Virus record (IMG/VR): IMGVR_UViG_3300044274_000314
Span: 1-52,166 of that record
Source of the DNA: a virus
Taxonomy: Duplodnaviria; Caudoviricetes
Direction: 5' to 3' (one strand)
DNA: 52,166 bases
In this document: positions 1 to 52,166 of the stretch, in pieces
Layout: each line of letters begins with the position of its first letter
Numbering within the stretch: position 1 is the first letter of the stretch
The notes under the pieces: generated by a model
Databases searched by the model: none
Seen by the model: the letters and a program-made list of their open reading frames with translations, nothing else
Told to the model about the DNA's origin: nothing
Made by a program: the position numbers and the translations under genes

Positions 1-198
1 ATGCAAAAGCCCCGCCCCCGCCTCGAAGTCATCTACCTTGCCCTGCAGCAGCTCCGTTCGCGCGATATCATCGGCAAAATCGGCCGGCGCGAATACACCG
101 AGTACGGAGATGACAACGCGCTCCTCCAGGAGCTGGCCAAGATCGTGGATGAAGGCCTTCAGGAAGAGATCGATCGCCGGAAATCAGGGCGTCCGTAG
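1..198 (+). CDS. Hypothetical protein, 65 aa
   Basis: ATG at position 1, phage-like codon usage, convergent with the next gene. Confidence 0.55.
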   Translation: MQKPRPRLEVIYLALQQLRSRDIIGKIGRREYTEYGDDNALLQELAKIVDEGLQEEIDRRKSGRP

Positions 199-262
199 TG
201 CAAGCGCACCCTCACTCTTCGGGCTATTCTCCGAGGAAACACAACAGGATGCGGGATTTGGA

Positions 263-460
263 CTATTTTCCTGCAGCGGCCATCTTCAGCTTCAGGAAAA
301 CAACGCACGCTTCGGACGGTCCCCTGCCTTTCGGGCCGAGCCATCCACTCACAACCGGCCTAGAATATCGTTTCCCGGTCAATTCACCCAACTGTTCGGC
401 CAGATCATCCCGGTTGATGCCGAGCTTTTCCATTGCTTCGAGAGCTTCTTCGCGTGTCAT
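263..460 (-). CDS. Small HTH (Cro/XRE-like) DNA-binding protein
   Basis: MTREEALEAMEKLGINRDDLAEQL...SRPVVSGWLG...GPS resembles an XRE helix pattern; divergent from 729-1469. Confidence 0.6.
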   Translation of the reverse strand: MTREEALEAMEKLGINRDDLAEQLGELTGKRYSRPVVSGWLGPKGRGPSEACVVFLKLKMAAAGK

Positions 461-487
461 GGGCCGCAATATAGCCCCGCGCGAGAA

Positions 488-541
488 TTCTGCAAACGCT
501 TAATCTTTTTTCTTGCGCTTCAGTTCAGCAAACGCTAAATA
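488..541 (+). promoter_or_regulatory. Sigma70-like promoter overlapped by two 17-bp direct repeats (candidate operators)
   Basis: TTGCGC (513-518), 17 nt, TAAATA (536-541). Repeats are TTCTGCAAACGCTTAAT (488-504) and TTCAGCAAACGCTAAAT (524-540). Confidence 0.5.
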
Positions 542-728
542 AAAAGCGTCGGCAGGGATGAGGCCGGAAGGCGCCGAGCGAACACAACCCTTCAGATGTT
601 TGAAAACGAGGATGACGATCGGGACCGGAGAGGCCGTCAAGGCGTCTTGTCCCGCCCCGATGGGGCGCTGGCGGATCGCACCCGCCAGACACCGCGCATC
701 AAAGCGCTGACTTACTGGAGAAGTCACC

Positions 729-1469
729 ATGTCAGATACTACAACCTCCACACGCTTTCTCAACGCCTTCTATGGCCGCCGGTTCACGGCGGTCGCGATC
801 ATCGCAGCTTGCTGCGCATCGGCCTCCCTGAATATCTGGGGCGGCACGATGATGTTCCCGAACCTGATCACCTCGATCGTGTTCGGCGTAATGATCGCCT
901 GCGGCGAGTTCATCGCCGCTACTGCGCTCCGTCACATCGTGGCGGACTTTGAGAACAACCGGTACTGGAAGGCCCGCCTCGGCTCGCTGATCCTGGCCCT
1001 CGCCATCACCGGCTGCGTCATTTCCGGCCACAAGGCTTTCAGCACGCTGTTCCTTGAGGCTGACGCAAACTACACCGCCCTGCAGAAGCGGGCAGAAACA
1101 ATTCAAAAGGTCGCTGACGAGTACGCCGCCATCTACGCGGCCGACGACAGCGAAATGAACGGCAAGCGGTGGGAGCTGCGCCAGCGGAACGCTGACCGCG
1201 CTGCCCTCGATGTCCTCAAGGCGAAGCCGCCGAGCGAGGCCGTCATCTACGTGATGCTGGCCTTGTTCGAGATCACCAAGATCGGCGGCCTCTACGCATT
1301 GGCAACCCCGTCCTCGCGGGGGCTCACGCACCGCCAGCGCAAGGCGCAGACACGTATCCAGAAGATCAATGATGCCAAAGCAGCCATCCGGTACGAGCAG
1401 CAGCTCAGAGCGGCGATGGCAGCAGAAGACGACGACAACGTCATCGACATCAAACGAGCCAAAGCGTGA
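729..1469 (+). CDS. Multi-pass membrane protein with coiled coil (accessory or moron gene)
   Basis: GGAG RBS; three N-terminal hydrophobic segments, a helical region, a fourth hydrophobic segment and a basic C-terminus; followed by its own terminator. Confidence 0.75.
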   Translation: MSDTTTSTRFLNAFYGRRFTAVAIIAACCASASLNIWGGTMMFPNLITSIVFGVMIACGEFIAATALRHIVADFENNRYWKARLGSLILALAITGCVISGHKAFSTLFLEADANYTALQKRAETIQKVADEYAAIYAADDSEMNGKRWELRQRNADRAALDVLKAKPPSEAVIYVMLALFEITKIGGLYALATPSSRGLTHRQRKAQTRIQKINDAKAAIRYEQQLRAAMAAEDDDNVIDIKRAKA

Positions 1470-1473
1470 ACTA

Positions 1474-1511
1474 AAGCCCCCGCGGTCTCAGGACTTCGGG
1501 GGCTTCTTTTT
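1474..1511 (+). terminator. Rho-independent terminator
   Basis: Stem AAGCCCCCG/CGGGGGCTT followed by a T-tract. Confidence 0.75.
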
Positions 1512-1528
1512 GTCTGGATTTCAGGCAC

Positions 1529-1561
1529 AAAAAAATGCCCCCCACCCGAAGGCAGGGGGCA
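1529..1561 (-). terminator. Rho-independent terminator ending the late (minus-strand) operon
   Basis: TGCCCCC...GGGGGCA stem preceded on + by A7 (T7 on minus). Confidence 0.7.
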
Positions 1562-1595
1562 AGTGCGCCTGACGCACAAAGGGAGGAAACTCGCG

Positions 1596-2042
1596 TCAGG
1601 TCGATTTCTTCGTCGCGGGCTTCCGGGGTGACTTGCGGGTGGGCTGCGGGGTTTGCTCCAACCGTTCGACGTATTCCTTCAGGTGACGGACCTCCGTTTC
1701 GAGGGAGGCGATCATCACCTTCATGTCGCTGATCGTATTGTGGAACTCATCCCGCTCGAGCCGGAGCGCCTTGATGACGCCCTCGGCACTGGCGCGCCCG
1801 CGGATCGCAGGCAATGCCACCAGCCAGTGATTCAGCCCGCCACCGCACAGCATGAAGCCCAGCATCGCCATCACCACACCGAAGGGTGAGTTGATGACCG
1901 GTTCGACTTGCGGCCAGCGCATCACGACAAATGCGCAGAGCCCGCCGAGTGCCGAGATCAGCGTGATGGCCTGTATCCGGAATCTGATGTGGACGGAGCC
2001 GTCCGCATCGTTTCCGGCGCTCTGGTTCTTCTGCTGCCCCAT
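1596..2042 (-). CDS. Membrane protein with 2 TM segments and a coiled coil; holin or lysis-accessory candidate
   Basis: Two hydrophobic segments, heptad region, basic tail; last gene of the lysis cluster. Confidence 0.6.
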   Translation of the reverse strand: MGQQKNQSAGNDADGSVHIRFRIQAITLISALGGLCAFVVMRWPQVEPVINSPFGVVMAMLGFMLCGGGLNHWLVALPAIRGRASAEGVIKALRLERDEFHNTISDMKVMIASLETEVRHLKEYVERLEQTPQPTRKSPRKPATKKST

Positions 2043-2054
2043 AGTGCCGCCCCC

Positions 2055-2642
2055 TTAGTCCTTGACCACGCAGGCCATGAGACGGTCAGCGGACGCCTGT
2101 ACGGGCGCCCAGACGGCCAGGTATTCATCCAGCGGGATATCAGGATCCTTGGAGAAGCCGTCGATGATCCCGCCCGTGTTGGTGCCGACGATCCGTCGTG
2201 CAGCAAAGCCCGCCAGATAGACGCGGTAGCCGGTAGGGTTGTCCAGGCCAATCGCCCGGCCAGCATCGGAGAGCAGATCAGGAAGCTGCGTGGTCACAGC
2301 CTTCACGTCGCCGCGAGCACAGAACTTGCCGGTTGCAGGATCCGTTTGCAGCGCGCCGTCGATGACGACGCAGTTAGCAGCCGAGTCCGCATAGGCGCCG
2401 ACGATGGAGCGCACCTTCGGGCCATACTCGGCGATCACGGCTTTGGTCTCCGGCTCGAGGATGCCGATCTCACAGAGGTCTGCCAGGTCGGAGATGGCCG
2501 GGCCGACATCCGCCTGAACAATCGCAGCCGCCTGACGGGGCGTGTTGTCCTTGTCGCGGACGGAAGGGAGTGCCTGGATGGAGGCACATGCGGCCATCGA
2601 CAGCGACATCACTGCCACGGCCATCAGTTTGAGAAGTTTCAT
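2055..2642 (-). CDS. Lipoprotein in the lysis cassette (spanin-like candidate)
   Basis: MKLLKLMAVAVMSLSMAA-C lipobox, AAAGG RBS, downstream of the endolysin. Confidence 0.7.
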   Translation of the reverse strand: MKLLKLMAVAVMSLSMAACASIQALPSVRDKDNTPRQAAAIVQADVGPAISDLADLCEIGILEPETKAVIAEYGPKVRSIVGAYADSAANCVVIDGALQTDPATGKFCARGDVKAVTTQLPDLLSDAGRAIGLDNPTGYRVYLAGFAARRIVGTNTGGIIDGFSKDPDIPLDEYLAVWAPVQASADRLMACVVKD

Positions 2643-2655
2643 GGGATTGCCCTTT

Positions 2656-2772
2656 CTATGGGTAGAGGTTCCCGTGCTGAGCCATCATCAGATCAGCGAA
2701 CAGGAGCCCGAGGAGGATTGAGAGTGCGAGGAGTGCGGCGACGATCAGGATTGCCTTGAGCGCGCGACGCAT
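2656..2772 (-). CDS. 38-aa single-TM peptide, not in the ORF track
   Basis: Manual translation MRRALKAILIVAALLALSILLGLLFADLMMAQHGNLYP*; fills the gap between endolysin and lipoprotein. Confidence 0.6.
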   Translation of the reverse strand: MRRALKAILIVAALLALSILLGLLFADLMMAQHGNLYP

Positions 2773-2777
2773 GGCCT

Positions 2778-3392
2778 TCACGCGGCCTGCTTCATGGCAG
2801 GGGGCGCACCACCCGCACGAGCCATGATCATCGCCTCAGCGCGGCCGAGGGCCATCGCAGTGGCGAAACTGGTGACGCTAAGGAGCCGGCGCATCCAGCC
2901 CTTCCCGAACGTCCGGAAGGTCGAGAGGTCGAAGTAGAACCAGAGACGCGTGTTCCCGACCTCGTTGATCAGATCAAAGACGTTGATCTTCGAGGCGGCA
3001 GACAGCGTCTTCGGCCCCATCATGCCGTCGACCTGGATGTGGATTCTGCCCAGCTCGTTCACGGCCTTCTGCAGCATCCGCACTGCCCGGCCAGGACCGG
3101 AGTTGACGGAGATGTCGAAGACAACGAAGTCGAGCCCGCCCGGCAGCTCGTCCGCCCGGACAGGGCTCCAATACCAGGCGTGATAGAGCGGCATGATCTG
3201 GTCGATGGAGAGGGAGCGCATCTCCTCGTCGGAGACCTCCTTCACCTTCCGGCCGGTCCAGCGCGCCCACGTCTTCTTCGTGACACCGCGCATGGTCACG
3301 CCGCCCGGATCGTCCGGATGGTTGGCGTATCCACCCTCGTGAGACAGTGTCTCCGCGAGCGCGATCTTGAAGTTGGGGGAGTAGATTCTCAT
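2778..3392 (-). CDS. Endolysin, glycoside hydrolase family 108 with C-terminal peptidoglycan-binding region
   Basis: HEGGYANHPDDPGGVTMRGVT, FDISVNSGPGRA, VDGMMGPKT and FGKGWMRR motifs; start MRIYSP overlaps the upstream stop (ATGA). Confidence 0.93.
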   Translation of the reverse strand: MRIYSPNFKIALAETLSHEGGYANHPDDPGGVTMRGVTKKTWARWTGRKVKEVSDEEMRSLSIDQIMPLYHAWYWSPVRADELPGGLDFVVFDISVNSGPGRAVRMLQKAVNELGRIHIQVDGMMGPKTLSAASKINVFDLINEVGNTRLWFYFDLSTFRTFGKGWMRRLLSVTSFATAMALGRAEAMIMARAGGAPPAMKQAA

Positions 3393-3949
3393 GGGAGTGG
3401 CACCCCCTTGCTCTTGAGGTAGCTGGTGGCCGCGAACTTGACCGCCATGAACACAGCCTTCCGGATGCCGGCGCCGCGTTCGTGATAGACCGCCTCCCGA
3501 CCAGCCACCCGCTCGACCAGGTCGGCATTGTCCGGGTCGATGCGGGTGATGCGATCGGGGAACGCATGGCGCGCAAACTCGACACCCATGAACGCCACCT
3601 CGCGGTGCGCCCACTTCACGCCGAGGTCTTCCATCGCCGACTTGTAGAGGAGGTTGGCTTCCTTCAGGGAGATGAGCCTGCTTTCGAGTGCCCAGTCATG
3701 GATTGCCGCCGGTCCCCACCACTGAGGGTGCTGAGGCTGCCAGAGCCGGAGCGGACGGGGCAACGAGTGGATGTCGAAGACGAAGCCTTCCGGCACCTCA
3801 AAGTCGCGGTACCAGAGCTTCCGCAGGATGCGGTATTCCGGACGCCCCTGCCGGAGCGTTCCGGTTTTCTCGACCTCGGTCGGGTGGAGCACGAGGCCTT
3901 GAGCCACCTCCACCGTCGCAGGCCGCACGTAGTGAGGCGTCCAGAGCAT
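3389..3949 (-). CDS. DUF1353-like phage protein
   Basis: VPEGFVFD.HSLPR...AAIHDW...ANLLY..AM..LGV pattern. Confidence 0.75.
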   Translation of the reverse strand: MLWTPHYVRPATVEVAQGLVLHPTEVEKTGTLRQGRPEYRILRKLWYRDFEVPEGFVFDIHSLPRPLRLWQPQHPQWWGPAAIHDWALESRLISLKEANLLYKSAMEDLGVKWAHREVAFMGVEFARHAFPDRITRIDPDNADLVERVAGREAVYHERGAGIRKAVFMAVKFAATSYLKSKGVPLP

Positions 3950-3954
3950 GGCGA

Positions 3955-4317
3955 TTACCCCACCGGCGTGTGCGGAGGCGGAGCGGACGGCCGGGGCAGA
4001 CCATTGTCCGGAGCCGTCGACGGTGCAGGCTCCGGGGTTGGTGCTGGCGCTGGCGCCTGCGCTGCAGCGAAGTCGTCCAGGACAAACTGAAGTCCGTTCT
4101 CGGACAGCACCTCGCCGATCTGCTCGCGCAGCTCAGCGTACTTGGCGATCACGTTCTGATGAGCTGCGATCGCTTCCTGCTCGGCCTCAGCGATCTTGAC
4201 GATCAGGCCTTTGACCTTCGGGCTCTCCTTTAGGCGCTGAGCCAGCAGCGGGATCATGCCCTGCAGGGCCATGTTGATCAGGACTTCGTTGTCCGCCTTG
4301 TTACCTAGCAAAGACAT
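3955..4317 (-). CDS. Hypothetical protein, coiled coil with Pro-rich tail
   Basis: GGAGG RBS before MSLLGNK; operon position. Confidence 0.7.
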   Translation of the reverse strand: MSLLGNKADNEVLINMALQGMIPLLAQRLKESPKVKGLIVKIAEAEQEAIAAHQNVIAKYAELREQIGEVLSENGLQFVLDDFAAAQAPAPAPTPEPAPSTAPDNGLPRPSAPPPHTPVG

Positions 4318-4386
4318 AGGGTTTGCCTCCTTCAGGGGCATCTGGGGTGGGTTTCCGGGTGGTGGAGTGGTGAGCCGGCCGACGTG

Positions 4387-4665
4387 TCAGGCAGGCAGGG
4401 TTGGCGCGACAGCATCGCGCACGGTCGCCGCTTCTCCACGAAGCTCGTGGTGTTGGAGTGTGGCGATCAGGTGAGCGGCCCCGCAGAGGATTCGACGCCC
4501 CTGCTCATCAAGGGAGTCGACGTCCTTCAGAGCGTTGAAGACACCGACGATGCGGGAGACCGGGGATATCGTACCGACCGCCGCGCTATAGGCAGGATTA
4601 CTGACCGCCGGGGTGTACCCATTGATCATGGTGCTGAGCTCGGTGAAGACGGTCGGGTAAGTCAT
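4387..4665 (-). CDS. Hypothetical protein, paralog of 4662-4976
   Basis: Shares VFxALKxVxxLDxxGRxILCGAAxL and PTLPA with its neighbour. Confidence 0.75.
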   Translation of the reverse strand: MTYPTVFTELSTMINGYTPAVSNPAYSAAVGTISPVSRIVGVFNALKDVDSLDEQGRRILCGAAHLIATLQHHELRGEAATVRDAVAPTLPA

Positions 4666-4976
4666 TCTGCCGGCACATCCTCTGGTGCCGGCTCAGCCGG
4701 AAGCGTCGGAAATACGGCCGCGAACACTTCGAGCGCTTCCGTGGGAGGCTTGACCCACCCGTAGGTGATGCACAGCTGCGCGGCGCCGCAGAGGATCTGG
4801 CGGCCTTCGTCATCCAGGCCTTCAACGCTCTTCAGTGCTTCGAAAACCTGAACTGCCATGTTGCGGCCAGACGCATTCGCGGTCGCCACCTCATAAGCGT
4901 CAACACTTCCGGGAACATTCGGCAGGTATGCGGACGCCACCGCCTTGAATTCTGTCACGTTCTTTGGGTAGCTCAT
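4662..4976 (-). CDS. Hypothetical protein, paralog of 4387-4665
   Basis: ATGA overlaps at both ends; conserved motif shared with its neighbour. Confidence 0.75.
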   Translation of the reverse strand: MSYPKNVTEFKAVASAYLPNVPGSVDAYEVATANASGRNMAVQVFEALKSVEGLDDEGRQILCGAAQLCITYGWVKPPTEALEVFAAVFPTLPAEPAPEDVPAE

Positions 4977-5488
4977 TTTGCCATTCTCCACTTCACCTGG
5001 CTGGGTACTTGCCGGGCTTCTTCTGTAAACTGATAAGGCCCCGCCCCTGGCCGATAGATATGATCTGTGAGGCTATCGAGCACCCACACATCCGGTCCAA
5101 TCTGGACCTCGAGGACCGCGTGAACCCCGCTCGCTTCGGCCGTATCCGCTTTGCCGATCACGATCACCATACTGTTCGATGGCTGACCAAGCGACAGCAA
5201 CGCCGCCCGGAACGACAGGGCATAGTCTTCGCAGTCGCCGGTCTTATCGTCTGGAAAGGCCCGCCAGCTATCAAGCGGGTCTTCGGTTGGGATGAATTGG
5301 CCAACGATTCCGGCCTGCACATAAGCCAAGTCTTCCGGCGTGAGCGGCCTTCCTAAATCGCAGGATGGATCACGCGATTGACCGCAATATTGGAGCCACC
5401 CGTAGGGCGGGATGGCGGCAGCAGGATCCGCCCACGCCGGAAGCCGTGCGATCGCCACGATGAGCGCCGCGCGGATTAGCTTTCCCAT
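4973..5488 (-). CDS. Transglutaminase-like cysteine peptidase (BTLCP/C93, LapG-like)
   Basis: PPYGWLQYC, GDCEDYA (Cys), HAVL (His), WVLDS (Asp); hydrophobic N-terminus. Confidence 0.85.
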   Translation of the reverse strand: MGKLIRAALIVAIARLPAWADPAAAIPPYGWLQYCGQSRDPSCDLGRPLTPEDLAYVQAGIVGQFIPTEDPLDSWRAFPDDKTGDCEDYALSFRAALLSLGQPSNSMVIVIGKADTAEASGVHAVLEVQIGPDVWVLDSLTDHIYRPGAGPYQFTEEARQVPSQVKWRMAK

Positions 5489-8400
5489 GTGAGGTAAACT
5501 GGCGAGGTGAACTGCACCTTGTTGCCTACGGCATCAGTTGCCGTCGTGATGACGAAGCCGCGGACATATTGGCCGACCGTCCCGGAAGCCGTAACCGCCG
5601 TCGTGGTGCCGCTCGCCGACGTAATGGTTGCGTTCGGCCCCGACGTGTAAGTGATGACCAATTCATGCGCGAAGGTGATCGCTCCCGACCCGCCTGTCGC
5701 GCTAAACGTCACTGCGCCCGTGTTGTTTGTCCCCGAGCCGATCTTGACGTTCACGAAGTCGCCGCTCGCGCGCGTAACCGAAATGGGCGTTACGCTCGAC
5801 GAAATGTTCGCCACTAGGCCCCATGAACCCGAGCGCCGAATAAAAAGTTCGTCGGTCGTCGTCTTGAACCATAGCGACCCGTTCGCGACCGCGCCGGGGT
5901 CGGCCGATTGCTCATAGTAGTTCGCCGTCGCGAAGACGCCTTGATCCTTAACGCTGTCGGAAACATTGTCCTCGGTCGGGTCGGCGCCTGGCGTGGCCGG
6001 GAAGCCAGGAGAGAACAACGGGACAACACTTTGACCGGCCGGCATGAGGCACGCCAGAGGATCGGCGACCTTACACACCATGGACCCGGAGCCGCTGGCG
6101 TAGAATAAGGCTGCGATGCAGGCTTGCGTTGCGCCAGATGGAACAGTTCCGATGACGGAAATATCCTGAAACGTTTCGCCACCGCCGGTTCCGGTTGGGA
6201 TGGTTCCGGAATAAGTTTGTGTGCTGGTGCCAACCAGCGTGCCGGCATCGTCCCGATACTCAAACCGAACCGCTATGGATGAAATCGGGCCGGTCCCCGC
6301 GCACTTAACCCGCGCGCCGACACGGTCGCCTGGCTGCACCCTCAGCGCGTTTGTGTTGTGAACAGTGCGGAAGCGTCGGTATTGCGAAGCTGCGCTAGGG
6401 CTCGCCGTTTGCGTCCAGACGCGGAGCCCCTGCGCCTGCGTCGCCACGCTCATGGTGCCGTAAGTGGCCGTCCCGTCCCGGCTCCAGAACGTAAGCAGGC
6501 CGGCCTCAACGACATGGAATCCTGTGTCGAAAAGAGCATTCTGCCCGGCCGGCACCTGCGCATTGCTGGCCTCGGCCTCGGTGGCGGTCGCGCCCCATTG
6601 CTGCCCGATGAACGAGTCCGCCACTCCCGACGTCGCCGCTTCATAGGTGCTCGTTGAAGTGACGTTGACCTGCGAGCTCCAGTCAGAGATGCGCTCACCC
6701 AAGCGTGCTCGGAAACGGAACGCAATCGACGTGGACGGTGGCGCGCCCGCGAGCGCAACGACCGTTGCGACGTTGCCGGGGATCTTCGCGATGTAACGAT
6801 CAGAGCCAGCCGCCACACCGTACTCGATTTCAATCTCATCACCGGTGAAATCGGCATAGCCGGAGTGCGTGAACTCGAATGCCGGCACAGTCGAGCCGCC
6901 ACCTGAAAGCGCGACAGCCACAACGGACACGGATGGAACTGGCAGATCCGGAAGCGACAGCTGCGGCAGCGCCGGCGGCACAGACAGGTCGACAGCAGTG
7001 GACTCATCCCAGACCAGCTCGTCCGGATAGACCTCGGAGGCCTTGATCGAGACGCTGCCGTCGATGAAACGCTCGACCTCGTCGGCGATGAACATCTTAC
7101 CCGATGGAAAACCGCGGATCACCGACTCGCGGACAAACCATTCGCCAGGCTCGATCGCCTTCGCCTTGGTCCCGTATGTCTCCTCCTGATCGAGGATACG
7201 ACGGGAGTCCTCGATGATCAGCTTGAAGATACGCTGACCGCGCTCGCCACTGTTCTCGAGATCAAGATTGCGGGTGTCGCTGATCTCACCATTGTCGGCG
7301 TCGACATACGCGGCCACCTGGACCGCCGGAACATCGTCCTTCTTGTAGTCGTTGGCCGGGTTGATGAACTGACCATCGATCGTGTTCACCATGTCATCGA
7401 TGCGGCCTGCCGGATCGATCTTCGTGGTGCTGCCGCGGACCAGATCATCGTCTGTGAGCGTTACGACCGGCGTGCGGATGATAGGTGGGCGGAACGCGAC
7501 CCGGCCGCCCTGATCGATAACGCGCGCAGCCATCTGGTCCGCGAGACGCTGCAGGTTCTTGTCATGGCTCTGGTCGGCCGAGAGGATGCCGTTGACCTCA
7601 TAGCGCTTCTGTGTGCCGCCGGCCTTCAGCGCAACGTTCTCGTCGCAATGATCCGCGAGCGCCTCGAATTCCGCATACGGGACAGCATCCCGGTCCTCGC
7701 CGACACCGAACCAGAAGTCTGTCGACCCCGACATGATCCGAATGCCGCTACGATAGTGGTCGGCCGCGACCATCGCATTCGTGGTGTAGACCCAGGTGCT
7801 CGGATCATCCCAGCGCTGCGTGCCAGAGCCGCCGGCCGTGGAGTCCTGCCGGCGGTCATATAGCCGAGCGCCCTCACCACCGAAACGGTAGTCGAAGTTC
7901 TCAGGCAGGTCGCTGTCCCAGAGGTGCTCGACAATCACATAGGCGACACCGCGGAGGCGGTGGTTCGTCGTCCAGTTGGTTGCCTGCCCGACCAGGTAGC
8001 TGTCGGCAACCTGATTGTCGCGGCCATCATAGAACGTGACCCAGCAGCGGTTCTCGTTCTTGTCGCCCTGCAGGCGGACTAGCGTGCGGGAGCCATGGGT
8101 AAGCGCAGTGCTGCGGACCAGGTCCCCGTTGATCCAGACCTTGTCGAGCTTGTTGATCCGGTGATCAGCGATCGCGTAGACGCGGACGAGGTTCTTGTTC
8201 TGCTGGCCAACCGTGAAGGCGCCCACGAATGAGCCCGTCGTGGCGAATCGCCCCAGCGCCAGCTTTCGCGGCTCCGGCTTGAACTCGTCCATCAGCTGGA
8301 CCTGAACCGTTCCTGCCTTCTTGTGCTTTGTTCGCCATGCGAGCGTCACTCCCTCGAGCTGGGCCATCAGGTCGAAACCAAGGTCCCCTGCGAACACGCG

Positions 8401-8859
8401 CTTCTGACTGGCAGACGATCGCGTCTCCATCCGGCGTTCGAGATAGGCGAGCGCGCCGCTCTCGATCTCCATGGTCAGCTTCGCTGGCTCATCCGCTTTG
8501 AGCTCATCGGCGAGGCTACGGATTCGGCCGCGCTCGTCCGCGAGCGCATCACCATCGTCTGGGGTCTGTCCGGTGTCCCACGCCATACGACGCAGGCGCA
8601 CCTGACGACGCCGCCACGTCTGGTCCAGAAGGTAGCCGATCGGATCCGTGTTGTCTGACTGCCGGGAGGAATCGAACTCAAGCGAGATCGTCTCCGACTT
8701 GAGCGATGCCTTGCGCTTCAGGCTGTCCGGTGTCTTCCAGCGGGTGCCGAGACCAGTGTAGCTGTTGCCATCGAACGTGACGGAGCCATTGCCGCTCCAC
8801 CAGCGCAGCGTCTCGCCATCAAGCGTGATGTCCAGGAACCAGCGCGCGATCCGGGTCAT
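5476..8859 (-). CDS. Tail tip / host-specificity protein (J-like or megatron-like) with N-terminal hub-like domain
   Basis: 1127 aa after Dit. Contains HRLRGVAY, LYDRRQDSTAGGSG..RWDDPSTW and RYEVNG motifs typical of alphaproteobacterial tail tips, then FN3- and CBM-like C-terminal regions. Confidence 0.85.
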   Translation of the reverse strand: MTRIARWFLDITLDGETLRWWSGNGSVTFDGNSYTGLGTRWKTPDSLKRKASLKSETISLEFDSSRQSDNTDPIGYLLDQTWRRRQVRLRRMAWDTGQTPDDGDALADERGRIRSLADELKADEPAKLTMEIESGALAYLERRMETRSSASQKRVFAGDLGFDLMAQLEGVTLAWRTKHKKAGTVQVQLMDEFKPEPRKLALGRFATTGSFVGAFTVGQQNKNLVRVYAIADHRINKLDKVWINGDLVRSTALTHGSRTLVRLQGDKNENRCWVTFYDGRDNQVADSYLVGQATNWTTNHRLRGVAYVIVEHLWDSDLPENFDYRFGGEGARLYDRRQDSTAGGSGTQRWDDPSTWVYTTNAMVAADHYRSGIRIMSGSTDFWFGVGEDRDAVPYAEFEALADHCDENVALKAGGTQKRYEVNGILSADQSHDKNLQRLADQMAARVIDQGGRVAFRPPIIRTPVVTLTDDDLVRGSTTKIDPAGRIDDMVNTIDGQFINPANDYKKDDVPAVQVAAYVDADNGEISDTRNLDLENSGERGQRIFKLIIEDSRRILDQEETYGTKAKAIEPGEWFVRESVIRGFPSGKMFIADEVERFIDGSVSIKASEVYPDELVWDESTAVDLSVPPALPQLSLPDLPVPSVSVVAVALSGGGSTVPAFEFTHSGYADFTGDEIEIEYGVAAGSDRYIAKIPGNVATVVALAGAPPSTSIAFRFRARLGERISDWSSQVNVTSTSTYEAATSGVADSFIGQQWGATATEAEASNAQVPAGQNALFDTGFHVVEAGLLTFWSRDGTATYGTMSVATQAQGLRVWTQTASPSAASQYRRFRTVHNTNALRVQPGDRVGARVKCAGTGPISSIAVRFEYRDDAGTLVGTSTQTYSGTIPTGTGGGETFQDISVIGTVPSGATQACIAALFYASGSGSMVCKVADPLACLMPAGQSVVPLFSPGFPATPGADPTEDNVSDSVKDQGVFATANYYEQSADPGAVANGSLWFKTTTDELFIRRSGSWGLVANISSSVTPISVTRASGDFVNVKIGSGTNNTGAVTFSATGGSGAITFAHELVITYTSGPNATITSASGTTTAVTASGTVGQYVRGFVITTATDAVGNKVQFTSPVYLTWES

Positions 8860-9470
8860 TAGCGCAGCACCTGCTCGGCCTCGAACCGGATGTTCCAGTC
8901 CTTGAAGCCTTCCTTGATGCGAGGTGTCTTCAGCATCCGGAACTCACCGACCGCCTGAATACGACGGGGAAGTATTGTCGTCGCATGCGGAGCCCATGGC
9001 CGCGGCCAGACATCCACAGTGATGTTCCCGGATCCGTCCGCGGTCGCCGGCGCCACCACCTGCCCGATCCAGTAGCCGTTCGCAGACGTCCGATAGCTGA
9101 GCATGTCACCGTAGTTGGCTGCCTTGCCGGCACCCCATCCACCAAACGTCAGTCGGCTATTGGCCACGCTGTAAGACTGAAGAGACAGTCCGACATCAGA
9201 CGTGATCGACTTGTCCTTCGGGTTCGGCCGCATCGTCCGCCACATGGTGAAAGTGTTCACAGCGAGCTGCCGGCGCGCCAGGAACGCCTCCCACTCATCG
9301 AAGTGCGCGCGGTTCTTGATGTTGACCCGGACATCGATGCTCCAGAACGGATCGCCGACCTCGATGATGTCCGCCTCGCCGCTGTTCGAGAACAGGGAGG
9401 TTTGGTTTTCATTGCGCGACCAAGTTGCCTCGATGATACCGAGGCACGGCGCCAGTTCACCTGCGCTCAT
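8859..9470 (-). CDS. Distal tail protein (Dit-like)
   Basis: 203 aa directly after the tape measure gene; ATADGSG..TV.VWP pattern. Confidence 0.7.
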   Translation of the reverse strand: MSAGELAPCLGIIEATWSRNENQTSLFSNSGEADIIEVGDPFWSIDVRVNIKNRAHFDEWEAFLARRQLAVNTFTMWRTMRPNPKDKSITSDVGLSLQSYSVANSRLTFGGWGAGKAANYGDMLSYRTSANGYWIGQVVAPATADGSGNITVDVWPRPWAPHATTILPRRIQAVGEFRMLKTPRIKEGFKDWNIRFEAEQVLR

Positions 9471-9473
9471 GAC

Positions 9474-12400
9474 CTATCCTTTGAAGAAGCGATTGCGCTC
9501 GTGGCGCGGAGTCGTGTGCGTCTCGTTCCTGTCGATGACGCTCGAGAAGCTGGACTTCAGATTACTGACGGCCCGGTCCATTTCCGCACGGAGCGATGGC
9601 AGCGTGTCCTCAGTGACATTGCCCAGAACCTCCAGCGTGAAGCCGCCAATATTGATCGATCGACCACCGCCGGTGATGAAGGCTGGGTTGATCGCTGCCG
9701 GCTGGCTAATGCGATCCAGCTGGGCCCGGACATCGATGCCGCGGTTCATCAGCTCGATCAGCGGAGCGTTGAGACGGGTGCCCTCAGCGGTAACGACCGA
9801 CTCCCCCTTGGAGAGGCGGGCATTGATGCTGTCGGAGGTGCTGGTCCCCGGGCCCTGCAGGTTCACGACACCGCGTGCGAAGCCAGGCTGGACCGAACCG
9901 ATCTTGGCGACCTGCGCGATCGCCTGCGCGTACACGAGCGCGGAGGCCGCGAGGTTCAGCGGGTAAGGTACCTCGGCCAGCGCCTTTGCCGCAGCCGCTG
10001 GCGCAGCAAGCAGGGCCTGTCCTGCGCGGAACGCCTGCTCTACCCCGAAGAGCGTCTTGTAGATGCCCGACTGCTCCCCGGCATAGGCTTTGGCCATACC
10101 GGAAAGACCGGAGAACACATCCGCGGCCTGCCCCAGCTGACCGGCCAGAGCCGCGCTACGGACCGCAGCGATCTGCTCCTCGGCCGCTGTCTCGATCTCC
10201 AGCTTCCGGGCGTTGAACTCCTCCTGGTAGTCGAGGAGGGTCTCGAGCTTCTCCTGCTCGAGAGCGAGTTCCTTGGCGGCAGCATCCTCGATCTGCTTGA
10301 TGCGGGCCTGCACCGGATTGTCGGTTTCGAACCCGGTGGTGGCCGAACGCGCCTCCTCGAGGAAGCGCTGGCGTTCTTCCTCCAGCGCAGCGAGGGCCTC
10401 GTTCTTCCGGCGCTCGCCATCGATTGTGTCGGCGAACGAGTTCTCGAGCAGCTCTTTGCGGGCGTCGAAGTCGCGCAGCGCAATCTCGATCGACCGACCG
10501 GCAGCGCGATCACGCGCATCGAGGATCCGGCGGAGGAGTTCTTCCTCCTTATCGACCAGCGCCTGCTCGCGCTCGGCCTTTTCATCCTGCGCCTTCTTCT
10601 CTTCCGCGTCGATGCGGCGGCGCTCTTTATCGAGTGCGATCTCGGCAGCGAGTTCCTGGTTGCGCGCGTCCTGACCGGTCTTGCCGAGCGTCTTGATCGC
10701 CGCGATCCGCTCCCGGTAGAGATCCTCGGCCGCCTTGCGCTCGGCATCGTAGGTGTCGAGGACCGCCTTCTCGAGATCGGATAGGACGGACTCGGCGGCC
10801 TTGCGCTCTTTGTCCGTGGCACCACCGCCGCCGCCTTCCTGTTCGCGGACGCTTTCGCGCGCCAGCGAGCGGGCCGTCGCCTCATCGATACCTTTGTCGA
10901 GAAGCTCAATCGTCGCTTCAGCGATAGCGATCTGCTCCTCGAAGCGTGCGACCGCGGCGTCCGCACCCCGGGACCTGGCATTGTCGAGGCTGGCGTAGAG
11001 CTCCTCGATGTTCTTGCGTTCCCGCTCGATCGCACCGACGTTCTTCAGGTCGGTGGAGCGCTGGTTCAGTGCGCGGACGAGCCCGTCGATCCCGCCTTCC
11101 GCAATGGCTTTGCCGATATCGACACCGCCCTCACCGAACGATCCTTCAATCACGCCCTTGAGCTGGATCTGCGCGCGGCCGAGTGCTTGGCGGGCAGCTA
11201 CGACCTGCGCATCGAATTGGGTTTCGATATCGCTGATGTTGCCACCGCCCTCAAGGAGCCGCCGGCCCTCGAAGCCTTCGGATTTGTTGAGTCGGGACTG
11301 CGCCTGCTTCTTCTCAAGGTCATCGAGCGCGGCCTGCGCCTTTGCGACAGCTGCGGCGCCCTGCTGGATCTGGGTGGCGATGGTGGTGGCGGAGACTTTT
11401 TGGAGTGCATCAACGATTTCCAACGCCGCATCGCGCATATCGTTGAGGACAGGGATCGTGTTTTCGGCTCCGCTTTTGACGTTGACGAACCCATCGAACT
11501 CTTCGGTGTCGGCCAGGAACGTGTTGATGTCCTCGATCGCCTTGCCTGCGCGCTCGATCGCTTCCTTGCCTTCGCGGGCGTTGCGGGACAGGACGATAAA
11601 TGCCGCAGCAGCGGCACCGATCGCGATCGCCGGACCGGACGCAGCGAGTAGCGCCATGGATCCCGAGAGCGCCTGCGTGGTCACCAGAGCGGCCCCGCCC
11701 TGCACCGTCAGAAGACCGAGGGCGGTCCGGAGCGATGCGATAGCCGGCAAGGCCTTTCCGAGCACGGAGGCGGCCAGCGGCAGCACAGCGCGCACGGAAA
11801 GGGCAACGAGCGCGACACCAAGGATGTCTGCATTCTCGGCCGTCACGGTTAGCAGCGCCTGCAGCCCCTCGAGCGCGATCACCAGGCCGTCCTCTGCACC
11901 CGCGTCGCCGAGCGCCAGGATCAACTCTTCGAGACGAGACTTCGTCGCCAGCAGCGCGCCGTTGAGGTTCCTGTCCATCACGTCCGCGATGCGCTCAGCC
12001 GTACCACCTGCCTCATCATAGGCGTCGGCGAGCTCGCGCACCTTCGGGATAGACGACTGAAGGACCTCGAAGGCCGGGCCGCCACGCAGGCCGAAGAGCG
12101 CGATCGCGTCCGCGGTGCTGACACCCTTGTCGGCCAGGAGGTCGAGTGAGTTGGCGAGCGACCCGGTGGCGCTGATGGACACGTCCTTCATCGTCAGGCC
12201 GTACTTGGCCAGCACCTGCTCGCCCTGCTTGGACTGTTTCTCAAGGCCGATCATCACCCGGCGCAGACCGGTACCGGCCATGGAACCCTGCAGGCCAGCA
12301 TCGGAGAGCGCGGAGACCGCGGCCGCCGTGTCCTCGATTCCAACACCGAGTCCGGCAGCGATCGGGCCTGCGTACTTCATGGCCTCGCCCAGCTGGACGA

Positions 12401-13004
12401 CGTCCGTGTTCGAGGAGTTGGCGGCCAGCGCCATCACGTCGACCACGCGGGCGGTCTCCGCGACCTCAAGGCGGAAGCCCTGCAGGACGTTGGAGGCGAT
12501 ATCGGCCGCGCGCCCGAGGTCGAGGTTGCCGGCCTGTGCGAGCTGCAGCGTTCCCTCGATCGATCCCAGCACCTGGTCGGTGTCGAAACCCGCCCGGGCA
12601 AGATAGAGCATGCCCTCGGCGGCCTGTGTGGCGCTGAAGCGTGTGGACGCACCAAGCTCGCGCGCCTTCTTCTCGAGCGCGCCAAACTGCGTCTCAGTGG
12701 CCTGCGTGACAGCCGCAACCGTCGACATGGCCTGCGAGAAGTCCGCGAGCACCCGGATACCCGCGGTCGCTCCTGCTACGGATGCAAGTGCGAGGGCAGA
12801 GGTCCGGAGGCTCGATGCCATGGCACGGCTGGCCGAGCCGACAGCGGTGAATGAGCGCACCGTAGACTTTTCGGTCAACCCAGCCTGCCGGCGCATGTTG
12901 CCCATATGCCGTTCAAACTTGCGGTCGCCATCAGCGAGTTCGCGCTTGTACTGGTCCAGCTTCGCCTGAAGCTCGACCACCACGCGGTCAGCGGTCACGG
13001 CCAT
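9474..13004 (-). CDS. Tail tape measure protein (TP901-family core)
   Basis: 1176 aa, Ala-rich helical; TRFSATQAAEGM..LARAG, AGTGLR, GFARG...GPGTSTSDSI.ARLSKGE motifs. Confidence 0.96.
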   Translation of the reverse strand: MAVTADRVVVELQAKLDQYKRELADGDRKFERHMGNMRRQAGLTEKSTVRSFTAVGSASRAMASSLRTSALALASVAGATAGIRVLADFSQAMSTVAAVTQATETQFGALEKKARELGASTRFSATQAAEGMLYLARAGFDTDQVLGSIEGTLQLAQAGNLDLGRAADIASNVLQGFRLEVAETARVVDVMALAANSSNTDVVQLGEAMKYAGPIAAGLGVGIEDTAAAVSALSDAGLQGSMAGTGLRRVMIGLEKQSKQGEQVLAKYGLTMKDVSISATGSLANSLDLLADKGVSTADAIALFGLRGGPAFEVLQSSIPKVRELADAYDEAGGTAERIADVMDRNLNGALLATKSRLEELILALGDAGAEDGLVIALEGLQALLTVTAENADILGVALVALSVRAVLPLAASVLGKALPAIASLRTALGLLTVQGGAALVTTQALSGSMALLAASGPAIAIGAAAAAFIVLSRNAREGKEAIERAGKAIEDINTFLADTEEFDGFVNVKSGAENTIPVLNDMRDAALEIVDALQKVSATTIATQIQQGAAAVAKAQAALDDLEKKQAQSRLNKSEGFEGRRLLEGGGNISDIETQFDAQVVAARQALGRAQIQLKGVIEGSFGEGGVDIGKAIAEGGIDGLVRALNQRSTDLKNVGAIERERKNIEELYASLDNARSRGADAAVARFEEQIAIAEATIELLDKGIDEATARSLARESVREQEGGGGGATDKERKAAESVLSDLEKAVLDTYDAERKAAEDLYRERIAAIKTLGKTGQDARNQELAAEIALDKERRRIDAEEKKAQDEKAEREQALVDKEEELLRRILDARDRAAGRSIEIALRDFDARKELLENSFADTIDGERRKNEALAALEEERQRFLEEARSATTGFETDNPVQARIKQIEDAAAKELALEQEKLETLLDYQEEFNARKLEIETAAEEQIAAVRSAALAGQLGQAADVFSGLSGMAKAYAGEQSGIYKTLFGVEQAFRAGQALLAAPAAAAKALAEVPYPLNLAASALVYAQAIAQVAKIGSVQPGFARGVVNLQGPGTSTSDSINARLSKGESVVTAEGTRLNAPLIELMNRGIDVRAQLDRISQPAAINPAFITGGGRSINIGGFTLEVLGNVTEDTLPSLRAEMDRAVSNLKSSFSSVIDRNETHTTPRHERNRFFKG

Positions 13005-13025
13005 GAGCGTGTCCTTTCAACGGAC

Positions 13026-13050
13026 AAAAAAGCCGCCCCGAAGGGCGGCT
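13026..13050 (-). terminator. Rho-independent terminator between the tail chaperones and the tape measure gene
   Basis: Minus strand AGCCGCCC-TTCG-GGGCGGCT followed by a T-tract. Confidence 0.75.
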
Positions 13051-13060
13051 CTGTCAGCGT

Positions 13061-13303
13061 TTAGATCTTGACGTCCGGGAGGTTCATCTTCCGGATCATG
13101 TCCTTGGCGTCCTCATACTCCTCCATGCTCATTGGCTCCGCGGACGGTGGCCTCATGAGACGGGCGTGCTCGGCGATCATGCCTTGCCACTGCCAGAGGG
13201 TGAGGTCGTCGATTTCTTTGGGCGAGATGCCTTTTTCGAGGCCGACCCCGTAGCAGGCGGCGAGGTTGAAGAACTGCTCTCCCCCGCCGCCGCTGTCTTT
13301 TTT
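13061..13303 (-). CDS. -1 frameshift extension of the tail assembly chaperone (gpGT-like C-terminal part)
   Basis: A AAA AAG at 13303-13297; the -1 frame reads ...FFNLAACYGVGLEKGISPKEIDDLTLWQWQGMIAEH...PDVKI* up to 13061. Confidence 0.8.
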   Translation of the reverse strand, partial: KKDSGGGGEQFFNLAACYGVGLEKGISPKEIDDLTLWQWQGMIAEHARLMRPPSAEPMSMEEYEDAKDMIRKMNLPDVKI

Positions 13304-13650
13304 CCGCCATCGTCCCCAGCACCCGGATCATCGTAACCCTCGACGCATGCGCCAAGGATCGCGACCGCGTGCCCATGCCAGACCGCGAGCGGCCACTCAT
13401 CACAGTAGCGATCGATCAGCTTGCGTGCTTCCTGGGGATCCACGCCGCCACCGATCAGGCCGAGCCGGACCGTTTCAGTCAGGTCCTGAGCCTTATAGTC
13501 TGCCGTCAGACAGACCCGCTTCCAGATGGTGCCGATCGGGGCGCTGCACTTGTCTTCCAGCTCCGCGATCCGTTTGAGCGGGAGCCGGAAGACGTAGTCT
13601 GCGTCAGCGAAGGTCAACTCCACCTGACAGGAACGATAGCGCTGGGACAT
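13177..13650 (-). CDS. Tail assembly chaperone (GTA gp10-like, gpG equivalent)
   Basis: FADADY.FRL....IAELE.KC...ETVRLGLIGGG; lies between tail tube and tape measure genes. Confidence 0.88.
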   Translation of the reverse strand: MSQRYRSCQVELTFADADYVFRLPLKRIAELEDKCSAPIGTIWKRVCLTADYKAQDLTETVRLGLIGGGVDPQEARKLIDRYCDEWPLAVWHGHAVAILGACVEGYDDPGAGDDGGKKTAAAGESSSSTSPPATGSASKKASRPKKSTTSPSGSGKA

Positions 13651-14102
13651 TAGGAAGCCGCTGTGAAGACCGGCTTGCCGTTGAGGGCGAGGCCGACGCT
13701 GTTCTGCCAGCGCTGTCCGCGCGAGCCGGACTCCTCATACGAGGTGATCACCGCCGGGGCCTGGAAGTAGCCACCGCCCTCACCGGCCGTCAGGTCACGG
13801 AACCAGCGGACGTTCTTCTCAGCAGCACCATCGGTGAACCACCATGCCTGCCACGTTTGCATCGCATCGGAGTCGAGGACCCCGGAGCCCTGCAGAGTCA
13901 TCTGCTGGGACACGATATCGGTCGCGAGCCATGCGGCGAGGTCCGGATCATCACAATCCGGGATGTTCACCGTGTTGCTCTCGATGTTGATGGTCATGGT
14001 CAGCTCGGAGAAGCCACACGGGGCAGTGAACGCTTCCGAGGAGGCGCCGTCGCCGAGCATGATCATGCACTTGCCGAACTTAATCGTCTTTGCCTGTGCC
14101 AT
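13650..14102 (-). CDS. Major tail tube protein
   Basis: LGDGASSEAFTAPCG...IPDCDDPD...GSGVL, typical of alphaproteobacterial siphophage and GTA tubes. Confidence 0.9.
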   Translation of the reverse strand: MAQAKTIKFGKCMIMLGDGASSEAFTAPCGFSELTMTINIESNTVNIPDCDDPDLAAWLATDIVSQQMTLQGSGVLDSDAMQTWQAWWFTDGAAEKNVRWFRDLTAGEGGGYFQAPAVITSYEESGSRGQRWQNSVGLALNGKPVFTAAS

Positions 14103-14207
14103 AAAATGGGCATCCTTCTATTGGGCTGCGCCGCCTCACGGCGGTGCGTCACGGGGTTGCCCAGACCCCATGTCTTGGTTTCATCCGCCTGGGCCGGGCG
14201 GGTCTTG

Positions 14208-14627
14208 TCACTCGGCTGTGGTCACAACCGAGAATTCGATGATTGCGTGAAAGTCGGTGCCGGCATCGCCGTCCGGGATGGTCTGGGTTCCCTCCCAGTC
14301 GAGCGAGACCAGGCCGAGACCGTCAGCCAGTGGAAGTGTGTCAGACGAGAGCGCCTCGACCACCGCAGCAGCTAGATTGGCGCACGCGGCCTCGTCCGGG
14401 CCTCTTGCGTGCGCATGGACGGTGATGCGTGCGTCGGTGCCACCCCACTCACTGGCTTCGAAGGGGCGAATGTCCGGAACCCCGTAGCGGACGAAGTCCC
14501 ACTCCGTCTTGTCCGGAACCCGGATTCCGTAGACCCGGTCGCTGACTTTGTCGGTCACGCCCGTGCTGGCGAGGAGGTGGCTGATCACCGCCTTCCGGAT
14601 GGCCAGAGAGTGATCAACCGGCAGCAT
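14208..14627 (-). CDS. Tail terminator / tail completion protein (DUF3168-like)
   Basis: 139 aa; RVY...P....W.FVRYG pattern; immediately before the tube gene. Confidence 0.85.
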   Translation of the reverse strand: MLPVDHSLAIRKAVISHLLASTGVTDKVSDRVYGIRVPDKTEWDFVRYGVPDIRPFEASEWGGTDARITVHAHARGPDEAACANLAAAVVEALSSDTLPLADGLGLVSLDWEGTQTIPDGDAGTDFHAIIEFSVVTTAE

Positions 14628-14850
14628 CAGCGCCCGACTCCTGCTCGGTCACGACTTCTGGACTGGGTGTCTCATCAGCGGCCGTGCTGACCGGGTTGCC
14701 TTCACGGTCGCAAAGGAATCCCTTCTTCTCAGCCACCGCTTCTTCAGCACACGCGCGAGGCACGTTCTCGACAGCGCCTTCCGGAAATGACCGCATGCTG
14801 CGCTTCGTGGGACGCCAGTCATGGCGCTCGGTGAATTTGAACCAGACCAT
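14614..14850 (-). CDS. Small hypothetical neck-region protein
   Basis: AGGA RBS; coupled between the gp10-like and terminator genes. Confidence 0.7.
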   Translation of the reverse strand: MVWFKFTERHDWRPTKRSMRSFPEGAVENVPRACAEEAVAEKKGFLCDREGNPVSTAADETPSPEVVTEQESGADAAG

Positions 14851-14853
14851 GGC

Positions 14854-15261
14854 TCATCCTTTCCTGTTAATTCGGGAAACCGCGCGCGCGACGTTGACCT
14901 GATAGTCCTTGCGGACCGTCTTCGCGGCCGGTCGCATGTACGGGCGCTCCGCCATCTTTGATGTGCCGTATTCAAGGTGCGCTGCGTATGGCGCAGCACT
15001 TTCGGCCACCGCCTTCAGAGATCCGGTGAGCCGCGCCGTGATGCCCGCCGAGAGGACCCCGGTGTCGAGATTGGGAGGCTCGCCGGGCTTCGAAGGCTGG
15101 TGACCTTTGCCCTGAATGGAGCCTTTGGCGATCAGGAACTGAGCCTCGCCCCGCACGCGGTCTGCAGCGATGTAGACCTGCTTGCTGAGCTCAAGGACCA
15201 GCTCCCGACCGCGCATGCGGCTCAGGCGCCGGCGATGTTTACCCGCGCCTGTGATCTTCAT
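14854..15261 (-). CDS. HK97 gp10-like neck / tail-completion protein
   Basis: PSKPGEPPNLDTG.L, APYAAHLEYGTSKMAERPYMRPA. Confidence 0.92.
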   Translation of the reverse strand: MKITGAGKHRRRLSRMRGRELVLELSKQVYIAADRVRGEAQFLIAKGSIQGKGHQPSKPGEPPNLDTGVLSAGITARLTGSLKAVAESAAPYAAHLEYGTSKMAERPYMRPAAKTVRKDYQVNVARAVSRINRKG

Positions 15262-15635
15262 TAGGCCGGGTCGCTGACCGAGAAGACGTTTGAAGCATCC
15301 GGGATGGACACCACGTCGCCGCTGACAAGGGTGCGGGAGTACGCCGCGTAGCCGAGCAGATTGCCCGCGGTGGCGGCGTCATAATAGGCGACAGAAGTCA
15401 CAGCCTGGGAGGCAACAGCGACGGTGCCGAGCGCGGCATCGCCGTCCGGCGTGCGAGCGCCGGCAGCAGCAGCCCCAAGTGCGACGGCTGGGCGGTTACC
15501 AGATCCCCAGAGGGTGGCCGGCACGACTTCGGAGGCGCCGGAGTCACCCGGGTTACCCCCAGTGAAGAATGCGGCGTATACGGTGTTCGGCAATGCATCG
15601 AGCATCGTATGCTTAGCCGCTGTGGTAAGTGGCAT
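15261..15635 (-). CDS. Small virion structural protein of the type usually paired with fibre/repeat genes
   Basis: YAAFFTGGNPGDSGASEV...YDAATAGNLL...RTLVSGDVVSI pattern; AAAGGAAAG RBS. Confidence 0.7.
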   Translation of the reverse strand: MPLTTAAKHTMLDALPNTVYAAFFTGGNPGDSGASEVVPATLWGSGNRPAVALGAAAAGARTPDGDAALGTVAVASQAVTSVAYYDAATAGNLLGYAAYSRTLVSGDVVSIPDASNVFSVSDPA

Positions 15636-15701
15636 GGGTCTTTCCTTTCAGTGGTGTGGTCAGGAGGCACCCGCCTCCCTTTGATTGATGGGCTGTCGGC
15701 G

Positions 15702-18218
15702 CTATGGCGCGCCGTTGATGGCCACCATGATCGCCACGCCGGTGTTGTCGGCGGCAGGAAGCGTGCGCGTTCCTGTGGCGCCGGCAGAGGCGATCTCTTC
15801 GTCGTATGCGCCGTGCATGAGGCCGCCGAAGTTCAGCCAGCTTGCCCGCTGGGTCATGCCGCTCGGGGCACCGGTCGGGTAGCAGCTGGCCGCAAAGGCG
15901 ATGATCCGGCTGTTGTCGTTTGCGGTGGTGACGCCCGGGATCGTCTTGGACGTCCCGGAAGCAGCAGCACCAGCAATCGCCGCGGTCGGTGTGGATGTGT
16001 CCACGCTGTCGTATCGAAGCATGGCCGCAAACGGATAGTCCGCACCCGGAATCGTCCAGGTGTAGCTCGAGGGCTCGCTGGCGCCGGCGATCTTGTAGAA
16101 CACCTGCGCGTTGGTGCCGCCGGCAGAGTAGACCGACCCAAGCGCCGTCCATCCAGCAGGCGGCGTGAATGTGGACGACGCAAAGTCGCCAAACATAGCG
16201 ATCAGCAGGTCTCCTTCGACCGTGCCCGCGGGCTTGTTGATGCTCGTGGTGCCTTCCATCGTGGTGACGGACTGGAATACCGGCGTCGTTCTGCCGGCAG
16301 CGCCCGCTTCGACGTTGACGCCATTGCCCGCGTCCGCCACGCCGACCGCATCTGCTTCGACGTTGGCCGTCCGTGTCACCGTGCCGGCATCTACCACACT
16401 GTCCCCAGCCGCATTGACCGAGACGCCCCGCTTAACTGCTGCCCCGGCATCCGCAATCGTTGCGGCCAGCGCATCGACGCTCACGCCGCGAGAGACGCTG
16501 CCAGCGGTACCGATGCCTGTAGCATTGCCGTCGACCAGCACCGAGATGCTGACCGCGGATACTTCGGCCACGCCGGCTGCATCGGCAGAGACCGAAAGGC
16601 CGCGTTCGACGCCTGCGGATGCGTTAGCCGTCGCGGCTGCATCGGCAGAGATTGCAACTGTACGTTCGAGCGCAGCGGATGCGTCGGCGACCGCGGCAGC
16701 GTTAGCGGCGATATCGACCCCGATCTGAATGCCCGCACCACTATCGGCCGTCGCGGATGCGTAAGCTTCAACACCGACCGTCCTGGCGACTGCGCCAGCG
16801 TCAGCGATCGCGCCGACTTCGGCCTCAATACCGATCGAGCGTGTGACCGCACCAGCATCAGCGACGGCCCCTGCTTCAGCGTTGACGCGTGCCTCGCGCT
16901 GAGGCGCACCCACGGTACCGACGCCGATGACCTCCGCGTTGAACTCGCCTGCGATATCGGGGGTGCCAGCATCGGTGATGCCAGAAGCCGGGCTGTTGAT
17001 TTCGACGGCCACACCGATATCTGCGACCGCATCGCCGATCGATGCCGCCTCCGCGTCCACCGAAAGCGCCCGGGTCGGGGCTCCAGCATCGGCGACAGCA
17101 CCTGCGTCCGCGGTGACCAGAACGCCACCTTCCGGCGCACCAGCGTCTGCGATCGTCTCGACCTCAGCTGCAACGTGGATCTCAACGCGCGGCGAGCCGA
17201 CCTCGGCGACACCAGAGGCTTCTGCCGAGAACTCTCCGGCCACTTCTGGGGTGCCTGCGCTTGCCTCACCCGAGGCGGCTGCAGAAATCGACACAGTGCG
17301 GCGAGGTTCGCCCGTGGTGGCGGTTACAGAAATTTCGCTATCGATGCGCACCTGACGTTGCGGGGCGCCCACGGCTGCGACAGCGCCCGCAGTGTTGTCC
17401 ACCACGAGACGGAGCGTCGGTGCGCCAGCGGCAGCAACTGCGATCGCAGTGGCGGTGACCGGGACCGGACCGGAATTGTCACCGGTCAGGATCGGGCGAC
17501 CCTGGATCGTCCAGGAAGCGCGTGCCGGGTCCTGCCGGATGGCCTGAATGGAGTAGAGCTGCCCCCGGATGGTGATGCGGCTTTCGAGATCCGGAACGAT
17601 GGAGACGTCCTTCTGCAGGACGATGAGCTTCACATCCGTTTCCGGGATGTTGCCGCGCGCACGCTCGCGCGCAGTGTACTGTTCGACCATGCCCTTCGCG
17701 GAACTGGTCGACGTCGACTCCGACATGCCGCCTTCGCCATCCGCGGTCAGCGTGACTGAAGTGATCGTCGCGTCGAGGAGGAGCGGTGAAAAGACAGACC
17801 CGAAGACTTCCTTCAGGTCAGCGCCGAGGAGCCCGTAGAAGGCGATCGCAGTGGCGGTGTTCGGATAGACCGGGCGGCCTTGGATGGTCCACGAGGCCTG
17901 AGCGGGGTCCTGATCGATCGCGGCGACCGAGTAGACCTGCCCCGCGATGGTGATGGTGCTTTCGAGGTCAGGCGTGACGGTCACGCCCTCCTGAAGGATG
18001 ATCAGCTTGACGTCCGTCGCCGGGATGTCGCCATTCGCCTGCTCATAAGCCGAGTAATCCTCGACCATGCCCTTGGCGGCGGAGGTGGCCGGGGTCCCTT
18101 CGGTCCAGCCACCGTCCCCGGTTTTCGTCAGTGTCGGCTTCGAAATCTCAGCATCCAGAAGGAGCGGCGAGAAGACGGCACCGAAGACACCTGCAAGATC
18201 ACCATCCAAGAGCGCCAT
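15702..18218 (-). CDS. Tandem head-closure domains fused to an Ala/Val repeat stalk and a C-terminal beta-rich domain (838 aa)
   Basis: Occupies the head-closure slot after the adaptor; two ~118-aa copies ending DPAxASWTIQGRP, about 20 repeats of 19-20 aa, then a KPAGTVEGDLLIA...TPPAGWT domain. Confidence 0.8.
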   Translation of the reverse strand: MALLDGDLAGVFGAVFSPLLLDAEISKPTLTKTGDGGWTEGTPATSAAKGMVEDYSAYEQANGDIPATDVKLIILQEGVTVTPDLESTITIAGQVYSVAAIDQDPAQASWTIQGRPVYPNTATAIAFYGLLGADLKEVFGSVFSPLLLDATITSVTLTADGEGGMSESTSTSSAKGMVEQYTARERARGNIPETDVKLIVLQKDVSIVPDLESRITIRGQLYSIQAIRQDPARASWTIQGRPILTGDNSGPVPVTATAIAVAAAGAPTLRLVVDNTAGAVAAVGAPQRQVRIDSEISVTATTGEPRRTVSISAAASGEASAGTPEVAGEFSAEASGVAEVGSPRVEIHVAAEVETIADAGAPEGGVLVTADAGAVADAGAPTRALSVDAEAASIGDAVADIGVAVEINSPASGITDAGTPDIAGEFNAEVIGVGTVGAPQREARVNAEAGAVADAGAVTRSIGIEAEVGAIADAGAVARTVGVEAYASATADSGAGIQIGVDIAANAAAVADASAALERTVAISADAAATANASAGVERGLSVSADAAGVAEVSAVSISVLVDGNATGIGTAGSVSRGVSVDALAATIADAGAAVKRGVSVNAAGDSVVDAGTVTRTANVEADAVGVADAGNGVNVEAGAAGRTTPVFQSVTTMEGTTSINKPAGTVEGDLLIAMFGDFASSTFTPPAGWTALGSVYSAGGTNAQVFYKIAGASEPSSYTWTIPGADYPFAAMLRYDSVDTSTPTAAIAGAAASGTSKTIPGVTTANDNSRIIAFAASCYPTGAPSGMTQRASWLNFGGLMHGAYDEEIASAGATGTRTLPAADNTGVAIMVAINGAP
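16300..17450 (-). repeat. About 20 degenerate 19-20-aa coding repeats (consensus roughly A(V/I)ADAGAxxRxxxVxAxAx)
   Basis: Visible in the translation, e.g. AVADAGAPTRALSVDAEAA, AVADAGAVTRSIGIEAEVG, AIADAGAVARTVGVEAYAS; boundaries approximate. Confidence 0.8.
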
Positions 18219-18221
18219 GAA

Positions 18222-18587
18222 TTAACCTCCGATGGCGATGATTCCCGGCTGGGATCGTTTCAGCAGCGCCAGGAAGCGCTGTCCGAATGTGGTCAGAGCG
18301 TAGACGCCGGCCATGTCGACACCGGCTTCCCGTTCCAGTTCGAGGGAACCGAGCTTCAGGCGCCGGAACCCTTGCAGCTGCGCCTCGCGTGTGGCGCCCT
18401 GTCCGTCGAGCGTGAGCTCGTGTGCGGCATGGAGGTTCTCGGCTTCCTGGCGATCGTTCTCCAGCCATGTGGAGTCGACGGTCAGCCGTGCCCGGTCCAG
18501 TGCAGAGGTGATGAGCGCATCATCGACCGCGGCAAAGGCCGGGAAACGTGCTTTGAAACTCGCCGCATCTGCAGCGGTGTAGGCCAT
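18222..18587 (-). CDS. Head-tail adaptor (DUF4054-like)
   Basis: FKARFPAF..V.D...AAH.L...T.FGQRFL.L. Confidence 0.88.
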   Translation of the reverse strand: MAYTAADAASFKARFPAFAAVDDALITSALDRARLTVDSTWLENDRQEAENLHAAHELTLDGQGATREAQLQGFRRLKLGSLELEREAGVDMAGVYALTTFGQRFLALLKRSQPGIIAIGG

Positions 18588-18590
18588 GGC

Positions 18591-19136
18591 TTATTTGGCC
18601 GTGGACGCGTCGGTCTTCGCAGCAGCTTCAGCGTCGGCCTTGGCCTTGGCATCCGCAGCGGCTTTCTCCGCCTCAGCGGCCTTGGCTGCGTCTTCGGCAG
18701 CTTTCGCATCGGCAGCGGCCTTCGCGTCAGCAGCAGCCTTTTCATCTGCGGCCTTCTGAGCGGCGTCGGAAGCAGCGGCCTCCGCCTGACCGATCAGTGT
18801 GGCAACAGCCTCGTCGGTCGCGTTCTCAGGCACGACAATATTCAGCTCGGCCGCCTTGGCGTTCAGGGCCTTGCGCTCGTCGCTGATCTCGACAGTCGTC
18901 GGCGTTGGTGCTGGGGCCGGAGCAGGTTCAGCAGCATGCTCTACCGGGCCAACCTTCGCATCCTTCGGCGCCACGGTGATGATCACACCTGCCTCGAAGT
19001 GCATACCGATCTTCTCGTCCGTCAGGACGCCTTCGACGTCCACGATCTCGGTCTTGCCGCGGCGTACTTCATGGGTGCCGCCAAGGACCTTGAAGGCCTT
19101 TCCGAACGGGGAGTTGTTCTCAATATGGTATTTCAT
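18591..19136 (-). CDS. Capsid-associated hypothetical protein with Ala/Lys low-complexity tail
   Basis: AGGAGG RBS; directly after the major capsid gene; LNAKAAELNI..PENAT helix-extension-helix-like segment. Confidence 0.75.
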   Translation of the reverse strand: MKYHIENNSPFGKAFKVLGGTHEVRRGKTEIVDVEGVLTDEKIGMHFEAGVIITVAPKDAKVGPVEHAAEPAPAPAPTPTTVEISDERKALNAKAAELNIVVPENATDEAVATLIGQAEAAASDAAQKAADEKAAADAKAAADAKAAEDAAKAAEAEKAAADAKAKADAEAAAKTDASTAK

Positions 19137-19161
19137 GGGGGATTTCCTCCTTTTGGAATTG

Positions 19162-19185
19162 AAAACGGGGGCACCAAGGCCCCCG
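19162..19185 (-). terminator. Terminator after the major capsid gene
   Basis: Minus strand CGGGGGC-CTTGGT-GCCCCCG-TTTT. Confidence 0.65.
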
Positions 19186-19210
19186 CTCCCAGTTCGTCTA
19201 TGGCGTCAGC

Positions 19211-20230
19211 TTAGCTGTTGCCGATCGCCTTACGGAGGACGTATGGCTTCTGGCAGAAGTACAGCGGGTAGCTGTACTGCTCACCCTTGGTCCATGCCTG
19301 GCGATCGCGATCAACGACGTTCAGGGCATACACGTGACGGCCCATGGTGTTGATGAACGGACCGAACTCGGCCGGGGCCATCGCCTTCTTGAACACGTCA
19401 CGCGCTCCCACAGGGAAGAACTTGGCCTCGTTCACGCCCACCGCGACGGTCGAGTTATCGTCCGTGCCGCGATAGTTGTGCCAGGTGATGCCGCCGAAGG
19501 TGAACGACTCGAACGCAATGTTCTGACGCAGGTCGGCAGCAGCGGCCCAGTTCTCATAGGTCTTCACGACGTTCGGATGCTTGATCAGATTGTCGTAGAA
19601 GGTGTCGCCGACGAGCGAATGCACTTTCGTGCCGGCCACAAACGCGCCTTTGGAGGAGCGCGCCATATCGCGGGTCAGCGCATGGCACTTGCCGCGAACG
19701 TCCGTGCTGTCCGTGGTCAGCGCGAAGTCGATCGCGGCGGCCTCGGAGACACCGAACTCGGTGAAGTAGTTATAGATCACCGTGGTGCCGTCAGCGTCGA
19801 GCAGCTTGCCCTGCAGGGCGCCGAGACGGTGGTACTCGTGGGTGAGTTCCATGTCGTCGGTGATGCGGCCCATGCGGCGGAGGTACTCGGCCTGGACCTG
19901 CATCAGTTCGGTCTCCGAACCATGCGCGCGGATGCCTTCGATTTCATGCGCGTACAGCGTGAAGTCCTTGGCAAGGCGGGTGGTGCGGAGCGGGATCGCC
20001 CGGCGGTCGTCCTTCTTCAGCGACTCCGGCGGAGCGCCTTCCGGGGAGGACGAGATCAGCGAGAGGGTGCCCTCACGCTCATCGACAAAGACGTTGCGGG
20101 TGCGAACCGGCATGTCTTCGAAGATGCCGAGCGAACCCAGCAGCTGCGGCTTGTAGTCAGTTTTCTCAACCGCTCCGGTCAGCGAGGTCATGCTGAATGC
20201 GGAGTTGTTGAACACGTCCATGGTTGCCAT
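19211..20230 (-). CDS. Major capsid protein (lambda gpE-like family)
   Basis: MDVFNNSAFSMTSLT, THEYHRLGALQG..LDADG, FGGITW.NYRG, SYPLY.C..P. Confidence 0.95.
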   Translation of the reverse strand: MATMDVFNNSAFSMTSLTGAVEKTDYKPQLLGSLGIFEDMPVRTRNVFVDEREGTLSLISSSPEGAPPESLKKDDRRAIPLRTTRLAKDFTLYAHEIEGIRAHGSETELMQVQAEYLRRMGRITDDMELTHEYHRLGALQGKLLDADGTTVIYNYFTEFGVSEAAAIDFALTTDSTDVRGKCHALTRDMARSSKGAFVAGTKVHSLVGDTFYDNLIKHPNVVKTYENWAAAADLRQNIAFESFTFGGITWHNYRGTDDNSTVAVGVNEAKFFPVGARDVFKKAMAPAEFGPFINTMGRHVYALNVVDRDRQAWTKGEQYSYPLYFCQKPYVLRKAIGNS

Positions 20231-20295
20231 GGTAAGGTTCCTTCTATGGGAAGGGCGCGCTTCTCAGCGGGCCGAGGTGGTTTCGACAGCCTCCG

Positions 20296-20673
20296 CTATC
20301 GGACGATGATGCCCAAGGATTTGAGCGCGGTGTTCGCCGTCTTCTTGGCGGCGGCGTTGGCCCCGTCGACATAGGTCAGGTCGTTACCCGTGACCTCTGC
20401 ATCGCGCAGGATCAGCGTAGCGACGACCTCAACGGCCGAGCCGGTGTCGTTGGTGAGCGTCTCGTAGAGCAGCGCCTGGTTCTCCAGATCGCCCGTGGCG
20501 AAGCTGAAGTCCGGGTTCACGTACTTCTCTTCCGAGGTGTCCATGCCGAGGATGGTGCCTGACGAGAGGGTCGTGTTCGCCGGGATGATGACGGTGCCGG
20601 TACCGCGGGAGCGGTAGCCATTGGCCTCCGAGACGAGGAATGCTGCGCGACGTGCGCCTTCGGTGAGTGCCAT
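20296..20673 (-). CDS. Head decoration protein (gpD-like)
   Basis: FLVSEANGYRSR...RDAEV...L..LGIIVR; directly upstream of the major capsid gene. Confidence 0.9.
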   Translation of the reverse strand: MALTEGARRAAFLVSEANGYRSRGTGTVIIPANTTLSSGTILGMDTSEEKYVNPDFSFATGDLENQALLYETLTNDTGSAVEVVATLILRDAEVTGNDLTYVDGANAAAKKTANTALKSLGIIVR

Positions 20674-20685
20674 GGTTTAGGCTCC

Positions 20686-21804
20686 TTACTTCTTCATGGC
20701 GACGCCGGCGGCGTCGAACACTTGGTTACCCCATGCATCACCGTCAGACGGCTTCGCGTCGGCCAGTGCTTTGGAGGCGGGATTGACCGGCTTGGCGTCA
20801 GCGGTCAGGTGGTCGAACAGGCCGTCGATGTAGTCGGCGGACTTGTCCTGCACCTTCTCGTCACCGAGCTTGTGCGCCACTGCCTGCTTCTTCAGCTCAG
20901 CATTGGAGACACCATCGGTGGCGAGGTCGGGTGCGATAGCCTTGACCTTGGCGACGATCGCAGAGCGGTCGGCAACCATCTGGTCGATCTTGGCGGCGTC
21001 GAACTGCTTCGACTTCAGATCCTCGATCTCAGCATCCTTCTTGCCGAGTTCGGAGTCCTTCGCAGCCAGAGCAGATGCGTGATCGGTTTCGGCCTTCTTC
21101 GCAGCGGCTGCTGCGTCGGCCAGCTGCGACTGCAGCTTGCTGATCACCTGGGCGCCCTGATCTGTAACCTCGATCGAGAGTCCGTCCACGGTGACCGTCT
21201 TCAGGGGTTTGTCGCCCATGGGATTTTCCTTCCGGTCTTTGGGGGAAACGGGGCTGGCGCCCCAGGTTTTCGCATCGTCGCCGATACGAGCTTTTGAACC
21301 CGCCCGCGCTCGGTCCACGACCGCGAGATGGTTGATTCTGATATTGCGCTGGATGGCGTCATACTCCTCGCCGTCAGCGGTGATGCCCGGTGTCCAGTCG
21401 AGGTCGCAGCCATAACCTGCGGAGAGTTCAGACGTGCCGTCCTCGACAGCCTTGATCGCTTTGGCGTCCTTCAGGATCAGCGGCAGGACGACCCATTCAC
21501 CGTCACGCTTGGCAGCAGTCGACACTTCGCCCACGGACAGGACCTTCCAGTTCTCGGCGGTGACCGCGTCTTCCGGGTGTTTCAGCGTCATGGGCGCGTG
21601 CGAGAAGCTCTGCAGGCTGTCCTGCGCGAAGACCTCCTCCTCCGGGCGGTAAACGCGCACCACGTCCATGTCTTTGACACCAAGCTCAGCGCCGGAATAG
21701 AGTTGGATTCCGGTCCGGACACTGCGTGCCTCGGCCACCAGGTAGCCGTCAGCGGTCTTGCGGGTGCCGGATACGGCCACCGCGTCGGTGAAGCGAATTG
21801 TCAT
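20686..21804 (-). CDS. DUF2213 prohead protease / scaffold protein
   Basis: TADGYL, RTGIQLY, VYRPEEEVF, ELSAGY, YDAIQRNIRINHLAVV..ARAG; GGAG RBS before MTIRFTD. Confidence 0.93.
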   Translation of the reverse strand: MTIRFTDAVAVSGTRKTADGYLVAEARSVRTGIQLYSGAELGVKDMDVVRVYRPEEEVFAQDSLQSFSHAPMTLKHPEDAVTAENWKVLSVGEVSTAAKRDGEWVVLPLILKDAKAIKAVEDGTSELSAGYGCDLDWTPGITADGEEYDAIQRNIRINHLAVVDRARAGSKARIGDDAKTWGASPVSPKDRKENPMGDKPLKTVTVDGLSIEVTDQGAQVISKLQSQLADAAAAAKKAETDHASALAAKDSELGKKDAEIEDLKSKQFDAAKIDQMVADRSAIVAKVKAIAPDLATDGVSNAELKKQAVAHKLGDEKVQDKSADYIDGLFDHLTADAKPVNPASKALADAKPSDGDAWGNQVFDAAGVAMKK

Positions 21805-21806
21805 GG

Positions 21807-22436
21807 TTATCTCCAGTTGGTCCGGACCCAGTCCAGATCCCGCACCGGTGGTTCGTGCATCTTTTCGGGGCCGTGGAAGTAGACGATGCGGGCGTCTCCA
21901 AGCCCGTCCGGCTTGACGTGGCCTTTGTAGGACAGGACCTGCCCGGGAAAGAGCGTGTCGATCACAGCCGGGTCCTGCCGCCTGATCCACTCCATGTCGT
22001 TCTCGCCCTGCCAGCGGTCGAAGACGTGGCTGTTTCCTGCAGGGACCAGCGCAACCCCGTTGCAGACCTGTTCGGGCTTGTATGGATCAAGAGGTACCGC
22101 GATCCGGTGTTCGGTCAGGCAGTACTCTGCGAGGTGGTCGATGTTCCCGGTGATGACCGTGTCGAGGCCGACCAGGATCATCGGGCGACCGAGCCGGTAT
22201 GGCTCGATGCAGTCCGCATAAGACGGCACGTGGTTGGTCAGGGGCTCCTGTGCGATCGGCTCCTCATAGTCCCGGTGGCGGTCGGTGAAACAGATGAACT
22301 CGAAAGGGTGTGTCAGGTGGCGTGCGAAGCCGCGGTAGAGCTTCTCCACCCACGTCTGATCGTACATGGACGAGAAGGATTTGGAGTGGCGGTTGGCCTC
22401 CCAGAACAGCGTGCAGACGACCAGATCAGCGGGCAT
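21807..22436 (-). CDS. GT-A fold glycosyltransferase-like protein
   Basis: Y...WVEKLY....RHL..PFEFICFTD, GLDTVITGNID (DxD position reads GLD), IVYFHG..K.H. Confidence 0.72.
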   Translation of the reverse strand: MPADLVVCTLFWEANRHSKSFSSMYDQTWVEKLYRGFARHLTHPFEFICFTDRHRDYEEPIAQEPLTNHVPSYADCIEPYRLGRPMILVGLDTVITGNIDHLAEYCLTEHRIAVPLDPYKPEQVCNGVALVPAGNSHVFDRWQGENDMEWIRRQDPAVIDTLFPGQVLSYKGHVKPDGLGDARIVYFHGPEKMHEPPVRDLDWVRTNWR

Positions 22437-22965
22437 GGCGGGTACGCCTGCCGATCAGTACCGCCTCGATGTCCTTGAGCGACCGGTCCGGCTTGAGAGC
22501 CTCGCCATCCACCCAGAGCGAGCCGGATGGCACATCCTTCCTGACTACAGAGCCTGCTGCGACCATCGAACCTGCGCCGATCCGGACACCGGGGAGAACG
22601 ACCGAATTTGAGCCGATGCTGGCGCCGTCCTCCATGATGATCGCGGGGCGCCCCTCGTACTCCGAGACGTCAAACCCTCGCTCATGCGCTCGTGGCCAGG
22701 CGTCGTTGCAGAAGGTGCAGTTTGGCCCGATGAAGCAGTCCGACCCAATCAGGAAGCCCGGACCTGCGGCGAAGTTGTGTGCGATCTTGGTCCGGTCGCC
22801 GACGGTCGACCCGTCGATGCACGCCCCGGAGGCGATGTTGCAGTCCTCGCCGATCACGGCTCCCCGGATGATCGATGCGAATTGCCAGATCCGCGTCCGT
22901 GCTCCGACCGTCGCGCCTTCTACGTGAGCCTTGGGGTGAATGAATGCGTCGGGGTGGATGCTCAT
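22426..22965 (-). CDS. Hexapeptide-repeat (left-handed beta-helix) sugar acetyltransferase, WbpD/FdtC-like
   Basis: IHPDAFIHPKAHV, TRIWQF, IGEDCNI, FIGPNCTFCND.WPR, GASIGSNSVVLPGVRIG. Confidence 0.9.
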   Translation of the reverse strand: MSIHPDAFIHPKAHVEGATVGARTRIWQFASIIRGAVIGEDCNIASGACIDGSTVGDRTKIAHNFAAGPGFLIGSDCFIGPNCTFCNDAWPRAHERGFDVSEYEGRPAIIMEDGASIGSNSVVLPGVRIGAGSMVAAGSVVRKDVPSGSLWVDGEALKPDRSLKDIEAVLIGRRTRHAR

Positions 22966-23327
22966 GCCAGCACCTTCTCAGGCAGCCGCTCGAACGCCCA
23001 CTCGAAGACCATACCTTTTGCTGGGTCGTCGTCCCGGTAGGTGGTGAGGGTCGCGTCGTACTTGGGGACAATGCCATCAGCCGGGACGATGTCGAACTTG
23101 GGGCTGAACGCCTGCACCAGGAAGACCGGCACCTTGCCGAACTGGATGTTGTTGCCCTGCCCCATCGCGCGGGTTTCGACAGACAGATGGATGCCAACGA
23201 TGCGGACTTCGCGCCCGAGAGTACCAAGAAGCCGGAGCAGTTCCTCAGTGTCGGCCGGCGCAACGATCGGCACTAAGCCGGCACGATTCTCTTCGAGGCC
23301 GATATCGGTCGGGGTGATCTGGGTCAT
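22962..23327 (-). CDS. Hypothetical protein, 121 aa
   Basis: ATGA-coupled on both sides within the cassette. Confidence 0.65.
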   Translation of the reverse strand: MTQITPTDIGLEENRAGLVPIVAPADTEELLRLLGTLGREVRIVGIHLSVETRAMGQGNNIQFGKVPVFLVQAFSPKFDIVPADGIVPKYDATLTTYRDDDPAKGMVFEWAFERLPEKVLA

Positions 23328-23941
23328 CGGTCTATGTCCTCCAACCAAGGAAAGCATGTCAGCGCCGAATCCGGCGTGGCGTTGAGGACCTCGACTTCGC
23401 CCGCCAGCCTTTTGGCCATGCGCTCGATCGAGGGGATGAAGGTTTGGTCGTAAGACTGGTCCGGTGTCGGGATTCGGTGGTCGCCGTGATAGTGCCCGGG
23501 CCGCATGTCGAAGCCGTGCAGAATGATCCGCGAGGCCCCGAGCAGGTAGGCAAGGTTGATTGCCATTTCTCCGCCCGTAGCGCCCGTCAGCGCGCGGATG
23601 GACGGATCGTCCGATAGGGTGTTGCCCTTGTCGTGCTCGACCGCCACCAGCGGCCACGGGAGCTCCCAGGAAGGGACCTGCCCTTGGCGGCCGAAACGGA
23701 AGCGGCTGCGGTTGAGGTGGAGGCGCTCCCGGTTCCAGTCGAACCAGCGCCTGTCCATGACCAGCAGAATGTCTGCGTCCGGAAAGAAATCGAGGCCTGA
23801 ATTGTTGACCGCGATCACCGGGTCGAGGTCGAGGATGCTGATGTCCATGTGGCGAAGACTGGGCCCACCGCCGAGGATATGGACTGTCTCGCCTGCGAAA
23901 GCCGCGCTGTCAGTGACGTCCCATTGCACGAGCCGGGTCAT
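23324..23941 (-). CDS. Maf/DUF115/CstII-like nucleotide-sugar transferase-like protein
   Basis: HILGGGPSL, VIAVNN, D..W, G..AINLAYLLGASRIILHGFDM, VLNAT motifs. Confidence 0.75.
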   Translation of the reverse strand: MTRLVQWDVTDSAAFAGETVHILGGGPSLRHMDISILDLDPVIAVNNSGLDFFPDADILLVMDRRWFDWNRERLHLNRSRFRFGRQGQVPSWELPWPLVAVEHDKGNTLSDDPSIRALTGATGGEMAINLAYLLGASRIILHGFDMRPGHYHGDHRIPTPDQSYDQTFIPSIERMAKRLAGEVEVLNATPDSALTCFPWLEDIDR

Positions 23942-24207
23942 TTCCGCTCGTCCACAGCAGCGTGATAGGCAGTGTGCGCCTTCCGGGCCATGCGGCGCCA
24001 TTTGGCCACCGTGGTCATGGGCGATGTCTTCCCGGCCGCTGCGCCCTCCATCAGGGTCGCCCACTTCGTCGGCCGCTTGTTGCGGTAGTGCTCGACGTAG
24101 AGTGCCTCCGCCATCCGGTCGATGATCTCGCCCATGGAGAGGCTGGATTCGGCCTCTTGGTTGGCCATGAGCGTGGCAATGCGTTCCTGCAGGGAGGGAT
24201 CAGTCAT
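23938..24207 (-). CDS. Hypothetical protein, 89 aa
   Basis: Overlap-coupled to both neighbours. Confidence 0.6.
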   Translation of the reverse strand: MTDPSLQERIATLMANQEAESSLSMGEIIDRMAEALYVEHYRNKRPTKWATLMEGAAAGKTSPMTTVAKWRRMARKAHTAYHAAVDERK

Positions 24208-24706
24208 CGGAGAGCCCCTGCTCCAGCTCGGCCCGGTAGCAGTGCGGACACCTATCGTCGTTACCATCGACCCAGCGATACTCCTGCTCGCAGGTCTCGC
24301 AGACTGTGCCGTACACCGTGTGGCGTACAGTTCTCTCTGCCCCCTCCTTCGCCAAGTCGGCACCAATCCACATCGGGACAATGCTGACCTTCGCAACATT
24401 CCCGATCATCGCAATGTCGATGGCGGCAGTGGCGCTGCTCTCGCGGATGGCTGTCTTGATCGCCTCAGACATGGCGACAATCTGGTCGGCAACCTCGGAG
24501 TCGACATTCAGGAGGTTGATGTTGTCGCCTGATGCTTGTTCGGCCCCCATCGACTGCAGCACAGCAGCGGATATGCGTCCGAGGTCCACGACCCCGTCCA
24601 CCTCGATGACGCTGCAATCGTCATTGAGCGGAGCGAGGTAGGCCTCGTTGTCGTTCTGCTCCTGCAGGGCTTCCCAGATCATGCTGGTCAGCTTTTCTTG
24701 GTCCAT
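24200..24706 (-). CDS. Hypothetical protein with C-terminal zinc ribbon
   Basis: GGAGG RBS; CETC...CPHC. Confidence 0.7.
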   Translation of the reverse strand: MDQEKLTSMIWEALQEQNDNEAYLAPLNDDCSVIEVDGVVDLGRISAAVLQSMGAEQASGDNINLLNVDSEVADQIVAMSEAIKTAIRESSATAAIDIAMIGNVAKVSIVPMWIGADLAKEGAERTVRHTVYGTVCETCEQEYRWVDGNDDRCPHCYRAELEQGLSDD

Positions 24707-24709
24707 CGA

Positions 24710-25510
24710 TCATTCCTCCACGTCGATGATTGGCAGCTGGATACAGCCGCAGAATGGCTTCAGCCCAGGCGTGTCGCCTCTGGGATAGCCGAGCGCATAC
24801 TTCTTGCCGTTCCGGGCCTTGTGCTCCGGCCGGTAATGGACCTTCCCTGAGTGTCGCCACTCGTACTGTGTGAGCCCCGCTTCGTTCATGCGGATCTCGG
24901 TGAGTTTGCCCGACAGCTTCTGGGCCTGGTCGATGGCGATGCGGTTGGCGCGCCGGCGCTGGATGCCCAGCCGTTCGGCGATCTCCTTCCCCATCTCCTT
25001 GCGGGGTGTCTGTTCGGTCAGACCGCGCCAGACGGTTTCCTCAATGTCCTTACGGGCGGTGGCGTTGATGTCCCGGATCAGGCTGGAGATGCGCTGCTGG
25101 AACGCCTTCACCTTCGGCAGGCTGGCGGCCTGATTGATGAACGGGAACACGTCGACGCCCGTCCCGGCACGGACTGCCTCAGCCCAGCGCTGGTCGTGCC
25201 AGTTGATCGCCCTTCGCATCCACGCCTCGATCTCGACGTCGACCTGGACGGTGCGGCCCTCGATCAGTGCCTCCGCAATCCGGATGACTTCCCGAAGATC
25301 GTCGGTTTCATCATCGCGGGTGAGCGTTGAGACTGCCTGCCCATAGGCCGGGAGAATGCGGTCGCTGATCTCCTGCTGCCAGGCCCTGACCGGCTGGACC
25401 GTCACCGCGAAGAGCGAGCGCTTCAGCGCGTTCGTGATCTCGATCGGTCGCAGGGTCGTATCCCGGCGGACACCTGCCTGCCGGGCTACGAGACGAAGGT
25501 CATAGGCCAT
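24710..25510 (-). CDS. Minor head morphogenesis protein (SPP1 gp7 / Mu gpF family)
   Basis: RA..IA.DQ..KL, Y.WRHSG....RPEH.ARNGK, PG....CGC; follows the portal. Confidence 0.92.
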   Translation of the reverse strand: MAYDLRLVARQAGVRRDTTLRPIEITNALKRSLFAVTVQPVRAWQQEISDRILPAYGQAVSTLTRDDETDDLREVIRIAEALIEGRTVQVDVEIEAWMRRAINWHDQRWAEAVRAGTGVDVFPFINQAASLPKVKAFQQRISSLIRDINATARKDIEETVWRGLTEQTPRKEMGKEIAERLGIQRRRANRIAIDQAQKLSGKLTEIRMNEAGLTQYEWRHSGKVHYRPEHKARNGKKYALGYPRGDTPGLKPFCGCIQLPIIDVEE

Positions 25511-27429
25511 CAGCTTACGAGGCCATCCTTCTGCAGCTTCTTAGCCCAGTCCTCGACCACCTCTTCGAACATTTCCGGGCCGAGCTCGATCTTGCCGCTG
25601 AACGGCTTGACCGCGGAGAGGTCGATCTTCTCAGCGCCCTCATAGGTGATGGTGATGTGCGGCTGGAAGTCGTCCCACTCCCAATCAGCTCCGGTGCTGC
25701 GCTTGATGTCCTCATGCCGCCAGACGAGGTCGTTGGAGGCGAAGTGGAGAACGACCGCGCCTTTCGGACCGAGCGGCTCGACCACACGCGGTCCACCGGC
25801 AGGGATCGTGAGCTTCCCTTCCTTGTCACTGTACCAGGTAGAGCCGGCCTTCATCCAGTCGACAGGCGTGCGGGAGAACGCGATCGTGACGTGCATGTCC
25901 GAGGCCTTCAGCGTCTCGCCGAAGCCGTTACGCTTGGCCCATGCGACCAGCGCCTTGCCGTTCAGGACCTTGCGGTAGACGTAGAGCGTGCGCGGGGCGG
26001 CATCCTTCACCGGCTTGCCGGTCTTCGGATCGACGTCCTCGTCCTCTTCGTCGTCCTCCTCCGGATCCGCGTTCGGGTCGTTCGGATTGTCAGGATCGCC
26101 CGGCAGCTGGTTGGCCGGATCGTCATCCGCATCCGGGTCGAAGGACTCGGTCGTGGACTGGAATTCCTCCAGCGCGTTCTCGATGCCCGGGAACTGGCCG
26201 GACTCGATCAGCGCCGTCTCCAGCACCTTGGCCAGGACACCGTCGTTCAGCAGCCCCATGTTCGCGTAGTTCTTGAACGTCTCCGAGCGCGACTTCTCGA
26301 TCTCGGCATGCTCCTTCTCGCTCGTCTGGTAGAGCGGCCCCCACGTGTAGTGGATGGCCTCGTCCCGTGATCCGAGTTCGGAGCGAATGAACACCTCGTC
26401 CAGACGGGAGAGGCGCGGCGTCAGCGTCAGGCGCTGCTCGGCACCGATGCGGTCATAGTAGTTCTTCAGGTCGCTGTCGCCCGTGGCGTTGAGGCCACCG
26501 GGGGACTGGCCGAGGAAACGGGTGGCCGGAATATCGACTGCACCTGAGACGATCAGCAGATACTGCTGCATGATCTCCGGCAGCTTCTCGAAGCCGACCT
26601 GCTTCTGTTCGTACTCCTCCTCCTTGTCGAGGACGAGCGCGTTGACCGACGACTTCAGCGACATAGCAGTCGCAAGGCGGGTGCGCAGGCGCTCTGTCGA
26701 ATCTGCGGTGGCCAGATGCACGCTCATCAGCTGCGGGATCTTCAGGACGTCGAGCTTCGACTCCATCAGCATCTGGGCCACAGCCTGACCGGAGAGGGCC
26801 GCGTTGCCCATGGCATCCCGGACCCGGGCGAGCACGCTATCACCCCACGGATCGACCGCAGTGATGCGCTGCGGCTTCCGATTACCAGTGAAGGTGATGA
26901 TCCGCGACGGGTGGATGATCAGGGACACGCCGGTCTCGGTGGCCAGCGTGTAATCGACCGGCTCGCCGAACCACTCGTCCTCCGGGTTCTTGCGGAGCTC
27001 GTTGGTGCTGAGGTCATAGCGGGTCAGGACGTGGACGTACTTGAGGTCGCCCTGCTTCACCCGCTCGGGGTTCAGCGGCGTGGACGGATCATCAGTGCCC
27101 ACGCCCAAGAACAACGCTGCGCCGCCGTAGAGCCGGCCGTAGATCATGGCCTCGAGGATCTTCTCCTTCAGGCCGAGCCGCTTCTCTCCGGCCTCAAGCA
27201 GTTCAATCTGCTCTGCGGACGCTTGCCAGTTCCGCCACTCACGGACGCTGTCGAAAGCGGGGATGTCGACTGCTTTGCCAGCCATCCAGTCGCCGCGGTA
27301 CATGGCCTCCAGCTCTGAGGGGTCCACCTCGTTGAAATAGAACTCGTTGGCCGCGACCTTGTCGCGCTCGCTCATGAGCCCGCTGGCGAGGTTGCGCAGC
27401 GTGTCGGTGACGAAAGTGAATGCACCCAT
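25510..27429 (-). CDS. Portal protein (DUF1073 type) fused to a C-terminal 2H-phosphoesterase (Acb1-like) domain
   Basis: Portal motifs Y..DW.A.K.VDIPA.D..REWR, IHPSR, GA.DIPATRFLGQSP.GLNATGDSD..NYYD; acidic linker; C-terminal ~160 aa with HVT and HIT. Confidence 0.92.
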   Translation of the reverse strand: MGAFTFVTDTLRNLASGLMSERDKVAANEFYFNEVDPSELEAMYRGDWMAGKAVDIPAFDSVREWRNWQASAEQIELLEAGEKRLGLKEKILEAMIYGRLYGGAALFLGVGTDDPSTPLNPERVKQGDLKYVHVLTRYDLSTNELRKNPEDEWFGEPVDYTLATETGVSLIIHPSRIITFTGNRKPQRITAVDPWGDSVLARVRDAMGNAALSGQAVAQMLMESKLDVLKIPQLMSVHLATADSTERLRTRLATAMSLKSSVNALVLDKEEEYEQKQVGFEKLPEIMQQYLLIVSGAVDIPATRFLGQSPGGLNATGDSDLKNYYDRIGAEQRLTLTPRLSRLDEVFIRSELGSRDEAIHYTWGPLYQTSEKEHAEIEKSRSETFKNYANMGLLNDGVLAKVLETALIESGQFPGIENALEEFQSTTESFDPDADDDPANQLPGDPDNPNDPNADPEEDDEEDEDVDPKTGKPVKDAAPRTLYVYRKVLNGKALVAWAKRNGFGETLKASDMHVTIAFSRTPVDWMKAGSTWYSDKEGKLTIPAGGPRVVEPLGPKGAVVLHFASNDLVWRHEDIKRSTGADWEWDDFQPHITITYEGAEKIDLSAVKPFSGKIELGPEMFEEVVEDWAKKLQKDGLVS

Positions 27430-28925
27430 CAGACATTGTCCAGATTGTAGGAGGAGCCGTTGACCAGCTCGTTGAAGGCCCGCGACGTGGCGTCGACCTG
27501 GTCCTTGAAGGTGCCGGAGGGAAAGCTCTCCAGCTCTGAGAGGTATTCCTCATTCCATGGCCCTGCCACGATGAGGACGTTGCCGACCTGCGCCTGTGCA
27601 GCGAACGGTTCGGCACGCGTTTCCTTGTCACCGGTCTCGGTCGATGCCGTGTAGCTGTAACCTGCGAGCTGGCGGATCAGATACTGGACCTGCGCCTTAC
27701 CTGCCTGCCCCGGGTCCTGCGGAATCGAGCCCCGGACCCCGTATCCGTCCTGGGAGGCCGTGTTCTTCAGGAGCGTTTCGACTTCCGCAGCGGTGCCCTG
27801 TTTGCGGCGCACGTCGGCGATGACGTACCGGCCATCAGGCATCCGCCCCATCTTCACGCCCGCAGTGTACGCGGCCCGTGTCGAACGTGTGGCCGCGAAG
27901 TCCCAGCCCCGGACCCAGATGCAGCCCGTAGGCACAGCCGGGATGATCTCAAACCAGTCCCGCTTGAACATGCCGCCGCCCCGAGGGAACGGGCGCTGCT
28001 GGTACTGGCCAGCCCAGCTGTACTCGCCGGCCTTCTTCAGCTTGTCGATCGCAGTGCGAGGGAATCGCACCGGGTCCATCAGCTCCCCATCGGTCTCCCG
28101 CGGGTCGGTCCAGCCGATCGGCGTGGTCACCCGGCGTTCGGGCTCGAACTCCATCGGGATACAGAGGTGGGTGAACCCAAGGTCCCGGGCCAGCAGCGTG
28201 CCGGTCAGGTCGGTTTCATGCAGCCGCTGCATCACGATCACGATTGCGGAGGTCTCCGCATCGTTGGTTCGGTTGAGGCCGCCCTCGAGGAATTCCCGGC
28301 AGGCTCGTGAGCGCTCTGCTTCCGATTCCGCGCCCCTAATCGAGTGCGGATCATCGACCACCAGGCGGTCACCCCGCTTACCGGTGACGGCTGCAAAGGT
28401 CACGCCCTCACGGGTACCGGTGTCGGCGTTCTCGAACGAGAGCTCCGCAGTCCGGGTCAGCGACACTTCCGGCCAGAGCGTCTGGTACCAGTCCGAGAGG
28501 ATCAGGTTCCGGGTCTTCCGCGTGTCACGCTTGACGTTGCCCTCTTCGAAGGAGGTGGACACGAACTTGTTATGGCGGAGCCCACATGGCCCCCACTCCC
28601 ACGACTGCCAGAGAACTGACACGATCGTGGACTTGGACGAGCCGGGCGGCACGTTGATGATCAGCCACGGGGACATGCGGCCAAAGGTGATAGCCTCCAG
28701 GTGGTCGCACATGGCCTGCATGTGCCAGTTCCACTTGAGCGTGGTTCCTGGCTCGATGATGGGCCACGCTTCCTTCACGTACCCAGCAAACGACTTGCAG
28801 CGCCTGCGGATGGCGTCCGCGTCCTGTCTGGCTGCCTCCAGTTTCCGGCGCTCGATCTCCCGCTGGTAGGCCTCGATGCTGAGCGGGAGCGTCGGCGCGC
28901 TATCCTTCAGCGCTGTTGCTGTCAT
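27429..28925 (-). CDS. terL: Terminase large subunit
   Basis: INVPPGSSKS (Walker A), VVDDPH (Walker B), MQRLHE.DL, YQQRP, RGWDFA, DQVDA nuclease. Confidence 0.96.
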   Translation of the reverse strand: MTATALKDSAPTLPLSIEAYQREIERRKLEAARQDADAIRRRCKSFAGYVKEAWPIIEPGTTLKWNWHMQAMCDHLEAITFGRMSPWLIINVPPGSSKSTIVSVLWQSWEWGPCGLRHNKFVSTSFEEGNVKRDTRKTRNLILSDWYQTLWPEVSLTRTAELSFENADTGTREGVTFAAVTGKRGDRLVVDDPHSIRGAESEAERSRACREFLEGGLNRTNDAETSAIVIVMQRLHETDLTGTLLARDLGFTHLCIPMEFEPERRVTTPIGWTDPRETDGELMDPVRFPRTAIDKLKKAGEYSWAGQYQQRPFPRGGGMFKRDWFEIIPAVPTGCIWVRGWDFAATRSTRAAYTAGVKMGRMPDGRYVIADVRRKQGTAAEVETLLKNTASQDGYGVRGSIPQDPGQAGKAQVQYLIRQLAGYSYTASTETGDKETRAEPFAAQAQVGNVLIVAGPWNEEYLSELESFPSGTFKDQVDATSRAFNELVNGSSYNLDNV

Positions 28926-29361
28926 CGGAAGACTGGCCGGTGATGGCCTGGCAGAGCGCGCCGTACTGCTCCAGCTGCTCGTCGGTCAGGCTGGACAGGT
29001 CGATGGTCTCGATCGGGCCACCGTTCCTGCCGGTGTGCTCGTTGGCGGTGCGATCCTTCTGGTCGAGCATCTGCTTGCCGAGCCAGATTTGCATGGCCAC
29101 GTTGCCGTTCTGAGCGTTCTTCCACTGCATGCGGCGGAGGGAAGCCTTGCCGGCATCGGAGTGCATTTTAAAGAACTCCGCAAAACCAGCGTACCCTTCC
29201 TCCTTCAGGCGGCGGTCAATTGTGTCCACCGAGCACTCGAAAACGGATGCGCACTCCTCTGCGGTGCACTGGATCGCACACATCGCTTCGAGTTGTTTCA
29301 GGTCGATTTCCTTGCGTGGGCGCCCGCCGACGTCGACTTCGGGTTCCTGCTGATCAGACAT
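28900..29361 (-). CDS. terS: Terminase small subunit
   Basis: GRPRKEID, N-terminal HTH, GKASLRR.QW..A..GN..M.IWLGKQ.L.Q.D; upstream of terL. Confidence 0.88.
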   Translation of the reverse strand: MSDQQEPEVDVGGRPRKEIDLKQLEAMCAIQCTAEECASVFECSVDTIDRRLKEEGYAGFAEFFKMHSDAGKASLRRMQWKNAQNGNVAMQIWLGKQMLDQKDRTANEHTGRNGGPIETIDLSSLTDEQLEQYGALCQAITGQSSDDSNSAEG

Positions 29362-30607
29362 CGGCCAACTCCTTCGCAGGGACGCGCTCTGCCTTCAGGC
29401 CGGTGAAGTCCTCCCAGCGTTTGACGATCACGTCGCAATAGGCGGGGTTCAGCTCCAGGCCACGGCAGTGGCGGCCTTCCATCTCGCAGGCGATGAGGGT
29501 GGTGCCGGAGCCGAGGAACGGATCGTAGACCGCCTGCCCGGCTTTCGAGTTGTTGAGGATTGGGCGGCGCATGCATTCGATCGGCTTCTGGGTGCCGTGG
29601 ATGGTCTTGCCATCATCGACATTGCCCTGAGTGCGGTGCATGTTCTGGATTTCCCAGAGCGTGGATTGCTTCCGGTCTCCGGCCCAATGCGCCTTGCCTC
29701 CGTTGCGCACCGCGTACCAGCACGGTTCATGCTGCCAGTGATAGTTTCCGCGCCCCATGACGAGGCTGTTCTTCGCCCAGATGATCTGGGACCGGACCTG
29801 ATAACCAGAGGCGACAAGCGAGTCCGCGACCGTGGCTGCATGCAGAGCACCGTGCCAGACGTAAGCGACGTCGCCGGGGAAGAGCTCCCACGCCTCGCGC
29901 CAGTCAGCGCGGTCATCGTTCAGGACCTTTCCTTCGGCGCGTTTCTGATGAGCCTTGTTCACGCCAGCTTCCAGACGCCACTTCGGATCATACTTCACGC
30001 CATAGGGAGGATCGGTGACCATCAGGTGCGGAACCGCACCTCCCAGCGCTTTTGCAACCGCATCCGCATCAGTGGAGTCGCCGCAGCAGAGCCGGTGGTT
30101 TCCGAGGATCCAGACGTCGCCCTCCTGGGTCGCCGGGTCAGCAGGAGCTTCCGGGATATCGTCGGGGTCGGTCTTTCCCTCGGTACCGGCCGAGAGGATG
30201 GACAGCACGTCCACCGGGTCAAAGCCTGTGAGGCCGATATCGAAATCTGTGTCCCCGAGCTCTGCGAGTTCGAGGCGGAGGATATCCTTGTCCCACCCAG
30301 CGTTCAGAGCGAGCTGATTGTCCGCGAGGATGTAGGCGCGCTTCTGCTCATGCGACCAGCCGGTGGCGATGATCACCGGGACCTCATCGAGTCCCATTTT
30401 TTGCGCGGCCTGGAGGCGGCCGTGACCTGCGAGGACGCTGTTCTCTTCGTCTACGAGGATGGCGTTTGTCCACCCCCACTCCTCGATAGAGCGGATGATC
30501 TGCTGAACCTGCGCATCCGAGTGGGTGCGTGCGTTCTTCGGATCAGGCTTCAGGTCGGAGACGGCACGGCGCTCAACGCGGTCGGCCGGCCATTGCTGGT
30601 CGGTCAT
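29354..30607 (-). CDS. ParB-like N-terminal domain fused to an N6/N4 DNA methyltransferase
   Basis: NARTHS..Q, AGHGRL, ADNQLA (ParB); TDPPY, HGTQKP, DPFLGSGTT (MTase). Confidence 0.93.
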   Translation of the reverse strand: MTDQQWPADRVERRAVSDLKPDPKNARTHSDAQVQQIIRSIEEWGWTNAILVDEENSVLAGHGRLQAAQKMGLDEVPVIIATGWSHEQKRAYILADNQLALNAGWDKDILRLELAELGDTDFDIGLTGFDPVDVLSILSAGTEGKTDPDDIPEAPADPATQEGDVWILGNHRLCCGDSTDADAVAKALGGAVPHLMVTDPPYGVKYDPKWRLEAGVNKAHQKRAEGKVLNDDRADWREAWELFPGDVAYVWHGALHAATVADSLVASGYQVRSQIIWAKNSLVMGRGNYHWQHEPCWYAVRNGGKAHWAGDRKQSTLWEIQNMHRTQGNVDDGKTIHGTQKPIECMRRPILNNSKAGQAVYDPFLGSGTTLIACEMEGRHCRGLELNPAYCDVIVKRWEDFTGLKAERVPAKELADV

Positions 30608-30636
30608 GAAAACTTCCTGAGTATTGGGAAACGTAG

Positions 30637-30961
30637 CGGACAGCCTATCGCGCTCTTTCGGCTGTCCGGAGGCCCAGGGGAGCGCACCTCGAGGAATAGA
30701 GAGCCCCGGCGTACCCGTGCGGGACGGGAAGAGGCCGGGGCCGAATTGAACCTGCGGGCCGGGCGATCAACTCCGGCTGAAGCGACCTATTGAACACTGG
30801 AACGCCAGAGACATAGCGTGCCGCCAGCCTAGCTTGGCCTGTGTGTCTTCGAGCTTTCCACACCGCCGCAGGAACGAAAAACGCCTGCAGAGATCATCCG
30901 CAGGCGTAAGTTTCGAATTTGCATTAGACTCGCCTCTGAGGCGTTTTGATTCGTGCGTCAA
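30637..30961 (-). promoter_or_regulatory. Probable late promoter region with a hairpin-rich 5' leader
   Basis: Minus-strand TTGACG at 30961-30956 with no clear -10; several inverted repeats upstream of the first late gene. Confidence 0.4.
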
Positions 30962-31217
30962 CTGAAAGCTTCATATTCGGGCGGACGCGGGGCATGAGCC
31001 GACGAAGTTTGTTTCGGTTCCGAATAACAAATTCACCGAGGGAAATCTGGGTATTGATATCTGCGGTGCGCCTATAGCTTGCGACGGTGCCGCCCGCTTC
31101 GAACCCGGCTGGCGGCCAATCATCCATGTAGTCAGGAACTTGATAAATGACTTCCCGGATTGGAGCGTTCTCGGCAAGACGACCGCACCCAAAGGAAAAG
31201 TGAACTCGCTCGCCCAT
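30924..31217 (-). CDS. Hypothetical protein in a lower-GC segment; possibly the 3' half of a split gene
   Basis: 97-aa ORF in frame with the upstream ORF across a single TAG. Confidence 0.35.
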   Translation of the reverse strand: MGERVHFSFGCGRLAENAPIREVIYQVPDYMDDWPPAGFEAGGTVASYRRTADINTQISLGEFVIRNRNKLRRLMPRVRPNMKLSVDARIKTPQRRV

Positions 31218-31220
31218 ACC

Positions 31221-31514
31221 CTACTCCCAATAGCTGAACCACAACTCTCCGCGCTCGCATCCTGTTGTTTGAACGCGCAATAGAATATTAAGCCTGACCA
31301 CCTCGATATCCTCTTTGGACGGGTTTTCGTGGTTCAGTTTGGAGCCTTTGATTTTTAGAGTCTGCACAACTCTGTAGATCGCTCTCACTGCTCCTGACCG
31401 TGAGAGTGGCGTGGAAACACTCAATTCATTGGCCAACCGCCCCCATGCTGTGGATCCACCCATGCTGACGACTTTCTCGAGGCCGGAACATCTGCCTTGA
31501 CCGGACGGTGTCAT
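31221..31514 (-). CDS. Hypothetical protein in a lower-GC segment; possibly the 5' half of a split gene
   Basis: ATG overlaps the upstream TAA; atypical codon usage. Confidence 0.3.
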   Translation of the reverse strand: MTPSGQGRCSGLEKVVSMGGSTAWGRLANELSVSTPLSRSGAVRAIYRVVQTLKIKGSKLNHENPSKEDIEVVRLNILLRVQTTGCERGELWFSYWE

Positions 31515-32044
31515 TAGATCCTCCACATCCGGATCAGCGCATCGAGCCCAATCCGGAGCTTTACGACCTGGTCCGTCCGCGGCTGAACGTTGTCGATGCA
31601 GACCCGATCGATGATCTTCCGAACGTCGGTCCCGCAGTCGTAGACGCACATCCACGCCTTGCGCCAGCGGTACGCTGACTTCCCGTCATCCGGTGCATCG
31701 GCAGGCGAGGAGCCATTGTCCACCCACTCGCTGAGACGGGGCGAGGACGGACCTGGATTGATGCCCGTTGCCCTGAGAGCCTGCATCCGCGCCATCGCGT
31801 ACCGACGACCGGCTTCAGCCTGCTTCTCCGAGATGACCCGGCTGACCGGTGCGGCCAGGAGGTCGAGAACACAATCGATCTCGCCCGTGGCGTTCTTCGA
31901 GCCGAGCAGCTCCTCCCGGCGCGCCATGGCCTCCGGCGTCGGGCCTGGGCGATCGTACTCGCTCTTCCGGATCTGGCCGTTCGGCTGACGTGGGGCGAGT
32001 GCGCGACGTTTCCTGCCTGCGCGGCGACGTGGTTTCTTAGCCAT
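31514..32044 (-). CDS. DUF6456-like late-gene regulator (GafA C-terminal / Q-analogue position)
   Basis: ISEKQAEAG.RY...V..VC.D......LR.GLDAL...W; last early gene before the late operon; GGAGG RBS. Confidence 0.7.
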   Translation of the reverse strand: MAKKPRRRAGRKRRALAPRQPNGQIRKSEYDRPGPTPEAMARREELLGSKNATGEIDCVLDLLAAPVSRVISEKQAEAGRRYAMARMQALRATGINPGPSSPRLSEWVDNGSSPADAPDDGKSAYRWRKAWMCVYDCGTDVRKIIDRVCIDNVQPRTDQVVKLRIGLDALIRMWRI

Positions 32045-32729
32045 TGGTGACCTCCTCCGGCGGTTCAAATAAGTCTGATGTGGCGTAGTCGGGGACGAGC
32101 TCTGCAGCCTGGAGACGGAGTATCCGGGCCTCGAGCTCTTTGGCTTCGGCCTGAAGACGCAGGACATCTGCTCGGGCTTTCACCCGGTCCCGTAGAATCT
32201 CGGCGACCGCACGCCCTAGCTGGGTCTTCATTTCGATGTGGCGGAGCCACTGGCGTTCCTGCCATGCGCGGCCGATCGGCATGTTCGGTGCGCGCCAGAG
32301 CGCGACCTTCATCAGGAACCAGTCCGGCACTTCGGCTTTGCGGACCTGCGCACGCTTCCGCCGTTTGAAGTTGCCGTCCTCGAGGACCAGCCAGCCAGCC
32401 TCTGCAGGGATCTCGTCCTTGCTGCAGATGTCCGGCGTCGTCACGAAGTCGAATCGTGTGCAGTACGGCAGGTACTTGCGCCACTTTTCGCTCCGGAGCT
32501 CGCCGACGAAATCCTCCCGGCGGGCCTTCACCTCGAAGATTCGAGGGTCGGTCAGCTTGTTGCGTCGGGTGTCGACCGCATAGGCATCGGGCCTGCATTT
32601 GTAGAGCTCAATCTCGGCCCACGCAGCCGTGCTGGGCTGGCCGCACAACCAGGTCAGCAGCGTCTGCTGCAGGTGGTCGTGCCCGTTCGGGCGTCGCCAC
32701 GCATCCGGATCATAGGCGCCGGGCTTCAC
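32037..32729 (-). CDS. MmcB-like PD-(D/E)XK endonuclease
   Basis: RPD...IFEVK.RREDF..E....KW..YL.YC.RF.F...EIP.EAG. Confidence 0.8.
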   Translation of the reverse strand: MKPGAYDPDAWRRPNGHDHLQQTLLTWLCGQPSTAAWAEIELYKCRPDAYAVDTRRNKLTDPRIFEVKARREDFVGELRSEKWRKYLPYCTRFDFVTTPDICSKDEIPAEAGWLVLEDGNFKRRKRAQVRKAEVPDWFLMKVALWRAPNMPIGRAWQERQWLRHIEMKTQLGRAVAEILRDRVKARADVLRLQAEAKELEARILRLQAAELVPDYATSDLFEPPEEVTNG

Positions 32730-33274
32730 GAGCGGGTGTGCCTCGCGGTCACCGCCGACCGGCGGATCATGTATTCCGGCGTCTGGTTGGCCGATCGCTG
32801 CTGGTGCTCGGCGCAGTAGCTGGCAGTCGCGTCGGAGACGACGCGGCCGCAGAACAGGTGCGCCTCATTGCCCTGCGCGTCGTTAACCGGCCAGCGACAC
32901 TCATTTCGTGCCAGTTCTATGATCTCCACACGCCGCATCGGCTCTGCCTTCCTGGGGGCACGCTTCGCTTTCGGGAGCTTCGGTTCCTCACGCTTTGCCG
33001 TTTGTGGCGCGACAGGCGGCGACACAGGCGGTTTCGGGGCCGGAGGCGGCTTCGGCGCCATCTTCTTCCTGATCTGCACAGGGCGCGAAGGAATCGCGCG
33101 GCTGTCGAGTTGCAGGCGGTGGCGCCGGCCGATCACGGAATTGCGGCTGCGGCCGTTGCCGAACCGTGCGTTCAAGAGCCGGGCGATCGTGGTGGCCGAG
33201 TGGCCCTGCGCCCATTCCTGCCGGAGCATCGCGTCCTCGGCCGGCGCCCATGCTATACCTCTTCCGCTGCTCAT
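32726..33274 (-). CDS. gcrA: GcrA-family transcriptional regulator
   Basis: W......L...WAQGHSA..IA......SRNSVIG..HRL; C-terminal L....CRWPV.D.......FCG.......YC.EH. Confidence 0.9.
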   Translation of the reverse strand: MSSGRGIAWAPAEDAMLRQEWAQGHSATTIARLLNARFGNGRSRNSVIGRRHRLQLDSRAIPSRPVQIRKKMAPKPPPAPKPPVSPPVAPQTAKREEPKLPKAKRAPRKAEPMRRVEIIELARNECRWPVNDAQGNEAHLFCGRVVSDATASYCAEHQQRSANQTPEYMIRRSAVTARHTRS

Positions 33275-33624
33275 GCGCTGATCACCTCCGGTGTGGATTG
33301 TTTCTGGAAAAGGCCGACCAGGGTCTGCATGCCCTCGGAGGTATCCAGCCGCTGCAGGCGGCGGAACCAGTTGGCCGGCCATAGATCGATCGTGGTGGAG
33401 GGCGACCAGGTGTCGATGCACCAGGCCTCGAAGTCCGTGTTTTCGACGCCGATGCTGATCAGATCCACCTTGGCCACGAGGCCGGTGCAGATCGGACCGT
33501 TCGCCGGGTATGACTTCAGCACCGTGAAGATCTGATTCCGGCACAGCGGAAACTTCGTGCTCGCAAACGGTACGCCCGGCCAGTCGTCCAGGACGCTCGC
33601 GACTTTCTCACCGACCTCGAACAT
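33271..33624 (-). CDS. Hypothetical protein, 117 aa
   Basis: Coupled by overlaps on both sides. Confidence 0.65.
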   Translation of the reverse strand: MFEVGEKVASVLDDWPGVPFASTKFPLCRNQIFTVLKSYPANGPICTGLVAKVDLISIGVENTDFEAWCIDTWSPSTTIDLWPANWFRRLQRLDTSEGMQTLVGLFQKQSTPEVISA

Positions 33625-34580
33625 CAGGCCGCCCTCCTCTCGATGCTGTATTTTTCGTAAAGCTCCGCCGGGTAGTCGGCCGCAGGATCGCGGGGGTCGA
33701 TCGGGAACTCATAGCGCTCGCCGATCCACTCCCCGAGCTGGGGCAACATACGGAAGCTGAATTCCAGCTCCTCCGCCCAAGGTTTGCGGACTTGCGCCGA
33801 ATCGTCAGTATCGTGCGCGCGCTCCTGCGGCATCCACTCTCCGAACTTGCGATCTTTGAACCATCGGTGGACGCCAGGAACGAACTTGAAATCTTCGCGC
33901 CGGTTTTCCGGATCAGCGAGATAGTTCTCCCAGCCAGCCAGAAGGCGTTCGGCAGAAAACTCCTTCAGAAGATTTTTGATCTGCCCCTGCAGGAGCTCGA
34001 CCGACGAACGCCCCCGCGATGACTTCGGTGATGCGTTCCAAATCTTCCGAACCGCATCGCTCACGCTCGCGGGTGGTTCAGTGGATCCTTCATTGGATTC
34101 TTCTATTGGACTATTCTGTGGACTCTGTGTCAGGGGGTCGCGGACACTCTGTCCGGGGGTCGCGGACTCTGTGTCAGGGGGTTGCGGACATTCTGTCAGG
34201 GAGTTGCCAACGTTTTGTTCTCCGGCTTCATCCTGCTCGGACAAATTGTCCGGTAGTTTTGAGAGGCGAGTTTCGAGGCTCTCAAGGACGTCCGGAAGCG
34301 CACGAATGGTCTTCAATCTGATATCCCAAACCTTGATCTCCCCGCCCCGGAACTTCTTTGTCCCGACCTGACTAATGACGCCCAGTTCAGAGAGGGTCGT
34401 CCAAGCGCGCCGGACCGTCCTGGCTGTGATTTCGCACCGGGCTGCGAGCCTGTCGGCGCTAGGCCAGACGTGAGTGTCATCGATCTCGTTCACATGAGCG
34501 GCCATCATGGTCATGACCTGCTTCAGGGTCGGCGACCCGAACCCCTTTCTCATAACAAGCGCCATTACTTCGAAGTTCAT
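33624..34580 (-). CDS. Replication initiator (N-terminal winged HTH, lambda O analogue)
   Basis: K.V...MA......WPS..RLA..CE...RTVRR....L...G.I; internal iterons; adjacent to DnaB. Confidence 0.85.
   Translation of the reverse strand: MNFEVMALVMRKGFGSPTLKQVMTMMAAHVNEIDDTHVWPSADRLAARCEITARTVRRAWTTLSELGVISQVGTKKFRGGEIKVWDIRLKTIRALPDVLESLETRLSKLPDNLSEQDEAGEQNVGNSLTECPQPPDTESATPGQSVRDPLTQSPQNSPIEESNEGSTEPPASVSDAVRKIWNASPKSSRGRSSVELLQGQIKNLLKEFSAERLLAGWENYLADPENRREDFKFVPGVHRWFKDRKFGEWMPQERAHDTDDSAQVRKPWAEELEFSFRMLPQLGEWIGERYEFPIDPRDPAADYPAELYEKYSIERRAA
34120..34260. repeat. Replication-origin iterons: four tandem 22-bp repeats plus one degenerate copy
   Basis: GGACTCTGTGTCAGGGGGTCGC, GGACACTCTGTCCGGGGGTCGC, GGACTCTGTGTCAGGGGGTTGC, GGACATTCTGTCAGGGAGTTGC (34120-34207); GGACAAATTGTCCGGTAGTT at ~34239. 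Confidence 0.85.
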
Positions 34581-36100
34581 ACGAGTTGCTCCTCCAATTG
34601 TTCGAGTTCTGATTTGCTGGTGACGAGGCAGTCGGTGCCGGCATCGTAGTGCGCGACGATCCGGCCGACCTGGCCGTGACGGTTCTTCGCTGCGTTGAGC
34701 TCGATCTTGCCTTTGGCGTCGGAGATGTCCGACCACCACTGCATCCACTTCTTTTCCGTCTCGCTGCCACTGGCGCCATGCGGCGGCTCGGATTTGGCGA
34801 GGTAGTATTCGTCGCGGTAGCAGAAGATGACGATATCGGCGTCCTGCTCGATCGACCCGGAGCCCCGGAGGTCAGCCAGCTGGGGACGTTTGTTTTCCCG
34901 CATTTCGCACTGGCGGCTGAGCTGGGAGAGCAGAATGATCGGGACGTTCAGGTCCTTGGCCAGCTGCTTTAGCGCTGAAGTCGTTCGCCCGAGCGCAGCC
35001 GCTTCGCTCTCTCCCGGCCGGAACATGAGGTTCATGATCTGCAGGTAGTCGATGACGATGAGGTCCAGGCGGCCAGCAGAGCGCTTCAGCGCCCGCGCAC
35101 GTGCCGCGATATCGCCGACGCTGAGTGCGCCCGTGTCATCGCAATACAGCGTGTCAGGGATGGCGTTGCGGCCTTCACGCAGGATCGCCAGCTGGTTGAT
35201 GCCGAGAGATCCGTTGCCGGCGTCCTGGTATTCGACCCGCCCTGCCCCGGTCTTGTGTGCGAGCGAGGAGATCAGGCGGATATCGTAGTCGGACTTCTCC
35301 ATCTCGAGCGAGAAGAAGCCGACCACATTGTTTCCGTCGCCATGGTCTGCCCGATCGGCAGCGACCGAGGCCGCTATGTTGGAGGCGACCCCCGACTTGC
35401 CCATACCCGGGCGGCCGGCGAGGACGATAAGGCGCCCCGGCACCAGGCCGCCGATCCTCTTGTCGAGTTCAGGCAGGCCGCTACGGAGCCCTCGGACCTG
35501 CCCGGGTTTCCCGTTCTGGACGATGTCCTCCATCTGCGCGTAGACGCGCACGGAGGATTCTGAAGCGGCCTCCCACTTCGAGCCGCGCAGGTGCATGTCC
35601 TCGATCGCCTGAAGGCTGTCACGCGCCTCCTCGAGCCATTCGGAAGGGTTGGTGCCCTCTTTCGGGTGACGTCCGCTGTCCTGCATGAGCTGGCCGGTAC
35701 TGATCAGCATGCGGCGAGCAGCCGAGTTCCGGACCATCACACAGTAGTCGGTGAGCTCAGCGCCAAAGGCCGCGGACTCAAGCAGGTCGATCAGGTAGTT
35801 TGCACCACCGATGTCCCGGACCTCCGGAGTCTGCTCAGCCCATTCGTGCATGATCACACCATCAGCGGTGAAGCCCGCTTCAATCAGGATCATTGCCCGA
35901 TGGAAAATCTTCTGGTGCGCGACCGCATAGAAGTCGTCCGCGCGAACAATCTCCCGGATCCGGTCGAGGTCCTGATTGTTGAACAGGATCGCACCAAGGA
36001 TCGCGGCCTCTGCGGAGAGGTTGTGCGGCTGCTTATCCGCCTCACCTTCCCGCTTCTGGCCGAAGCCGTGCACCCGGGCCATGTCGCTACCGTCAGCCAT
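34577..36100 (-). CDS. dnaB: Replicative DNA helicase, DnaB family
   Basis: PHNLSAE.AILG, LAGRPGMGKS, FFSLEM, VIDYLQ, LSQLSR, DLRGSGSIEQDAD, KNRHG. Confidence 0.96.
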   Translation of the reverse strand: MADGSDMARVHGFGQKREGEADKQPHNLSAEAAILGAILFNNQDLDRIREIVRADDFYAVAHQKIFHRAMILIEAGFTADGVIMHEWAEQTPEVRDIGGANYLIDLLESAAFGAELTDYCVMVRNSAARRMLISTGQLMQDSGRHPKEGTNPSEWLEEARDSLQAIEDMHLRGSKWEAASESSVRVYAQMEDIVQNGKPGQVRGLRSGLPELDKRIGGLVPGRLIVLAGRPGMGKSGVASNIAASVAADRADHGDGNNVVGFFSLEMEKSDYDIRLISSLAHKTGAGRVEYQDAGNGSLGINQLAILREGRNAIPDTLYCDDTGALSVGDIAARARALKRSAGRLDLIVIDYLQIMNLMFRPGESEAAALGRTTSALKQLAKDLNVPIILLSQLSRQCEMRENKRPQLADLRGSGSIEQDADIVIFCYRDEYYLAKSEPPHGASGSETEKKWMQWWSDISDAKGKIELNAAKNRHGQVGRIVAHYDAGTDCLVTSKSELEQLEEQLV

Positions 36101-36884
36101 TACAACCTCCATGAGCGCTCTGAGGAACCGTCACGGCCACATCGCCGCCCCCATCGAATTCCAGTTCGTCAAACTTGGTGGCCTCGTTGCCCCATGTGTC
36201 CCACCCGGGGCGGCTCTGGCGGCTGAAGAGTTCCAGGCGGCGCACGCCCGGCACCAGCGCTTCAGCGGCCGCAAAGGCCTCGTCCGGCTTGCGGGAATGC
36301 TCCCGGGCTTCGGCCATGATCACGGAGCGGACGTTCTTGGCCGTTTCAGGATTGCCGTTCGTGGCGATCAGAAACGGCTCATTGGCGCTTCTAAGGCGGT
36401 ATCCGGTGCCGAAATGCAGCTTCCCGGTGCGGGTGGTCTTCACCCACGTGCCGGCAGTCACGTACCGGAATCCCCACGCTTTGATGACCTCAATCGCTTG
36501 CGGGAGCATCGGGTTGGTTGCCCAGAGCCACAGAAGGCAGTCGCCCGCAGCGAGCTCGCCGACCGGCAGCGCCTTGATGTCCTCAAGCGGCATGCAGTCG
36601 TATTTTGCACTGGCGTTTTTATGCGCACCCTTGTCGGACCAGTTCTCAAACGACCATGGCGGGTCCGCCATGATCAGCCCGTAGGAGAAGGGCTGCAGCT
36701 TCGCGAAAACAGGTTCCGGATTACCGTCCTTAGCCGCCATATGAACAGGATCGACGGAAGTGGCGGCTTCCTCCCCTGCCCCCGGCGCGGGATTGACCTC
36801 CGAGGAGGCAGGACAGTCTTGTTTACCCAGTCCGTCCGGAACGGCATTGGGGGAGTAGGCCGGGGCTTGTTCGAAATCAGTCAT
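36093..36884 (-). CDS. MT-A70 family adenine methyltransferase
   Basis: ADPPW, Y.CM....IKALPV..LA..DC.LWLWAT, WGF.Y, REHSRKP, ELFSR..RPGW..WGNE; start uncertain. Confidence 0.93.
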   Translation of the reverse strand: MTDFEQAPAYSPNAVPDGLGKQDCPASSEVNPAPGAGEEAATSVDPVHMAAKDGNPEPVFAKLQPFSYGLIMADPPWSFENWSDKGAHKNASAKYDCMPLEDIKALPVGELAAGDCLLWLWATNPMLPQAIEVIKAWGFRYVTAGTWVKTTRTGKLHFGTGYRLRSANEPFLIATNGNPETAKNVRSVIMAEAREHSRKPDEAFAAAEALVPGVRRLELFSRQSRPGWDTWGNEATKFDELEFDGGGDVAVTVPQSAHGGCNG

Positions 36885-37203
36885 GGAGCACACGCTCGTT
36901 CGCCTCCAGGAGTTCATATGCGCGCTCAATCTCGCAGGCCGCATCGACCATGCAGAGCGCTGCTTCCTTCAGCGCAGGGTGTCCCTTCTCCATCAGGCGG
37001 CTGGCCTGGGAGCGCATCTGCACCGCCAGCTTCCGCATCTGCTCTGGATACCGGTGCGGCTCGACATTCCGCATGACACCATCCGCATGCAGTGTTTGCG
37101 TCACCTGCGAGGGGTGGCATGGCACCCGGCGGGCGATCTCCATGTTGGTGCATCCCTCCGCGTGCAGCTCGCGGATTCGTGCGGCTTTAGATCCATGCTT
37201 CAC
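36877..37203 (-). CDS. Small HTH-containing hypothetical protein
   Basis: RIRELHAEG.T..EIARR......V; GTG start overlaps the upstream stop. Confidence 0.6.
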   Translation of the reverse strand: MKHGSKAARIRELHAEGCTNMEIARRVPCHPSQVTQTLHADGVMRNVEPHRYPEQMRKLAVQMRSQASRLMEKGHPALKEAALCMVDAACEIERAYELLEANERVLHD

Positions 37204-37730
37204 AGCAACATGCCTCCTGCTTCCTGAGCGATCGCAGCCTTGCGTTCGACCCATTGTTGAAAATCGTGCTCGAACCAGATCTGGACGCCGCGCAGGAACA
37301 CCGCGCAGGCATCCGCCTGGTCATGGTTTGCGGGAGAGAAGCCCCACTCGGTGGCGAGCCGGACTCCATGCTCTTCCTTTTGGGTCTTGGAGAACTTGCC
37401 GCTGCCGTAGCAGACCTTCTTGGCCTCGGCGTTGTTGATCTCGCGGACCCGGATGCGCTGCTGGTGGCAGCGGAGTTCAATCAGTGCGCCGAGCGAATAC
37501 AGCTTCCGGCGGCTCTCGAAGCTCTGCTTCCCGAACTGGATCGGGCCTTCATAGAAAACGAAGTCGACACCGTCCAAAGCGCGTTCCAGCCACTTGTCGA
37601 GCGCGTTCAGGGTGGGGCCGAGTTCCTTGCCAAAGGAGCCGAGCCCCAGCGATCCCGTTTTCACGGGACCGCCAGGGTGGCCCTTGCACCAACCCGTCCG
37701 ACTTGCTGAAGGGTCGATGGCGAGGATCAT
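37200..37730 (-). CDS. RuvC-like Holliday junction resolvase
   Basis: ILAIDPS..RTGW, VFYE, DQADA acidic motifs. Confidence 0.8.
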   Translation of the reverse strand: MILAIDPSASRTGWCKGHPGGPVKTGSLGLGSFGKELGPTLNALDKWLERALDGVDFVFYEGPIQFGKQSFESRRKLYSLGALIELRCHQQRIRVREINNAEAKKVCYGSGKFSKTQKEEHGVRLATEWGFSPANHDQADACAVFLRGVQIWFEHDFQQWVERKAAIAQEAGGMLL

Positions 37731-38137
37731 GCCGCGTCCTGGTTCGGGTCGGCGTCATCCCACTCTTCGTCGTCAGCGGAGTATCCCTTCGGACCATCAC
37801 CGCCATCGTCGTCGTTCGAGGCCATGTCCTCGATGTCCATCTGCCGGCCGATGCCGAGCTGGTCGAGCGCATGAACAAGCGCCCGGCGCGACCGGGAGGA
37901 TTCTGCGCTGTCGTCCTGCTCGAGCTTGTCGAACTTGCGGACGATCTTGAAGATCCAAGGGGGCAGCGAGTGCTGCTGGTTGAAGCGATCGAGTAATGCT
38001 TTCTGGGCATCCCCCTTCTCGCTCTTCTCGTCGTTCAGCGCCTCATAGTCATCGAGAGCTGTCCGGATGTCCGATTGGGTCGCCGGCACGAAGATCGTCG
38101 GCGCGTCGTCGGATTTATCTTTCGCATCCTTTGCCAT
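37727..38137 (-). CDS. GapR/DUF2312-like DNA-binding protein (distant)
   Basis: Helical L.DEK.E....QK......FK.VRK...ALDQLG pattern and acidic tail. Confidence 0.5.
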   Translation of the reverse strand: MAKDAKDKSDDAPTIFVPATQSDIRTALDDYEALNDEKSEKGDAQKALLDRFNQQHSLPPWIFKIVRKFDKLEQDDSAESSRSRRALVHALDQLGIGRQMDIEDMASNDDDGGDGPKGYSADDEEWDDADPNQDAA

Positions 38138-38304
38138 GCGAGAGGTTCCTTCTGTCAGGCAGGACTTCGTTTCAGCTATTGTTGGCCCAATAGCTCGCGG
38201 GACGCGGCGCCTGCCGGATGCCGGTCTCGATTTCGTTGAGGATCATCATTCCACGATCGATCAGCGCGTGACCGTCGAAGACCAGGTCACGGTCAGCCAC
38301 GGCC

Positions 38305-38730
38305 TCACCCATTGCGACCATCGCTTCGCCACGCGAAATCATTCTTTCTGCGGAACGGGTGCGCCACAGCACACGGGTTCGCAGAAACCATATCTGCAGA
38401 CGGAGACTGGCTGCTCTCAAGGCACGCCCGAAGACGCGCCGCTTCCTGTTCAAGTTCATCAATTTGCCTCTCCAGCCGGTCAGCGTGGGCTTCGATCTCG
38501 GGCGAAAACATCGCCAACAGCCCGTCGCGACCCATATCTTTAATGATTGCGAGAAGTGCCTCGCCTCGGGGCTCACGCCCCTCCTCTACCCATCCCCGCG
38601 CGGTCCTAAGATCGACGCCGGTCATCCGGGCACTGTGCTTTGCAGCGTCCCGTCCAAACCGCCCACGCAGGTAAGAACTAATCCGGCTTCCAAGCCGCAA
38701 ATTTTGGGGATTCTCGCCCTCGAATTGCAT
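38305..38730 (-). CDS. CII-like HTH regulator
   Basis: AK..ARMTG...RTA.GW.....EP.G..L..I followed by a coiled coil; GGAGGAG RBS; downstream of cro. Confidence 0.7.
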   Translation of the reverse strand: MQFEGENPQNLRLGSRISSYLRGRFGRDAAKHSARMTGVDLRTARGWVEEGREPRGEALLAIIKDMGRDGLLAMFSPEIEAHADRLERQIDELEQEAARLRACLESSQSPSADMVSANPCAVAHPFRRKNDFAWRSDGRNG

Positions 38731-38769
38731 GTCTCATCTCCTCCATATTCCGATCGGAAAGGAGGCCAT

Positions 38770-38979
38770 GTGAAAAACAGACCGGATGAACTTCGGGACG
38801 AGGCGCGTAACCTGGTCAGGGCCGCCTCTTTCCTTATCGTCAGTGCCGAGCGCAAACTTGAGCTTGCCCGGCAGCTGGAAGGGATGAGCAGGACGGGGAC
38901 GACGAAAGCGGGGACTGACGCCCCGCCCTGCTCCGGACGCGCCACCCGTCGGCAGGGTGAGGGAAACGCGCGCGAGTGA
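38770..38979 (+). CDS. Small antisense-oriented ORF, 69 aa
   Basis: GGAGG followed by GTG; helical N-terminal half; lies in the gap between cro-operon genes. Confidence 0.35.
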   Translation: MKNRPDELRDEARNLVRAASFLIVSAERKLELARQLEGMSRTGTTKAGTDAPPCSGRATRRQGEGNARE

Positions 38980-39050
38980 CGCGTCCGATTTCATGGAGCG
39001 CTGACATGCAGCGCACGAACAAAGGAAGCGGGAGGCTGTCGTCGCCGGGG

Positions 39051-39236
39051 TCATTGAGCCCCTCCGAACAAAGCAATGAACCCGGCGAAGATTGCCGCCC
39101 ACATCAAACTTGAGAGGCCAACGATGGTGACAAGACATGCCCACGCAGGCCAGCGCTCGCTGCCCGGCTCAATCCGCCAGTGCACCGTCCGGTCCTGGAT
39201 GCGCATCGGGCGCGGGATCGGGTGGGCGTGGCTCAT
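39051..39236 (-). CDS. Small single-TM protein
   Basis: ATGA-coupled to cro; hydrophobic C-terminus. Confidence 0.6.
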   Translation of the reverse strand: MSHAHPIPRPMRIQDRTVHWRIEPGSERWPAWACLVTIVGLSSLMWAAIFAGFIALFGGAQ

Positions 39237-39427
39237 GCGGCCGTCTCGTAGAAGTCGTTGGCCGAGACCTGACCATCCGTCGCCTTGGCAATCTCAAGGA
39301 CGATTTTCGGTTTCGGAACGCGCGTTCCCTGCTTGTAGCGATAGAGCGCCTGACGGGAGACGCCGATCTTTTCGGCGAACTCGGTGTCCGAGATGGAGTT
39401 GCTTGAGAGCCATTCAGAAAGTTTCAT
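39233..39427 (-). CDS. cro: Cro-like repressor
   Basis: MKLSEWL......EFAEKIGVS..ALYRY..G.R.P.......I..AT.G.V.ANDF; divergent from cI. Confidence 0.9.
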   Translation of the reverse strand: MKLSEWLSSNSISDTEFAEKIGVSRQALYRYKQGTRVPKPKIVLEIAKATDGQVSANDFYETAA

Positions 39428-39433
39428 GCGAGC

Positions 39434-39503
39434 TTTATGTAACCAGTCTGGTGACAATGCAAGTCACCATTCTGGATTATCGCGGTGTCCCCGTTCCGGT
39501 GAC
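39434..39503. promoter_or_regulatory. OR-like triple operator and cro promoter
   Basis: GTAACCAGTCTGGTGAC (39439), GTCACCATTCTGGATTA (39463), GTCCCCGTTCCGGTGAC (39487) at a 24-bp period; minus-strand TTGCAT-17-CATAAA brackets the first site. Confidence 0.8.
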
Positions 39504-39515
39504 ATGGTGGCTCCG

Positions 39516-40130
39516 ATGACAATGGACGGGAAATGGCCGAACGGACTCGCTGACCTGGTGGAGCGCCGCGACACCAACCAGGCGGAGCTGGCCCGGCACC
39601 TGAAGACCAGCCGGCAGAACGTCGGGCGGTGGGTCAAACAGTCACGAAAAATCCCCTTGGATATGGCGGAGAAGATCGCCGACTACTATAGGGTGCCGGT
39701 GACCGAGATTATTTACGAAGACGGCGGGGGCATCATTTCGGCCCCACTGATATCTTGGGTGAGCGCGGGGAAGCTGGCCGAGGTCCGCAAGTCCAGCACC
39801 ATTCAGGAAATCGAGGACGCGCCGCGCGTCCTGGCGCCGGACCTGCCGACAGGCGACTGGATCGCCCTCTCGGTCACAGGCGACTCCATGGACCGGATAT
39901 CGCCTCCCGACAGCGTGATCTTCGTGAACCTGAAAGAGAAGGCGCTTGTCCCGAACGCATGCTACGTCATCGCGGATGAAGAAGGCGACGCCACCTACAA
40001 ACGCTATCGCCCGGATCCGCCCAGGTTTGAGCCGGTCTCGGTCAATAGCGAGCACGAGCCTCTGTTCGTTCAGGACGGACAGTCCCCAACCATCATCGGA
40101 CGCGTCCGAAAATCGATCCTTAGTCTCTGA
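39516..40130 (+). CDS. cI: CI-like repressor (XRE HTH plus S24 peptidase)
   Basis: NQAELAR.L..SRQ.V.RW; VSAG cleavage site, GDSM (Ser), TYKRY (Lys); start uncertain by a few codons. Confidence 0.95.
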   Translation: MTMDGKWPNGLADLVERRDTNQAELARHLKTSRQNVGRWVKQSRKIPLDMAEKIADYYRVPVTEIIYEDGGGIISAPLISWVSAGKLAEVRKSSTIQEIEDAPRVLAPDLPTGDWIALSVTGDSMDRISPPDSVIFVNLKEKALVPNACYVIADEEGDATYKRYRPDPPRFEPVSVNSEHEPLFVQDGQSPTIIGRVRKSILSL

Positions 40131-40131
40131 A

Positions 40132-40701
40132 ATGTTTCAAAAAATCATCTATAGCGCCTGCCGGCACACTGTTGTCGCCGCCCTCATCGCCGCACCATAC
40201 GCCCTCGCCGAGCCTGCCGATCGGGAACCCGGCGTCGAGGTCGAGCATAGCCCCGGTGCCTACTCGACGCTCTGGGGCAGCATCGACGGCTGGGAGCTCT
40301 GGTCCATCGAGCTCGAGAGCGGCCGGGTCTGCGATGCACTGAAGGCACAGGATGGCAAAACCCTCCCCGCCCCCGCCTATGATGGCATTTTCGCCAACGC
40401 CGATCCGCACGTGATGATCCTCGGCAACGAGGCACTGCCCTTCAAGCTCTCGCAGATCCAGAGCCCGGACAAAGCCGATCTGGCAAAGGAGTTTCGACTG
40501 AAGGGTGAGCGGTTCTTTACCGAGTATCACTATAAGAACACGCACTGGGCAGACTTCGACGGCCAGGAAGTCGAATTCCATATCGCAGGTCGACGCCGCT
40601 CCGGCGAAACCTTCGACACCACCTTCACAATCGACATGACCGGATCAGCAGCCGCGTCAGCGTGGGTGGATGCCTGCCTGACGAAACCTGCCGCTCCGTA
40701 A
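40132..40701 (+). CDS. Exported protein co-transcribed with cI (superinfection-exclusion or lysogenic-conversion candidate)
   Basis: Starts 1 nt after the cI stop; signal-peptide-like VVAALIAAPYALA-E. Confidence 0.7.
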   Translation: MFQKIIYSACRHTVVAALIAAPYALAEPADREPGVEVEHSPGAYSTLWGSIDGWELWSIELESGRVCDALKAQDGKTLPAPAYDGIFANADPHVMILGNEALPFKLSQIQSPDKADLAKEFRLKGERFFTEYHYKNTHWADFDGQEVEFHIAGRRRSGETFDTTFTIDMTGSAAASAWVDACLTKPAAP

Positions 40702-40760
40702 GCTTTCGCCCCCAAAAATCGCAAACACATCACGCGGGGGCGAACTGCGCCATCGCGAGT

Positions 40761-40824
40761 GTCACCATTTTGGCAACTTTTTTCTCTGAAGCCGGTTGAC
40801 CTGTAACCACTCTGGTTACATGTT
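40761..40824 (+). promoter_or_regulatory. OL-like operators and early promoter
   Basis: GTCACCATTTTGGCAAC (40761-40777); perfect-arm palindrome GTAACCACTCTGGTTAC (40803-40819) right after TTGACC (40796-40801). Confidence 0.8.
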
Positions 40825-40846
40825 CGCGACACCAGAGGAGACCGAA

Positions 40847-41116
40847 ATGGCTACCGAGACCCCGTACCAACTGATCGAGCGGCTGCTGGCTTTCCGCGAC
40901 AGCGGCAAGCTCACCCGCGAAGAGCGCGACCTGATCGCGGACGCCTGCAACATGGTTTCGCGGCAGACCGACGCCCTTAGCCACGCTGGTTCTTACATCC
41001 GGCTCTGGACTGACGACCGGGAATGCAAGCTGCTCCCGACGCCTGAGAGCCTCGCTGAAGCGGCAACGCGGGTCGAGATCGGTCTCTCCAAGGCTTTCAC
41101 GGCGAGGGCTGCCTGA
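40847..41116 (+). CDS. Hypothetical early protein
   Basis: GAGGAG RBS; first gene after the early promoter. Confidence 0.7.
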   Translation: MATETPYQLIERLLAFRDSGKLTREERDLIADACNMVSRQTDALSHAGSYIRLWTDDRECKLLPTPESLAEAATRVEIGLSKAFTARAA

Positions 41117-41367
41117 TGGCCTATAATCCGGATGCCTCCCGCAATCTCACTTATCCGAACAGCATCGGTCCTGCGTCGATCACCGCCTTTGCGGATGCAG
41201 CGCCCGCCGGATCGTACACCGCCCGCCTGAAGGGCGAGGTCGCCATGTGGCTCCGCGAGCGCGGGCCTGACCATGAATACACGCAGGCCGCACGGAAGCG
41301 CCTCCACGATCACCTGATGCTGACCGGCCGGGAGCACCGGGCCGGGCAAGAGGAGCGGGCGGCATGA
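41116..41367 (+). CDS. Hypothetical early protein
   Basis: Stop/start overlap coupling. Confidence 0.65.
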   Translation: MAYNPDASRNLTYPNSIGPASITAFADAAPAGSYTARLKGEVAMWLRERGPDHEYTQAARKRLHDHLMLTGREHRAGQEERAA

Positions 41368-41570
41368 CACACCCAAGCGTAACCGCTGACCGCGTCATGG
41401 ACGCATGCGAGCGACAGATGAGTTCGCTCGACAATCCCGGCTTCTGCCTCGCCTGCGGGGCTGAGGCGGATGGATGCGAGCCGGACGCGGAGAACTACGA
41501 GTGTGAGGCCTGCGGTGAACACCAGGTCTTTGGAGCCGATGAAATTCTTCTGAGCCGGAGGTACGCATGA
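41364..41570 (+). CDS. Small zinc-ribbon protein
   Basis: GFCLACG.....EPDA..Y.CEACG. Confidence 0.75.
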   Translation: MTHPSVTADRVMDACERQMSSLDNPGFCLACGAEADGCEPDAENYECEACGEHQVFGADEILLSRRYA

Positions 41571-41911
41571 GCGGCTTCGTCATCGACTTTCACGCCGAGC
41601 GCAACGCCCGCATCGAAGAGGCGAACCTCGCCAACGCGCGCCGCCAGCTCGAAGCGGCTGCGGGCATGGCTGTCACCCACCTGATCGCAGGCCTGCCCGG
41701 CGCCGCCGAGGCTCAAGCCATCATGGACAAAGCATTCGCAGAGAGACTGCCGGAGGAGCTGACTGAAGAGTCGATCCTCCGGCAGATGGAGAACAACAAC
41801 GCAGGGACAGCTCACGGAGAGCAGCCGATTCCTAATCGGAAGGCGGGCGATGCATCGTTCGGGTTCGACTCCCCCTCCCTGCTCCAATCACATGAGGAGT
41901 CCGAAGGATGA
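41567..41911 (+). CDS. Hypothetical protein
   Basis: GGAGG RBS, ATGA overlap. Confidence 0.65.
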   Translation: MSGFVIDFHAERNARIEEANLANARRQLEAAAGMAVTHLIAGLPGAAEAQAIMDKAFAERLPEELTEESILRQMENNNAGTAHGEQPIPNRKAGDASFGFDSPSLLQSHEESEG

Positions 41912-42144
41912 TCCGATCACGATCCACCCGCGACCGCGAGCGCATCGACTATGAGGGCCACCGCGCCGTCACGATGCTCACGCTCGAAGCCATCGGCCTG
42001 AAGGTCCGGGGCGAGGAGCGAAAGGCCGAGGCCAGGTACCGGATGGCCCGCGACCTCGAGCGCGCGCTCAACGGCCAGCAGACCGGTTTCGACACGCTAG
42101 GCGGCCGCGGAGAGTGGTTGAAGCAGCGGGAGCAATCAGCATGA
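41908..42144 (+). CDS. Hypothetical protein
   Basis: ATGA overlaps. Confidence 0.6.
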   Translation: MIRSRSTRDRERIDYEGHRAVTMLTLEAIGLKVRGEERKAEARYRMARDLERALNGQQTGFDTLGGRGEWLKQREQSA

Positions 42145-42398
42145 GCGTCGACGGTAAAACGAACGAGGGCTTGACGCTGCACCTTGTCGAGGCGCTGCGT
42201 GGACTTCAGGGCGCGCAGTACCGCATTGTCACCGCTATCGAAGAGCTCAACGCGCCGAAGCCGGAAGGCATCCACGCGCACGATGAGACCGCTCTCCGCC
42301 TTACGGCTGAGGCGCTCGAACACAACGTCGATTTCATCAAGTACGCCAAGCAGACCTGCGATCTGCTGGCGGCGCGCATCCAGGAGACCAGAATATGA
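42141..42398 (+). CDS. Hypothetical protein
   Basis: GGAG RBS, ATGA overlaps. Confidence 0.6.
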   Translation: MSVDGKTNEGLTLHLVEALRGLQGAQYRIVTAIEELNAPKPEGIHAHDETALRLTAEALEHNVDFIKYAKQTCDLLAARIQETRI

Positions 42399-43318
42399 AC
42401 CCCATCAAACTCGAACCCGACCAGCAGATCACGGAGGATGGTGTCTACCTGATCCCGATCGAGCGTTACCACCATGACCCGAACCTCTGCGATGGTCCGT
42501 CTATCAGCTCCTCCGGCCTCCGGACGCTGATCACCTGCCCCGCTAAATACTGGGCCTATTCCATCTACAACCCTGACCGCCGGGAGCCGGAGGAAAAGCA
42601 GGTCTTCGCCTTCGGGAAGGCCGCGCACGCCCTGATCCTGGAGGGCGAGTTACCGCCCGATCAATTCCAGATTTCGCCCTTCGACTCCTTCCGAACGAAT
42701 GAGGCGAAGGCATGGAAAGCCGAGATGCAGGCGGCCGGCATCACCATCCTCAAAGAGGACGACATGGCGACGATCGCCGATATCCGGCAGGCGCTTCTCC
42801 GCGAGCCACTGATCCAGAGCGGCCTCTTCGACGGCGCCATCGAATGCTCGCTGGTATGGCGGGACAAGAAGACCGGGATCTGGCTGAAGAGCAGGCCGGA
42901 CACGATCCCCAACGATGACACGCTCGTAGACGCCAAGTTCGTCGCCGACGCCAGCCCGCGCGCGCTTTCCTTCGCCCTCGCTGACTATGGCTACCACATG
43001 CAATTCGCCCTCGGGATGGAAGGCATGGCGGTGGTCCTGAAGCGGGTCATCCAGAACTGCGCGATCGTCGCCTGCGAGAAGAAGTACCCGCACGTCACCC
43101 AGATCGGCGCGGTCGACCCTGAAGCCCTCGAATGGGGTGCACGCCTCAACCGCCAGGCGATCGATGAGTTCGCTGACCGGATGAGCACCGGAGACTGGCC
43201 CGGCTACGAGCCCGGGCCGATCACGATCTTCCTGCCCGATCACGTCAAGAAACGGCTGGAGGCAAACAAGAACATCATCCCTGAAGTCCCCAGCCTGGAG
43301 GAAATGACCCATGCCTGA
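42395..43318 (+). CDS. RecE / exonuclease VIII-like PD-(D/E)XK nuclease (DUF3799-like)
   Basis: YH......ISSSGL, FG.AAH..ILE, E.S..W.D..TG.WLK.RPD...D.K, Y.MQ, WPGY. Confidence 0.9.
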   Translation: MNPIKLEPDQQITEDGVYLIPIERYHHDPNLCDGPSISSSGLRTLITCPAKYWAYSIYNPDRREPEEKQVFAFGKAAHALILEGELPPDQFQISPFDSFRTNEAKAWKAEMQAAGITILKEDDMATIADIRQALLREPLIQSGLFDGAIECSLVWRDKKTGIWLKSRPDTIPNDDTLVDAKFVADASPRALSFALADYGYHMQFALGMEGMAVVLKRVIQNCAIVACEKKYPHVTQIGAVDPEALEWGARLNRQAIDEFADRMSTGDWPGYEPGPITIFLPDHVKKRLEANKNIIPEVPSLEEMTHA

Positions 43319-44357
43319 CACCGCAACCATCGGACACAACTCTGCCGCCATCGGTGAGATGATCACCGAAGACCCAGCCATCATCTTCCGCGACGAGGAG
43401 ACCCTCGCGCAGCTGATCGAGGAGATCGAGGAGAAGATCGCGGGCCGCGATGTGAACCTCGAATCCAATGCGGGGCGCACGGAGATCCGCTCCTTCGCCT
43501 ACCAGATCGCGCAACTCAAATCCGCGATCGACAAAGCAGGCGCAGATCTGAACACCGACCACAACGCTGCGATCAAGCGGGTGAACACGATCCGCAAGAC
43601 GGCCCGTGAGCGGCTTGATCTCCTAAAGGACAAGGCCCGCGCACCGCTGACCGAATGGGAGCAGGCGGAGGAAAGGCGAAAGGTTCAGGTCGACGATTTC
43701 TTCAACATGCTGAACAACGTTCCGAACGGAACGGTCAGCGCCTGCGAAGAATACCTTAAGTGGCTGGATAGCCTGCAGGTCGATGAGGAGCTCCTGCTCG
43801 ACCGGACGGCCGAGGCCCAGAACACGATCAACTCCCGCCGGACGCAGGTCCAGCAGGCGCTAGAGGAAGCCCGGCAGGCTGAAGCTGACCGCGCTGAGCT
43901 CGAAAAGCTCCGCCAGGAGAAGGCCGCCCGCGAGGAGGAGGAGCGCAAAGCCGCTGCTGCCAAGGCCGCGGCTGAGGCCGAAGAACGCCGCAAGGCCGAG
44001 GAGGCCGAACGCATCAAGGCCGCTGAGGAACGCGCCCGCAGGGAGGCCGAGGAGAAGGCCCGGGCCGAAGCCGCAGCCGCTGAGGCTGAGCGCAAGGCCG
44101 CTGAGGAGCGCAAAATCGCCGAGGCCAACAAGGCCAAGGAGGATGCCGAACGCCGCCTCCGCGAGAAGGAGGAGGCCGAGGCGAAGGCAAAGGCTGAGGA
44201 GGCCGCCCGCGCTGCCGACCGCGCCAACCGCGCCAAGGTCATGAACGCAGCTTCCGAAGCCATAGCCCGGATCGGCATGGTCTCGGACGCTGCCGCATCG
44301 GACATCGTCACCGCGATCATCGCGGGCGAGGTCCCCAACGTTTCACTCAAATTCTAG
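43311..44357 (+). CDS. Coiled-coil Ala/Glu/Lys-rich protein
   Basis: GR.EI.S.AY.IA..K..ID..G, R.PLTEWE..E, I..G.VP.VS..F; phage family often mislabelled TolA. Confidence 0.8.
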   Translation: MPDTATIGHNSAAIGEMITEDPAIIFRDEETLAQLIEEIEEKIAGRDVNLESNAGRTEIRSFAYQIAQLKSAIDKAGADLNTDHNAAIKRVNTIRKTARERLDLLKDKARAPLTEWEQAEERRKVQVDDFFNMLNNVPNGTVSACEEYLKWLDSLQVDEELLLDRTAEAQNTINSRRTQVQQALEEARQAEADRAELEKLRQEKAAREEEERKAAAAKAAAEAEERRKAEEAERIKAAEERARREAEEKARAEAAAAEAERKAAEERKIAEANKAKEDAERRLREKEEAEAKAKAEEAARAADRANRAKVMNAASEAIARIGMVSDAAASDIVTAIIAGEVPNVSLKF

Positions 44358-44366
44358 GAGGCCACA

Positions 44367-45620
44367 TTGGCAGACGGAAATCAGACAGGGGAACTGGTGC
44401 ACGCCACTTCGGACACGGGACTGGTCCCGGCCGGTGGCGGGTTCATGGCAGCCCCGAGGACCTTCGAGGACCTCAAGGAGATGGCCAAGTACATGGCCAA
44501 GGGCGAGCTCATGGTCGGCGCATCGGTCCGCGGCAATCCCGGCGACTGCATGGCTGTGATCATGCAGGCCGGACGCTTCGGCATGGACCCCTTCGCGCTC
44601 AGCCAGAAGACCTATGTGGTCACTGACAAAGCAGGTGTGCGGAAGATCGCGTATGAGGCTCAGGCCGTCACTTCCATGATCTTCGCCAGCCGCGCCATCG
44701 AGGGGCGCCTGCGATATCGGTATGAGGGCGAGGGGTTGAACCGCCGCGTCATCGTCACCGGTCGAGTAAAGGGTGACAAAGAGGATTGCGAGATCACCAC
44801 ACCCACGGTGGCGGAGATCAAGGTCAAGAACAGCCCGCTCTGGACCAGCGACCCGGATCAGCAGCTTGCCTACTATGGCTCGCGCGCATGGGCTCGGCGC
44901 CATACCCCGGACGTCCTGATGGGCGTCTATGACGTCGAGGAGTTCGAGTCGACGGGCCGCTATGTCGACGTCACGCCGGAACGCAGCCAGTCCCCTGCCG
45001 ATCGGCTCACCGCCTCGATCACCAAGAGTGCGGAGGAGCGGGCGCAGGAGCCGGCTGCCGAGCCGGAACCCAAGGAGGAGGTTCAGGACGCCGAGTTCGC
45101 CGAGGATCCTGAGAACGACCCTATTGACCGCTACGTCGATGATCTCCGTCGAGAGTCTCCTGCTTACCGGGAGATGTGCGGTGTCGATGAAGATGGAGAG
45201 CCGCTTGCTCCAGAACGCCAGGAAGAGGAATTCGCTTGCGCAAGTGAGGGGAATGCTCAGGGCGACCTGCTGGTCAGTCAGCCGAAGACGGACGGCAATG
45301 GCGCGAAGCTGAAGAAGTCCGCCCCCACAGGCCAGACCAGCGCCGCCGCCGCGGTCGAAAAGGCAAAGGCTGAAGCGGCCTCGGAAACACCGGAGAAGCC
45401 CGGCGACATGGTCCGCACCAGCGAAGGCGCGCTCGCATGGGCGCACCAATGGGCTGCCTATTACTGCTCGATCCCGAAGAGCGAGGAGGATTGGTTCATC
45501 GATGAGACCGCCGCCAGCATCCGGATCTGCAAATCAATCAATTCGCAGGCGGAGGACATCTTCAGCAATGCGATCAACTACGGCCCGGATGTCGCGGCCG
45601 ACAAGAAGGCCATGAAATGA
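44367..45620 (+). CDS. RecT-like single-strand annealing protein with a long acidic C-terminal extension
   Basis: GNPGDC.AV.MQA.R.GMDPF...QKTY.V, NSPLW..DP.QQLAY...R.WARR..P.V.MGVY; TTG start after GGAGG. Confidence 0.88.
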   Translation: MADGNQTGELVHATSDTGLVPAGGGFMAAPRTFEDLKEMAKYMAKGELMVGASVRGNPGDCMAVIMQAGRFGMDPFALSQKTYVVTDKAGVRKIAYEAQAVTSMIFASRAIEGRLRYRYEGEGLNRRVIVTGRVKGDKEDCEITTPTVAEIKVKNSPLWTSDPDQQLAYYGSRAWARRHTPDVLMGVYDVEEFESTGRYVDVTPERSQSPADRLTASITKSAEERAQEPAAEPEPKEEVQDAEFAEDPENDPIDRYVDDLRRESPAYREMCGVDEDGEPLAPERQEEEFACASEGNAQGDLLVSQPKTDGNGAKLKKSAPTGQTSAAAAVEKAKAEAASETPEKPGDMVRTSEGALAWAHQWAAYYCSIPKSEEDWFIDETAASIRICKSINSQAEDIFSNAINYGPDVAADKKAMK

Positions 45621-45820
45621 GCGAGGAGCCGGAAGCCCCCACGCACCAACAGCGTGTAGCGGACCTGGCCGTCGAATTCTCGCGGTTCATGGCCCGGCAG
45701 GAGGAGCGCGAGATCGTCGTCTGGCAGCACGTACTCGCTGAAGCACAAGTCACGCTGGCCAAGTGGGCCGCACAACCAGAGCCGGAGGGCGAAAATGAAC
45801 CTGATGATATTGGATACTGA
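45617..45820 (+). CDS. Hypothetical protein
   Basis: ATGA overlap. Confidence 0.55.
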   Translation: MSEEPEAPTHQQRVADLAVEFSRFMARQEEREIVVWQHVLAEAQVTLAKWAAQPEPEGENEPDDIGY

Positions 45821-46472
45821 GACCACAGGCATCGAGGACGATGCAAAGGTGGTCGAGATCGCGGGCATCCCGCTGACGATCGAGCCGGGCATGACCAGGT
45901 TCCTGCGCGGCGCTCCGGTCGAGACGCTGGTCCACCCCGGCATCCCGATCCCTCCGACCGCGTCGGCGATCCATCACATCACGGACGCTGACGTTCGGAA
46001 CGCGCCGAGCTTCGAAGATGCCATCCATCTTTTCGAAGGTCATGACGTCTACGTCGCACACCACGCTGAGTTCGACCGAAAGCATGTCGGACGCCTTGGG
46101 GACAAATGGATCTGCACCCGCAAGTGCGCTTACGTCGAATGGGAGGACGCGCCCTCGTATGGCAACCAGGCGCTCTCCTACTGGCTCGGAACCCCTCGCC
46201 CGCCAGCAGGCTGCGGACACACCCACCGGGGCCTGTTCGACAGCTACACGACCCTCGGGATCTTCGAGCGGCTGCACGAAAGCGGCTGGACTATCGAACG
46301 GATGATCGAGGTGTCGAACAAGCCGACACTCCTCCGGTCCTTCAACTTCGGGAAACATGCAGGCAAGCCGATCGTGCAGGTGCCCCGCTCCTACATCCAA
46401 TGGATGGACGGGCAGCCCGACTGGGACCCGGACGTCCGGCACACGATCAACCACATCCTCGGAAGGAAATAG
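45795..46472 (+). CDS. DEDDh 3'-5' exonuclease, ExoX-like
   Basis: ILDTETTG, AIHHITD, VAHHAEFD, HRGLFD, C-terminal FGKH.G.....VP.SY..W. Confidence 0.92.
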   Translation: MNLMILDTETTGIEDDAKVVEIAGIPLTIEPGMTRFLRGAPVETLVHPGIPIPPTASAIHHITDADVRNAPSFEDAIHLFEGHDVYVAHHAEFDRKHVGRLGDKWICTRKCAYVEWEDAPSYGNQALSYWLGTPRPPAGCGHTHRGLFDSYTTLGIFERLHESGWTIERMIEVSNKPTLLRSFNFGKHAGKPIVQVPRSYIQWMDGQPDWDPDVRHTINHILGRK

Positions 46473-46474
46473 CC

Positions 46475-46822
46475 ATGAGCGAGACCAACGCTGACACCGC
46501 CCCCGCATTCGAAGGCTGGGCCATCCTTGAAATCATGGGCCATCGGACCCGACCCGGCTTCGTGCGCGAGGTCGAGATTGCGGGCGGGAAAATGCTCCGC
46601 GTCGATATCCCCACGGTCGATGGAGACATAACCGAGTTCTACACAGCTCAGTCGATCTACGCGCTTCGTCCTTGTTCGGAGGAGATCGCAAGGAATGCTG
46701 CTCAGGACCGCTGGGGTGCAATGCGCAAGCCGGTCAGGCCGGTCGATTATCGGGAGGAGGGTCCCGCCTCAATTGGGCACGATACCGATGACGATGACTT
46801 CGACGGCATGGGCGAGTTCTGA
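46475..46822 (+). CDS. Conserved-looking phage hypothetical protein
   Basis: WAILEIMGH....G.V.E....G..MLRVDIP; AAGGA RBS. Confidence 0.75.
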   Translation: MSETNADTAPAFEGWAILEIMGHRTRPGFVREVEIAGGKMLRVDIPTVDGDITEFYTAQSIYALRPCSEEIARNAAQDRWGAMRKPVRPVDYREEGPASIGHDTDDDDFDGMGEF

Positions 46823-47067
46823 TGACTTGCCAGCACGTCTCCCTCCCCGGCGGCGGCCACGCCATCGTCTGCGGCCCGACCCGGCGCTGCAAATGCGGGA
46901 ACAAGGCCGCCCGGCTCTGCGACTGGAAGGTGCCGACGAAGAAGTCCGGCACATGTGATGCACCTTTGTGCGCACGCTGCACTTCATCACCCGCCCCGGA
47001 CAAGGACCTGTGTCCAAAGCATGCTGCCGAATGGCAGCAGAGACAGGAAGCGAAAGTGAGCCAATGA
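46822..47067 (+). CDS. Cys-rich zinc-binding protein
   Basis: CKCG.....LCD........TCDAPLC..C........LCP.H. Confidence 0.75.
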   Translation: MTCQHVSLPGGGHAIVCGPTRRCKCGNKAARLCDWKVPTKKSGTCDAPLCARCTSSPAPDKDLCPKHAAEWQQRQEAKVSQ

Positions 47068-47660
47068 AAAACATCCACTATCACAGCGATAAAGCTGCAA
47101 GCCTTCGGACCGTCACCGGGTGGGTGTCCAGCGATGGCCGCTTCTATGGCAAGGACGAGCATCTGGCGCGATGGGCGGGCTGTACGCACAAGACCTGCGT
47201 GTGCGGGAAGATCACGAGCAAACACTATACGATCTGCGACAGTTGCCGAGAGGAGAAGCGGGCCGAACGTTACCGCGCGATGCCTGAAGGTAATCCGGGT
47301 GATGACATGGTCTATTCGGATTCCGGCCAGCGCTACTTCAACGACGTGGACGATGCGCTCGACTATGCCGCTGAAGAAGGCTGTTCGATTGCTGACCTTG
47401 ATCTGGTCTGCTGCGAACCGGCGTACATGAAAGGCATCGATTGGGAGCACTGGGAGGACGATCTTCCAGAGGACCGGATGCTCTCCGACTGCGCACCCAA
47501 GGCGATCATCGACAAGTTGGAGGAACTAAACACGCTGATCCGTGAGGCGAAGATAGTCCTCTCATGGTGGCCGGGAAAAGAACGCGTCTCCGACGAGATT
47601 GTCCTATCCCTGCAGGCCCAGCTCGATGGCGACCGGAAGGTTCTGGAGGGTTCTGATTGA
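47064..47660 (+). CDS. Hypothetical protein with Cys cluster
   Basis: TVTGWVS.DGRFYG.DE.LARW.GCTH..C.CG.......C..C. Confidence 0.75.
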   Translation: MKNIHYHSDKAASLRTVTGWVSSDGRFYGKDEHLARWAGCTHKTCVCGKITSKHYTICDSCREEKRAERYRAMPEGNPGDDMVYSDSGQRYFNDVDDALDYAAEEGCSIADLDLVCCEPAYMKGIDWEHWEDDLPEDRMLSDCAPKAIIDKLEELNTLIREAKIVLSWWPGKERVSDEIVLSLQAQLDGDRKVLEGSD

Positions 47661-48124
47661 TGCCCGCCCCCACCCGCTGCGTCGAATGCCCCTCCACTGA
47701 CTTCGAACTGGTCGGTGGGGAGGTCATCTACCCGCACCGCCCGGACCTTGCGTCGAAGAAATTCTGGCGCTGCAGCTGCGGCGCCTATTGCGGCTGCCAT
47801 CCGACGACGGAGGACCCGCTGGGTTTCCCGGCCGGCCCTCAGACCAGGAGCGCCCGGAGCCACGTTCACGCGAAGCTGGACCCGCTCTGGCAGGATGCGC
47901 CGTCGCTCTACAAGCCCGGCGGCAAGCTCAGCCCCAACCAGATCCGGTCGATGGCGCGCACCCGCGTCTACAAATACCTCGCCGACCGGATGGGGATCAC
48001 CAAGAAGGAATGCCACACCGGCATGTTCACCATCGAACAGTGCCGGCAGGCCTACCGCATACTGATGCACCTCTCCTACCGGGATGTGCGCAACTGGATT
48101 CACGAACAGAGGAGTGCTGCCTAA
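47660..48124 (+). CDS. DUF3268-like zinc-finger protein
   Basis: C..C......G..IYPHRPDL..K.FW.C.CGAY.GCH.....PLG. Confidence 0.85.
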   Translation: MPAPTRCVECPSTDFELVGGEVIYPHRPDLASKKFWRCSCGAYCGCHPTTEDPLGFPAGPQTRSARSHVHAKLDPLWQDAPSLYKPGGKLSPNQIRSMARTRVYKYLADRMGITKKECHTGMFTIEQCRQAYRILMHLSYRDVRNWIHEQRSAA

Positions 48125-48294
48125 TGGCCTGTGACTTTGATTATCACCGAGCGAACAAATGGCCGATCTATGACCGATACGGGATCTTCTACACGTATGT
48201 CTGCGACCGCTGCGAAGACGAGAAGCTCCCGCCGCATCAACGCCAGCACCTTGCCACATATGAGGCAGACGAACCGATCGAGGGCGCAGCATGA
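48124..48294 (+). CDS. Small hypothetical protein, 56 aa
   Basis: GAGGAG RBS; YD..GI....VC..C..EKL. Confidence 0.6.
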   Translation: MACDFDYHRANKWPIYDRYGIFYTYVCDRCEDEKLPPHQRQHLATYEADEPIEGAA

Positions 48295-48509
48295 TGGAAT
48301 CGAAAATGGACCCTAAGCGCATGGCGCTCATAGCGACCGCAATGGCAATGGCCGCTGCAGACGAAGCACCACCGAAAGAGCGAGAAATTGTTCGAGTAGG
48401 CAGGAAGTCCGCCACCCCCGCAGGCGATCCGAACGAGCCTGGCCTCACCCGCCAACAGCGCCGGTACCGCGAACGTCAGGCCGCTAAGGCCGGGAGGAGG
48501 AAGTCATGA
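48291..48509 (+). CDS. Hypothetical protein
   Basis: ATGA overlaps; TRQQRR basic tail. Confidence 0.6.
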   Translation: MMESKMDPKRMALIATAMAMAAADEAPPKEREIVRVGRKSATPAGDPNEPGLTRQQRRYRERQAAKAGRRKS

Positions 48510-48853
48510 ACCAGCAGGCAGACCAATGGGACGAGACCGTCCGCGGCAAGAAGATGTCGGACGTCACAGGTCGCACGATCTTCAAATACCAGATGCCCGT
48601 GAAAGAGCGCTTCAAGATGAAGCTGCCGGAAGGCGCGAATATCATCCGCATGGCAGACCAGGACGGCATGTTCTGGCTCTGGGCTGAGGTCCGCACCGAT
48701 GTACCGGACGAGGAGCGGACCTTCTGGGCATTCAAGTGCGGCGGCCAGATGCCGGACAATATCGAGCTGCAATACGTCGGCTTCTGCGCGGTGTTCGTGC
48801 AGATGGAGCTTGGCCTCTACATCTTCGAGGAAGTCGATGCCCGGCCTTACTGA
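48506..48853 (+). CDS. Conserved-looking phage hypothetical protein
   Basis: TIFKY.......LP.GA.I.....Q......WA.V; GGAGGA RBS. Confidence 0.7.
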   Translation: MNQQADQWDETVRGKKMSDVTGRTIFKYQMPVKERFKMKLPEGANIIRMADQDGMFWLWAEVRTDVPDEERTFWAFKCGGQMPDNIELQYVGFCAVFVQMELGLYIFEEVDARPY

Positions 48854-49490
48854 GCGCAAATACGGCACCCTGCCGACGAAGGTCGCTCACGTCCCCATGG
48901 ACGTGAAGGAGCTGATGTTCTGGCTCTACTGCCCGATCAAGGTGCCCGGTCTCGCCAACGCGATCCTGCCAGAAACCCTGCGCGTCTTTCAGCCGATGGT
49001 CGACGTGGTCGCCGAGACTGAAGATCGGTGGGCGGGGTCCTATGCCTACCTGACGGCCAAGCGCCTCTGGTGCGAGCCGGGCTGCATGGGCCAGCGTCCC
49101 GGCTGGCACTCGGACGGCTTCCTCACCGATGACGTGAACTACGTCTGGTACGACGCGGTGCCGACCGTCTTTTTCTACGATGGCAACCTGTACGCCTTCA
49201 CCGCAGACCACGCGGTCTCGCTCTATGAGATGGAGCACGTCTGCAGCTCGAATCCGATCGCGCACATGGCGCTTCTCAGCCAGAACGTCTTCCGCCTTGA
49301 TGAGCGCGTCCTCCACCGGCCGGCCACTGAGTTTCAGCCCTGCTTCCGGACCTTCGCCAAGATCAGCATCTCGTCGGAGCGCTACGCACACGAGGGCAAC
49401 GCAATCAATCACCACCTGGGAGACCTCTGGCCGAAGCACCCGCGCGGGGCAGGCCGGAACTGCCCGCAATCTGGGGGACAAGGATCATGA
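48837..49490 (+). CDS. 2OG-Fe(II) dioxygenase-like protein
   Basis: RPGWHSDG (HxD), distal LHR (His), RTF.KIS (Arg). Confidence 0.65.
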   Translation: MPGLTERKYGTLPTKVAHVPMDVKELMFWLYCPIKVPGLANAILPETLRVFQPMVDVVAETEDRWAGSYAYLTAKRLWCEPGCMGQRPGWHSDGFLTDDVNYVWYDAVPTVFFYDGNLYAFTADHAVSLYEMEHVCSSNPIAHMALLSQNVFRLDERVLHRPATEFQPCFRTFAKISISSERYAHEGNAINHHLGDLWPKHPRGAGRNCPQSGGQGS

Positions 49491-49633
49491 CCGACGATCG
49501 CAAGATAGCGAGGAGCGCATGCCGCAAATGCGGCGGGCCCCTCCAAACCCGGACGGGCGGCAAGTGGTGTGATCGCTGCGGGTATCAGTCCGGAGACCGA
49601 TCAGTTGGAAAACCATCGAGGAGGAAGTCATGA
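49487..49633 (+). CDS. 48-aa zinc-ribbon peptide, not in the ORF track
   Basis: Manual translation MTDDRKIARSACRKCGGPLQTRTGGKWCDRCGYQSG...; ATGA overlaps at both ends. Confidence 0.65.
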   Translation: MTDDRKIARSACRKCGGPLQTRTGGKWCDRCGYQSGDRSVGKPSRRKS

Positions 49634-50244
49634 CCACCCGCCCTATCATCTTCAGCACCGCGATGGTCCAGGCGCTGCTTGCCGGCCGGAAGACGCAGAC
49701 CCGCCGCCTCGGCACATCGCCGCTCCGGCATGTCGAGGTCGGGGACCTGCTATGGGTTCGAGAGGCATTCAAGCTGTCGGAGTCCGACGACGATTATAAA
49801 CCATCTGAGGTGTCTTCGGACCGGCCGGTGGACTATATGGCTGGCCCGGTCACGCTCCCGATCCTAACGGGACGCGGGCGACCATCCATCCACATGCCCC
49901 GCTGGGCCTCGCGCCTGACACTGAAGGTCACCCGCGTCCGGCATGACCGGCTTTTGATGCTGACCGACAACGATGCAGTTGCAGAGGGTATAATCGGCGA
50001 TGATGTGATCACCGGCGCCCACTGCAATGGCGGCGTACATCAGGAGGTCGTTGAACGGCGCTATTTCAATCCGGTCAGGACCGACGATCATGAGGGGCAC
50101 GAACACGCCCCGGACGCGTTCGCCGAACTCTGGAATGGTCTCCACGACAAGCCCGGCGAGCGCTGGGAGGACAATCCGATGATCGTGGCCCTGACGTTCG
50201 AAGTTCACCACTGCAACGTCGATCGGATGGTGGTCGCACCATGA
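49630..50244 (+). CDS. ASCH/PUA-like phage protein
   Basis: RPIIFS..MV.ALL.GRKTQTRR, GD.LWVRE, PSIHMPRWASRL.L.VT, A.AEG, W..NP. Confidence 0.85.
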   Translation: MTTRPIIFSTAMVQALLAGRKTQTRRLGTSPLRHVEVGDLLWVREAFKLSESDDDYKPSEVSSDRPVDYMAGPVTLPILTGRGRPSIHMPRWASRLTLKVTRVRHDRLLMLTDNDAVAEGIIGDDVITGAHCNGGVHQEVVERRYFNPVRTDDHEGHEHAPDAFAELWNGLHDKPGERWEDNPMIVALTFEVHHCNVDRMVVAP

Positions 50245-50456
50245 GCCGAATGACCACCATCACCGAGGACCAGGTTGCCCAGATCGCTGAAGCGCTCAGC
50301 GCGTGGCAGGCCACGTGGCTGGCACGCAATCCGGACCTCTCGCACATGAACGAGGAGGAGTTTCGTCGCGCTCGTCGGCAGGCATATGAGAAGGGCCTTC
50401 CCGCGCTGGAACTCCTGACCGAACTGCACTCGCAATGCTTCAGGGGGAAGGCATGA
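50241..50456 (+). CDS. Hypothetical protein
   Basis: ATGA overlaps. Confidence 0.55.
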   Translation: MSRMTTITEDQVAQIAEALSAWQATWLARNPDLSHMNEEEFRRARRQAYEKGLPALELLTELHSQCFRGKA

Positions 50457-50911
50457 TCCGCCAGAAGCAACTCATTCAGCACAATCCCGCCGCGGGCCAG
50501 TGGGGCGATTGCTTCCGGACATCGGTGGCGTGCCTGCTCGGTGTGCCTGCGGAGGAAGTCCCGCACATCGCGGACGGTGGCGGCTCGTGGCTCGACTCCG
50601 CCGTGCGCCGAAAGCTTCAGGCCTACCTGCGCCCCCGGAACCTGATGCTTGGCCGGATCGTCACCACCATGCAGGACGATACGACGCTCTTTTCCCACCT
50701 CGACTGGTGGTACCAGCAGAACCGCCATCTGGCGTGCCTCGTGACCGTGCAAAGCATCGGCTGCAATCATGTCGTCGTCTGCAAGAACCGGGAGGTCTTC
50801 TGCGACCCGCTCACCGGAAAGCCTGCGCGGGCGAGCACCTACTCACCGCCGATCGATGAGAGCCTTGGACTCCCCTACTGGGAGACATTCTTCCTGTGTT
50901 GGATTCCGTGA
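50453..50911 (+). CDS. Papain-fold (C39-like) hypothetical protein
   Basis: Q........GDC.R..VA.LL......VPH ... H.VV.......DP. Confidence 0.55.
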   Translation: MIRQKQLIQHNPAAGQWGDCFRTSVACLLGVPAEEVPHIADGGGSWLDSAVRRKLQAYLRPRNLMLGRIVTTMQDDTTLFSHLDWWYQQNRHLACLVTVQSIGCNHVVVCKNREVFCDPLTGKPARASTYSPPIDESLGLPYWETFFLCWIP

Positions 50912-51288
50912 TGACGACGCCACTAACCAGAGATGAGTTTGCCGAGCGCGTAGGTTTCCCATGGCGGAGCCTGCGAGACATTTGCCTTGAGAATGGCCTC
51001 GGGATGCGCCTGAATGGCCGCTGGTCCTTCGAGGCCGGGGATGTAGCCGCCGCCAAGGCGCTTCTGAGGAACGACCCATGCCGTATTATATCGAAAAGCG
51101 AGAGAACGGATTCTATCGACTTCGCGGGACTCACCACGGTGTCCCAGCTAAAGACCGAAGCCTTAGAACTCGTTCGGCAGAACAGGCAGAAGCGCTCAGG
51201 GAAGCAGCAGAGCGGAAGGTCTTCGAACAAGTCGTCCTCGGCAAAAGGCCCTCGCAGACCTTCGCGGAACTTGCAGTCGATTACCTGA
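50911..51288 (+). CDS. Excisionase-like HTH protein overlapping the integrase
   Basis: LT.DE.AE..G....LR......G.......RW.F...DV; directly before int. Confidence 0.6.
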   Translation: MTTPLTRDEFAERVGFPWRSLRDICLENGLGMRLNGRWSFEAGDVAAAKALLRNDPCRIISKSERTDSIDFAGLTTVSQLKTEALELVRQNRQKRSGKQQSGRSSNKSSSAKGPRRPSRNLQSIT

Positions 51289-52166
51289 AGGCCGGGCGGG
51301 ATCTTGGCCCGCGCGCTGAGGAGATCATCGCCGACCTCGCTGAAAAGGCGCTGGATGATATTTCGCCGGCTGATTGCGATCGGCTGGCAACACGCATCTA
51401 TCCGGACGCAAAAGCCTCCACGATCAACCGCAATATCATTTCCCCGGTGAGCGCGATCATGTGCTGGGCCGCTGCGGACAATCGCGTCGCGCTCCGGAAG
51501 TGGCCCCGGAAGCGTGAGCGCCAGGCCCGCACGGACTGGCGCAGGCCGTCAGCGATCGAGGATATCATCTCCTCGATCAAGAGCCCGCAAGGGCGAGGTA
51601 TGGCTGCCCTGCTCGTCGGGTGTGGGCTCCGCGTGTCCGAGGCTGTCTTCCTCGACGGTCGGGACATCGCCCCGGACCTGTCCCAGATCACCGTACAGGG
51701 CACAGCGTGGGACGATGACGAGGGAGCCGCGGAGAAGGGCTATGAGGGCACCAAGGGCTTCTACAGCCGCACCGTGCGCGTCCCTGCGCGTGCGCGTGAG
51801 CTCCTGGCCCCGGTGACCAGTCTCAAGCCTGGGCGCGCTCTGGTCAATTCCAGGGGCTACCCATGGGCCGACAGGAACGGTCCTCGCAAGATGCTGGAAA
51901 CCGCCTGCAGGAAATTGGAGGTCCCATCCCTCAGTCCGCACGTCCTGCGCCACACATGGGCGACCTGGCACTACGCAGTGAACAAGGATCGCCTCAAGCT
52001 GATGCAGGAAGGCGGCTGGACCGATGACGACCTGATAAAGCGCTATGTTCACCTTTCGGACGATGGTCTCGCCGACGAGGTGATCTCACGCGGTTGGGCA
52101 ATATCCGGGCAGCCGAAACCGGTCAAAAACGAAAAACCGAATGAAGACAGCGCACAATCTGCATAG
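51078..52166 (+). CDS. int: Tyrosine recombinase / integrase
   Basis: GLRVSE (Arg), TKG (Lys), HVLRHTWATW (HxxR), GGW, RYVH (Tyr); GAGGA RBS. Confidence 0.95.
   Translation: MPYYIEKRENGFYRLRGTHHGVPAKDRSLRTRSAEQAEALREAAERKVFEQVVLGKRPSQTFAELAVDYLKAGRDLGPRAEEIIADLAEKALDDISPADCDRLATRIYPDAKASTINRNIISPVSAIMCWAAADNRVALRKWPRKRERQARTDWRRPSAIEDIISSIKSPQGRGMAALLVGCGLRVSEAVFLDGRDIAPDLSQITVQGTAWDDDEGAAEKGYEGTKGFYSRTVRVPARARELLAPVTSLKPGRALVNSRGYPWADRNGPRKMLETACRKLEVPSLSPHVLRHTWATWHYAVNKDRLKLMQEGGWTDDDLIKRYVHLSDDGLADEVISRGWAISGQPKPVKNEKPNEDSAQSA

Follow-up and report, generated by a model that had tools for sequence, protein, structure and literature searches.

This locus raises a simple question: what is an ORF of 838 aa doing where a head-closure gene of ~120 aa is usual? 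The window (the whole stretch of 52,166 nucleotides that was analysed) belongs to a prophage of a long-tailed phage (siphophage), and the source record is rated 100% complete by CheckV. The span 15261-18218 on the - strand consists of two genes, the 838-aa ORF (15702-18218), whose product we call P0001, and a 124-aa ORF (15261-15635), whose product we call P0002. The P0001 gene is placed between the adaptor gene and the Neck1 and terminator genes and is the only stopper gene of the record. P0001 is, as read from the sequence, the sole head-closure (stopper) protein of the phage. The features of the region are:

18222..18587, - strand: head-tail adaptor (DUF4054; PF13262, E 2.8e-18), the upstream ring partner of the stopper
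17865..18218, - strand: stopper domain 1, aa 1-118, one of the two stretches matched by phrog_161 (Hc1)
17841..17864, - strand: linker between the stopper domains, aa 119-126, in a continuous frame; limits from the AF2 model of domain 2
17484..17840, - strand: stopper domain 2, aa 127-245, from AF2 and Foldseek; orthologue of the single domain in one-domain fusions
16299..17471, - strand: candidate rope, aa 250-640, ~20 repeats of 19-20 aa, from the period of 19, the repeat HMM and composition
15705..16298, - strand: distal all-beta tip, aa 641-838, from AF2; the stop codon is at 15702-15704
15261..15635, - strand: Gp80-family bead protein P0002, 124 aa (PF23140)
14854..15261, - strand: Neck1 / HK97 gp10-like protein (phrog_5, E 5.3e-12)
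14208..14627, - strand: tail terminator (PF11367, E 1.4e-18; phrog_176)

The length of P0001 is exceptional for its position. In 20 related loci (16 from IMG/VR and 4 from Henriciella genomes), the gene in the stopper slot always ends after ~116-125 aa. A homologue of the DUF4054 adaptor precedes this short gene in 19/20 loci, and a Neck1 homologue directly follows it in 18/20. An earlier note on this DNA had pointed to a long ORF in the slot of a short head-closure gene, and the related loci bear this out.

The tandem stopper

The two homologous domains of ~118 aa described in the earlier note are confirmed by alignment. Between aa 2-117 and aa 129-243 of P0001, 76/115 residues are identical, and the local score of domain 1 against domain 2 is 377, far above the 29 +/- 5 (maximum 49) of 200 shuffles. 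The duplication is old and is no assembly repeat, because the DNA of the two domains is identical at merely 236/348 positions (68%). A sequence scan of the domain junction found no stop, frameshift or in-frame ATG, GTG or TTG, and ~14 residues separate the last strand of domain 1 from the first helix of domain 2.

The head-closure fold suggested for these domains was checked and found. The phrog_161 (Hc1) profile matches P0001 at E 2.4e-26, in two stretches. Pfam gave no match to P0001 at E<=0.01, and PF05521 appears weakly, below the cutoff, in the homologues P0007 (0.029) and P0010 (0.026). The AF2 model of domain 2 (pLDDT 84.9) has a helix, H6-20, followed by a hairpin, E22-33/E39-54, in keeping with the long hairpin, N-terminal helix and beta-sandwich that mark the stopper family. 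Its best Foldseek match is SPP1 gp16 in 7z4w (SPP1 gp6/gp15/gp16; E 7.5e-5, TM 0.55), rows 1 to 14 are without exception neck entries of phage or phage-like origin, and further rows include phiCD508, the T1 stopper, XM1, Pam3, E217, GTA, PBSX XkdH, lambda 8k37 and R4C. Modelling shows that the N-terminal domains of P0001 have the SPP1 gp16 / lambda gpFII stopper fold, the fold evidence being the model of domain 2, to which domain 1 is 66% identical.

A long ORF of this kind could be a non-functional fusion or an error of assembly, and no close relative was found in the phage collection, as might then be expected. This reading is very improbable. Seven independent long homologues of P0001 share its architecture, among them a second two-domain protein (P0007) at 44% identity. 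The frame is open over all 838 codons, the two domains differ at about a third of their DNA positions, and a complete record offers no other stopper gene.

How many chains would close the ring? In lambda and Bas63 the stopper forms a hexameric ring, according to the parts of the published accounts consulted, in agreement with the earlier note's premise that head-closure rings are hexamers. When compared with 12 free-standing stoppers, domains 1 and 2 reach 70/69% in the N-helix, 48/50% in the hairpin, 52/52% in the middle and 62/63% in the C-sheet, and this similarity is level with that among the 12 stoppers themselves. Because both domains are conserved like free-standing stoppers in every region, a pseudo-hexamer of three chains is favoured. 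Judged from sequence conservation, a single pseudo-hexameric ring probably consists of three two-domain chains, which would bear three whiskers; the single-domain relatives would bear six whiskers each. The three-chain ring put forward in the earlier note is favoured by this equal conservation of the domains.

We give an appreciable, though minority, chance to an arrangement with six chains, in which domain 2 alone would sit in the stopper ring, domain 1 would form either another ring, stacked on the first, or an outer collar, and six whiskers would result. Such an added N-terminal module fits the domain tree, where domain 2 and the single-domain fusions form one clade (support 87/87) and domain 1 falls outside it, closest to the free-standing short stopper P0014 (71% identical). 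The tree does not separate a single from a repeated origin of the two-domain state. The short linker would also suit stacking, given that in lambda gpFII, in the part of the description consulted, the N-helix points to the adaptor and the C-terminal loop to the terminator. However, ~14 residues could equally bridge neighbouring positions within one ring (an estimate made without coordinates), and neither domain has the altered constraint on the adaptor-facing N-helix or hairpin that would be expected of a stacked or decorative domain. The tandem stopper is a rare natural test of whether a hexameric neck ring tolerates covalently paired subunits. The T5 tail tube protein is a parallel for such pairing.

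The candidate rope and the Gp80 gene

The stopper domains are followed by a long repeat region. Lag autocorrelation of P0001 peaks at 19 aa, and a repeat HMM finds 20 units within aa 260-638, with 2 spurious matches in the tip; the ~20 Ala/Val repeats of 19-20 aa reported earlier are upheld. In each of the 8 fusion proteins the peak lies at a lag of 19 or 20. The region is 27% Ala, 15% Val and 12% Gly, with 2% Leu and 1% Phe, and Trp, Tyr and Met are absent. Large hydrophobic residues are too few in this chain for a core that would fold by itself.

The gene directly after it gives the repeat region a likely function. P0002 belongs to Pfam PF23140 (Gp80; E 3.3e-11, 44 bits against a curated cutoff of 27), which identifies the small fibre-associated structural gene that the earlier note had placed there. 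PF23140 is found in all 34 homologues of P0002, and the profile of this family matches 8jou_a (GP4 gp80, 10 chains) in the PDB at E 1.3e-10. Fibres made of a rope and beads have been recognised recently, by cryo-EM of a few podophages and of Felix-O1-like myophages. As the consulted portions of these reports describe them, A1002 (11 dimers), GP4 (5 dimers) and VP1 have a rope along which Gp80-like dimers dock one after another via augmented beta-sheets. The neck whiskers of Bas63 consist of such dimers, threaded ‘like beads on a string’ along the rope domain that belongs to a collar protein, and Sf14 likewise has neck whiskers.

Linkage of the two genes extends beyond this phage. Among ORFs on the + strand within 6 kb of the short stoppers, a Gp80 homologue was found at 0/20 loci. 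For the long homologues of P0001 the evidence is indirect: in 4/7 the longest contig matches exactly in size that of a close Gp80 homologue (54327, 34952, 54894 and 24503), and 3/7 are unmatched. The sequences compared point to strict co-occurrence, in that among stopper loci the Gp80 gene goes with the repeat-extended stopper only. At one locus with a Gp80 gene 80% identical to ours (L045), an Ala/Val repeat and a P0001-like tip lie directly upstream. At three others (L022, L023 and L046), a different stopper family (PF05521, E 1.1e-9) is fused to ~2.5 repeats and a tip, and this fusion gene is directly upstream of the Gp80 gene.

The same period recurs beside other Gp80 genes. GP4 gp79, which adjoins gp80, has a 20-aa period. 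Downstream of each of five further Gp80 genes, confirmed as family members (PF23140, E 1e-33 to 1e-40), the next gene has a lag-20 score of 1.2-2.55, and the 20-aa repeats are visible by eye in four of these cases (L029, L030, L033 and L043, the fifth being L036). In 8/17 Gp80-locus groups, grouped by eye, no neighbour within 1.5 kb exceeds the 95th background percentile of the period score; some contigs in this survey end beside the Gp80 gene, and the short rope of L022, L023 and L046 is also low by this score.

We propose, by sequence and by analogy, that the repeat region is a rope, i.e. an extended, non-globular chain with serial docking sites for Gp80-like dimers. GP4 gp79 and the other loci suggest to us that each bead dimer would take up one repeat of ~20 aa. 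The rope has no match among PDB sequences at E<=10, and the repeat HMM does not match GP4 gp79. In the literature consulted, ropes have no published sequence definition, so such a non-match is weak evidence against common descent and is silent on function.

A proposed bead-chain whisker and the alternatives

Taken together, the gene neighbourhood and the solved analogues lead us to a bead-chain neck whisker, a rope anchored in the stopper and clad in Gp80-family dimers, as our main reading (probability about 0.6). The stopper domains would sit in a ring beneath the dodecameric adaptor. From the C-terminus of domain 2 the chain would run out of this ring as a rope, extended and non-globular. 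In every 19-20-aa repeat a P0002 dimer would dock and clamp the rope by beta-strand augmentation, a docking modelled on the solved GP4 Fiber I, the Bas63/Sf14 whiskers and the A1002 chain-like fibres. The result would be a whisker of ~20 dimers, arranged as beads on a string, with a length near 50 nm at the A1002 spacing of 11 dimers to about 300 A. At its far end, a variable beta-sandwich domain would probably make reversible contact with host-surface glycans, and in homologues this domain is swapped for a concanavalin-A-like lectin domain. Stopper domains, repeats and tip are encoded in one ORF, as the earlier note had stressed in calling the appendage a covalent part of the neck protein.

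Structure prediction of the complex gives weak support to this docking. Rope residues 449-526 with four copies of P0002 (the rope being scored) reached 0.51, and the best of 3 controls reached 0.01; like complexes have already been solved, so the pass may reflect likeness. Contacts agree between runs at >=46%, partner pLDDT is >=46, and the rope pLDDT of 46-51 is low. The mark is reached by 58/80 solved complexes and by 2/110 mismatched pairs, with 7/80 and both mismatches lying at 0.60 or under, and our prediction differed from this calibration in using its own alignments and a multi-copy set-up.

The tip is a confident all-beta domain, in line with the beta-rich tip of the earlier note: the AF2 model of aa 640-838 (199 aa) has 14 strands and no helix (pLDDT 92.4, pTM 0.90). 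It matches phrog_3329 (a phrog_3319-type match) of unknown function at E 2e-7, has homologues in 6163 cluster representatives at E<=1e-3, and is variable among P0001 homologues. Pfam places the P0001 tip in no family, the single row being PKD_6 at 0.038, below the cutoff. The Laminin_G_3 profile (PF13385, a concanavalin-A-like lectin) has no match in it, and homologue P0008 carries PF13385 (E 2.4e-6, 28.2 bits; cutoff 27.6). No clear solved fold emerged when the P0001 tip was searched by structure. The second half aligns with the Tuc2009 RBP head (Z 6.8, rmsd 3.5 A, 82 aligned) and the PGP3 C-terminal domain (Z 6.8, rmsd 2.9 A, 90 aligned), Z values that fall below the range that the search tool calls common background. 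These weak matches are trimeric TNF-like and receptor-binding head domains and, if real, would hint at trimerised distal ends.

Other folds could be imagined for a regular repeat of 19-20 aa with alternating small hydrophobics and a Gly/Pro turn. The repeats of three chains might form one or more trimeric beta-structured fibre shafts, as in adenovirus or reovirus, rising from the pseudo-hexameric ring, and P0002 would then be merely an accessory or assembly factor. A ring of three chains would fit a trimer, and so would the faint resemblance of the tip to trimeric heads, although the Z values of that resemblance lie below the range of common background. The single-domain relatives, moreover, would supply six chains, and the ~2.5 repeats of the L023-type fusion are not enough to build a shaft, though close to the two dimers per rope of Bas63. 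We consider a shaft unlikely, as we do a monomeric two-sheet beta-solenoid of ~19 residues per coil and ~10 nm, to which P0002 would bind in part or as a cap. The period and the strand-turn-strand pattern do suit coils, and some beta-solenoids use 19-20 aa; coils of 19 residues occur in some ice-binding adhesins. However, the rope is dominated by Ala, lacks the typical Asn/Gly ladder and keeps its low pLDDT even within the predicted complex, and the scarcity of large core residues speaks against both folds. So does the bead gene: the Gp80 family is structurally defined, in the reports as consulted, as a rope-binding bead, and it strictly co-occurs with the extension. The Gp80 neighbour, this co-occurrence and the published rope-plus-dimer architecture are the reasons why we prefer a single-chain rope with bead dimers to a trimeric shaft. 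The earlier note had considered three fibres or one trimeric fibre, and as to the trimeric fibre it is probably wrong: a self-assembling shaft is unlikely given the Gp80 gene and the precedent of ropes with dimers.

The most detailed version of the bead-chain whisker is a good deal more tentative. It would have three chains as a pseudo-hexamer (a reduction of symmetry from 6 to 3), whiskers of ~50 nm with ~20 Gp80 dimers each, ~120 bead subunits per virion and an exchangeable glycan-binding tip, the whole being a recurrent, unrecognised adhesion module of siphophages on at least two unrelated stopper families. If the whisker is real, the rope-and-bead construction extends to siphophages with the rope fused to an essential stopper protein, the rope is about four times longer than that of GP4, the lectin-like tips are swappable, and one repeat of 20 aa per dimer makes whisker length readable from sequence. 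A PF23140 gene beside a gene with 19-20-aa repeats rich in Ala, Val, Ser and Gly could serve as a genomic signature for whiskers in unannotated phages. Both the 838-aa ‘hypothetical protein’ and its neighbour P0002 are now open to annotation.

Comparison with known appendages

The SPP1 gp16, lambda gpFII, T1 and R4C stoppers share with P0001 the fold, the gene position and presumably the role in the ring. They differ in being single domains of ~110-125 aa, and a tandem or fibre-extended stopper was not found in the literature consulted. Neck appendages of other designs exist. A-1(L), a cyanomyophage, has one whose distal module is a carbohydrate-binding module, but in its fibres trimeric beads are chained together on a pentadecameric adaptor. 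The T4 fibritin whiskers (wac) are likewise neck appendages, but are trimeric coiled coils according to the consulted part of the Bas63 paper. Neither has a rope-and-dimer build.

Other likenesses are found among rope-and-bead fibres, which we compare here through the available parts of their descriptions. In the podophage A1002 the rope is a domain of a hexameric ring protein, nozzle-rope gp39, with 11 serial beta-augmented dimers and a small beta domain at the end. That rope is anchored at the tail, in the nozzle, and uses two bead proteins (gp40/gp41); the P0001 locus has a stopper at the neck and one bead gene. In Fiber I of the podophage GP4 (PDB 8JOU) the bead is homologous to P0002 (PF23140), and its gene adjoins gp79 with its 20-aa period. 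The GP4 rope is, in contrast, a separate protein interlocked with the collar, with five dimers, and five fibres dock on the capsid; gp79, the candidate rope, corresponds to no PDB chain by sequence and has no sequence similarity to the P0001 rope.

The Felixounavirus myophages Bas63 and Sf14 are likewise close, with neck whiskers of GP4-Fiber-1-like dimers around a rope and a hexameric stopper ring beneath, a build that our phage would share. Their rope extends the N-terminus of an Ig-like collar protein, a separate chain present in 12 copies, and bears two dimers, whereas the rope of P0001 lies C-terminal to the duplicated stopper itself, has ~20 repeats, ends in a globular tip and belongs to a siphophage. 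The earlier note knew of no described example of a built-in collar appendage. This was too broad, as neck whiskers with a rope and Gp80-like dimers are described for Bas63 and Sf14, and the same fibre type for the podophages GP4, VP1 and A1002, but it holds for a rope on the stopper, which is not among them in the accounts consulted. In the phages so described the rope sits on a collar, a nozzle or a separate protein, and its place on the stopper is what sets P0001 apart.

The neck locus and its stopper domains

The window is an IMG/VR provirus record of 52,166 bases, complete according to CheckV, with a siphophage morphogenesis module on its - strand. The span 15261-18218, which the earlier note had singled out, holds an 838-aa ORF and a 124-aa ORF and is therefore two genes, P0001 and P0002.

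Genes and features of the morphogenesis module, in module order
Start of the module, - strand: terminase, then portal, then head-morphogenesis protein
After the head-morphogenesis gene, - strand: DUF2213 protease, lambda-D-like decoration protein, lambda-E-like capsid protein
18591-19136, - strand: 181-aa ORF between the capsid and adaptor genes
18222-18587, - strand: DUF4054 adaptor
15702-18218, - strand: P0001, 838-aa ORF
15705-16301, - strand: tip, the C-terminal end of P0001
15261-15635, - strand: P0002, 124-aa ORF
14854-15261, - strand: Neck1 / HK97 gp10-like protein
After Neck1, - strand: tail terminator, tube, tape measure, distal tail protein, J-like central fibre

The 181-aa ORF had no match in Pfam or PHROG; it has a Pro/Ala linker and a low-complexity C-terminal tail rich in Ala, Lys and Asp. 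A second tube-like gene (13177-13650, - strand; phrog_8985 'tail tube protein', E 2.3e-29) takes the position usual for a tape-measure chaperone, immediately behind the gene for the major tail protein (13650-14102). The non-structural part of the provirus carries a single tRNA-Arg (anticodon CCT, 41801-41886, + strand). A hairpin between the P0001 and P0002 genes was no better than shuffles (z -0.45).

P0001 begins with two homologous domains, as had been claimed: residues 2-117 and 129-243 are identical at 76 of 115 positions, with an alignment score of 377 against 29 +/- 5 for shuffles. Identity at the DNA level is just 236/348, and the domain junction is a plain open frame. Profile, fold and gene position all support these domains as stoppers, the head-closure identity proposed in the earlier note. 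The PHROG Hc1 profile matches P0001 twice (E 2.4e-26). For an AlphaFold2 model of domain 2 (pLDDT 84.9), the closest Foldseek match is SPP1 gp16 in the gp6/gp15/gp16 connector, followed by stoppers or neck proteins of phiCD508, T1, XM1, Pam3, E217, the Rhodobacter GTA, lambda and R4C. In 20/20 related loci (16 viral contigs and four Henriciella genomes), the slot between adaptor and Neck1 holds a homologue of about 116-125 aa. In the record, P0001 is the sole stopper gene. The whole 838-aa protein had no Pfam match at E<=0.01, and the only result of its PDB sequence search, GlnK at E 0.45, was dismissed as a chance row.

A repeat region proposed to carry Gp80-family dimers

Rope-and-dimer fibres have been solved in other phages. 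A small protein of the podophages GP4, VP1 and A1002 docks serially, as dimers, on an extended 'rope' polypeptide, and each dimer augments a beta-sheet with the rope. About 300 A of the A1002 nozzle-rope protein holds 11 dimers, and the GP4 rope, which has its own gene, holds five (PMC13730344, in excerpt). Gp80-like proteins also make the neck whiskers of the myophage Bas63 (PMC12609058, in excerpt), and similar whiskers are described for Sf14 (PMC11821841, in excerpt).

The repeat region of P0001 fits such a rope. A repeat HMM finds 20 units in residues 260-638, bearing out the earlier count of about 20 repeats of 19-20 aa, and autocorrelation peaks at lag 19. Ala makes up 27% of the region, Val 15% and Gly 12%, and large hydrophobic residues are almost absent. 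A sequence search of the PDB at E<=10 returned no match and so no solved relative. Within the rope (16299-17471, - strand), residues 322-351 and 419-448, about 97 aa apart, are more alike than ordinary units, a spacing that suggests a five-unit super-repeat. Two long homologues of P0001, P0005 and P0006, have the same irregular units at conserved positions.

The neighboring gene encodes a candidate partner. P0002 is a member of the Pfam Gp80 family (44 bits, cutoff 27), and a profile of 34 P0002 homologues matches GP4 gp80 (PDB 8JOU) at E 1.3e-10. A tblastn search with P0002 in 50,697 phage records found nothing at E<=0.1. We propose that the repeat region would act as a rope carrying dimers of P0002. 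The earlier note had pictured a fibre projecting from the neck, and an appendage built into P0001 is supported. A trimeric fibre, one of the two forms it allowed, accounts less well for the repeats than a rope with Gp80 dimers does.

Complex prediction lends weak support to rope binding by P0002. Rope residues 449-526 with four copies of P0002, scored on the rope, gave 0.51, against 0.01 for the best of three controls, in a set-up that differs from the calibration. At least 46% of contacts agreed between runs, and rope pLDDT did not fall below 46. Among the calibration sets, 58/80 solved complexes and 2/110 mismatched pairs attain the mark; with scores of 0.60 or under, just 7/80 solved complexes and both mismatches do. 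The pass may also reflect likeness only, because like complexes have already been solved.

Related fusions and their Gp80 genes

A set of 5.8 billion clustered proteins contained seven long homologues of P0001. In six, a single stopper domain is joined to repeats of period 19 or 20 and to differing C-terminal domains; the seventh, P0007 (797 aa), has two stopper domains, as in P0001. Distal domains are swapped between homologues: P0008 carries a concanavalin-A-like lectin domain, one distal module is common to P0009 and P0011, and another to P0006 and P0010. Judged from these sequences, the stopper fusion is a family and no accident.

Linkage supports the pairing of the fusion with a Gp80 gene. 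At the 20 short-stopper loci, no Gp80 homologue lies within 6 kb on the stopper's strand. For four of the seven long fusions, the longest source contig is exactly equal in size to that of a close Gp80 homologue. Contig L045 carries an ORF, truncated where the contig ends, that has Ala/Val repeats and a P0001-like tip; the gene immediately after it is a Gp80 gene (80% identical). At this locus (1268-2323, + strand), the place after the rope-tip and Gp80 genes is taken by a head-morphogenesis (SPP1 gp7-like) gene instead of Neck1, so the module can occupy another genomic context.

Three further contigs (L022, L023 and L046) encode a 383-416-aa protein made of a PF05521 stopper domain (E 1.1e-9; phrog_25), about 2.5 repeats, and a tip, with a Gp80 gene (64-65% identical) after it.

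L023 5650-6900, + strand (also on L022 and L046): 383-416-aa fusion protein, Gp80 gene next

This fusion gene has an Ad1 adaptor on one side and a terminator on the other. Its tip is related to those of P0010 and P0006. The stopper-rope-tip arrangement with Gp80 thus occurs on two stopper families, which have no detectable sequence similarity to each other.

A period of about 20 aa looks general at Gp80 loci. In Ralstonia phage GP4 (L054), gp79 (10048-11025, - strand) adjoins gp80 and has about 8-9 repeats of 20 aa in residues ~41-220. It matches no PDB chain by sequence, and gp81 and gp82 are 12-copy chains of 8jov; gp79 is a candidate for the published GP4 rope. The P0001 repeat HMM gave no signal against GP4 gp77-gp83 or 20 shuffles of gp79, and gp79 has no detectable sequence similarity to the P0001 rope.

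After each of five other Gp80 genes (PF23140, E 1e-33 to 1e-40) comes a gene that has no Pfam family and a lag-20 score in the range 1.2-2.55, where the 99th percentile of 276 distant ORFs is 1.4. Because low complexity misleads this windowed score (the Ala/Lys-rich 181-aa ORF reaches 1.85), we put weight on loci with repeats seen by eye. Repeats of 20 aa rich in Ala, Ser, Gly and Val are clear in all four of the five loci read in this way (L029, L030, L033 and L043, the fifth being L036). The 31 Gp80 loci were reduced to 17 groups by eye, from identical coordinates and scores and without clustering; 4/17 exceed the 99th percentile and another 4/17 the 95th. The remaining nine are L022/L023/L046, whose short rope the measure misses, and eight that do not pass, some on contigs that end beside the Gp80 gene.

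Ring stoichiometry, distal tip and comparison with known whiskers

The lambda stopper gpFII is a hexamer whose N-terminal helices cradle the adaptor barrel and whose hairpin and C-terminal loop engage the terminator (PMC10721106, in excerpt). Compared with 12 free-standing stoppers, both P0001 domains reach the similarity that these have with each other, from the adaptor-facing helix through the hairpin and the middle to the C-terminal sheet. Both would therefore make ordinary ring contacts, which argues for a pseudo-hexamer over stacked rings or a decorative domain. T5 pb6 offers an example of a pseudo-hexamer. The comparison favours three chains bearing three whiskers, with six chains per virion a possible alternative. 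As to origin, domain 1 is 71% identical to a free-standing stopper of the P0014 type; the domain tree, with 10/19 inner branches open, does not separate in-place duplication from capture of such a stopper as domain 1.

The last 199 residues form an all-beta domain in the AlphaFold2 model (pLDDT 92.4), in keeping with the beta-rich tip described earlier. The family it represents is very abundant, with 6163 cluster representatives at E<=1e-3, and 2-7 copies often share one protein of 1000-3000 aa. No Pfam model covers it, and its nearest Atlas clusters are unnamed and mostly viral. A Foldseek search of the PDB found no match at E<=0.001; the best VIA-align wide Z, 6.8, is within the tool's stated background and excludes no family. 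In tblastn against the 50,697 phage records, the sole part of P0001 matched was residues 645-725 of the tip; the matches are in Rhodococcus phages REQ1 and Shagrat, to proteins labelled as hypothetical and as 'minor tail protein'. The tip may serve in adhesion: it is distal, homologues carry lectin-like domains in its place, and GP4 Fiber I has been put forward as a possible contact with lipopolysaccharide (suggestion cited in PMC12609058, in excerpt).

The earlier note knew of no described example. Searches of an open-access library yielded no description of a stopper-fused fibre or rope or of a tandem stopper; neck whiskers as such are known from Bas63 and Sf14. The cyanomyophage A-1(L) has neck fibres of another build, made of trimeric beads (PMC10966104, in excerpt). 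As far as we found, P0001 and P0002 would be the first siphophage case of a rope and its beads. The P0001 rope is fused to the stopper itself, whereas the GP4 rope is a separate protein and that of A1002 is on the nozzle protein. With about 20 putative sites, it is the longest in this comparison, against 11 dimers in A1002 and five in GP4. The exchangeable tip and the tandem stopper domains are among its new features relative to known rope fibres.

Follow-up and report, generated by a model that had tools for sequence, protein, structure and literature searches.

What would a phage head operon do with genes for sugar-modifying enzymes, and on which molecule would these enzymes act? The question is raised by six genes on the minus strand, at positions 21807–24706, of a 52,166 nt stretch of DNA (IMGVR_UViG_3300044274_000314, positions 1–52,166), referred to here as the window. 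The window is a prophage, probably of a Henriciella-like alphaproteobacterium, and the completeness of the provirus record is rated as 100%. In a preliminary description the six genes, here g1 to g6, were seen as one cassette of soluble, late-expressed enzymes that attach a glycan to virion proteins, possibly to a neck fibre.

Gene order and coding evidence

The genes are co-oriented and tightly packed between the MuF/gp7-like and protease/scaffold genes (Table 1), as had been described. From the MuF gene through g1–g6 to the protease gene, the junctions are a 3 nt gap, overlaps of 8, 4, 4, 4, and 11 nt, and a 2 nt gap. The coding GC pattern of the genome is seen in all six, with GC3 of 0.78–0.82 (0.78 in g4) and GC2 of 0.40–0.53, and their composition is therefore that of normal coding sequence. 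For g2, g3, g4, and the protease gene, the start is an ATG inside a longer open reading frame. The short form of g3 is supported by a 205 aa relative with 89% identity at full coverage, a backing that the g4 start does not have. A consensus scan of the minus strand across 21807–24706 found no σ70-like promoter and no terminator-like site, with the proviso that alphaproteobacterial promoters may differ. No 19-residue Kyte-Doolittle window reaches 1.6 in any of the six proteins, the maximum being 1.51, and they therefore look soluble from their sequences, as was claimed for the enzymes. The portal encoded in the same operon carries an anti-CBASS Acb1 domain (Pfam).

Table 1. Features of the six-gene region and its two flanking genes in the window
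Feature	Position	Strand	Length (aa)	Evidence
MuF/SPP1-gp7-like minor head protein (head morphogenesis), upstream flank	24710..25510	-	266	PF04233 Phage_Mu_F E 4.1e-10; phrog_324 E 1.5e-42
g1, acidic, C-terminal CxxC-x12-CxxC zinc ribbon	24200..24706	-	168	sequence
g2, no family	23938..24207	-	89	
g3, CstII/Maf/MptE-fold transferase, PmgO homologue	23324..23941	-	205	phrog_4603 E 2.5e-32; fold
g4, ORFan between g3 and g5	22962..23327	-	121	coding-like composition
g5, left-handed beta-helix hexapeptide acetyltransferase	22426..22965	-	179	PF00132 E 7e-24
g6, GT8-like retaining-type GT-A glycosyltransferase, PmgQ homologue	21807..22436	-	209	phrog_1962 E 3.7e-41; fold
DUF2213 head maturation protease/scaffold, downstream flank	20686..21804	-	372	PF09979 E 6e-55; phrog_530 E 8.4e-105

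The six genes do not, however, make up the one cassette that had been proposed. The tblastn comparison set comprised 100 cassette-bearing loci (80 viral, 18 bacterial, and 2 further viral), and no relative of g1 or g4 was found in any of these. Relatives of g2, with 47–59% identity by tblastn, are located upstream of g3 in loci L007, L009–L012, L088, L089, and L002, and g2 is confined to backbones like that of the window. No family was found for g1, g2, or g4 in Pfam, PHROG, or NCBIfam. There is only a weak Pfam match between g1 and HypA (E 0.0039, below the cut-off) and no usable Atlas match to g1; the Atlas model of g4 is of low confidence (pLDDT 0.49) and likewise has no usable match. The ORFan g1 probably does not belong to the sugar module, and we propose that both g1 and g4 are passengers specific to this lineage, at a point of the head operon that tolerates insertion. 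The conserved core is g5–g6, with or without g3.

Folds of the three enzymes

The three enzyme assignments made earlier, a Maf/CstII-like transferase, a WbpD/FdtC-type hexapeptide acetyltransferase, and a GT-A glycosyltransferase, hold at the level of fold, including in the comparison with GT8, GT42, and Maf structures that had been set as a check. The AF2 model of g6 (pLDDT 96.9) aligns with glycogenin 3usq over 187 of its 209 residues (Z 16.8, rmsd 2.8 Å), and Foldseek matches it to 1zct (E 6e-8). Further GT8-type matches are LgtC 1g9r (Z 15.7), GlyE 5gvw (Z 16.1), the GT8 structure 3tzt (Z 15.5), the Skp1 galactosyltransferase 6mw5 (Z 16.2), and UGGT (Z about 14). Of these, glycogenin, GlyE, the Skp1 galactosyltransferase, and UGGT have proteins or protein glycans as acceptors. 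The models thus support g6 as a GT8-like GT-A glycosyltransferase at fold level.

The likeness of g6 to the GT8 enzymes glycogenin, LgtC, and GlyE extends to the fold over nearly all of its residues and to a conserved Asp that follows strand four. Close to its C-terminus g6 has a conserved His-Gly...Lys-Pro segment, in which H188, G189, and K192 are invariant in 64 relatives and align with P1 PmgQ; this segment may correspond to the H..G..K-P motif of GT8 enzymes, whose His is the third metal ligand. The differences are in sequence and in length. No Pfam family is matched by g6 at E≤0.01, PF01501 included, and no NCBIfam model, and the profile of the 64 relatives matched no PDB glycosyltransferase by sequence. 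The D-x-D position, read as GLD in the preliminary description, is indeed G90-L91-D92, with G90 and D92 invariant across the aligned relatives. The first Asp that marks GT8 members is therefore replaced by an invariant Gly in g6, whereas the aligned position in PmgQ is D-L-D. The solved enzymes are about 250–310 aa in length, and g6 is without the C-terminal part of LgtC.

For g3, the AF2 model (pLDDT 94.2) is matched by Foldseek to Maf 5mu5 (TMq 0.66), CstII 1ro8 (E 6.2e-5), and MptE 8sd5 (E 4.8e-5). The profile of g3 matches CstII at E 7e-4, with the GxGPSL and SG..A..G..I.L.G.D motifs aligned; H152 of g3 is nearly invariant, and the alignment ends ahead of the catalytic region of CstII. These results support a CstII/Maf/MptE fold for g3, with a shared N-terminal G-x-G-P-S nucleotide-binding motif. 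Unlike the 632 aa Maf, g3 is a minimal domain of 205 aa without the extra domains, and unlike MptE-like PF01973 proteins it scores under the family cut-off (26.8 bits against 34.6, E 5.3e-6, residues 109–146 only). Precomputed PF01973 matches are present in 13 of 35 g3 relatives. We infer that g3 adds a CMP-activated acidic sugar.

The best sequence matches of g5 in the PDB are 7s3u (E 4.3e-29), 4mzu (E 2.5e-28), 3mqg (E 6.7e-22), and QdtC 3fs8 (E 3.6e-8), which we take to be nucleotide-linked amino-sugar N-acetyltransferases of the WlbB/FdtC/QdtC type; O-acetyltransferases appear only from E 1.5e-11. This sequence evidence supports g5 as a hexapeptide acetyltransferase closest to the nucleotide-amino-sugar N-acetyltransferases. 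No curated equivalog was assigned, the best NCBIfam model, NeuD/PglB/VioB, having 63 bits where its cut-off is 160.8, and the best 25 of the 49 matched models are all far below their cut-offs. In five host genomes with such prophages, the FdtA isomerase was found in none and NeuB in two, and the proposed sugar donors are therefore not secured. This includes the nonulosonic acid donor of CstII and Maf, which is uncertain here.

Spread of the module and its relatives in cultured phages

Relatives of g6 number 914 at E≤0.001, and the module is present in at least 148 viral contigs. The g6 relative is preceded by g5 in 79 of 80 viral loci and in all 18 bacterial genome loci, and g3 is also present in 27 of the 80 and 11 of the 18. 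Among the longer g6 relatives, 17 of 26 are fusions to an MptE-like (g3) domain, the domain order having been checked on P0167. The best viral structural match is a 700 aa phage protein named MptE-like (TMq 0.80). Elsewhere the module is joined by a TylF-like O-methyltransferase, other methyltransferases (8 of 80 loci), a GT9-like protein, or a second g6 paralogue.

The position of the module within structural operons, as first described for the window, recurs on phage backbones that are unrelated. Recognised structural genes flank the glycosyltransferase gene on both sides in 48 of 80 loci, on one side in 27, and on neither in 2; the gene caller missed the glycosyltransferase in the other 3 loci, so that 77 were scored. 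Within three genes of the glycosyltransferase, 395 neighbours are co-oriented and 37 are opposite. The glycosyltransferases are therefore co-located and co-oriented with virion genes, as is looked for in virion glycosylation. The loci carry major capsid genes of five PHROGs (29, 1328, 10, 247, and 283) and portals of three (146, 145, and 12), and the inserted g5–g6 pair follows the portal, MuF, or capsid gene, or separates the adaptor gene from that of Hc1. Alphaproteobacteria are the host class in 17 of the 18 genome loci.

Of 20 loci with a protease relative, five have the cassette, all from contigs already found with the glycosyltransferase, and in 11 the portal or MuF gene is followed by the protease gene without it; four have too little upstream sequence to tell. 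The cassette is dispensable, since it is absent from more distant relatives of the same backbone. The best explanation of the region is a mobile late-operon glycosylation module, consisting of g5, g6, g3, and possibly g2, together with unrelated small ORFans.

The same families are found in the cultured phages P1, phiNP, XacN1, and Tetraselmis viridis virus S20, where their genes adjoin those for structure or packaging. In P1, PmgO matches g3 (hhalign probability 99.6, E 1.1e-23; both phrog_4603) and PmgQ matches g6 (probability 97.4, E 1.2e-11; both phrog_1962). The P1 genes pmgO–pmgQ all run in one direction, as a block that follows the annotated late promoter LPpmgL and adjoins tail genes. 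The similarity thus includes homologous enzymes, a late operon, and an accessory nature, with pmgO, pmgP, and pmgQ reported as non-essential by CRISPRi (PMC10695390). P1 differs in having no hexapeptide acetyltransferase, in having a second MptE-like paralogue, PmgP (phrog_2111), and a phosphatase gene between PmgO and PmgQ, and in the full D-x-D of PmgQ, where g6 has G-x-D. Among pmg proteins, the accessible text of a P1 virion proteome study has PmgC and PmgG only, and 'glyco' is not mentioned in that text. As the P1 genes are annotated with a 'putative morphogenetic function', the resemblance is one of kinship and not an explanation. XacN1 carries the trio phrog 4603-2111-1962, and at least two virion glycoproteins are reported for it, which the authors, in the text accessible to us, credit to other genes (PMC5852040).

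Candidate targets of the enzymes

Glycosylation of virion proteins by the module is the best reading of this comparative analysis, and we would give it about an even chance of being correct. In its favour are the folds and linkage of the three enzymes, the setting in structural operons on diverse backbones, the sugar-tailoring genes that accompany the module elsewhere, the relatives in cultured phages, including the P1 genes with their late promoter, and the virion glycoproteins of XacN1. The module genes would be transcribed with the head genes in lytic growth. The g5 protein would N-acetylate a host-made nucleotide-linked amino sugar, or acetylate the product, and g6 would move a sugar in the cytoplasm from a nucleotide donor to an exposed side chain of one or more virion proteins, or extend a first sugar. 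The g3 enzyme would cap the glycan, using an acidic sugar activated by CMP: a nonulosonic acid in hosts that produce it, and otherwise perhaps Kdo. The outcome would be a glycan coat on the particle. PmgO, PmgP, and PmgQ of P1 represent the same enzyme families without g5. That a compact and horizontally mobile kit of GT8-like and CstII/Maf-like enzymes, with the amino-sugar acetyltransferase in alphaproteobacterial phages, coats the virions of many Gram-negative phages, P1 among them, is a more tentative suggestion, which we consider possible but somewhat doubtful.

Counting against virion glycosylation, none of the capsid, decoration, and tail-tube proteins of the window extends at its C-terminus past the family profile. 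Also unfavourable are the LPS/LOS enzymes among the characterised relatives, the invariant Gly in g6, the lack of a Pfam match to g6 and the low PF01973 score of g3, the dispensability of the cassette, the non-essential nature of the P1 genes and the pmg proteins named for the P1 virion, and the unsecured donors. Phages sharing the module have unrelated capsid proteins, and there is therefore no common protein target; a kit acting on particles of unrelated capsid folds would imply an acceptor rule independent of capsid family. The neck fibre was not borne out as a conserved partner, as the 24 Hc1 genes in cassette-bearing relatives encode 106–162 aa with no fibre extension. Of the earlier interpretation, the enzyme folds, their apparent solubility, and the structural-operon setting stand, while the six-gene cassette and the neck-fibre partner do not.

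As a precedent, the capsid and tail tube of mycobacteriophages are reported to receive glycans from glycosyltransferases that the phages themselves encode (PMC12363180, citing Freeman et al. 2023). Those of Che8 (gp110), Corndog (gp38), and Myrna are, from the available text of that source, similar in being phage glycosyltransferases encoded by accessory genes (PMC12363180). They differ in having actinobacterial rather than proteobacterial hosts, and in that glycans have been demonstrated there and are a prediction here. Of 50,697 phage records searched by tblastn with g6 at E≤1, 23 matched, none of them from a Mycobacterium phage. In the accessible text, virion glycosylation by a phage's own enzymes is reported for mycobacteriophages, and virion glycoproteins for one jumbo Xanthomonas phage; the present module is abundant and spans five capsid families. 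If the module does coat particles, virion glycosylation would be a general phage trait, and three genes that have had no explanation since P1 was annotated would gain a function. Other matters to which a coat would be relevant are the stability of phages, the masking of receptors, immune recognition in therapy, and the reading of cryo-EM density that is so far unexplained. For the P1 homologues, knockouts and virion preparations already exist.

The main rival of virion glycosylation is late remodelling of the host envelope glycan, in which the soluble enzymes, active in lytic growth on the cytoplasmic side, would modify glycan intermediates of the LPS core, O-antigen, capsule, or S-layer. Such a change could hide the receptor on debris and neighbouring cells, or alter the surface of the dying cell. 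LPS and LOS enzymes are among the relatives, being LgtC, the CstII LOS sialyltransferases, and 3mqg, which is entitled 'Lipopolysaccharides biosynthesis acetyltransferase', and g3 has a faint match to the Kdo III transferase WaaZ (NCBIfam, E 0.0087, far below the cut-off). Spread over unrelated capsid types in mostly one host class also fits a host-side target. Even so, envelope remodelling is unlikely. The module is inside head and neck operons, and neither the repressor nor the recombination genes of the window were found to have it as a neighbour. The proteins lack membrane segments, Gtr-like partners are absent, and surface replacement within the latent period is slow. P1 has the homologues, yet it is not known for seroconversion. 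The serotype-converting gtr and O-antigen genes are similarly sugar-modifying genes of temperate phages, but gtr proteins are membrane proteins expressed in the lysogen from near attachment or tail-fibre regions, whereas the proteins here have no hydrophobic segment and their genes are within head and neck operons. Were the envelope remodelled late instead, the timing would be unusual for phage-driven surface conversion.

Phage DNA is an unlikely acceptor. The DNA of P1, a phage in which g3 and g6 have homologues, is ordinary and open to restriction. Among 63 chosen open reading frames of the provirus scanned with Pfam and PHROGs there is no thymidylate-synthase-like hydroxymethylase, TET/JBP dioxygenase, or cytosine-5 methyltransferase; the methyltransferases of the window are of N6/N4 and MT-A70 types. 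Glycosylation of DNA timed with packaging, as in the T-even and newer hypermodifying phages, would accord with the adjoining packaging and head genes, and phage DNA-modifying glycosyltransferases are well known (PMC13326640; 10.1101/2023.12.21.572611). However, those in the table of the former source match glycosyltransferases such as BshA and sucrose-phosphate synthase and not glycogenin, and DNA glycosylation is very improbable here. The module could also be an accessory one whose target is not in the particle, for instance a host protein such as flagellin or pilin, or a small molecule, e.g. in counter-defence, and which has settled at permissive late-operon junctions, but this is quite unlikely. 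Maf proteins glycosylate flagellin, the MptE fold also covers pterin pyrophosphokinase (8sd5), and the operon has the Acb1 domain on its portal. The MuF/protease junction does take other insertions, being occupied by endonuclease and hypothetical genes in Synechococcus phage Yong-M2-251 and by g1 and g4 here. Chance insertion does not, however, explain the structural operons in 75 of 77 called loci or the co-orientation of 395 of 432 near neighbours, and the sugar O-methyltransferases and additional glycosyltransferases found with the module suggest that a glycan is built.

Genes and predicted enzymes of the block

The window is annotated in IMG/VR as a complete provirus of 52,166 bp. It is a temperate siphovirus and encodes a cI/S24-type repressor, RecE/RecT-like recombination genes, a DnaB helicase and a GcrA-like regulator. 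The last of these, from a family that we take to be a marker of such hosts, points to an alphaproteobacterial host, and the closest relatives of the region are found in Henriciella genomes. The late operon is on the minus strand and runs from the small and large terminase genes through the portal gene with its C-terminal Acb1 domain and the MuF gene to the six genes of the block (g1 to g6). These are followed by the genes for the DUF2213 protease/scaffold, the gpD-like decoration protein and the gpE-like capsid protein, and then by the neck and tail genes.

Every detail of the preliminary description of this block that could be checked, in layout, orientation and junctions, was correct. The six genes are co-oriented, with junctions that are in turn a 3-nt gap, overlaps of 8, 4, 4, 4 and 11 nt, and a 2-nt gap. 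In GC content by codon position, all six resemble real genes of this genome. No promoter-like or terminator-like sites were found on their strand inside the block by a consensus scan, which is of limited value for this host, and membrane-like hydrophobic segments are absent from all six proteins.

The glycosyltransferase g6 matches phrog_1962, while a Pfam search returned no family. Its AlphaFold model, made from 64 relatives, has a pLDDT of 96.9 and superposes on glycogenin with Z 16.8 and an rmsd of 2.8 Å over 187 of 209 residues; the next-best matches are other GT8-type enzymes (GlyE, Skp1 galactosyltransferase, LgtC, LARGE1 and UGGT). The DxD position reads G-L-D, as previously noted, with no variation of the Gly or the Asp in the aligned relatives. 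A PWWP-domain match, the sole result when a profile of g6 relatives was compared with PDB sequences, is spurious. The g3 protein matches phrog_4603, with PF01973 below cut-off. Its model (pLDDT 94.2) matches Maf, CstII and the archaeal kinase MptE about equally, and its sequence profile, in which the nucleotide-binding motifs are aligned, favours CstII (E 7e-4) over MptE (0.047). Comparison with GT8 and Maf/CstII structures therefore bears out the folds first suggested for g6 and g3, with MptE as a further match for g3. The g5 protein is a hexapeptide acetyltransferase whose best solved relatives (7s3u, 4mzu, 3mqg and QdtC) are enzymes acting on nucleotide-linked 3-amino sugars; no curated NCBIfam model names its substrate.

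The remaining genes have no family match in Pfam, PHROGs or NCBIfam (g1, g2 and g4). The C-terminal end of g1 is a CxxC...CxxC zinc ribbon. Neither g1 nor g4 has a tblastn relative in 100 loci or a usable match in the protein Atlas, and by these searches both remain putative ORFans. In close relatives the MuF gene encodes 585–849 aa, versus 266 aa in the window, and in three loci (L006, L007 and L010) its C-terminal extension occupies the place held in the window by g1. No similarity was found between g1 and this extension. One backbone type has a longer form of g6, of approximately 335–342 aa (P0003, P0026, P0054 and the gene of locus L008). Its C-terminal extension, a charged low-complexity stretch with a short helical end, matches no Pfam family and could be a targeting tail.

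Coordinates of features in the window and in loci containing g6 relatives
Feature	Sequence	Coordinates	Strand
Six-gene block, g1 to g6	Window	21807-24706	-
838-aa neck protein	Window	15702-18218	-
60-nt period in the neck protein gene	Window	16555-16697	
181-aa protein	Window	18591-19136	-
Portal with Acb1 domain	Window	25510-27429	-
ParB-N6/N4 DNA methyltransferase fusion	Window	29354-30607	-
GcrA-like cell-cycle regulator	Window	32726-33544	-
MT-A70 methyltransferase	Window	36093-36944	-
Long MuF gene	L006	1510-3288	
Long MuF gene	L007	558-3104	
Long MuF gene	L010	1163-2917	
Long g6 glycosyltransferase	L008	4995-6020	
456-aa TPR protein	L020	2399-3769	

Composition and location of the module

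Relatives of g6 were compared in 80 viral contigs, the best 80 of 148 confirmed, and at 18 loci in bacterial genomes. By tblastn, g5 is upstream of g6 at 79 of the viral and all 18 of the bacterial loci, and g3 is present at 27 and 11 of these, respectively. Rough gene calls place an acetyltransferase ORF directly upstream of 56 of the 80 glycosyltransferase ORFs, and 11 more have one gene between. Only window-like backbones contain g2, while g1 and g4 were each found by tblastn at 0 of 80 viral and 0 of 18 bacterial loci. An MptE-like domain is present in 17 of the 26 longer g6 relatives, indicating g3-g6 fusion. In one relative, P0167, a g6-like domain (residues 2–205, 58% identical to g6) precedes a g3-like domain, and the top viral match to the g6 structure is a phage protein of 700 residues named MptE-like. 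The locus counts, the limited range of g2 and the fusions suggest that the functional core is g5-g6, often with g3 added; g1 and g4 look like passengers. The proposal that all six genes form one cassette is not supported.

For gene context, the 80 loci yielded 960 rough gene calls, which were clustered; representatives of 68 clusters were annotated with PHROGs, and 19 unexplained representatives and three long glycosyltransferase forms were scanned with Pfam. Gene orders sorted by eye fall into at least six backbone types, with capsid genes from five different PHROGs and portals from three. The pair follows MuF (6 loci, the window type), the portal gene or the capsid gene, or is in the head-tail adaptor/Hc1 interval, where g3 is often across the adaptor from the pair. 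The glycosyltransferase gene has recognised structural genes on both sides in 48 of the 80 loci and on a single side in 27, many of which are cut contigs; 2 loci have none on either side, and the caller missed the gene in the remaining 3. Among neighbours up to three genes away, 395 share the orientation of the glycosyltransferase gene and 37 are opposite. Recognisable prophage structural genes are near 16 of the 18 bacterial loci, the exceptions being L095 and L096. Other backbones add a TylF-like sugar O-methyltransferase, other methyltransferases, a GT9-like protein or a second g6 paralogue.

A given backbone can do without the module. Among 20 contigs with relatives of the window protease, 11 have the portal or MuF gene followed by the protease gene without the cassette, as in Rhizobium phage RHph_TM3_3_3, and 5, all from contigs already found with the glycosyltransferase, contain the module. 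Upstream sequence in the other 4 is too short to judge. Other genes occupy the MuF/protease junction in Synechococcus phage Yong-M2-251.

In one podovirus-like backbone a 456-aa protein with N-terminal TPR repeats is encoded directly upstream of the pair (cluster 16; L013-L015, L017, L018, L020, L025, L078, L081 and L103). TPR domains often bind protein substrates. A relationship of this protein to g3 or g6 was ruled out (hhalign prob 0.1). Two contigs from one Henriciella mobilis assembly, L088 and L089, share a prophage region bearing the cassette, for which tblastn gives the same coordinates and identities on both, which suggests two prophage copies or an assembly duplicate.

Relatives in P1 and other cultured phages

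The first lead to phage P1 was a weak tblastn match. Profile comparison then found PmgQ to be homologous to g6 (prob 97.4, E 1.2e-11) and PmgO to g3 (prob 99.6, E 1.1e-23), each sharing a PHROG with its counterpart. PmgP is in phrog_2111. ORF374 of Xanthomonas phage XacN1 matches both phrog_2111 and phrog_4603, and these two families are therefore related. PmgQ has a full D-L-D at the position of G-L-D in the window g6. In P1, pmgO, pmgP and pmgQ are downstream of the annotated late promoter LPpmgL and adjoin tail genes. All three are non-essential by CRISPRi score, according to a table in PMC10695390. In the available text of a P1 virion study (PMC9024508), 24 of 29 knockouts are without a plaque defect, PmgC and PmgG are the only pmg proteins named as found in the virion, and a word search for 'glyco' returned nothing.

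The same families adjoin packaging or structural genes in Citrobacter phage phiNP, Tetraselmis viridis virus S20 and XacN1. In S20 the genes are flanked by the capsid region and Hc1 and accompanied by two methyltransferases. XacN1 is reported to have at least two virion glycoproteins, which its authors credit to two other genes (PMC5852040). Phage glycosyltransferases inside virion operons are already a known kind of system. What is new is this particular enzyme set, the mobile behaviour of the pair or trio across capsid families in proteobacterial phages, and the kinship with P1 pmgO and pmgQ. Our literature search found no paper giving the g3, g5 or g6 families a function in phages.

Possible roles and acceptors

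Glycosylation of virion proteins is the most likely role of the module, with an about even chance of being correct. The data fit a set of enzymes, predicted to be soluble and putatively co-expressed with the particle, whose product would be a short glycan. From what is known of the families, g5 would acetylate an amino-sugar donor, g6 would transfer the sugar and g3 would cap the glycan. The precedent for phage enzymes acting on the particle is mycobacteriophage work, as summarised in PMC12363180. Several observations weaken this reading. No acceptor was found, and the capsid, decoration and tail-tube proteins of the window have no tails past their family profiles. Phages sharing the module have unrelated capsids, and the neck fibre is peculiar to this window. 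The supply of donors is uncertain in five host genomes: FdtA was found in 0 of 5 and NeuB in 2 of 5 (genome completeness not given), and the presence of DegT-type aminotransferases in all 5 is uninformative because 14 of 14 control genomes have them as well.

All three enzymes have LPS/LOS enzymes among their best-studied bacterial relatives, which also weakens the case for a virion target. Late remodelling of a host envelope glycan would account for these kinships and for the host-class restriction of the module, yet it leaves the head/neck-operon position unexplained and is considered unlikely. A target outside the particle, whether a host protein or a small molecule, is rather improbable. 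Glycosylation of DNA is very improbable, since no enzyme for a hydroxylated base was found among 63 selected ORFs of the complete provirus scanned with Pfam and PHROGs, and the ordinary DNA of P1 also counts against it.

With regard to acceptors for virion glycosylation, the neck fibre had been named as a possibility, but it is rejected as a general target because cassette-bearing relatives have plain Hc1 genes of 106–162 aa. The 838-aa neck protein of the window has tandem Hc1 head-closure domains (residues ~1–120 and 128–243), then an Ala/Gly/Val/Asp-rich repetitive stretch of ~400 residues and a C-terminal globular part, and a 60-nt period was detected in its gene. The capsid and DUF4054 genes flank the gene of a 181-aa protein of no known family, which has an N-terminal domain, a Pro/Ala/Thr-rich linker and a long Ala/Lys/Asp-rich tail. 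Linkers of this type are often used by bacterial O-glycosylation, which makes this protein a candidate acceptor.

The C-terminal part of the portal protein (residues 480–631) is an anti-CBASS Acb1 domain, a 2H phosphoesterase (PF23474, E 1.1e-37; phrog_755, E 1.5e-17). The phrog_146 profile covers the fusion end to end, and the fusion is also found in a relative, L012. Because the domain is fused to the portal, this counter-defence enzyme may form part of the particle or be delivered along with it. The provirus also encodes an MT-A70 methyltransferase and, immediately upstream of the small terminase gene, a ParB-N6/N4 DNA methyltransferase fusion.

Follow-up and report, generated by a model that had tools for sequence, protein, structure and literature searches.

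The closest described relatives of the domain reported here are the Acb1 proteins (T4 gene 57B and Erwinia phage FBB1; 7T26/7T27), which in T4 and FBB1 cleave adenosine-containing 3'-5' cyclic di- and trinucleotides (PMC9117128). Acb1 needs no metal to cleave 3'3'-cGAMP and cAAA, and in vivo it gives rescue from CBASS. In the numbering of that paper, the catalytic tetrad comprises H44, T46, H113, and T115, the aromatic residues Y12, W74, F107, and W147 stack on the nucleobases, E141 reads adenine, and a lid is formed by the C-terminus. The proteins that have been characterised stand alone, at about 150 aa, and belong to T4-like lytic phages. According to a 2025 preprint, some structural groups of viral 2H phosphodiesterases are inactive on every messenger tried, and substrate range varies among groups.

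A C-terminal 2H domain is also carried by the PF06381-type portal gp3 of cyanophage Pam3 (8HDS). T4 Alt is packaged in the virion and ejected, whereas free packaging and ejection of a portal-tethered Acb1 is putative; cargo of the T4 Alt/SPP1 gp7 type is likewise an accessory enzyme of the head module on a capsid-interior protein. In 2022 Iyer, Burroughs, Anantharaman, and Aravind described fusions of 2H domains to MuF or portal proteins, and the present protein belongs to this class; their paper also covers MuF and ADP-ribosyltransferase fusions (PMC9503650). Working from comparative genomics without experiments, the authors proposed in section 3.4.5 that such proteins are packaged and injected to act against SMODS/CBASS, cyclic-mononucleotide, and CRISPR signalling; the packaging and injection idea for portal-fused 2H domains is already published.

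The window, by which we mean the whole stretch of 52,166 nucleotides analysed here, comes from a temperate siphovirus-type provirus (Pam3, in contrast, is a myophage), and its host is probably an alphaproteobacterium. A single ORF on the minus strand (25510..27429, with its stop codon at 25510-25512) encodes a 639-aa protein in which a portal, a linker, and an Acb1 domain share one frame with no intervening stop. The phrog_146 'portal protein' profile spans both domains (residues 6-630, E 3.9e-132). The earlier note had read from the letters a portal and an Acb1-like 2H domain in one frame, joined by an Asp/Glu/Pro-rich linker at ~26150-26010, with an HVT motif at ~25893 and an HIT motif at ~25659; each of these features was found in place. 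The portal-Acb1 fusion is real, and it is an ordinary member of a large family that has already been annotated.

The portal body matches PF06381 (Phage_portal_3, DUF1073 type) over residues 39-386 (26272..27315, minus strand), scoring 331.6 bits against a cut-off of 33.8 (E 5.9e-99), and TIGR01555 with 267.1 bits against a cut-off of 196.25. When the portal body was searched with Foldseek, the top match was the Pam3 portal (8hds_A, E 1.3e-30, 39% identity), followed by many other solved portals; the folded body reaches about residue 425, past the end of the Pfam match. The likeness to Pam3 gp3 continues into the C-terminal domain, which matches Pam3 residues 469-621 with E 1.2e-27. The Pam3 paper orders the parts of the portal from inside outwards as barrel, then crown, wing, stem, and finally clip, in agreement with the assumption of the earlier note that the C-terminal end of the portal faces the capsid interior.

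The linker that follows (residues 426-475; 26005..26154, minus strand) is acidic and rich in proline, with 20 D/E, 3 K/R, and 9 P in its 50 residues. In the full-length model residues 426-467 have pLDDT below 50, and the linker of ~50 residues is predicted to be disordered. Across 74 aligned family members its length varies from 16 to 84 residues, and it is net negative in 69. A scan of genome contigs with single-sequence patterns gave only three related loci. Portal homologues of 460 aa (L002) and 445 aa (L003) lack the Acb1 domain; they are 44-46% identical and carry an acidic tail at their end. Given that such homologues exist, the Acb1 domain is an add-on and no part of portal function. 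An internal start that would yield free Acb1 was considered and rejected, because the sole in-frame GTG (V474) has no properly spaced Shine-Dalgarno-like sequence; GAGGAG-like strings in the linker are merely acidic codons and no start signal.

The C-terminal domain (residues 476-639; 25513..26004, minus strand) matches PF23474 (Acb1) over residues 480-631 (25537-25992) and along the whole profile (positions 1-144 of 144), with 129.4 bits against a cut-off of 27; with a curated profile, an E-value of 1.1e-37 lies well outside what chance would produce. The predicted model of the domain has a pLDDT of 89.6, and in Foldseek it retrieves 7t26 first (E 4e-8, TM 0.61/0.72), along with 7t27 (E 5e-7), and after Acb1 a phosphodiesterase of phage BCSR5 and then LigT (5ldi, E 2e-5, TM ~0.55). 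The domain thus has the same Pfam family and 2H fold as Acb1, and it has the same HxT/HxT tetrad: the first motif, H513-V-T515 (25885..25893, minus strand), and the second, H591-I-T593 (25651..25659, minus strand), both align with those of 7t26. Among 74 family members, H513 is kept in 73 and T515 in all, H591 is likewise universal, and position 593 is Thr in 66 and Ser in 8. By alignment, then, the catalytic tetrad is intact and conserved across the family. In the alignment, 7t26's N-terminal Tyr, Glu pair, and lid Trp correspond to Y483, E622/E623, and W628, though the 7t26 numbering may be off by one, and Y483, E623, and W628 are invariant in 74/74. The differences from characterised Acb1 lie in the setting, a C-terminal portal domain in a temperate phage, and in an identity to the validated proteins of only ~25-32%. 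An invariant D476-A-x-P479-R stretch ahead of the domain was considered as a fusion-specific cut site and discarded, since it is also present in P0135, P0159, P0164, P0274, and P0360 and belongs to the domain.

The expectation that portal-Acb1 fusions were already in databases held: at least 930 database clusters match the Acb1 domain, the same architecture is seen in 117 of the 120 best matches listed, and some clusters bear the NCBI name "anti-CBASS protein Acb1 family protein". Cultured phages with the fusion include RHEph phages of Rhizobium (RHEph04/05), cyanophage Pam3, and Erebus of Aminobacter. We tallied the partners of the domain in the 150 nearest representatives at 50% identity. 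Portal fusions account for 119 and involve three portal families (PF06381, 113; PF04860, 4; Portal_Mu, 2, namely P0252 and P0283), while DUF2213 is the partner in four cases and an S78-type prohead protease in two. No terminase, capsid, or tail Pfam family occurs as a partner among these 150, and neither does MuF, whereas the class described in 2022 includes MuF partners (PMC9503650). The domain also occurs in stand-alone forms (P0135, P0159, P0164) and N-terminal forms (P0274, P0360). In thirteen of these 119 fusions, Acb1 is preceded or followed by additional effector-type domains: ADP-ribosyltransferases in six, zeta toxins in three, PBECR3 in two, and a histidine phosphatase and a pyridine-nucleotide oxidoreductase in one each.

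To count independent fusions, we inferred a tree from 151 Acb1 domains with FastTree. Twelve changes of partner label are required on it, but good support is confined to 15 of its 148 inner branches, and those with strong support call only for at least two origins of Portal_Mu and at least three PF06381 changes. This pattern suggests, though not firmly, that the domain has swapped partners.

The fusion gene sits within a tightly packed TerL-portal-MuF late operon. The TerL gene upstream (27429..28925, minus strand; PF17289, phrog_38) overlaps the portal start codon by one base with its stop codon, and the ATG of the MuF/SPP1 gp7-like head morphogenesis gene downstream (24710..25510, minus strand; PF04233 E 4e-10, phrog_324) overlaps the portal TGA by one base (TGATG). 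The gene order is TerS, TerL, portal, and MuF, and further on a DUF2213 protease, a decoration protein, and the major capsid protein. The DUF2213 protein (20686..21990, minus strand) is a 'head maturation protease' in PHROGs (phrog_530 E 3.8e-106; PF09979 E 8e-55), and if the domain is released at all, this protein is the candidate for doing so. No CD-NTase match was found in the record, which is a provirus alone, and there was no SMODS match in the sole genome found with a fused homologue (G001), a sample of one that says little. A genome with a domain-less portal (G002) has a borderline SMODS match; with three genomes with related portals checked, the numbers are too few to carry meaning.

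Taken together, we read the protein as a portal with an accessory Acb1-family 2H phosphodiesterase that would be suspended by a flexible acidic tether from the C-terminus, on the capsid-interior side. We put the probability that the domain is a late-made anti-cyclic-oligonucleotide enzyme kept inside the capsid, in 12 copies by way of the portal, at roughly 0.75. That the domain recurs on capsid-interior proteins among its nearest representatives counts in favour of this reading. By analogy to T4 and FBB1 Acb1, the immune signals it would hydrolyse are 3'-5' cyclic di- and trinucleotides that contain adenosine; its substrates would be the CBASS signals and possibly also cA3 of type III CRISPR. 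CBASS has been reported to be set off late by proteins of virion assembly or by prohead proteases, the latter in PMC12991175, and these reports fit the late production that the earlier note had supposed. Made late, when CBASS fires on head-assembly proteins or prohead proteases, the enzyme would thereby protect the producing cell; and because Acb1 is covalently joined to the portal, 12 copies would come to lie inside every head. If the DUF2213 prohead protease cleaves the domain off, carry-over to the next cell is possible, at somewhat less than even odds. Points against the main reading are that late co-expression by itself needs no fusion, that identity to validated Acb1 is low, and that the inactive viral 2H groups of the 2025 preprint exist. 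The literature searched contained neither an experimental paper on a portal-fused Acb1 nor published biochemistry on portal-borne members of the clade. A portal-borne homologue might be among the nine extra Acb1 proteins that have been tested.

Delivery could instead be the selected function: the prohead protease would cut the linker in the head, and the freed 18-kDa domain would be ejected with the DNA and destroy cyclic nucleotides in the next host before phage genes are expressed. We regard this account, the main idea of the earlier note and set out in part in the 2022 proposal (PMC9503650, section 3.4.5), as a tentative possibility. The same Acb1 clade has repeatedly been joined to proteins of the procapsid interior, namely three portal families, DUF2213, and S78/S78_2 proteases; injection would better explain the effector-type enzymes added in 13 of the portal fusions; and the module with portal-Acb1 also contains a prohead protease gene. 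There is a precedent for C-terminal processing of a portal in phage Mu, whose virion structure lacks the last 124 portal residues, a loss credited to protease I (PMC11915804), and Portal_Mu-Acb1 fusions exist. As long as the domain is attached to the portal, however, it is confined to the head, so delivery needs cleavage, and there is no evidence of cleavage in the PF06381-type portal family. The conserved DAAPRTLYV at the start of the domain is shared with stand-alone and N-terminal forms, which marks it as part of the fold and not as a cut site specific to fusions. The portal channel of Pam3 is 24-64 A wide, so that a folded 2H domain would probably need to unfold to pass, and if CBASS fires late, 12 early copies add little beyond newly made enzyme. 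The Pam3 virion does not decide the matter: the domain is unmodelled there (442 of 621 residues were built), which fits flexibility or loss alike.

The other explanations concern what the domain does at all. It could be an RNA-end or other 2H phosphoesterase (of the LigT, 2',3'-cyclic phosphodiesterase, or 2'-5' type) aimed at RNA repair intermediates or another messenger and not at CBASS signals. E. coli LigT and the 2'-5' RNA ligase type (PF02834, 5LDI) share the superfamily fold and the HxT chemistry; LigT_PEase and 2_5_RNA_ligase2 give weak matches (E 1e-3 to 1e-4), PHROG 755 'RNA ligase' matches residues 491-631, LigT structures are significant in Foldseek, and the variable substrate range of viral 2H groups in the 2025 preprint would accommodate such an activity. 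But both Pfam matches fall below their cut-offs, LigT_PEase (PF02834) with 19.4 bits for the full-length protein and 22.7 for the domain alone against 23.3, and 2_5_RNA_ligase2 (PF13563) with 13.8 and 17.6 against 27, compared to 129 bits for Acb1. Acb1 structures also head the Foldseek list, with LigT a weaker structural match, so the preference in the earlier note for an Acb1-like over a LigT-like enzyme stands. In addition, the family shows no variation at the residues aligned with the Tyr, Glu, and lid Trp in the Acb1 cGAMP pocket, no RNA ligase or polynucleotide kinase family was found among the window ORFs scanned, and database rows show that the 'RNA ligase' label of T4 57B-type proteins is an old annotation of what is today Acb1. 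An RNA-directed role is improbable. Less credible still, to the point of being very improbable, is a catalytically irrelevant appendage, whether a decayed domain retained for structure or assembly at the portal crown or else an artefact of annotation or assembly that merges two genes. Nothing specific speaks for it; the domain is invisible in the sole solved virion that has it. The tetrad is kept in 73-74 of 74 homologues, the single-ORF architecture recurs in the best matches listed and in isolated phages, close portal homologues manage without the domain, and the linker contains neither a stop codon nor a convincing internal start.

A broader reading treats disordered portal C-tails, along with prohead-protease N-termini, as a general device for loading the procapsid with enzymes that the prohead protease later frees for ejection into the next host. 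Acb1 would be one such cargo; relatives would load ADP-ribosyltransferases, zeta-type kinases, PBECR3 nucleases, and Nudix enzymes. Portal-borne Acb1 would be a large and perhaps the predominant natural form, and the free gene of T4 a minority one. We consider this set of claims, taken jointly, doubtful. If it is true, anti-CBASS and host-takeover activities would need no transcription at all. Should Acb1 indeed be released from the portal and ejected, virions of many temperate phages would contain ready-made counter-defence enzymes, the view of when CBASS is evaded would change, and the portal C-terminus would be a natural loading site for engineered cargo. The present window gives no special leverage on the question of delivery; the same fusion is carried by the culturable phages Pam3, RHEph, and Erebus.

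The 639-aa product of ORF 25510-27429 (minus strand) matches two Pfam families: Phage_portal_3 (PF06381) at residues 39-386 (E = 5.9e-99) and Acb1 (PF23474) at residues 480-631, where the match covers all 144 profile positions (E = 1.1e-37; 129 bits against a cut-off of 27). The codons for the two motifs of the 2H domain lie at 25893-25885 (HVT) and 25659-25651 (HIT) on the minus strand, where an earlier note, written from the sequence alone, had placed them. The Asp/Glu/Pro-rich linker that it described between portal body and enzyme is also present, with 20 Asp/Glu and 9 Pro in the 50 residues 426-475. AlphaFold predicts the full-length protein with a confidently folded portal body and C-terminal domain, but gives residues 426-467 a pLDDT below 50. 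The proposed fusion of a portal to a 2H enzyme is real and was correctly read.

We built a model of the Acb1 domain from a 77-sequence alignment (pLDDT 89.6) and compared it with the PDB using Foldseek. The best match is apo Acb1 from phage FBB1 (7T26; E = 4e-8, TM 0.61/0.72), followed by the same protein with cGAMP (7T27; E = 5e-7, TM 0.61/0.71) and, at rank 3, the phosphodiesterase of Burkholderia phage BCSR5 (9Q2Y/9Q2G; E = 5e-6 to 3e-5, TM 0.61-0.63). E. coli LigT (5LDI) and related entries appear from rank 5 (E = 2e-5 and weaker, TM about 0.55). Because the Acb1 structures outrank LigT, the closer LigT match that the earlier note had said would count against its reading was not found; the Pfam scores for LigT_PEase and 2_5_RNA_ligase2 also fall under their cut-offs, and we consider a LigT-type identity unlikely. 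A phmmer alignment places both HxT motifs, a Glu pair, and the C-terminal Trp in register with 7t26. As described in PMC9117128, Acb1 has a catalytic tetrad (H44/T46/H113/T115), stacks bases with Y12/W74/F107/W147, reads adenine with E141, and has a lid at residues 145-152. Among 74 full-length homologues of our protein, T515, H591, Y483, E623, and W628 are invariant, H513 is present in 73, and position 593 is occupied by Thr (66) or Ser (8). With these residues kept across this set, the domain is under selection as an enzyme. Its identity and its attachment point are well supported.

Two portal homologues that are 44-46% identical, from Ensifer (460 aa) and Panacagrimonas (445 aa), end after an acidic, proline-rich tail without an Acb1 domain. 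The tail is thus native to this portal type, and the enzyme was appended to it. In both loci the DUF2213 gene comes directly after the portal gene (2977-4359 and 2998-4335, respectively), with no MuF gene between; since these head modules lack both MuF and Acb1, the two are variable parts. Across 74 family members, linker length has a median of 33.5 residues (range 16-84), and 69 of the linkers carry a net negative charge, which fits a flexible tether.

The fusion is common, and it is already present in databases, as the earlier note had guessed. In a search pool of 1,383 candidates (351-1,119 aa), 930 clusters match residues 470-639 at E <= 1e-3, and PF06381 and PF23474 occur together in 117 of the best 120 of these. 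NCBI names several of the listed matches "anti-CBASS protein Acb1 family protein" or "phage portal protein", with named fusions in Hyphomonas, Henriciella, and Brevundimonas. PHROG portal family 146 matches residues 6-630, so that its profile already takes in the Acb1 domain. Searched exhaustively with HMMER, 1.84 billion representatives yielded 1,778 matches at E <= 1e-3, 1,351 at <= 1e-10, and 385 at <= 1e-30. We scanned the best 150 of the 1,778 with Pfam (E <= 1e-6): the partner is PF06381 in 113, PF04860 in four, Portal_Mu in two, DUF2213 in four (one also with Nudix), ChaB in three, and a prohead protease (S78, S78_2) in two, and no terminase, capsid, or tail families were found. The other 22 (181-629 aa) have no partner family; many of them are probably fragments, and others may contain undescribed partners. 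An additional domain occurs in 13 of the 119 portal fusions (ADP-ribosyltransferase in six, zeta toxin in three, PBECR3 in two, histidine phosphatase and pyridine-nucleotide oxidoreductase in one each). In triple fusions of portal, Acb1, and effector (proteins P0232, P0238, P0281, P0332, and P0362, relatives from outside the window), a short Pro/Arg ... Gly-Gly-(Gln/Lys)-(Phe/Trp)-like motif recurs after the Acb1 domain and before the next; its role might be that of a linker or of a site for recognition or processing. The 106 matches to shorter proteins comprise nine XkdF-type protease fusions, one S78 fusion, 16 portal fragments, and 80 with Acb1 alone, including proteins of ~160 aa on long contigs (P0135, P0159, P0164, and P0209). 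Among cultured phages, 141 records match the domain, which is found under a portal annotation in Synechococcus phage Ssp-JY39, Pseudomonas phage PSA-2T, Rhizobium RHEph and RHph phages, and Aminobacter phage Erebus, and in free 57B genes in T4-like phages. The fusion studied here is a routine member of a very large class that is already named and interpreted.

The window spans a complete IMG/VR provirus record (52,166 bases), with an integrase gene at its right end and genes for a CI-like repressor, RecT, a PD-(D/E)XK nuclease, and DnaB. Its late module, on the minus strand, runs from the small terminase through the large terminase (27429-28925), portal-Acb1 (25510-27429), a MuF/SPP1-gp7-like head morphogenesis gene (24710-25510), an unknown 168-aa protein, three sugar-transferase/acetyltransferase-like genes (21807-24064), and the DUF2213 protein (20686-21990; head maturation protease in PHROGs) to the decoration protein, the major capsid protein, neck and tail genes, tape measure protein, and endolysin. 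The terminase stop codon overlaps the portal ATG by one base, as does the portal TGA the MuF ATG (TGATG); these three genes thus form one tightly packed late operon, and they are probably translated together.

We give a probability of about 0.75 to the reading that the gene encodes a late-made anti-cyclic-oligonucleotide enzyme built into the portal, in the capsid interior. Action in the phage-producing cell is favored by the gene being a late one and by reports that CBASS is triggered late, by virion-assembly proteins and when prohead proteases cleave CD-NTases (PMC12991175). Strikingly, fusions of this Acb1 clade involve not only portals but also prohead proteases, the reported CBASS trigger.

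Within this reading, release of the domain and its ejection into the next cell, which the earlier note raised as possible, is a possibility that we consider somewhat doubtful. Every fusion partner is a protein of the capsid interior, the additional effector domains of relatives would be most useful if injected, and there is a precedent in Mu, whose portal lacks its last 124 residues in the virion, a loss attributed to protease I (PMC11915804). However, a tethered domain cannot exit the head, and no cleavage motif for release was found at the Acb1-domain boundary in fused versus stand-alone and N-terminal forms. The portal channel of Pam3 narrows to 24 Å, and twelve early copies would add little if the signal appears only late. 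A PDB sequence search matched the Pam3 portal (8HDS) at residues 469-621 of 621 (E = 1.2e-27), and 8hds_A is the best structural match to our full-length model; only 442 of its residues are modeled, and 8HDS is not among the matches listed (ranks 1-49) for the domain-only Foldseek search. In the Pam3 virion, the only one with such a portal to have been solved, this domain is either flexible or gone.

The packaging and injection hypothesis was already printed in 2022 (PMC9503650). Portals are not mentioned in the Acb1 discovery paper (PMC9117128) or in a 2025 preprint on divergent viral 2H phosphodiesterases, and the literature searched yielded no experimental test of a portal-fused Acb1. Whether the domain is packaged and delivered is a fair experimental question, for which this provirus is no more tractable than cultured phages with the same fusion.

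The three sugar-modification-type genes in the head module (21807-24064, minus strand) encode a glycosyltransferase (phrog_1962), a hexapeptide-repeat acyltransferase (PF00132), and a sialyltransferase/MptE-like protein (phrog_4603); the trio could act as a moron that modifies glycans of the surface or the virion. Genes for a GcrA-like regulator of the cell cycle (PF07750) and an MT-A70 methyltransferase (32726-33544 and 36093-36944, both minus strand), together with one for a ParB-methyltransferase (29354-30607), point to a host among the alphaproteobacteria and to methylation as a means of interfering with host control or restriction. A tRNA-Arg (CCT) lies inside the provirus at 41801-41886 (plus strand), between the repressor region and the recombination genes. 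Pfam and NCBIfam profile searches gave no match for P0366, the 838-aa product of ORF 15702-18218 (minus strand). By eye, it has two tandem head-closure domains (Hc1, phrog_161; about residues 1-118 and 119-238), then ~400 residues of Ala/Gly/Val-rich imperfect repeats and a C-terminal region of ~170 residues; for a neck or adaptor fusion it is unusually large, and it may be a head or neck fiber.
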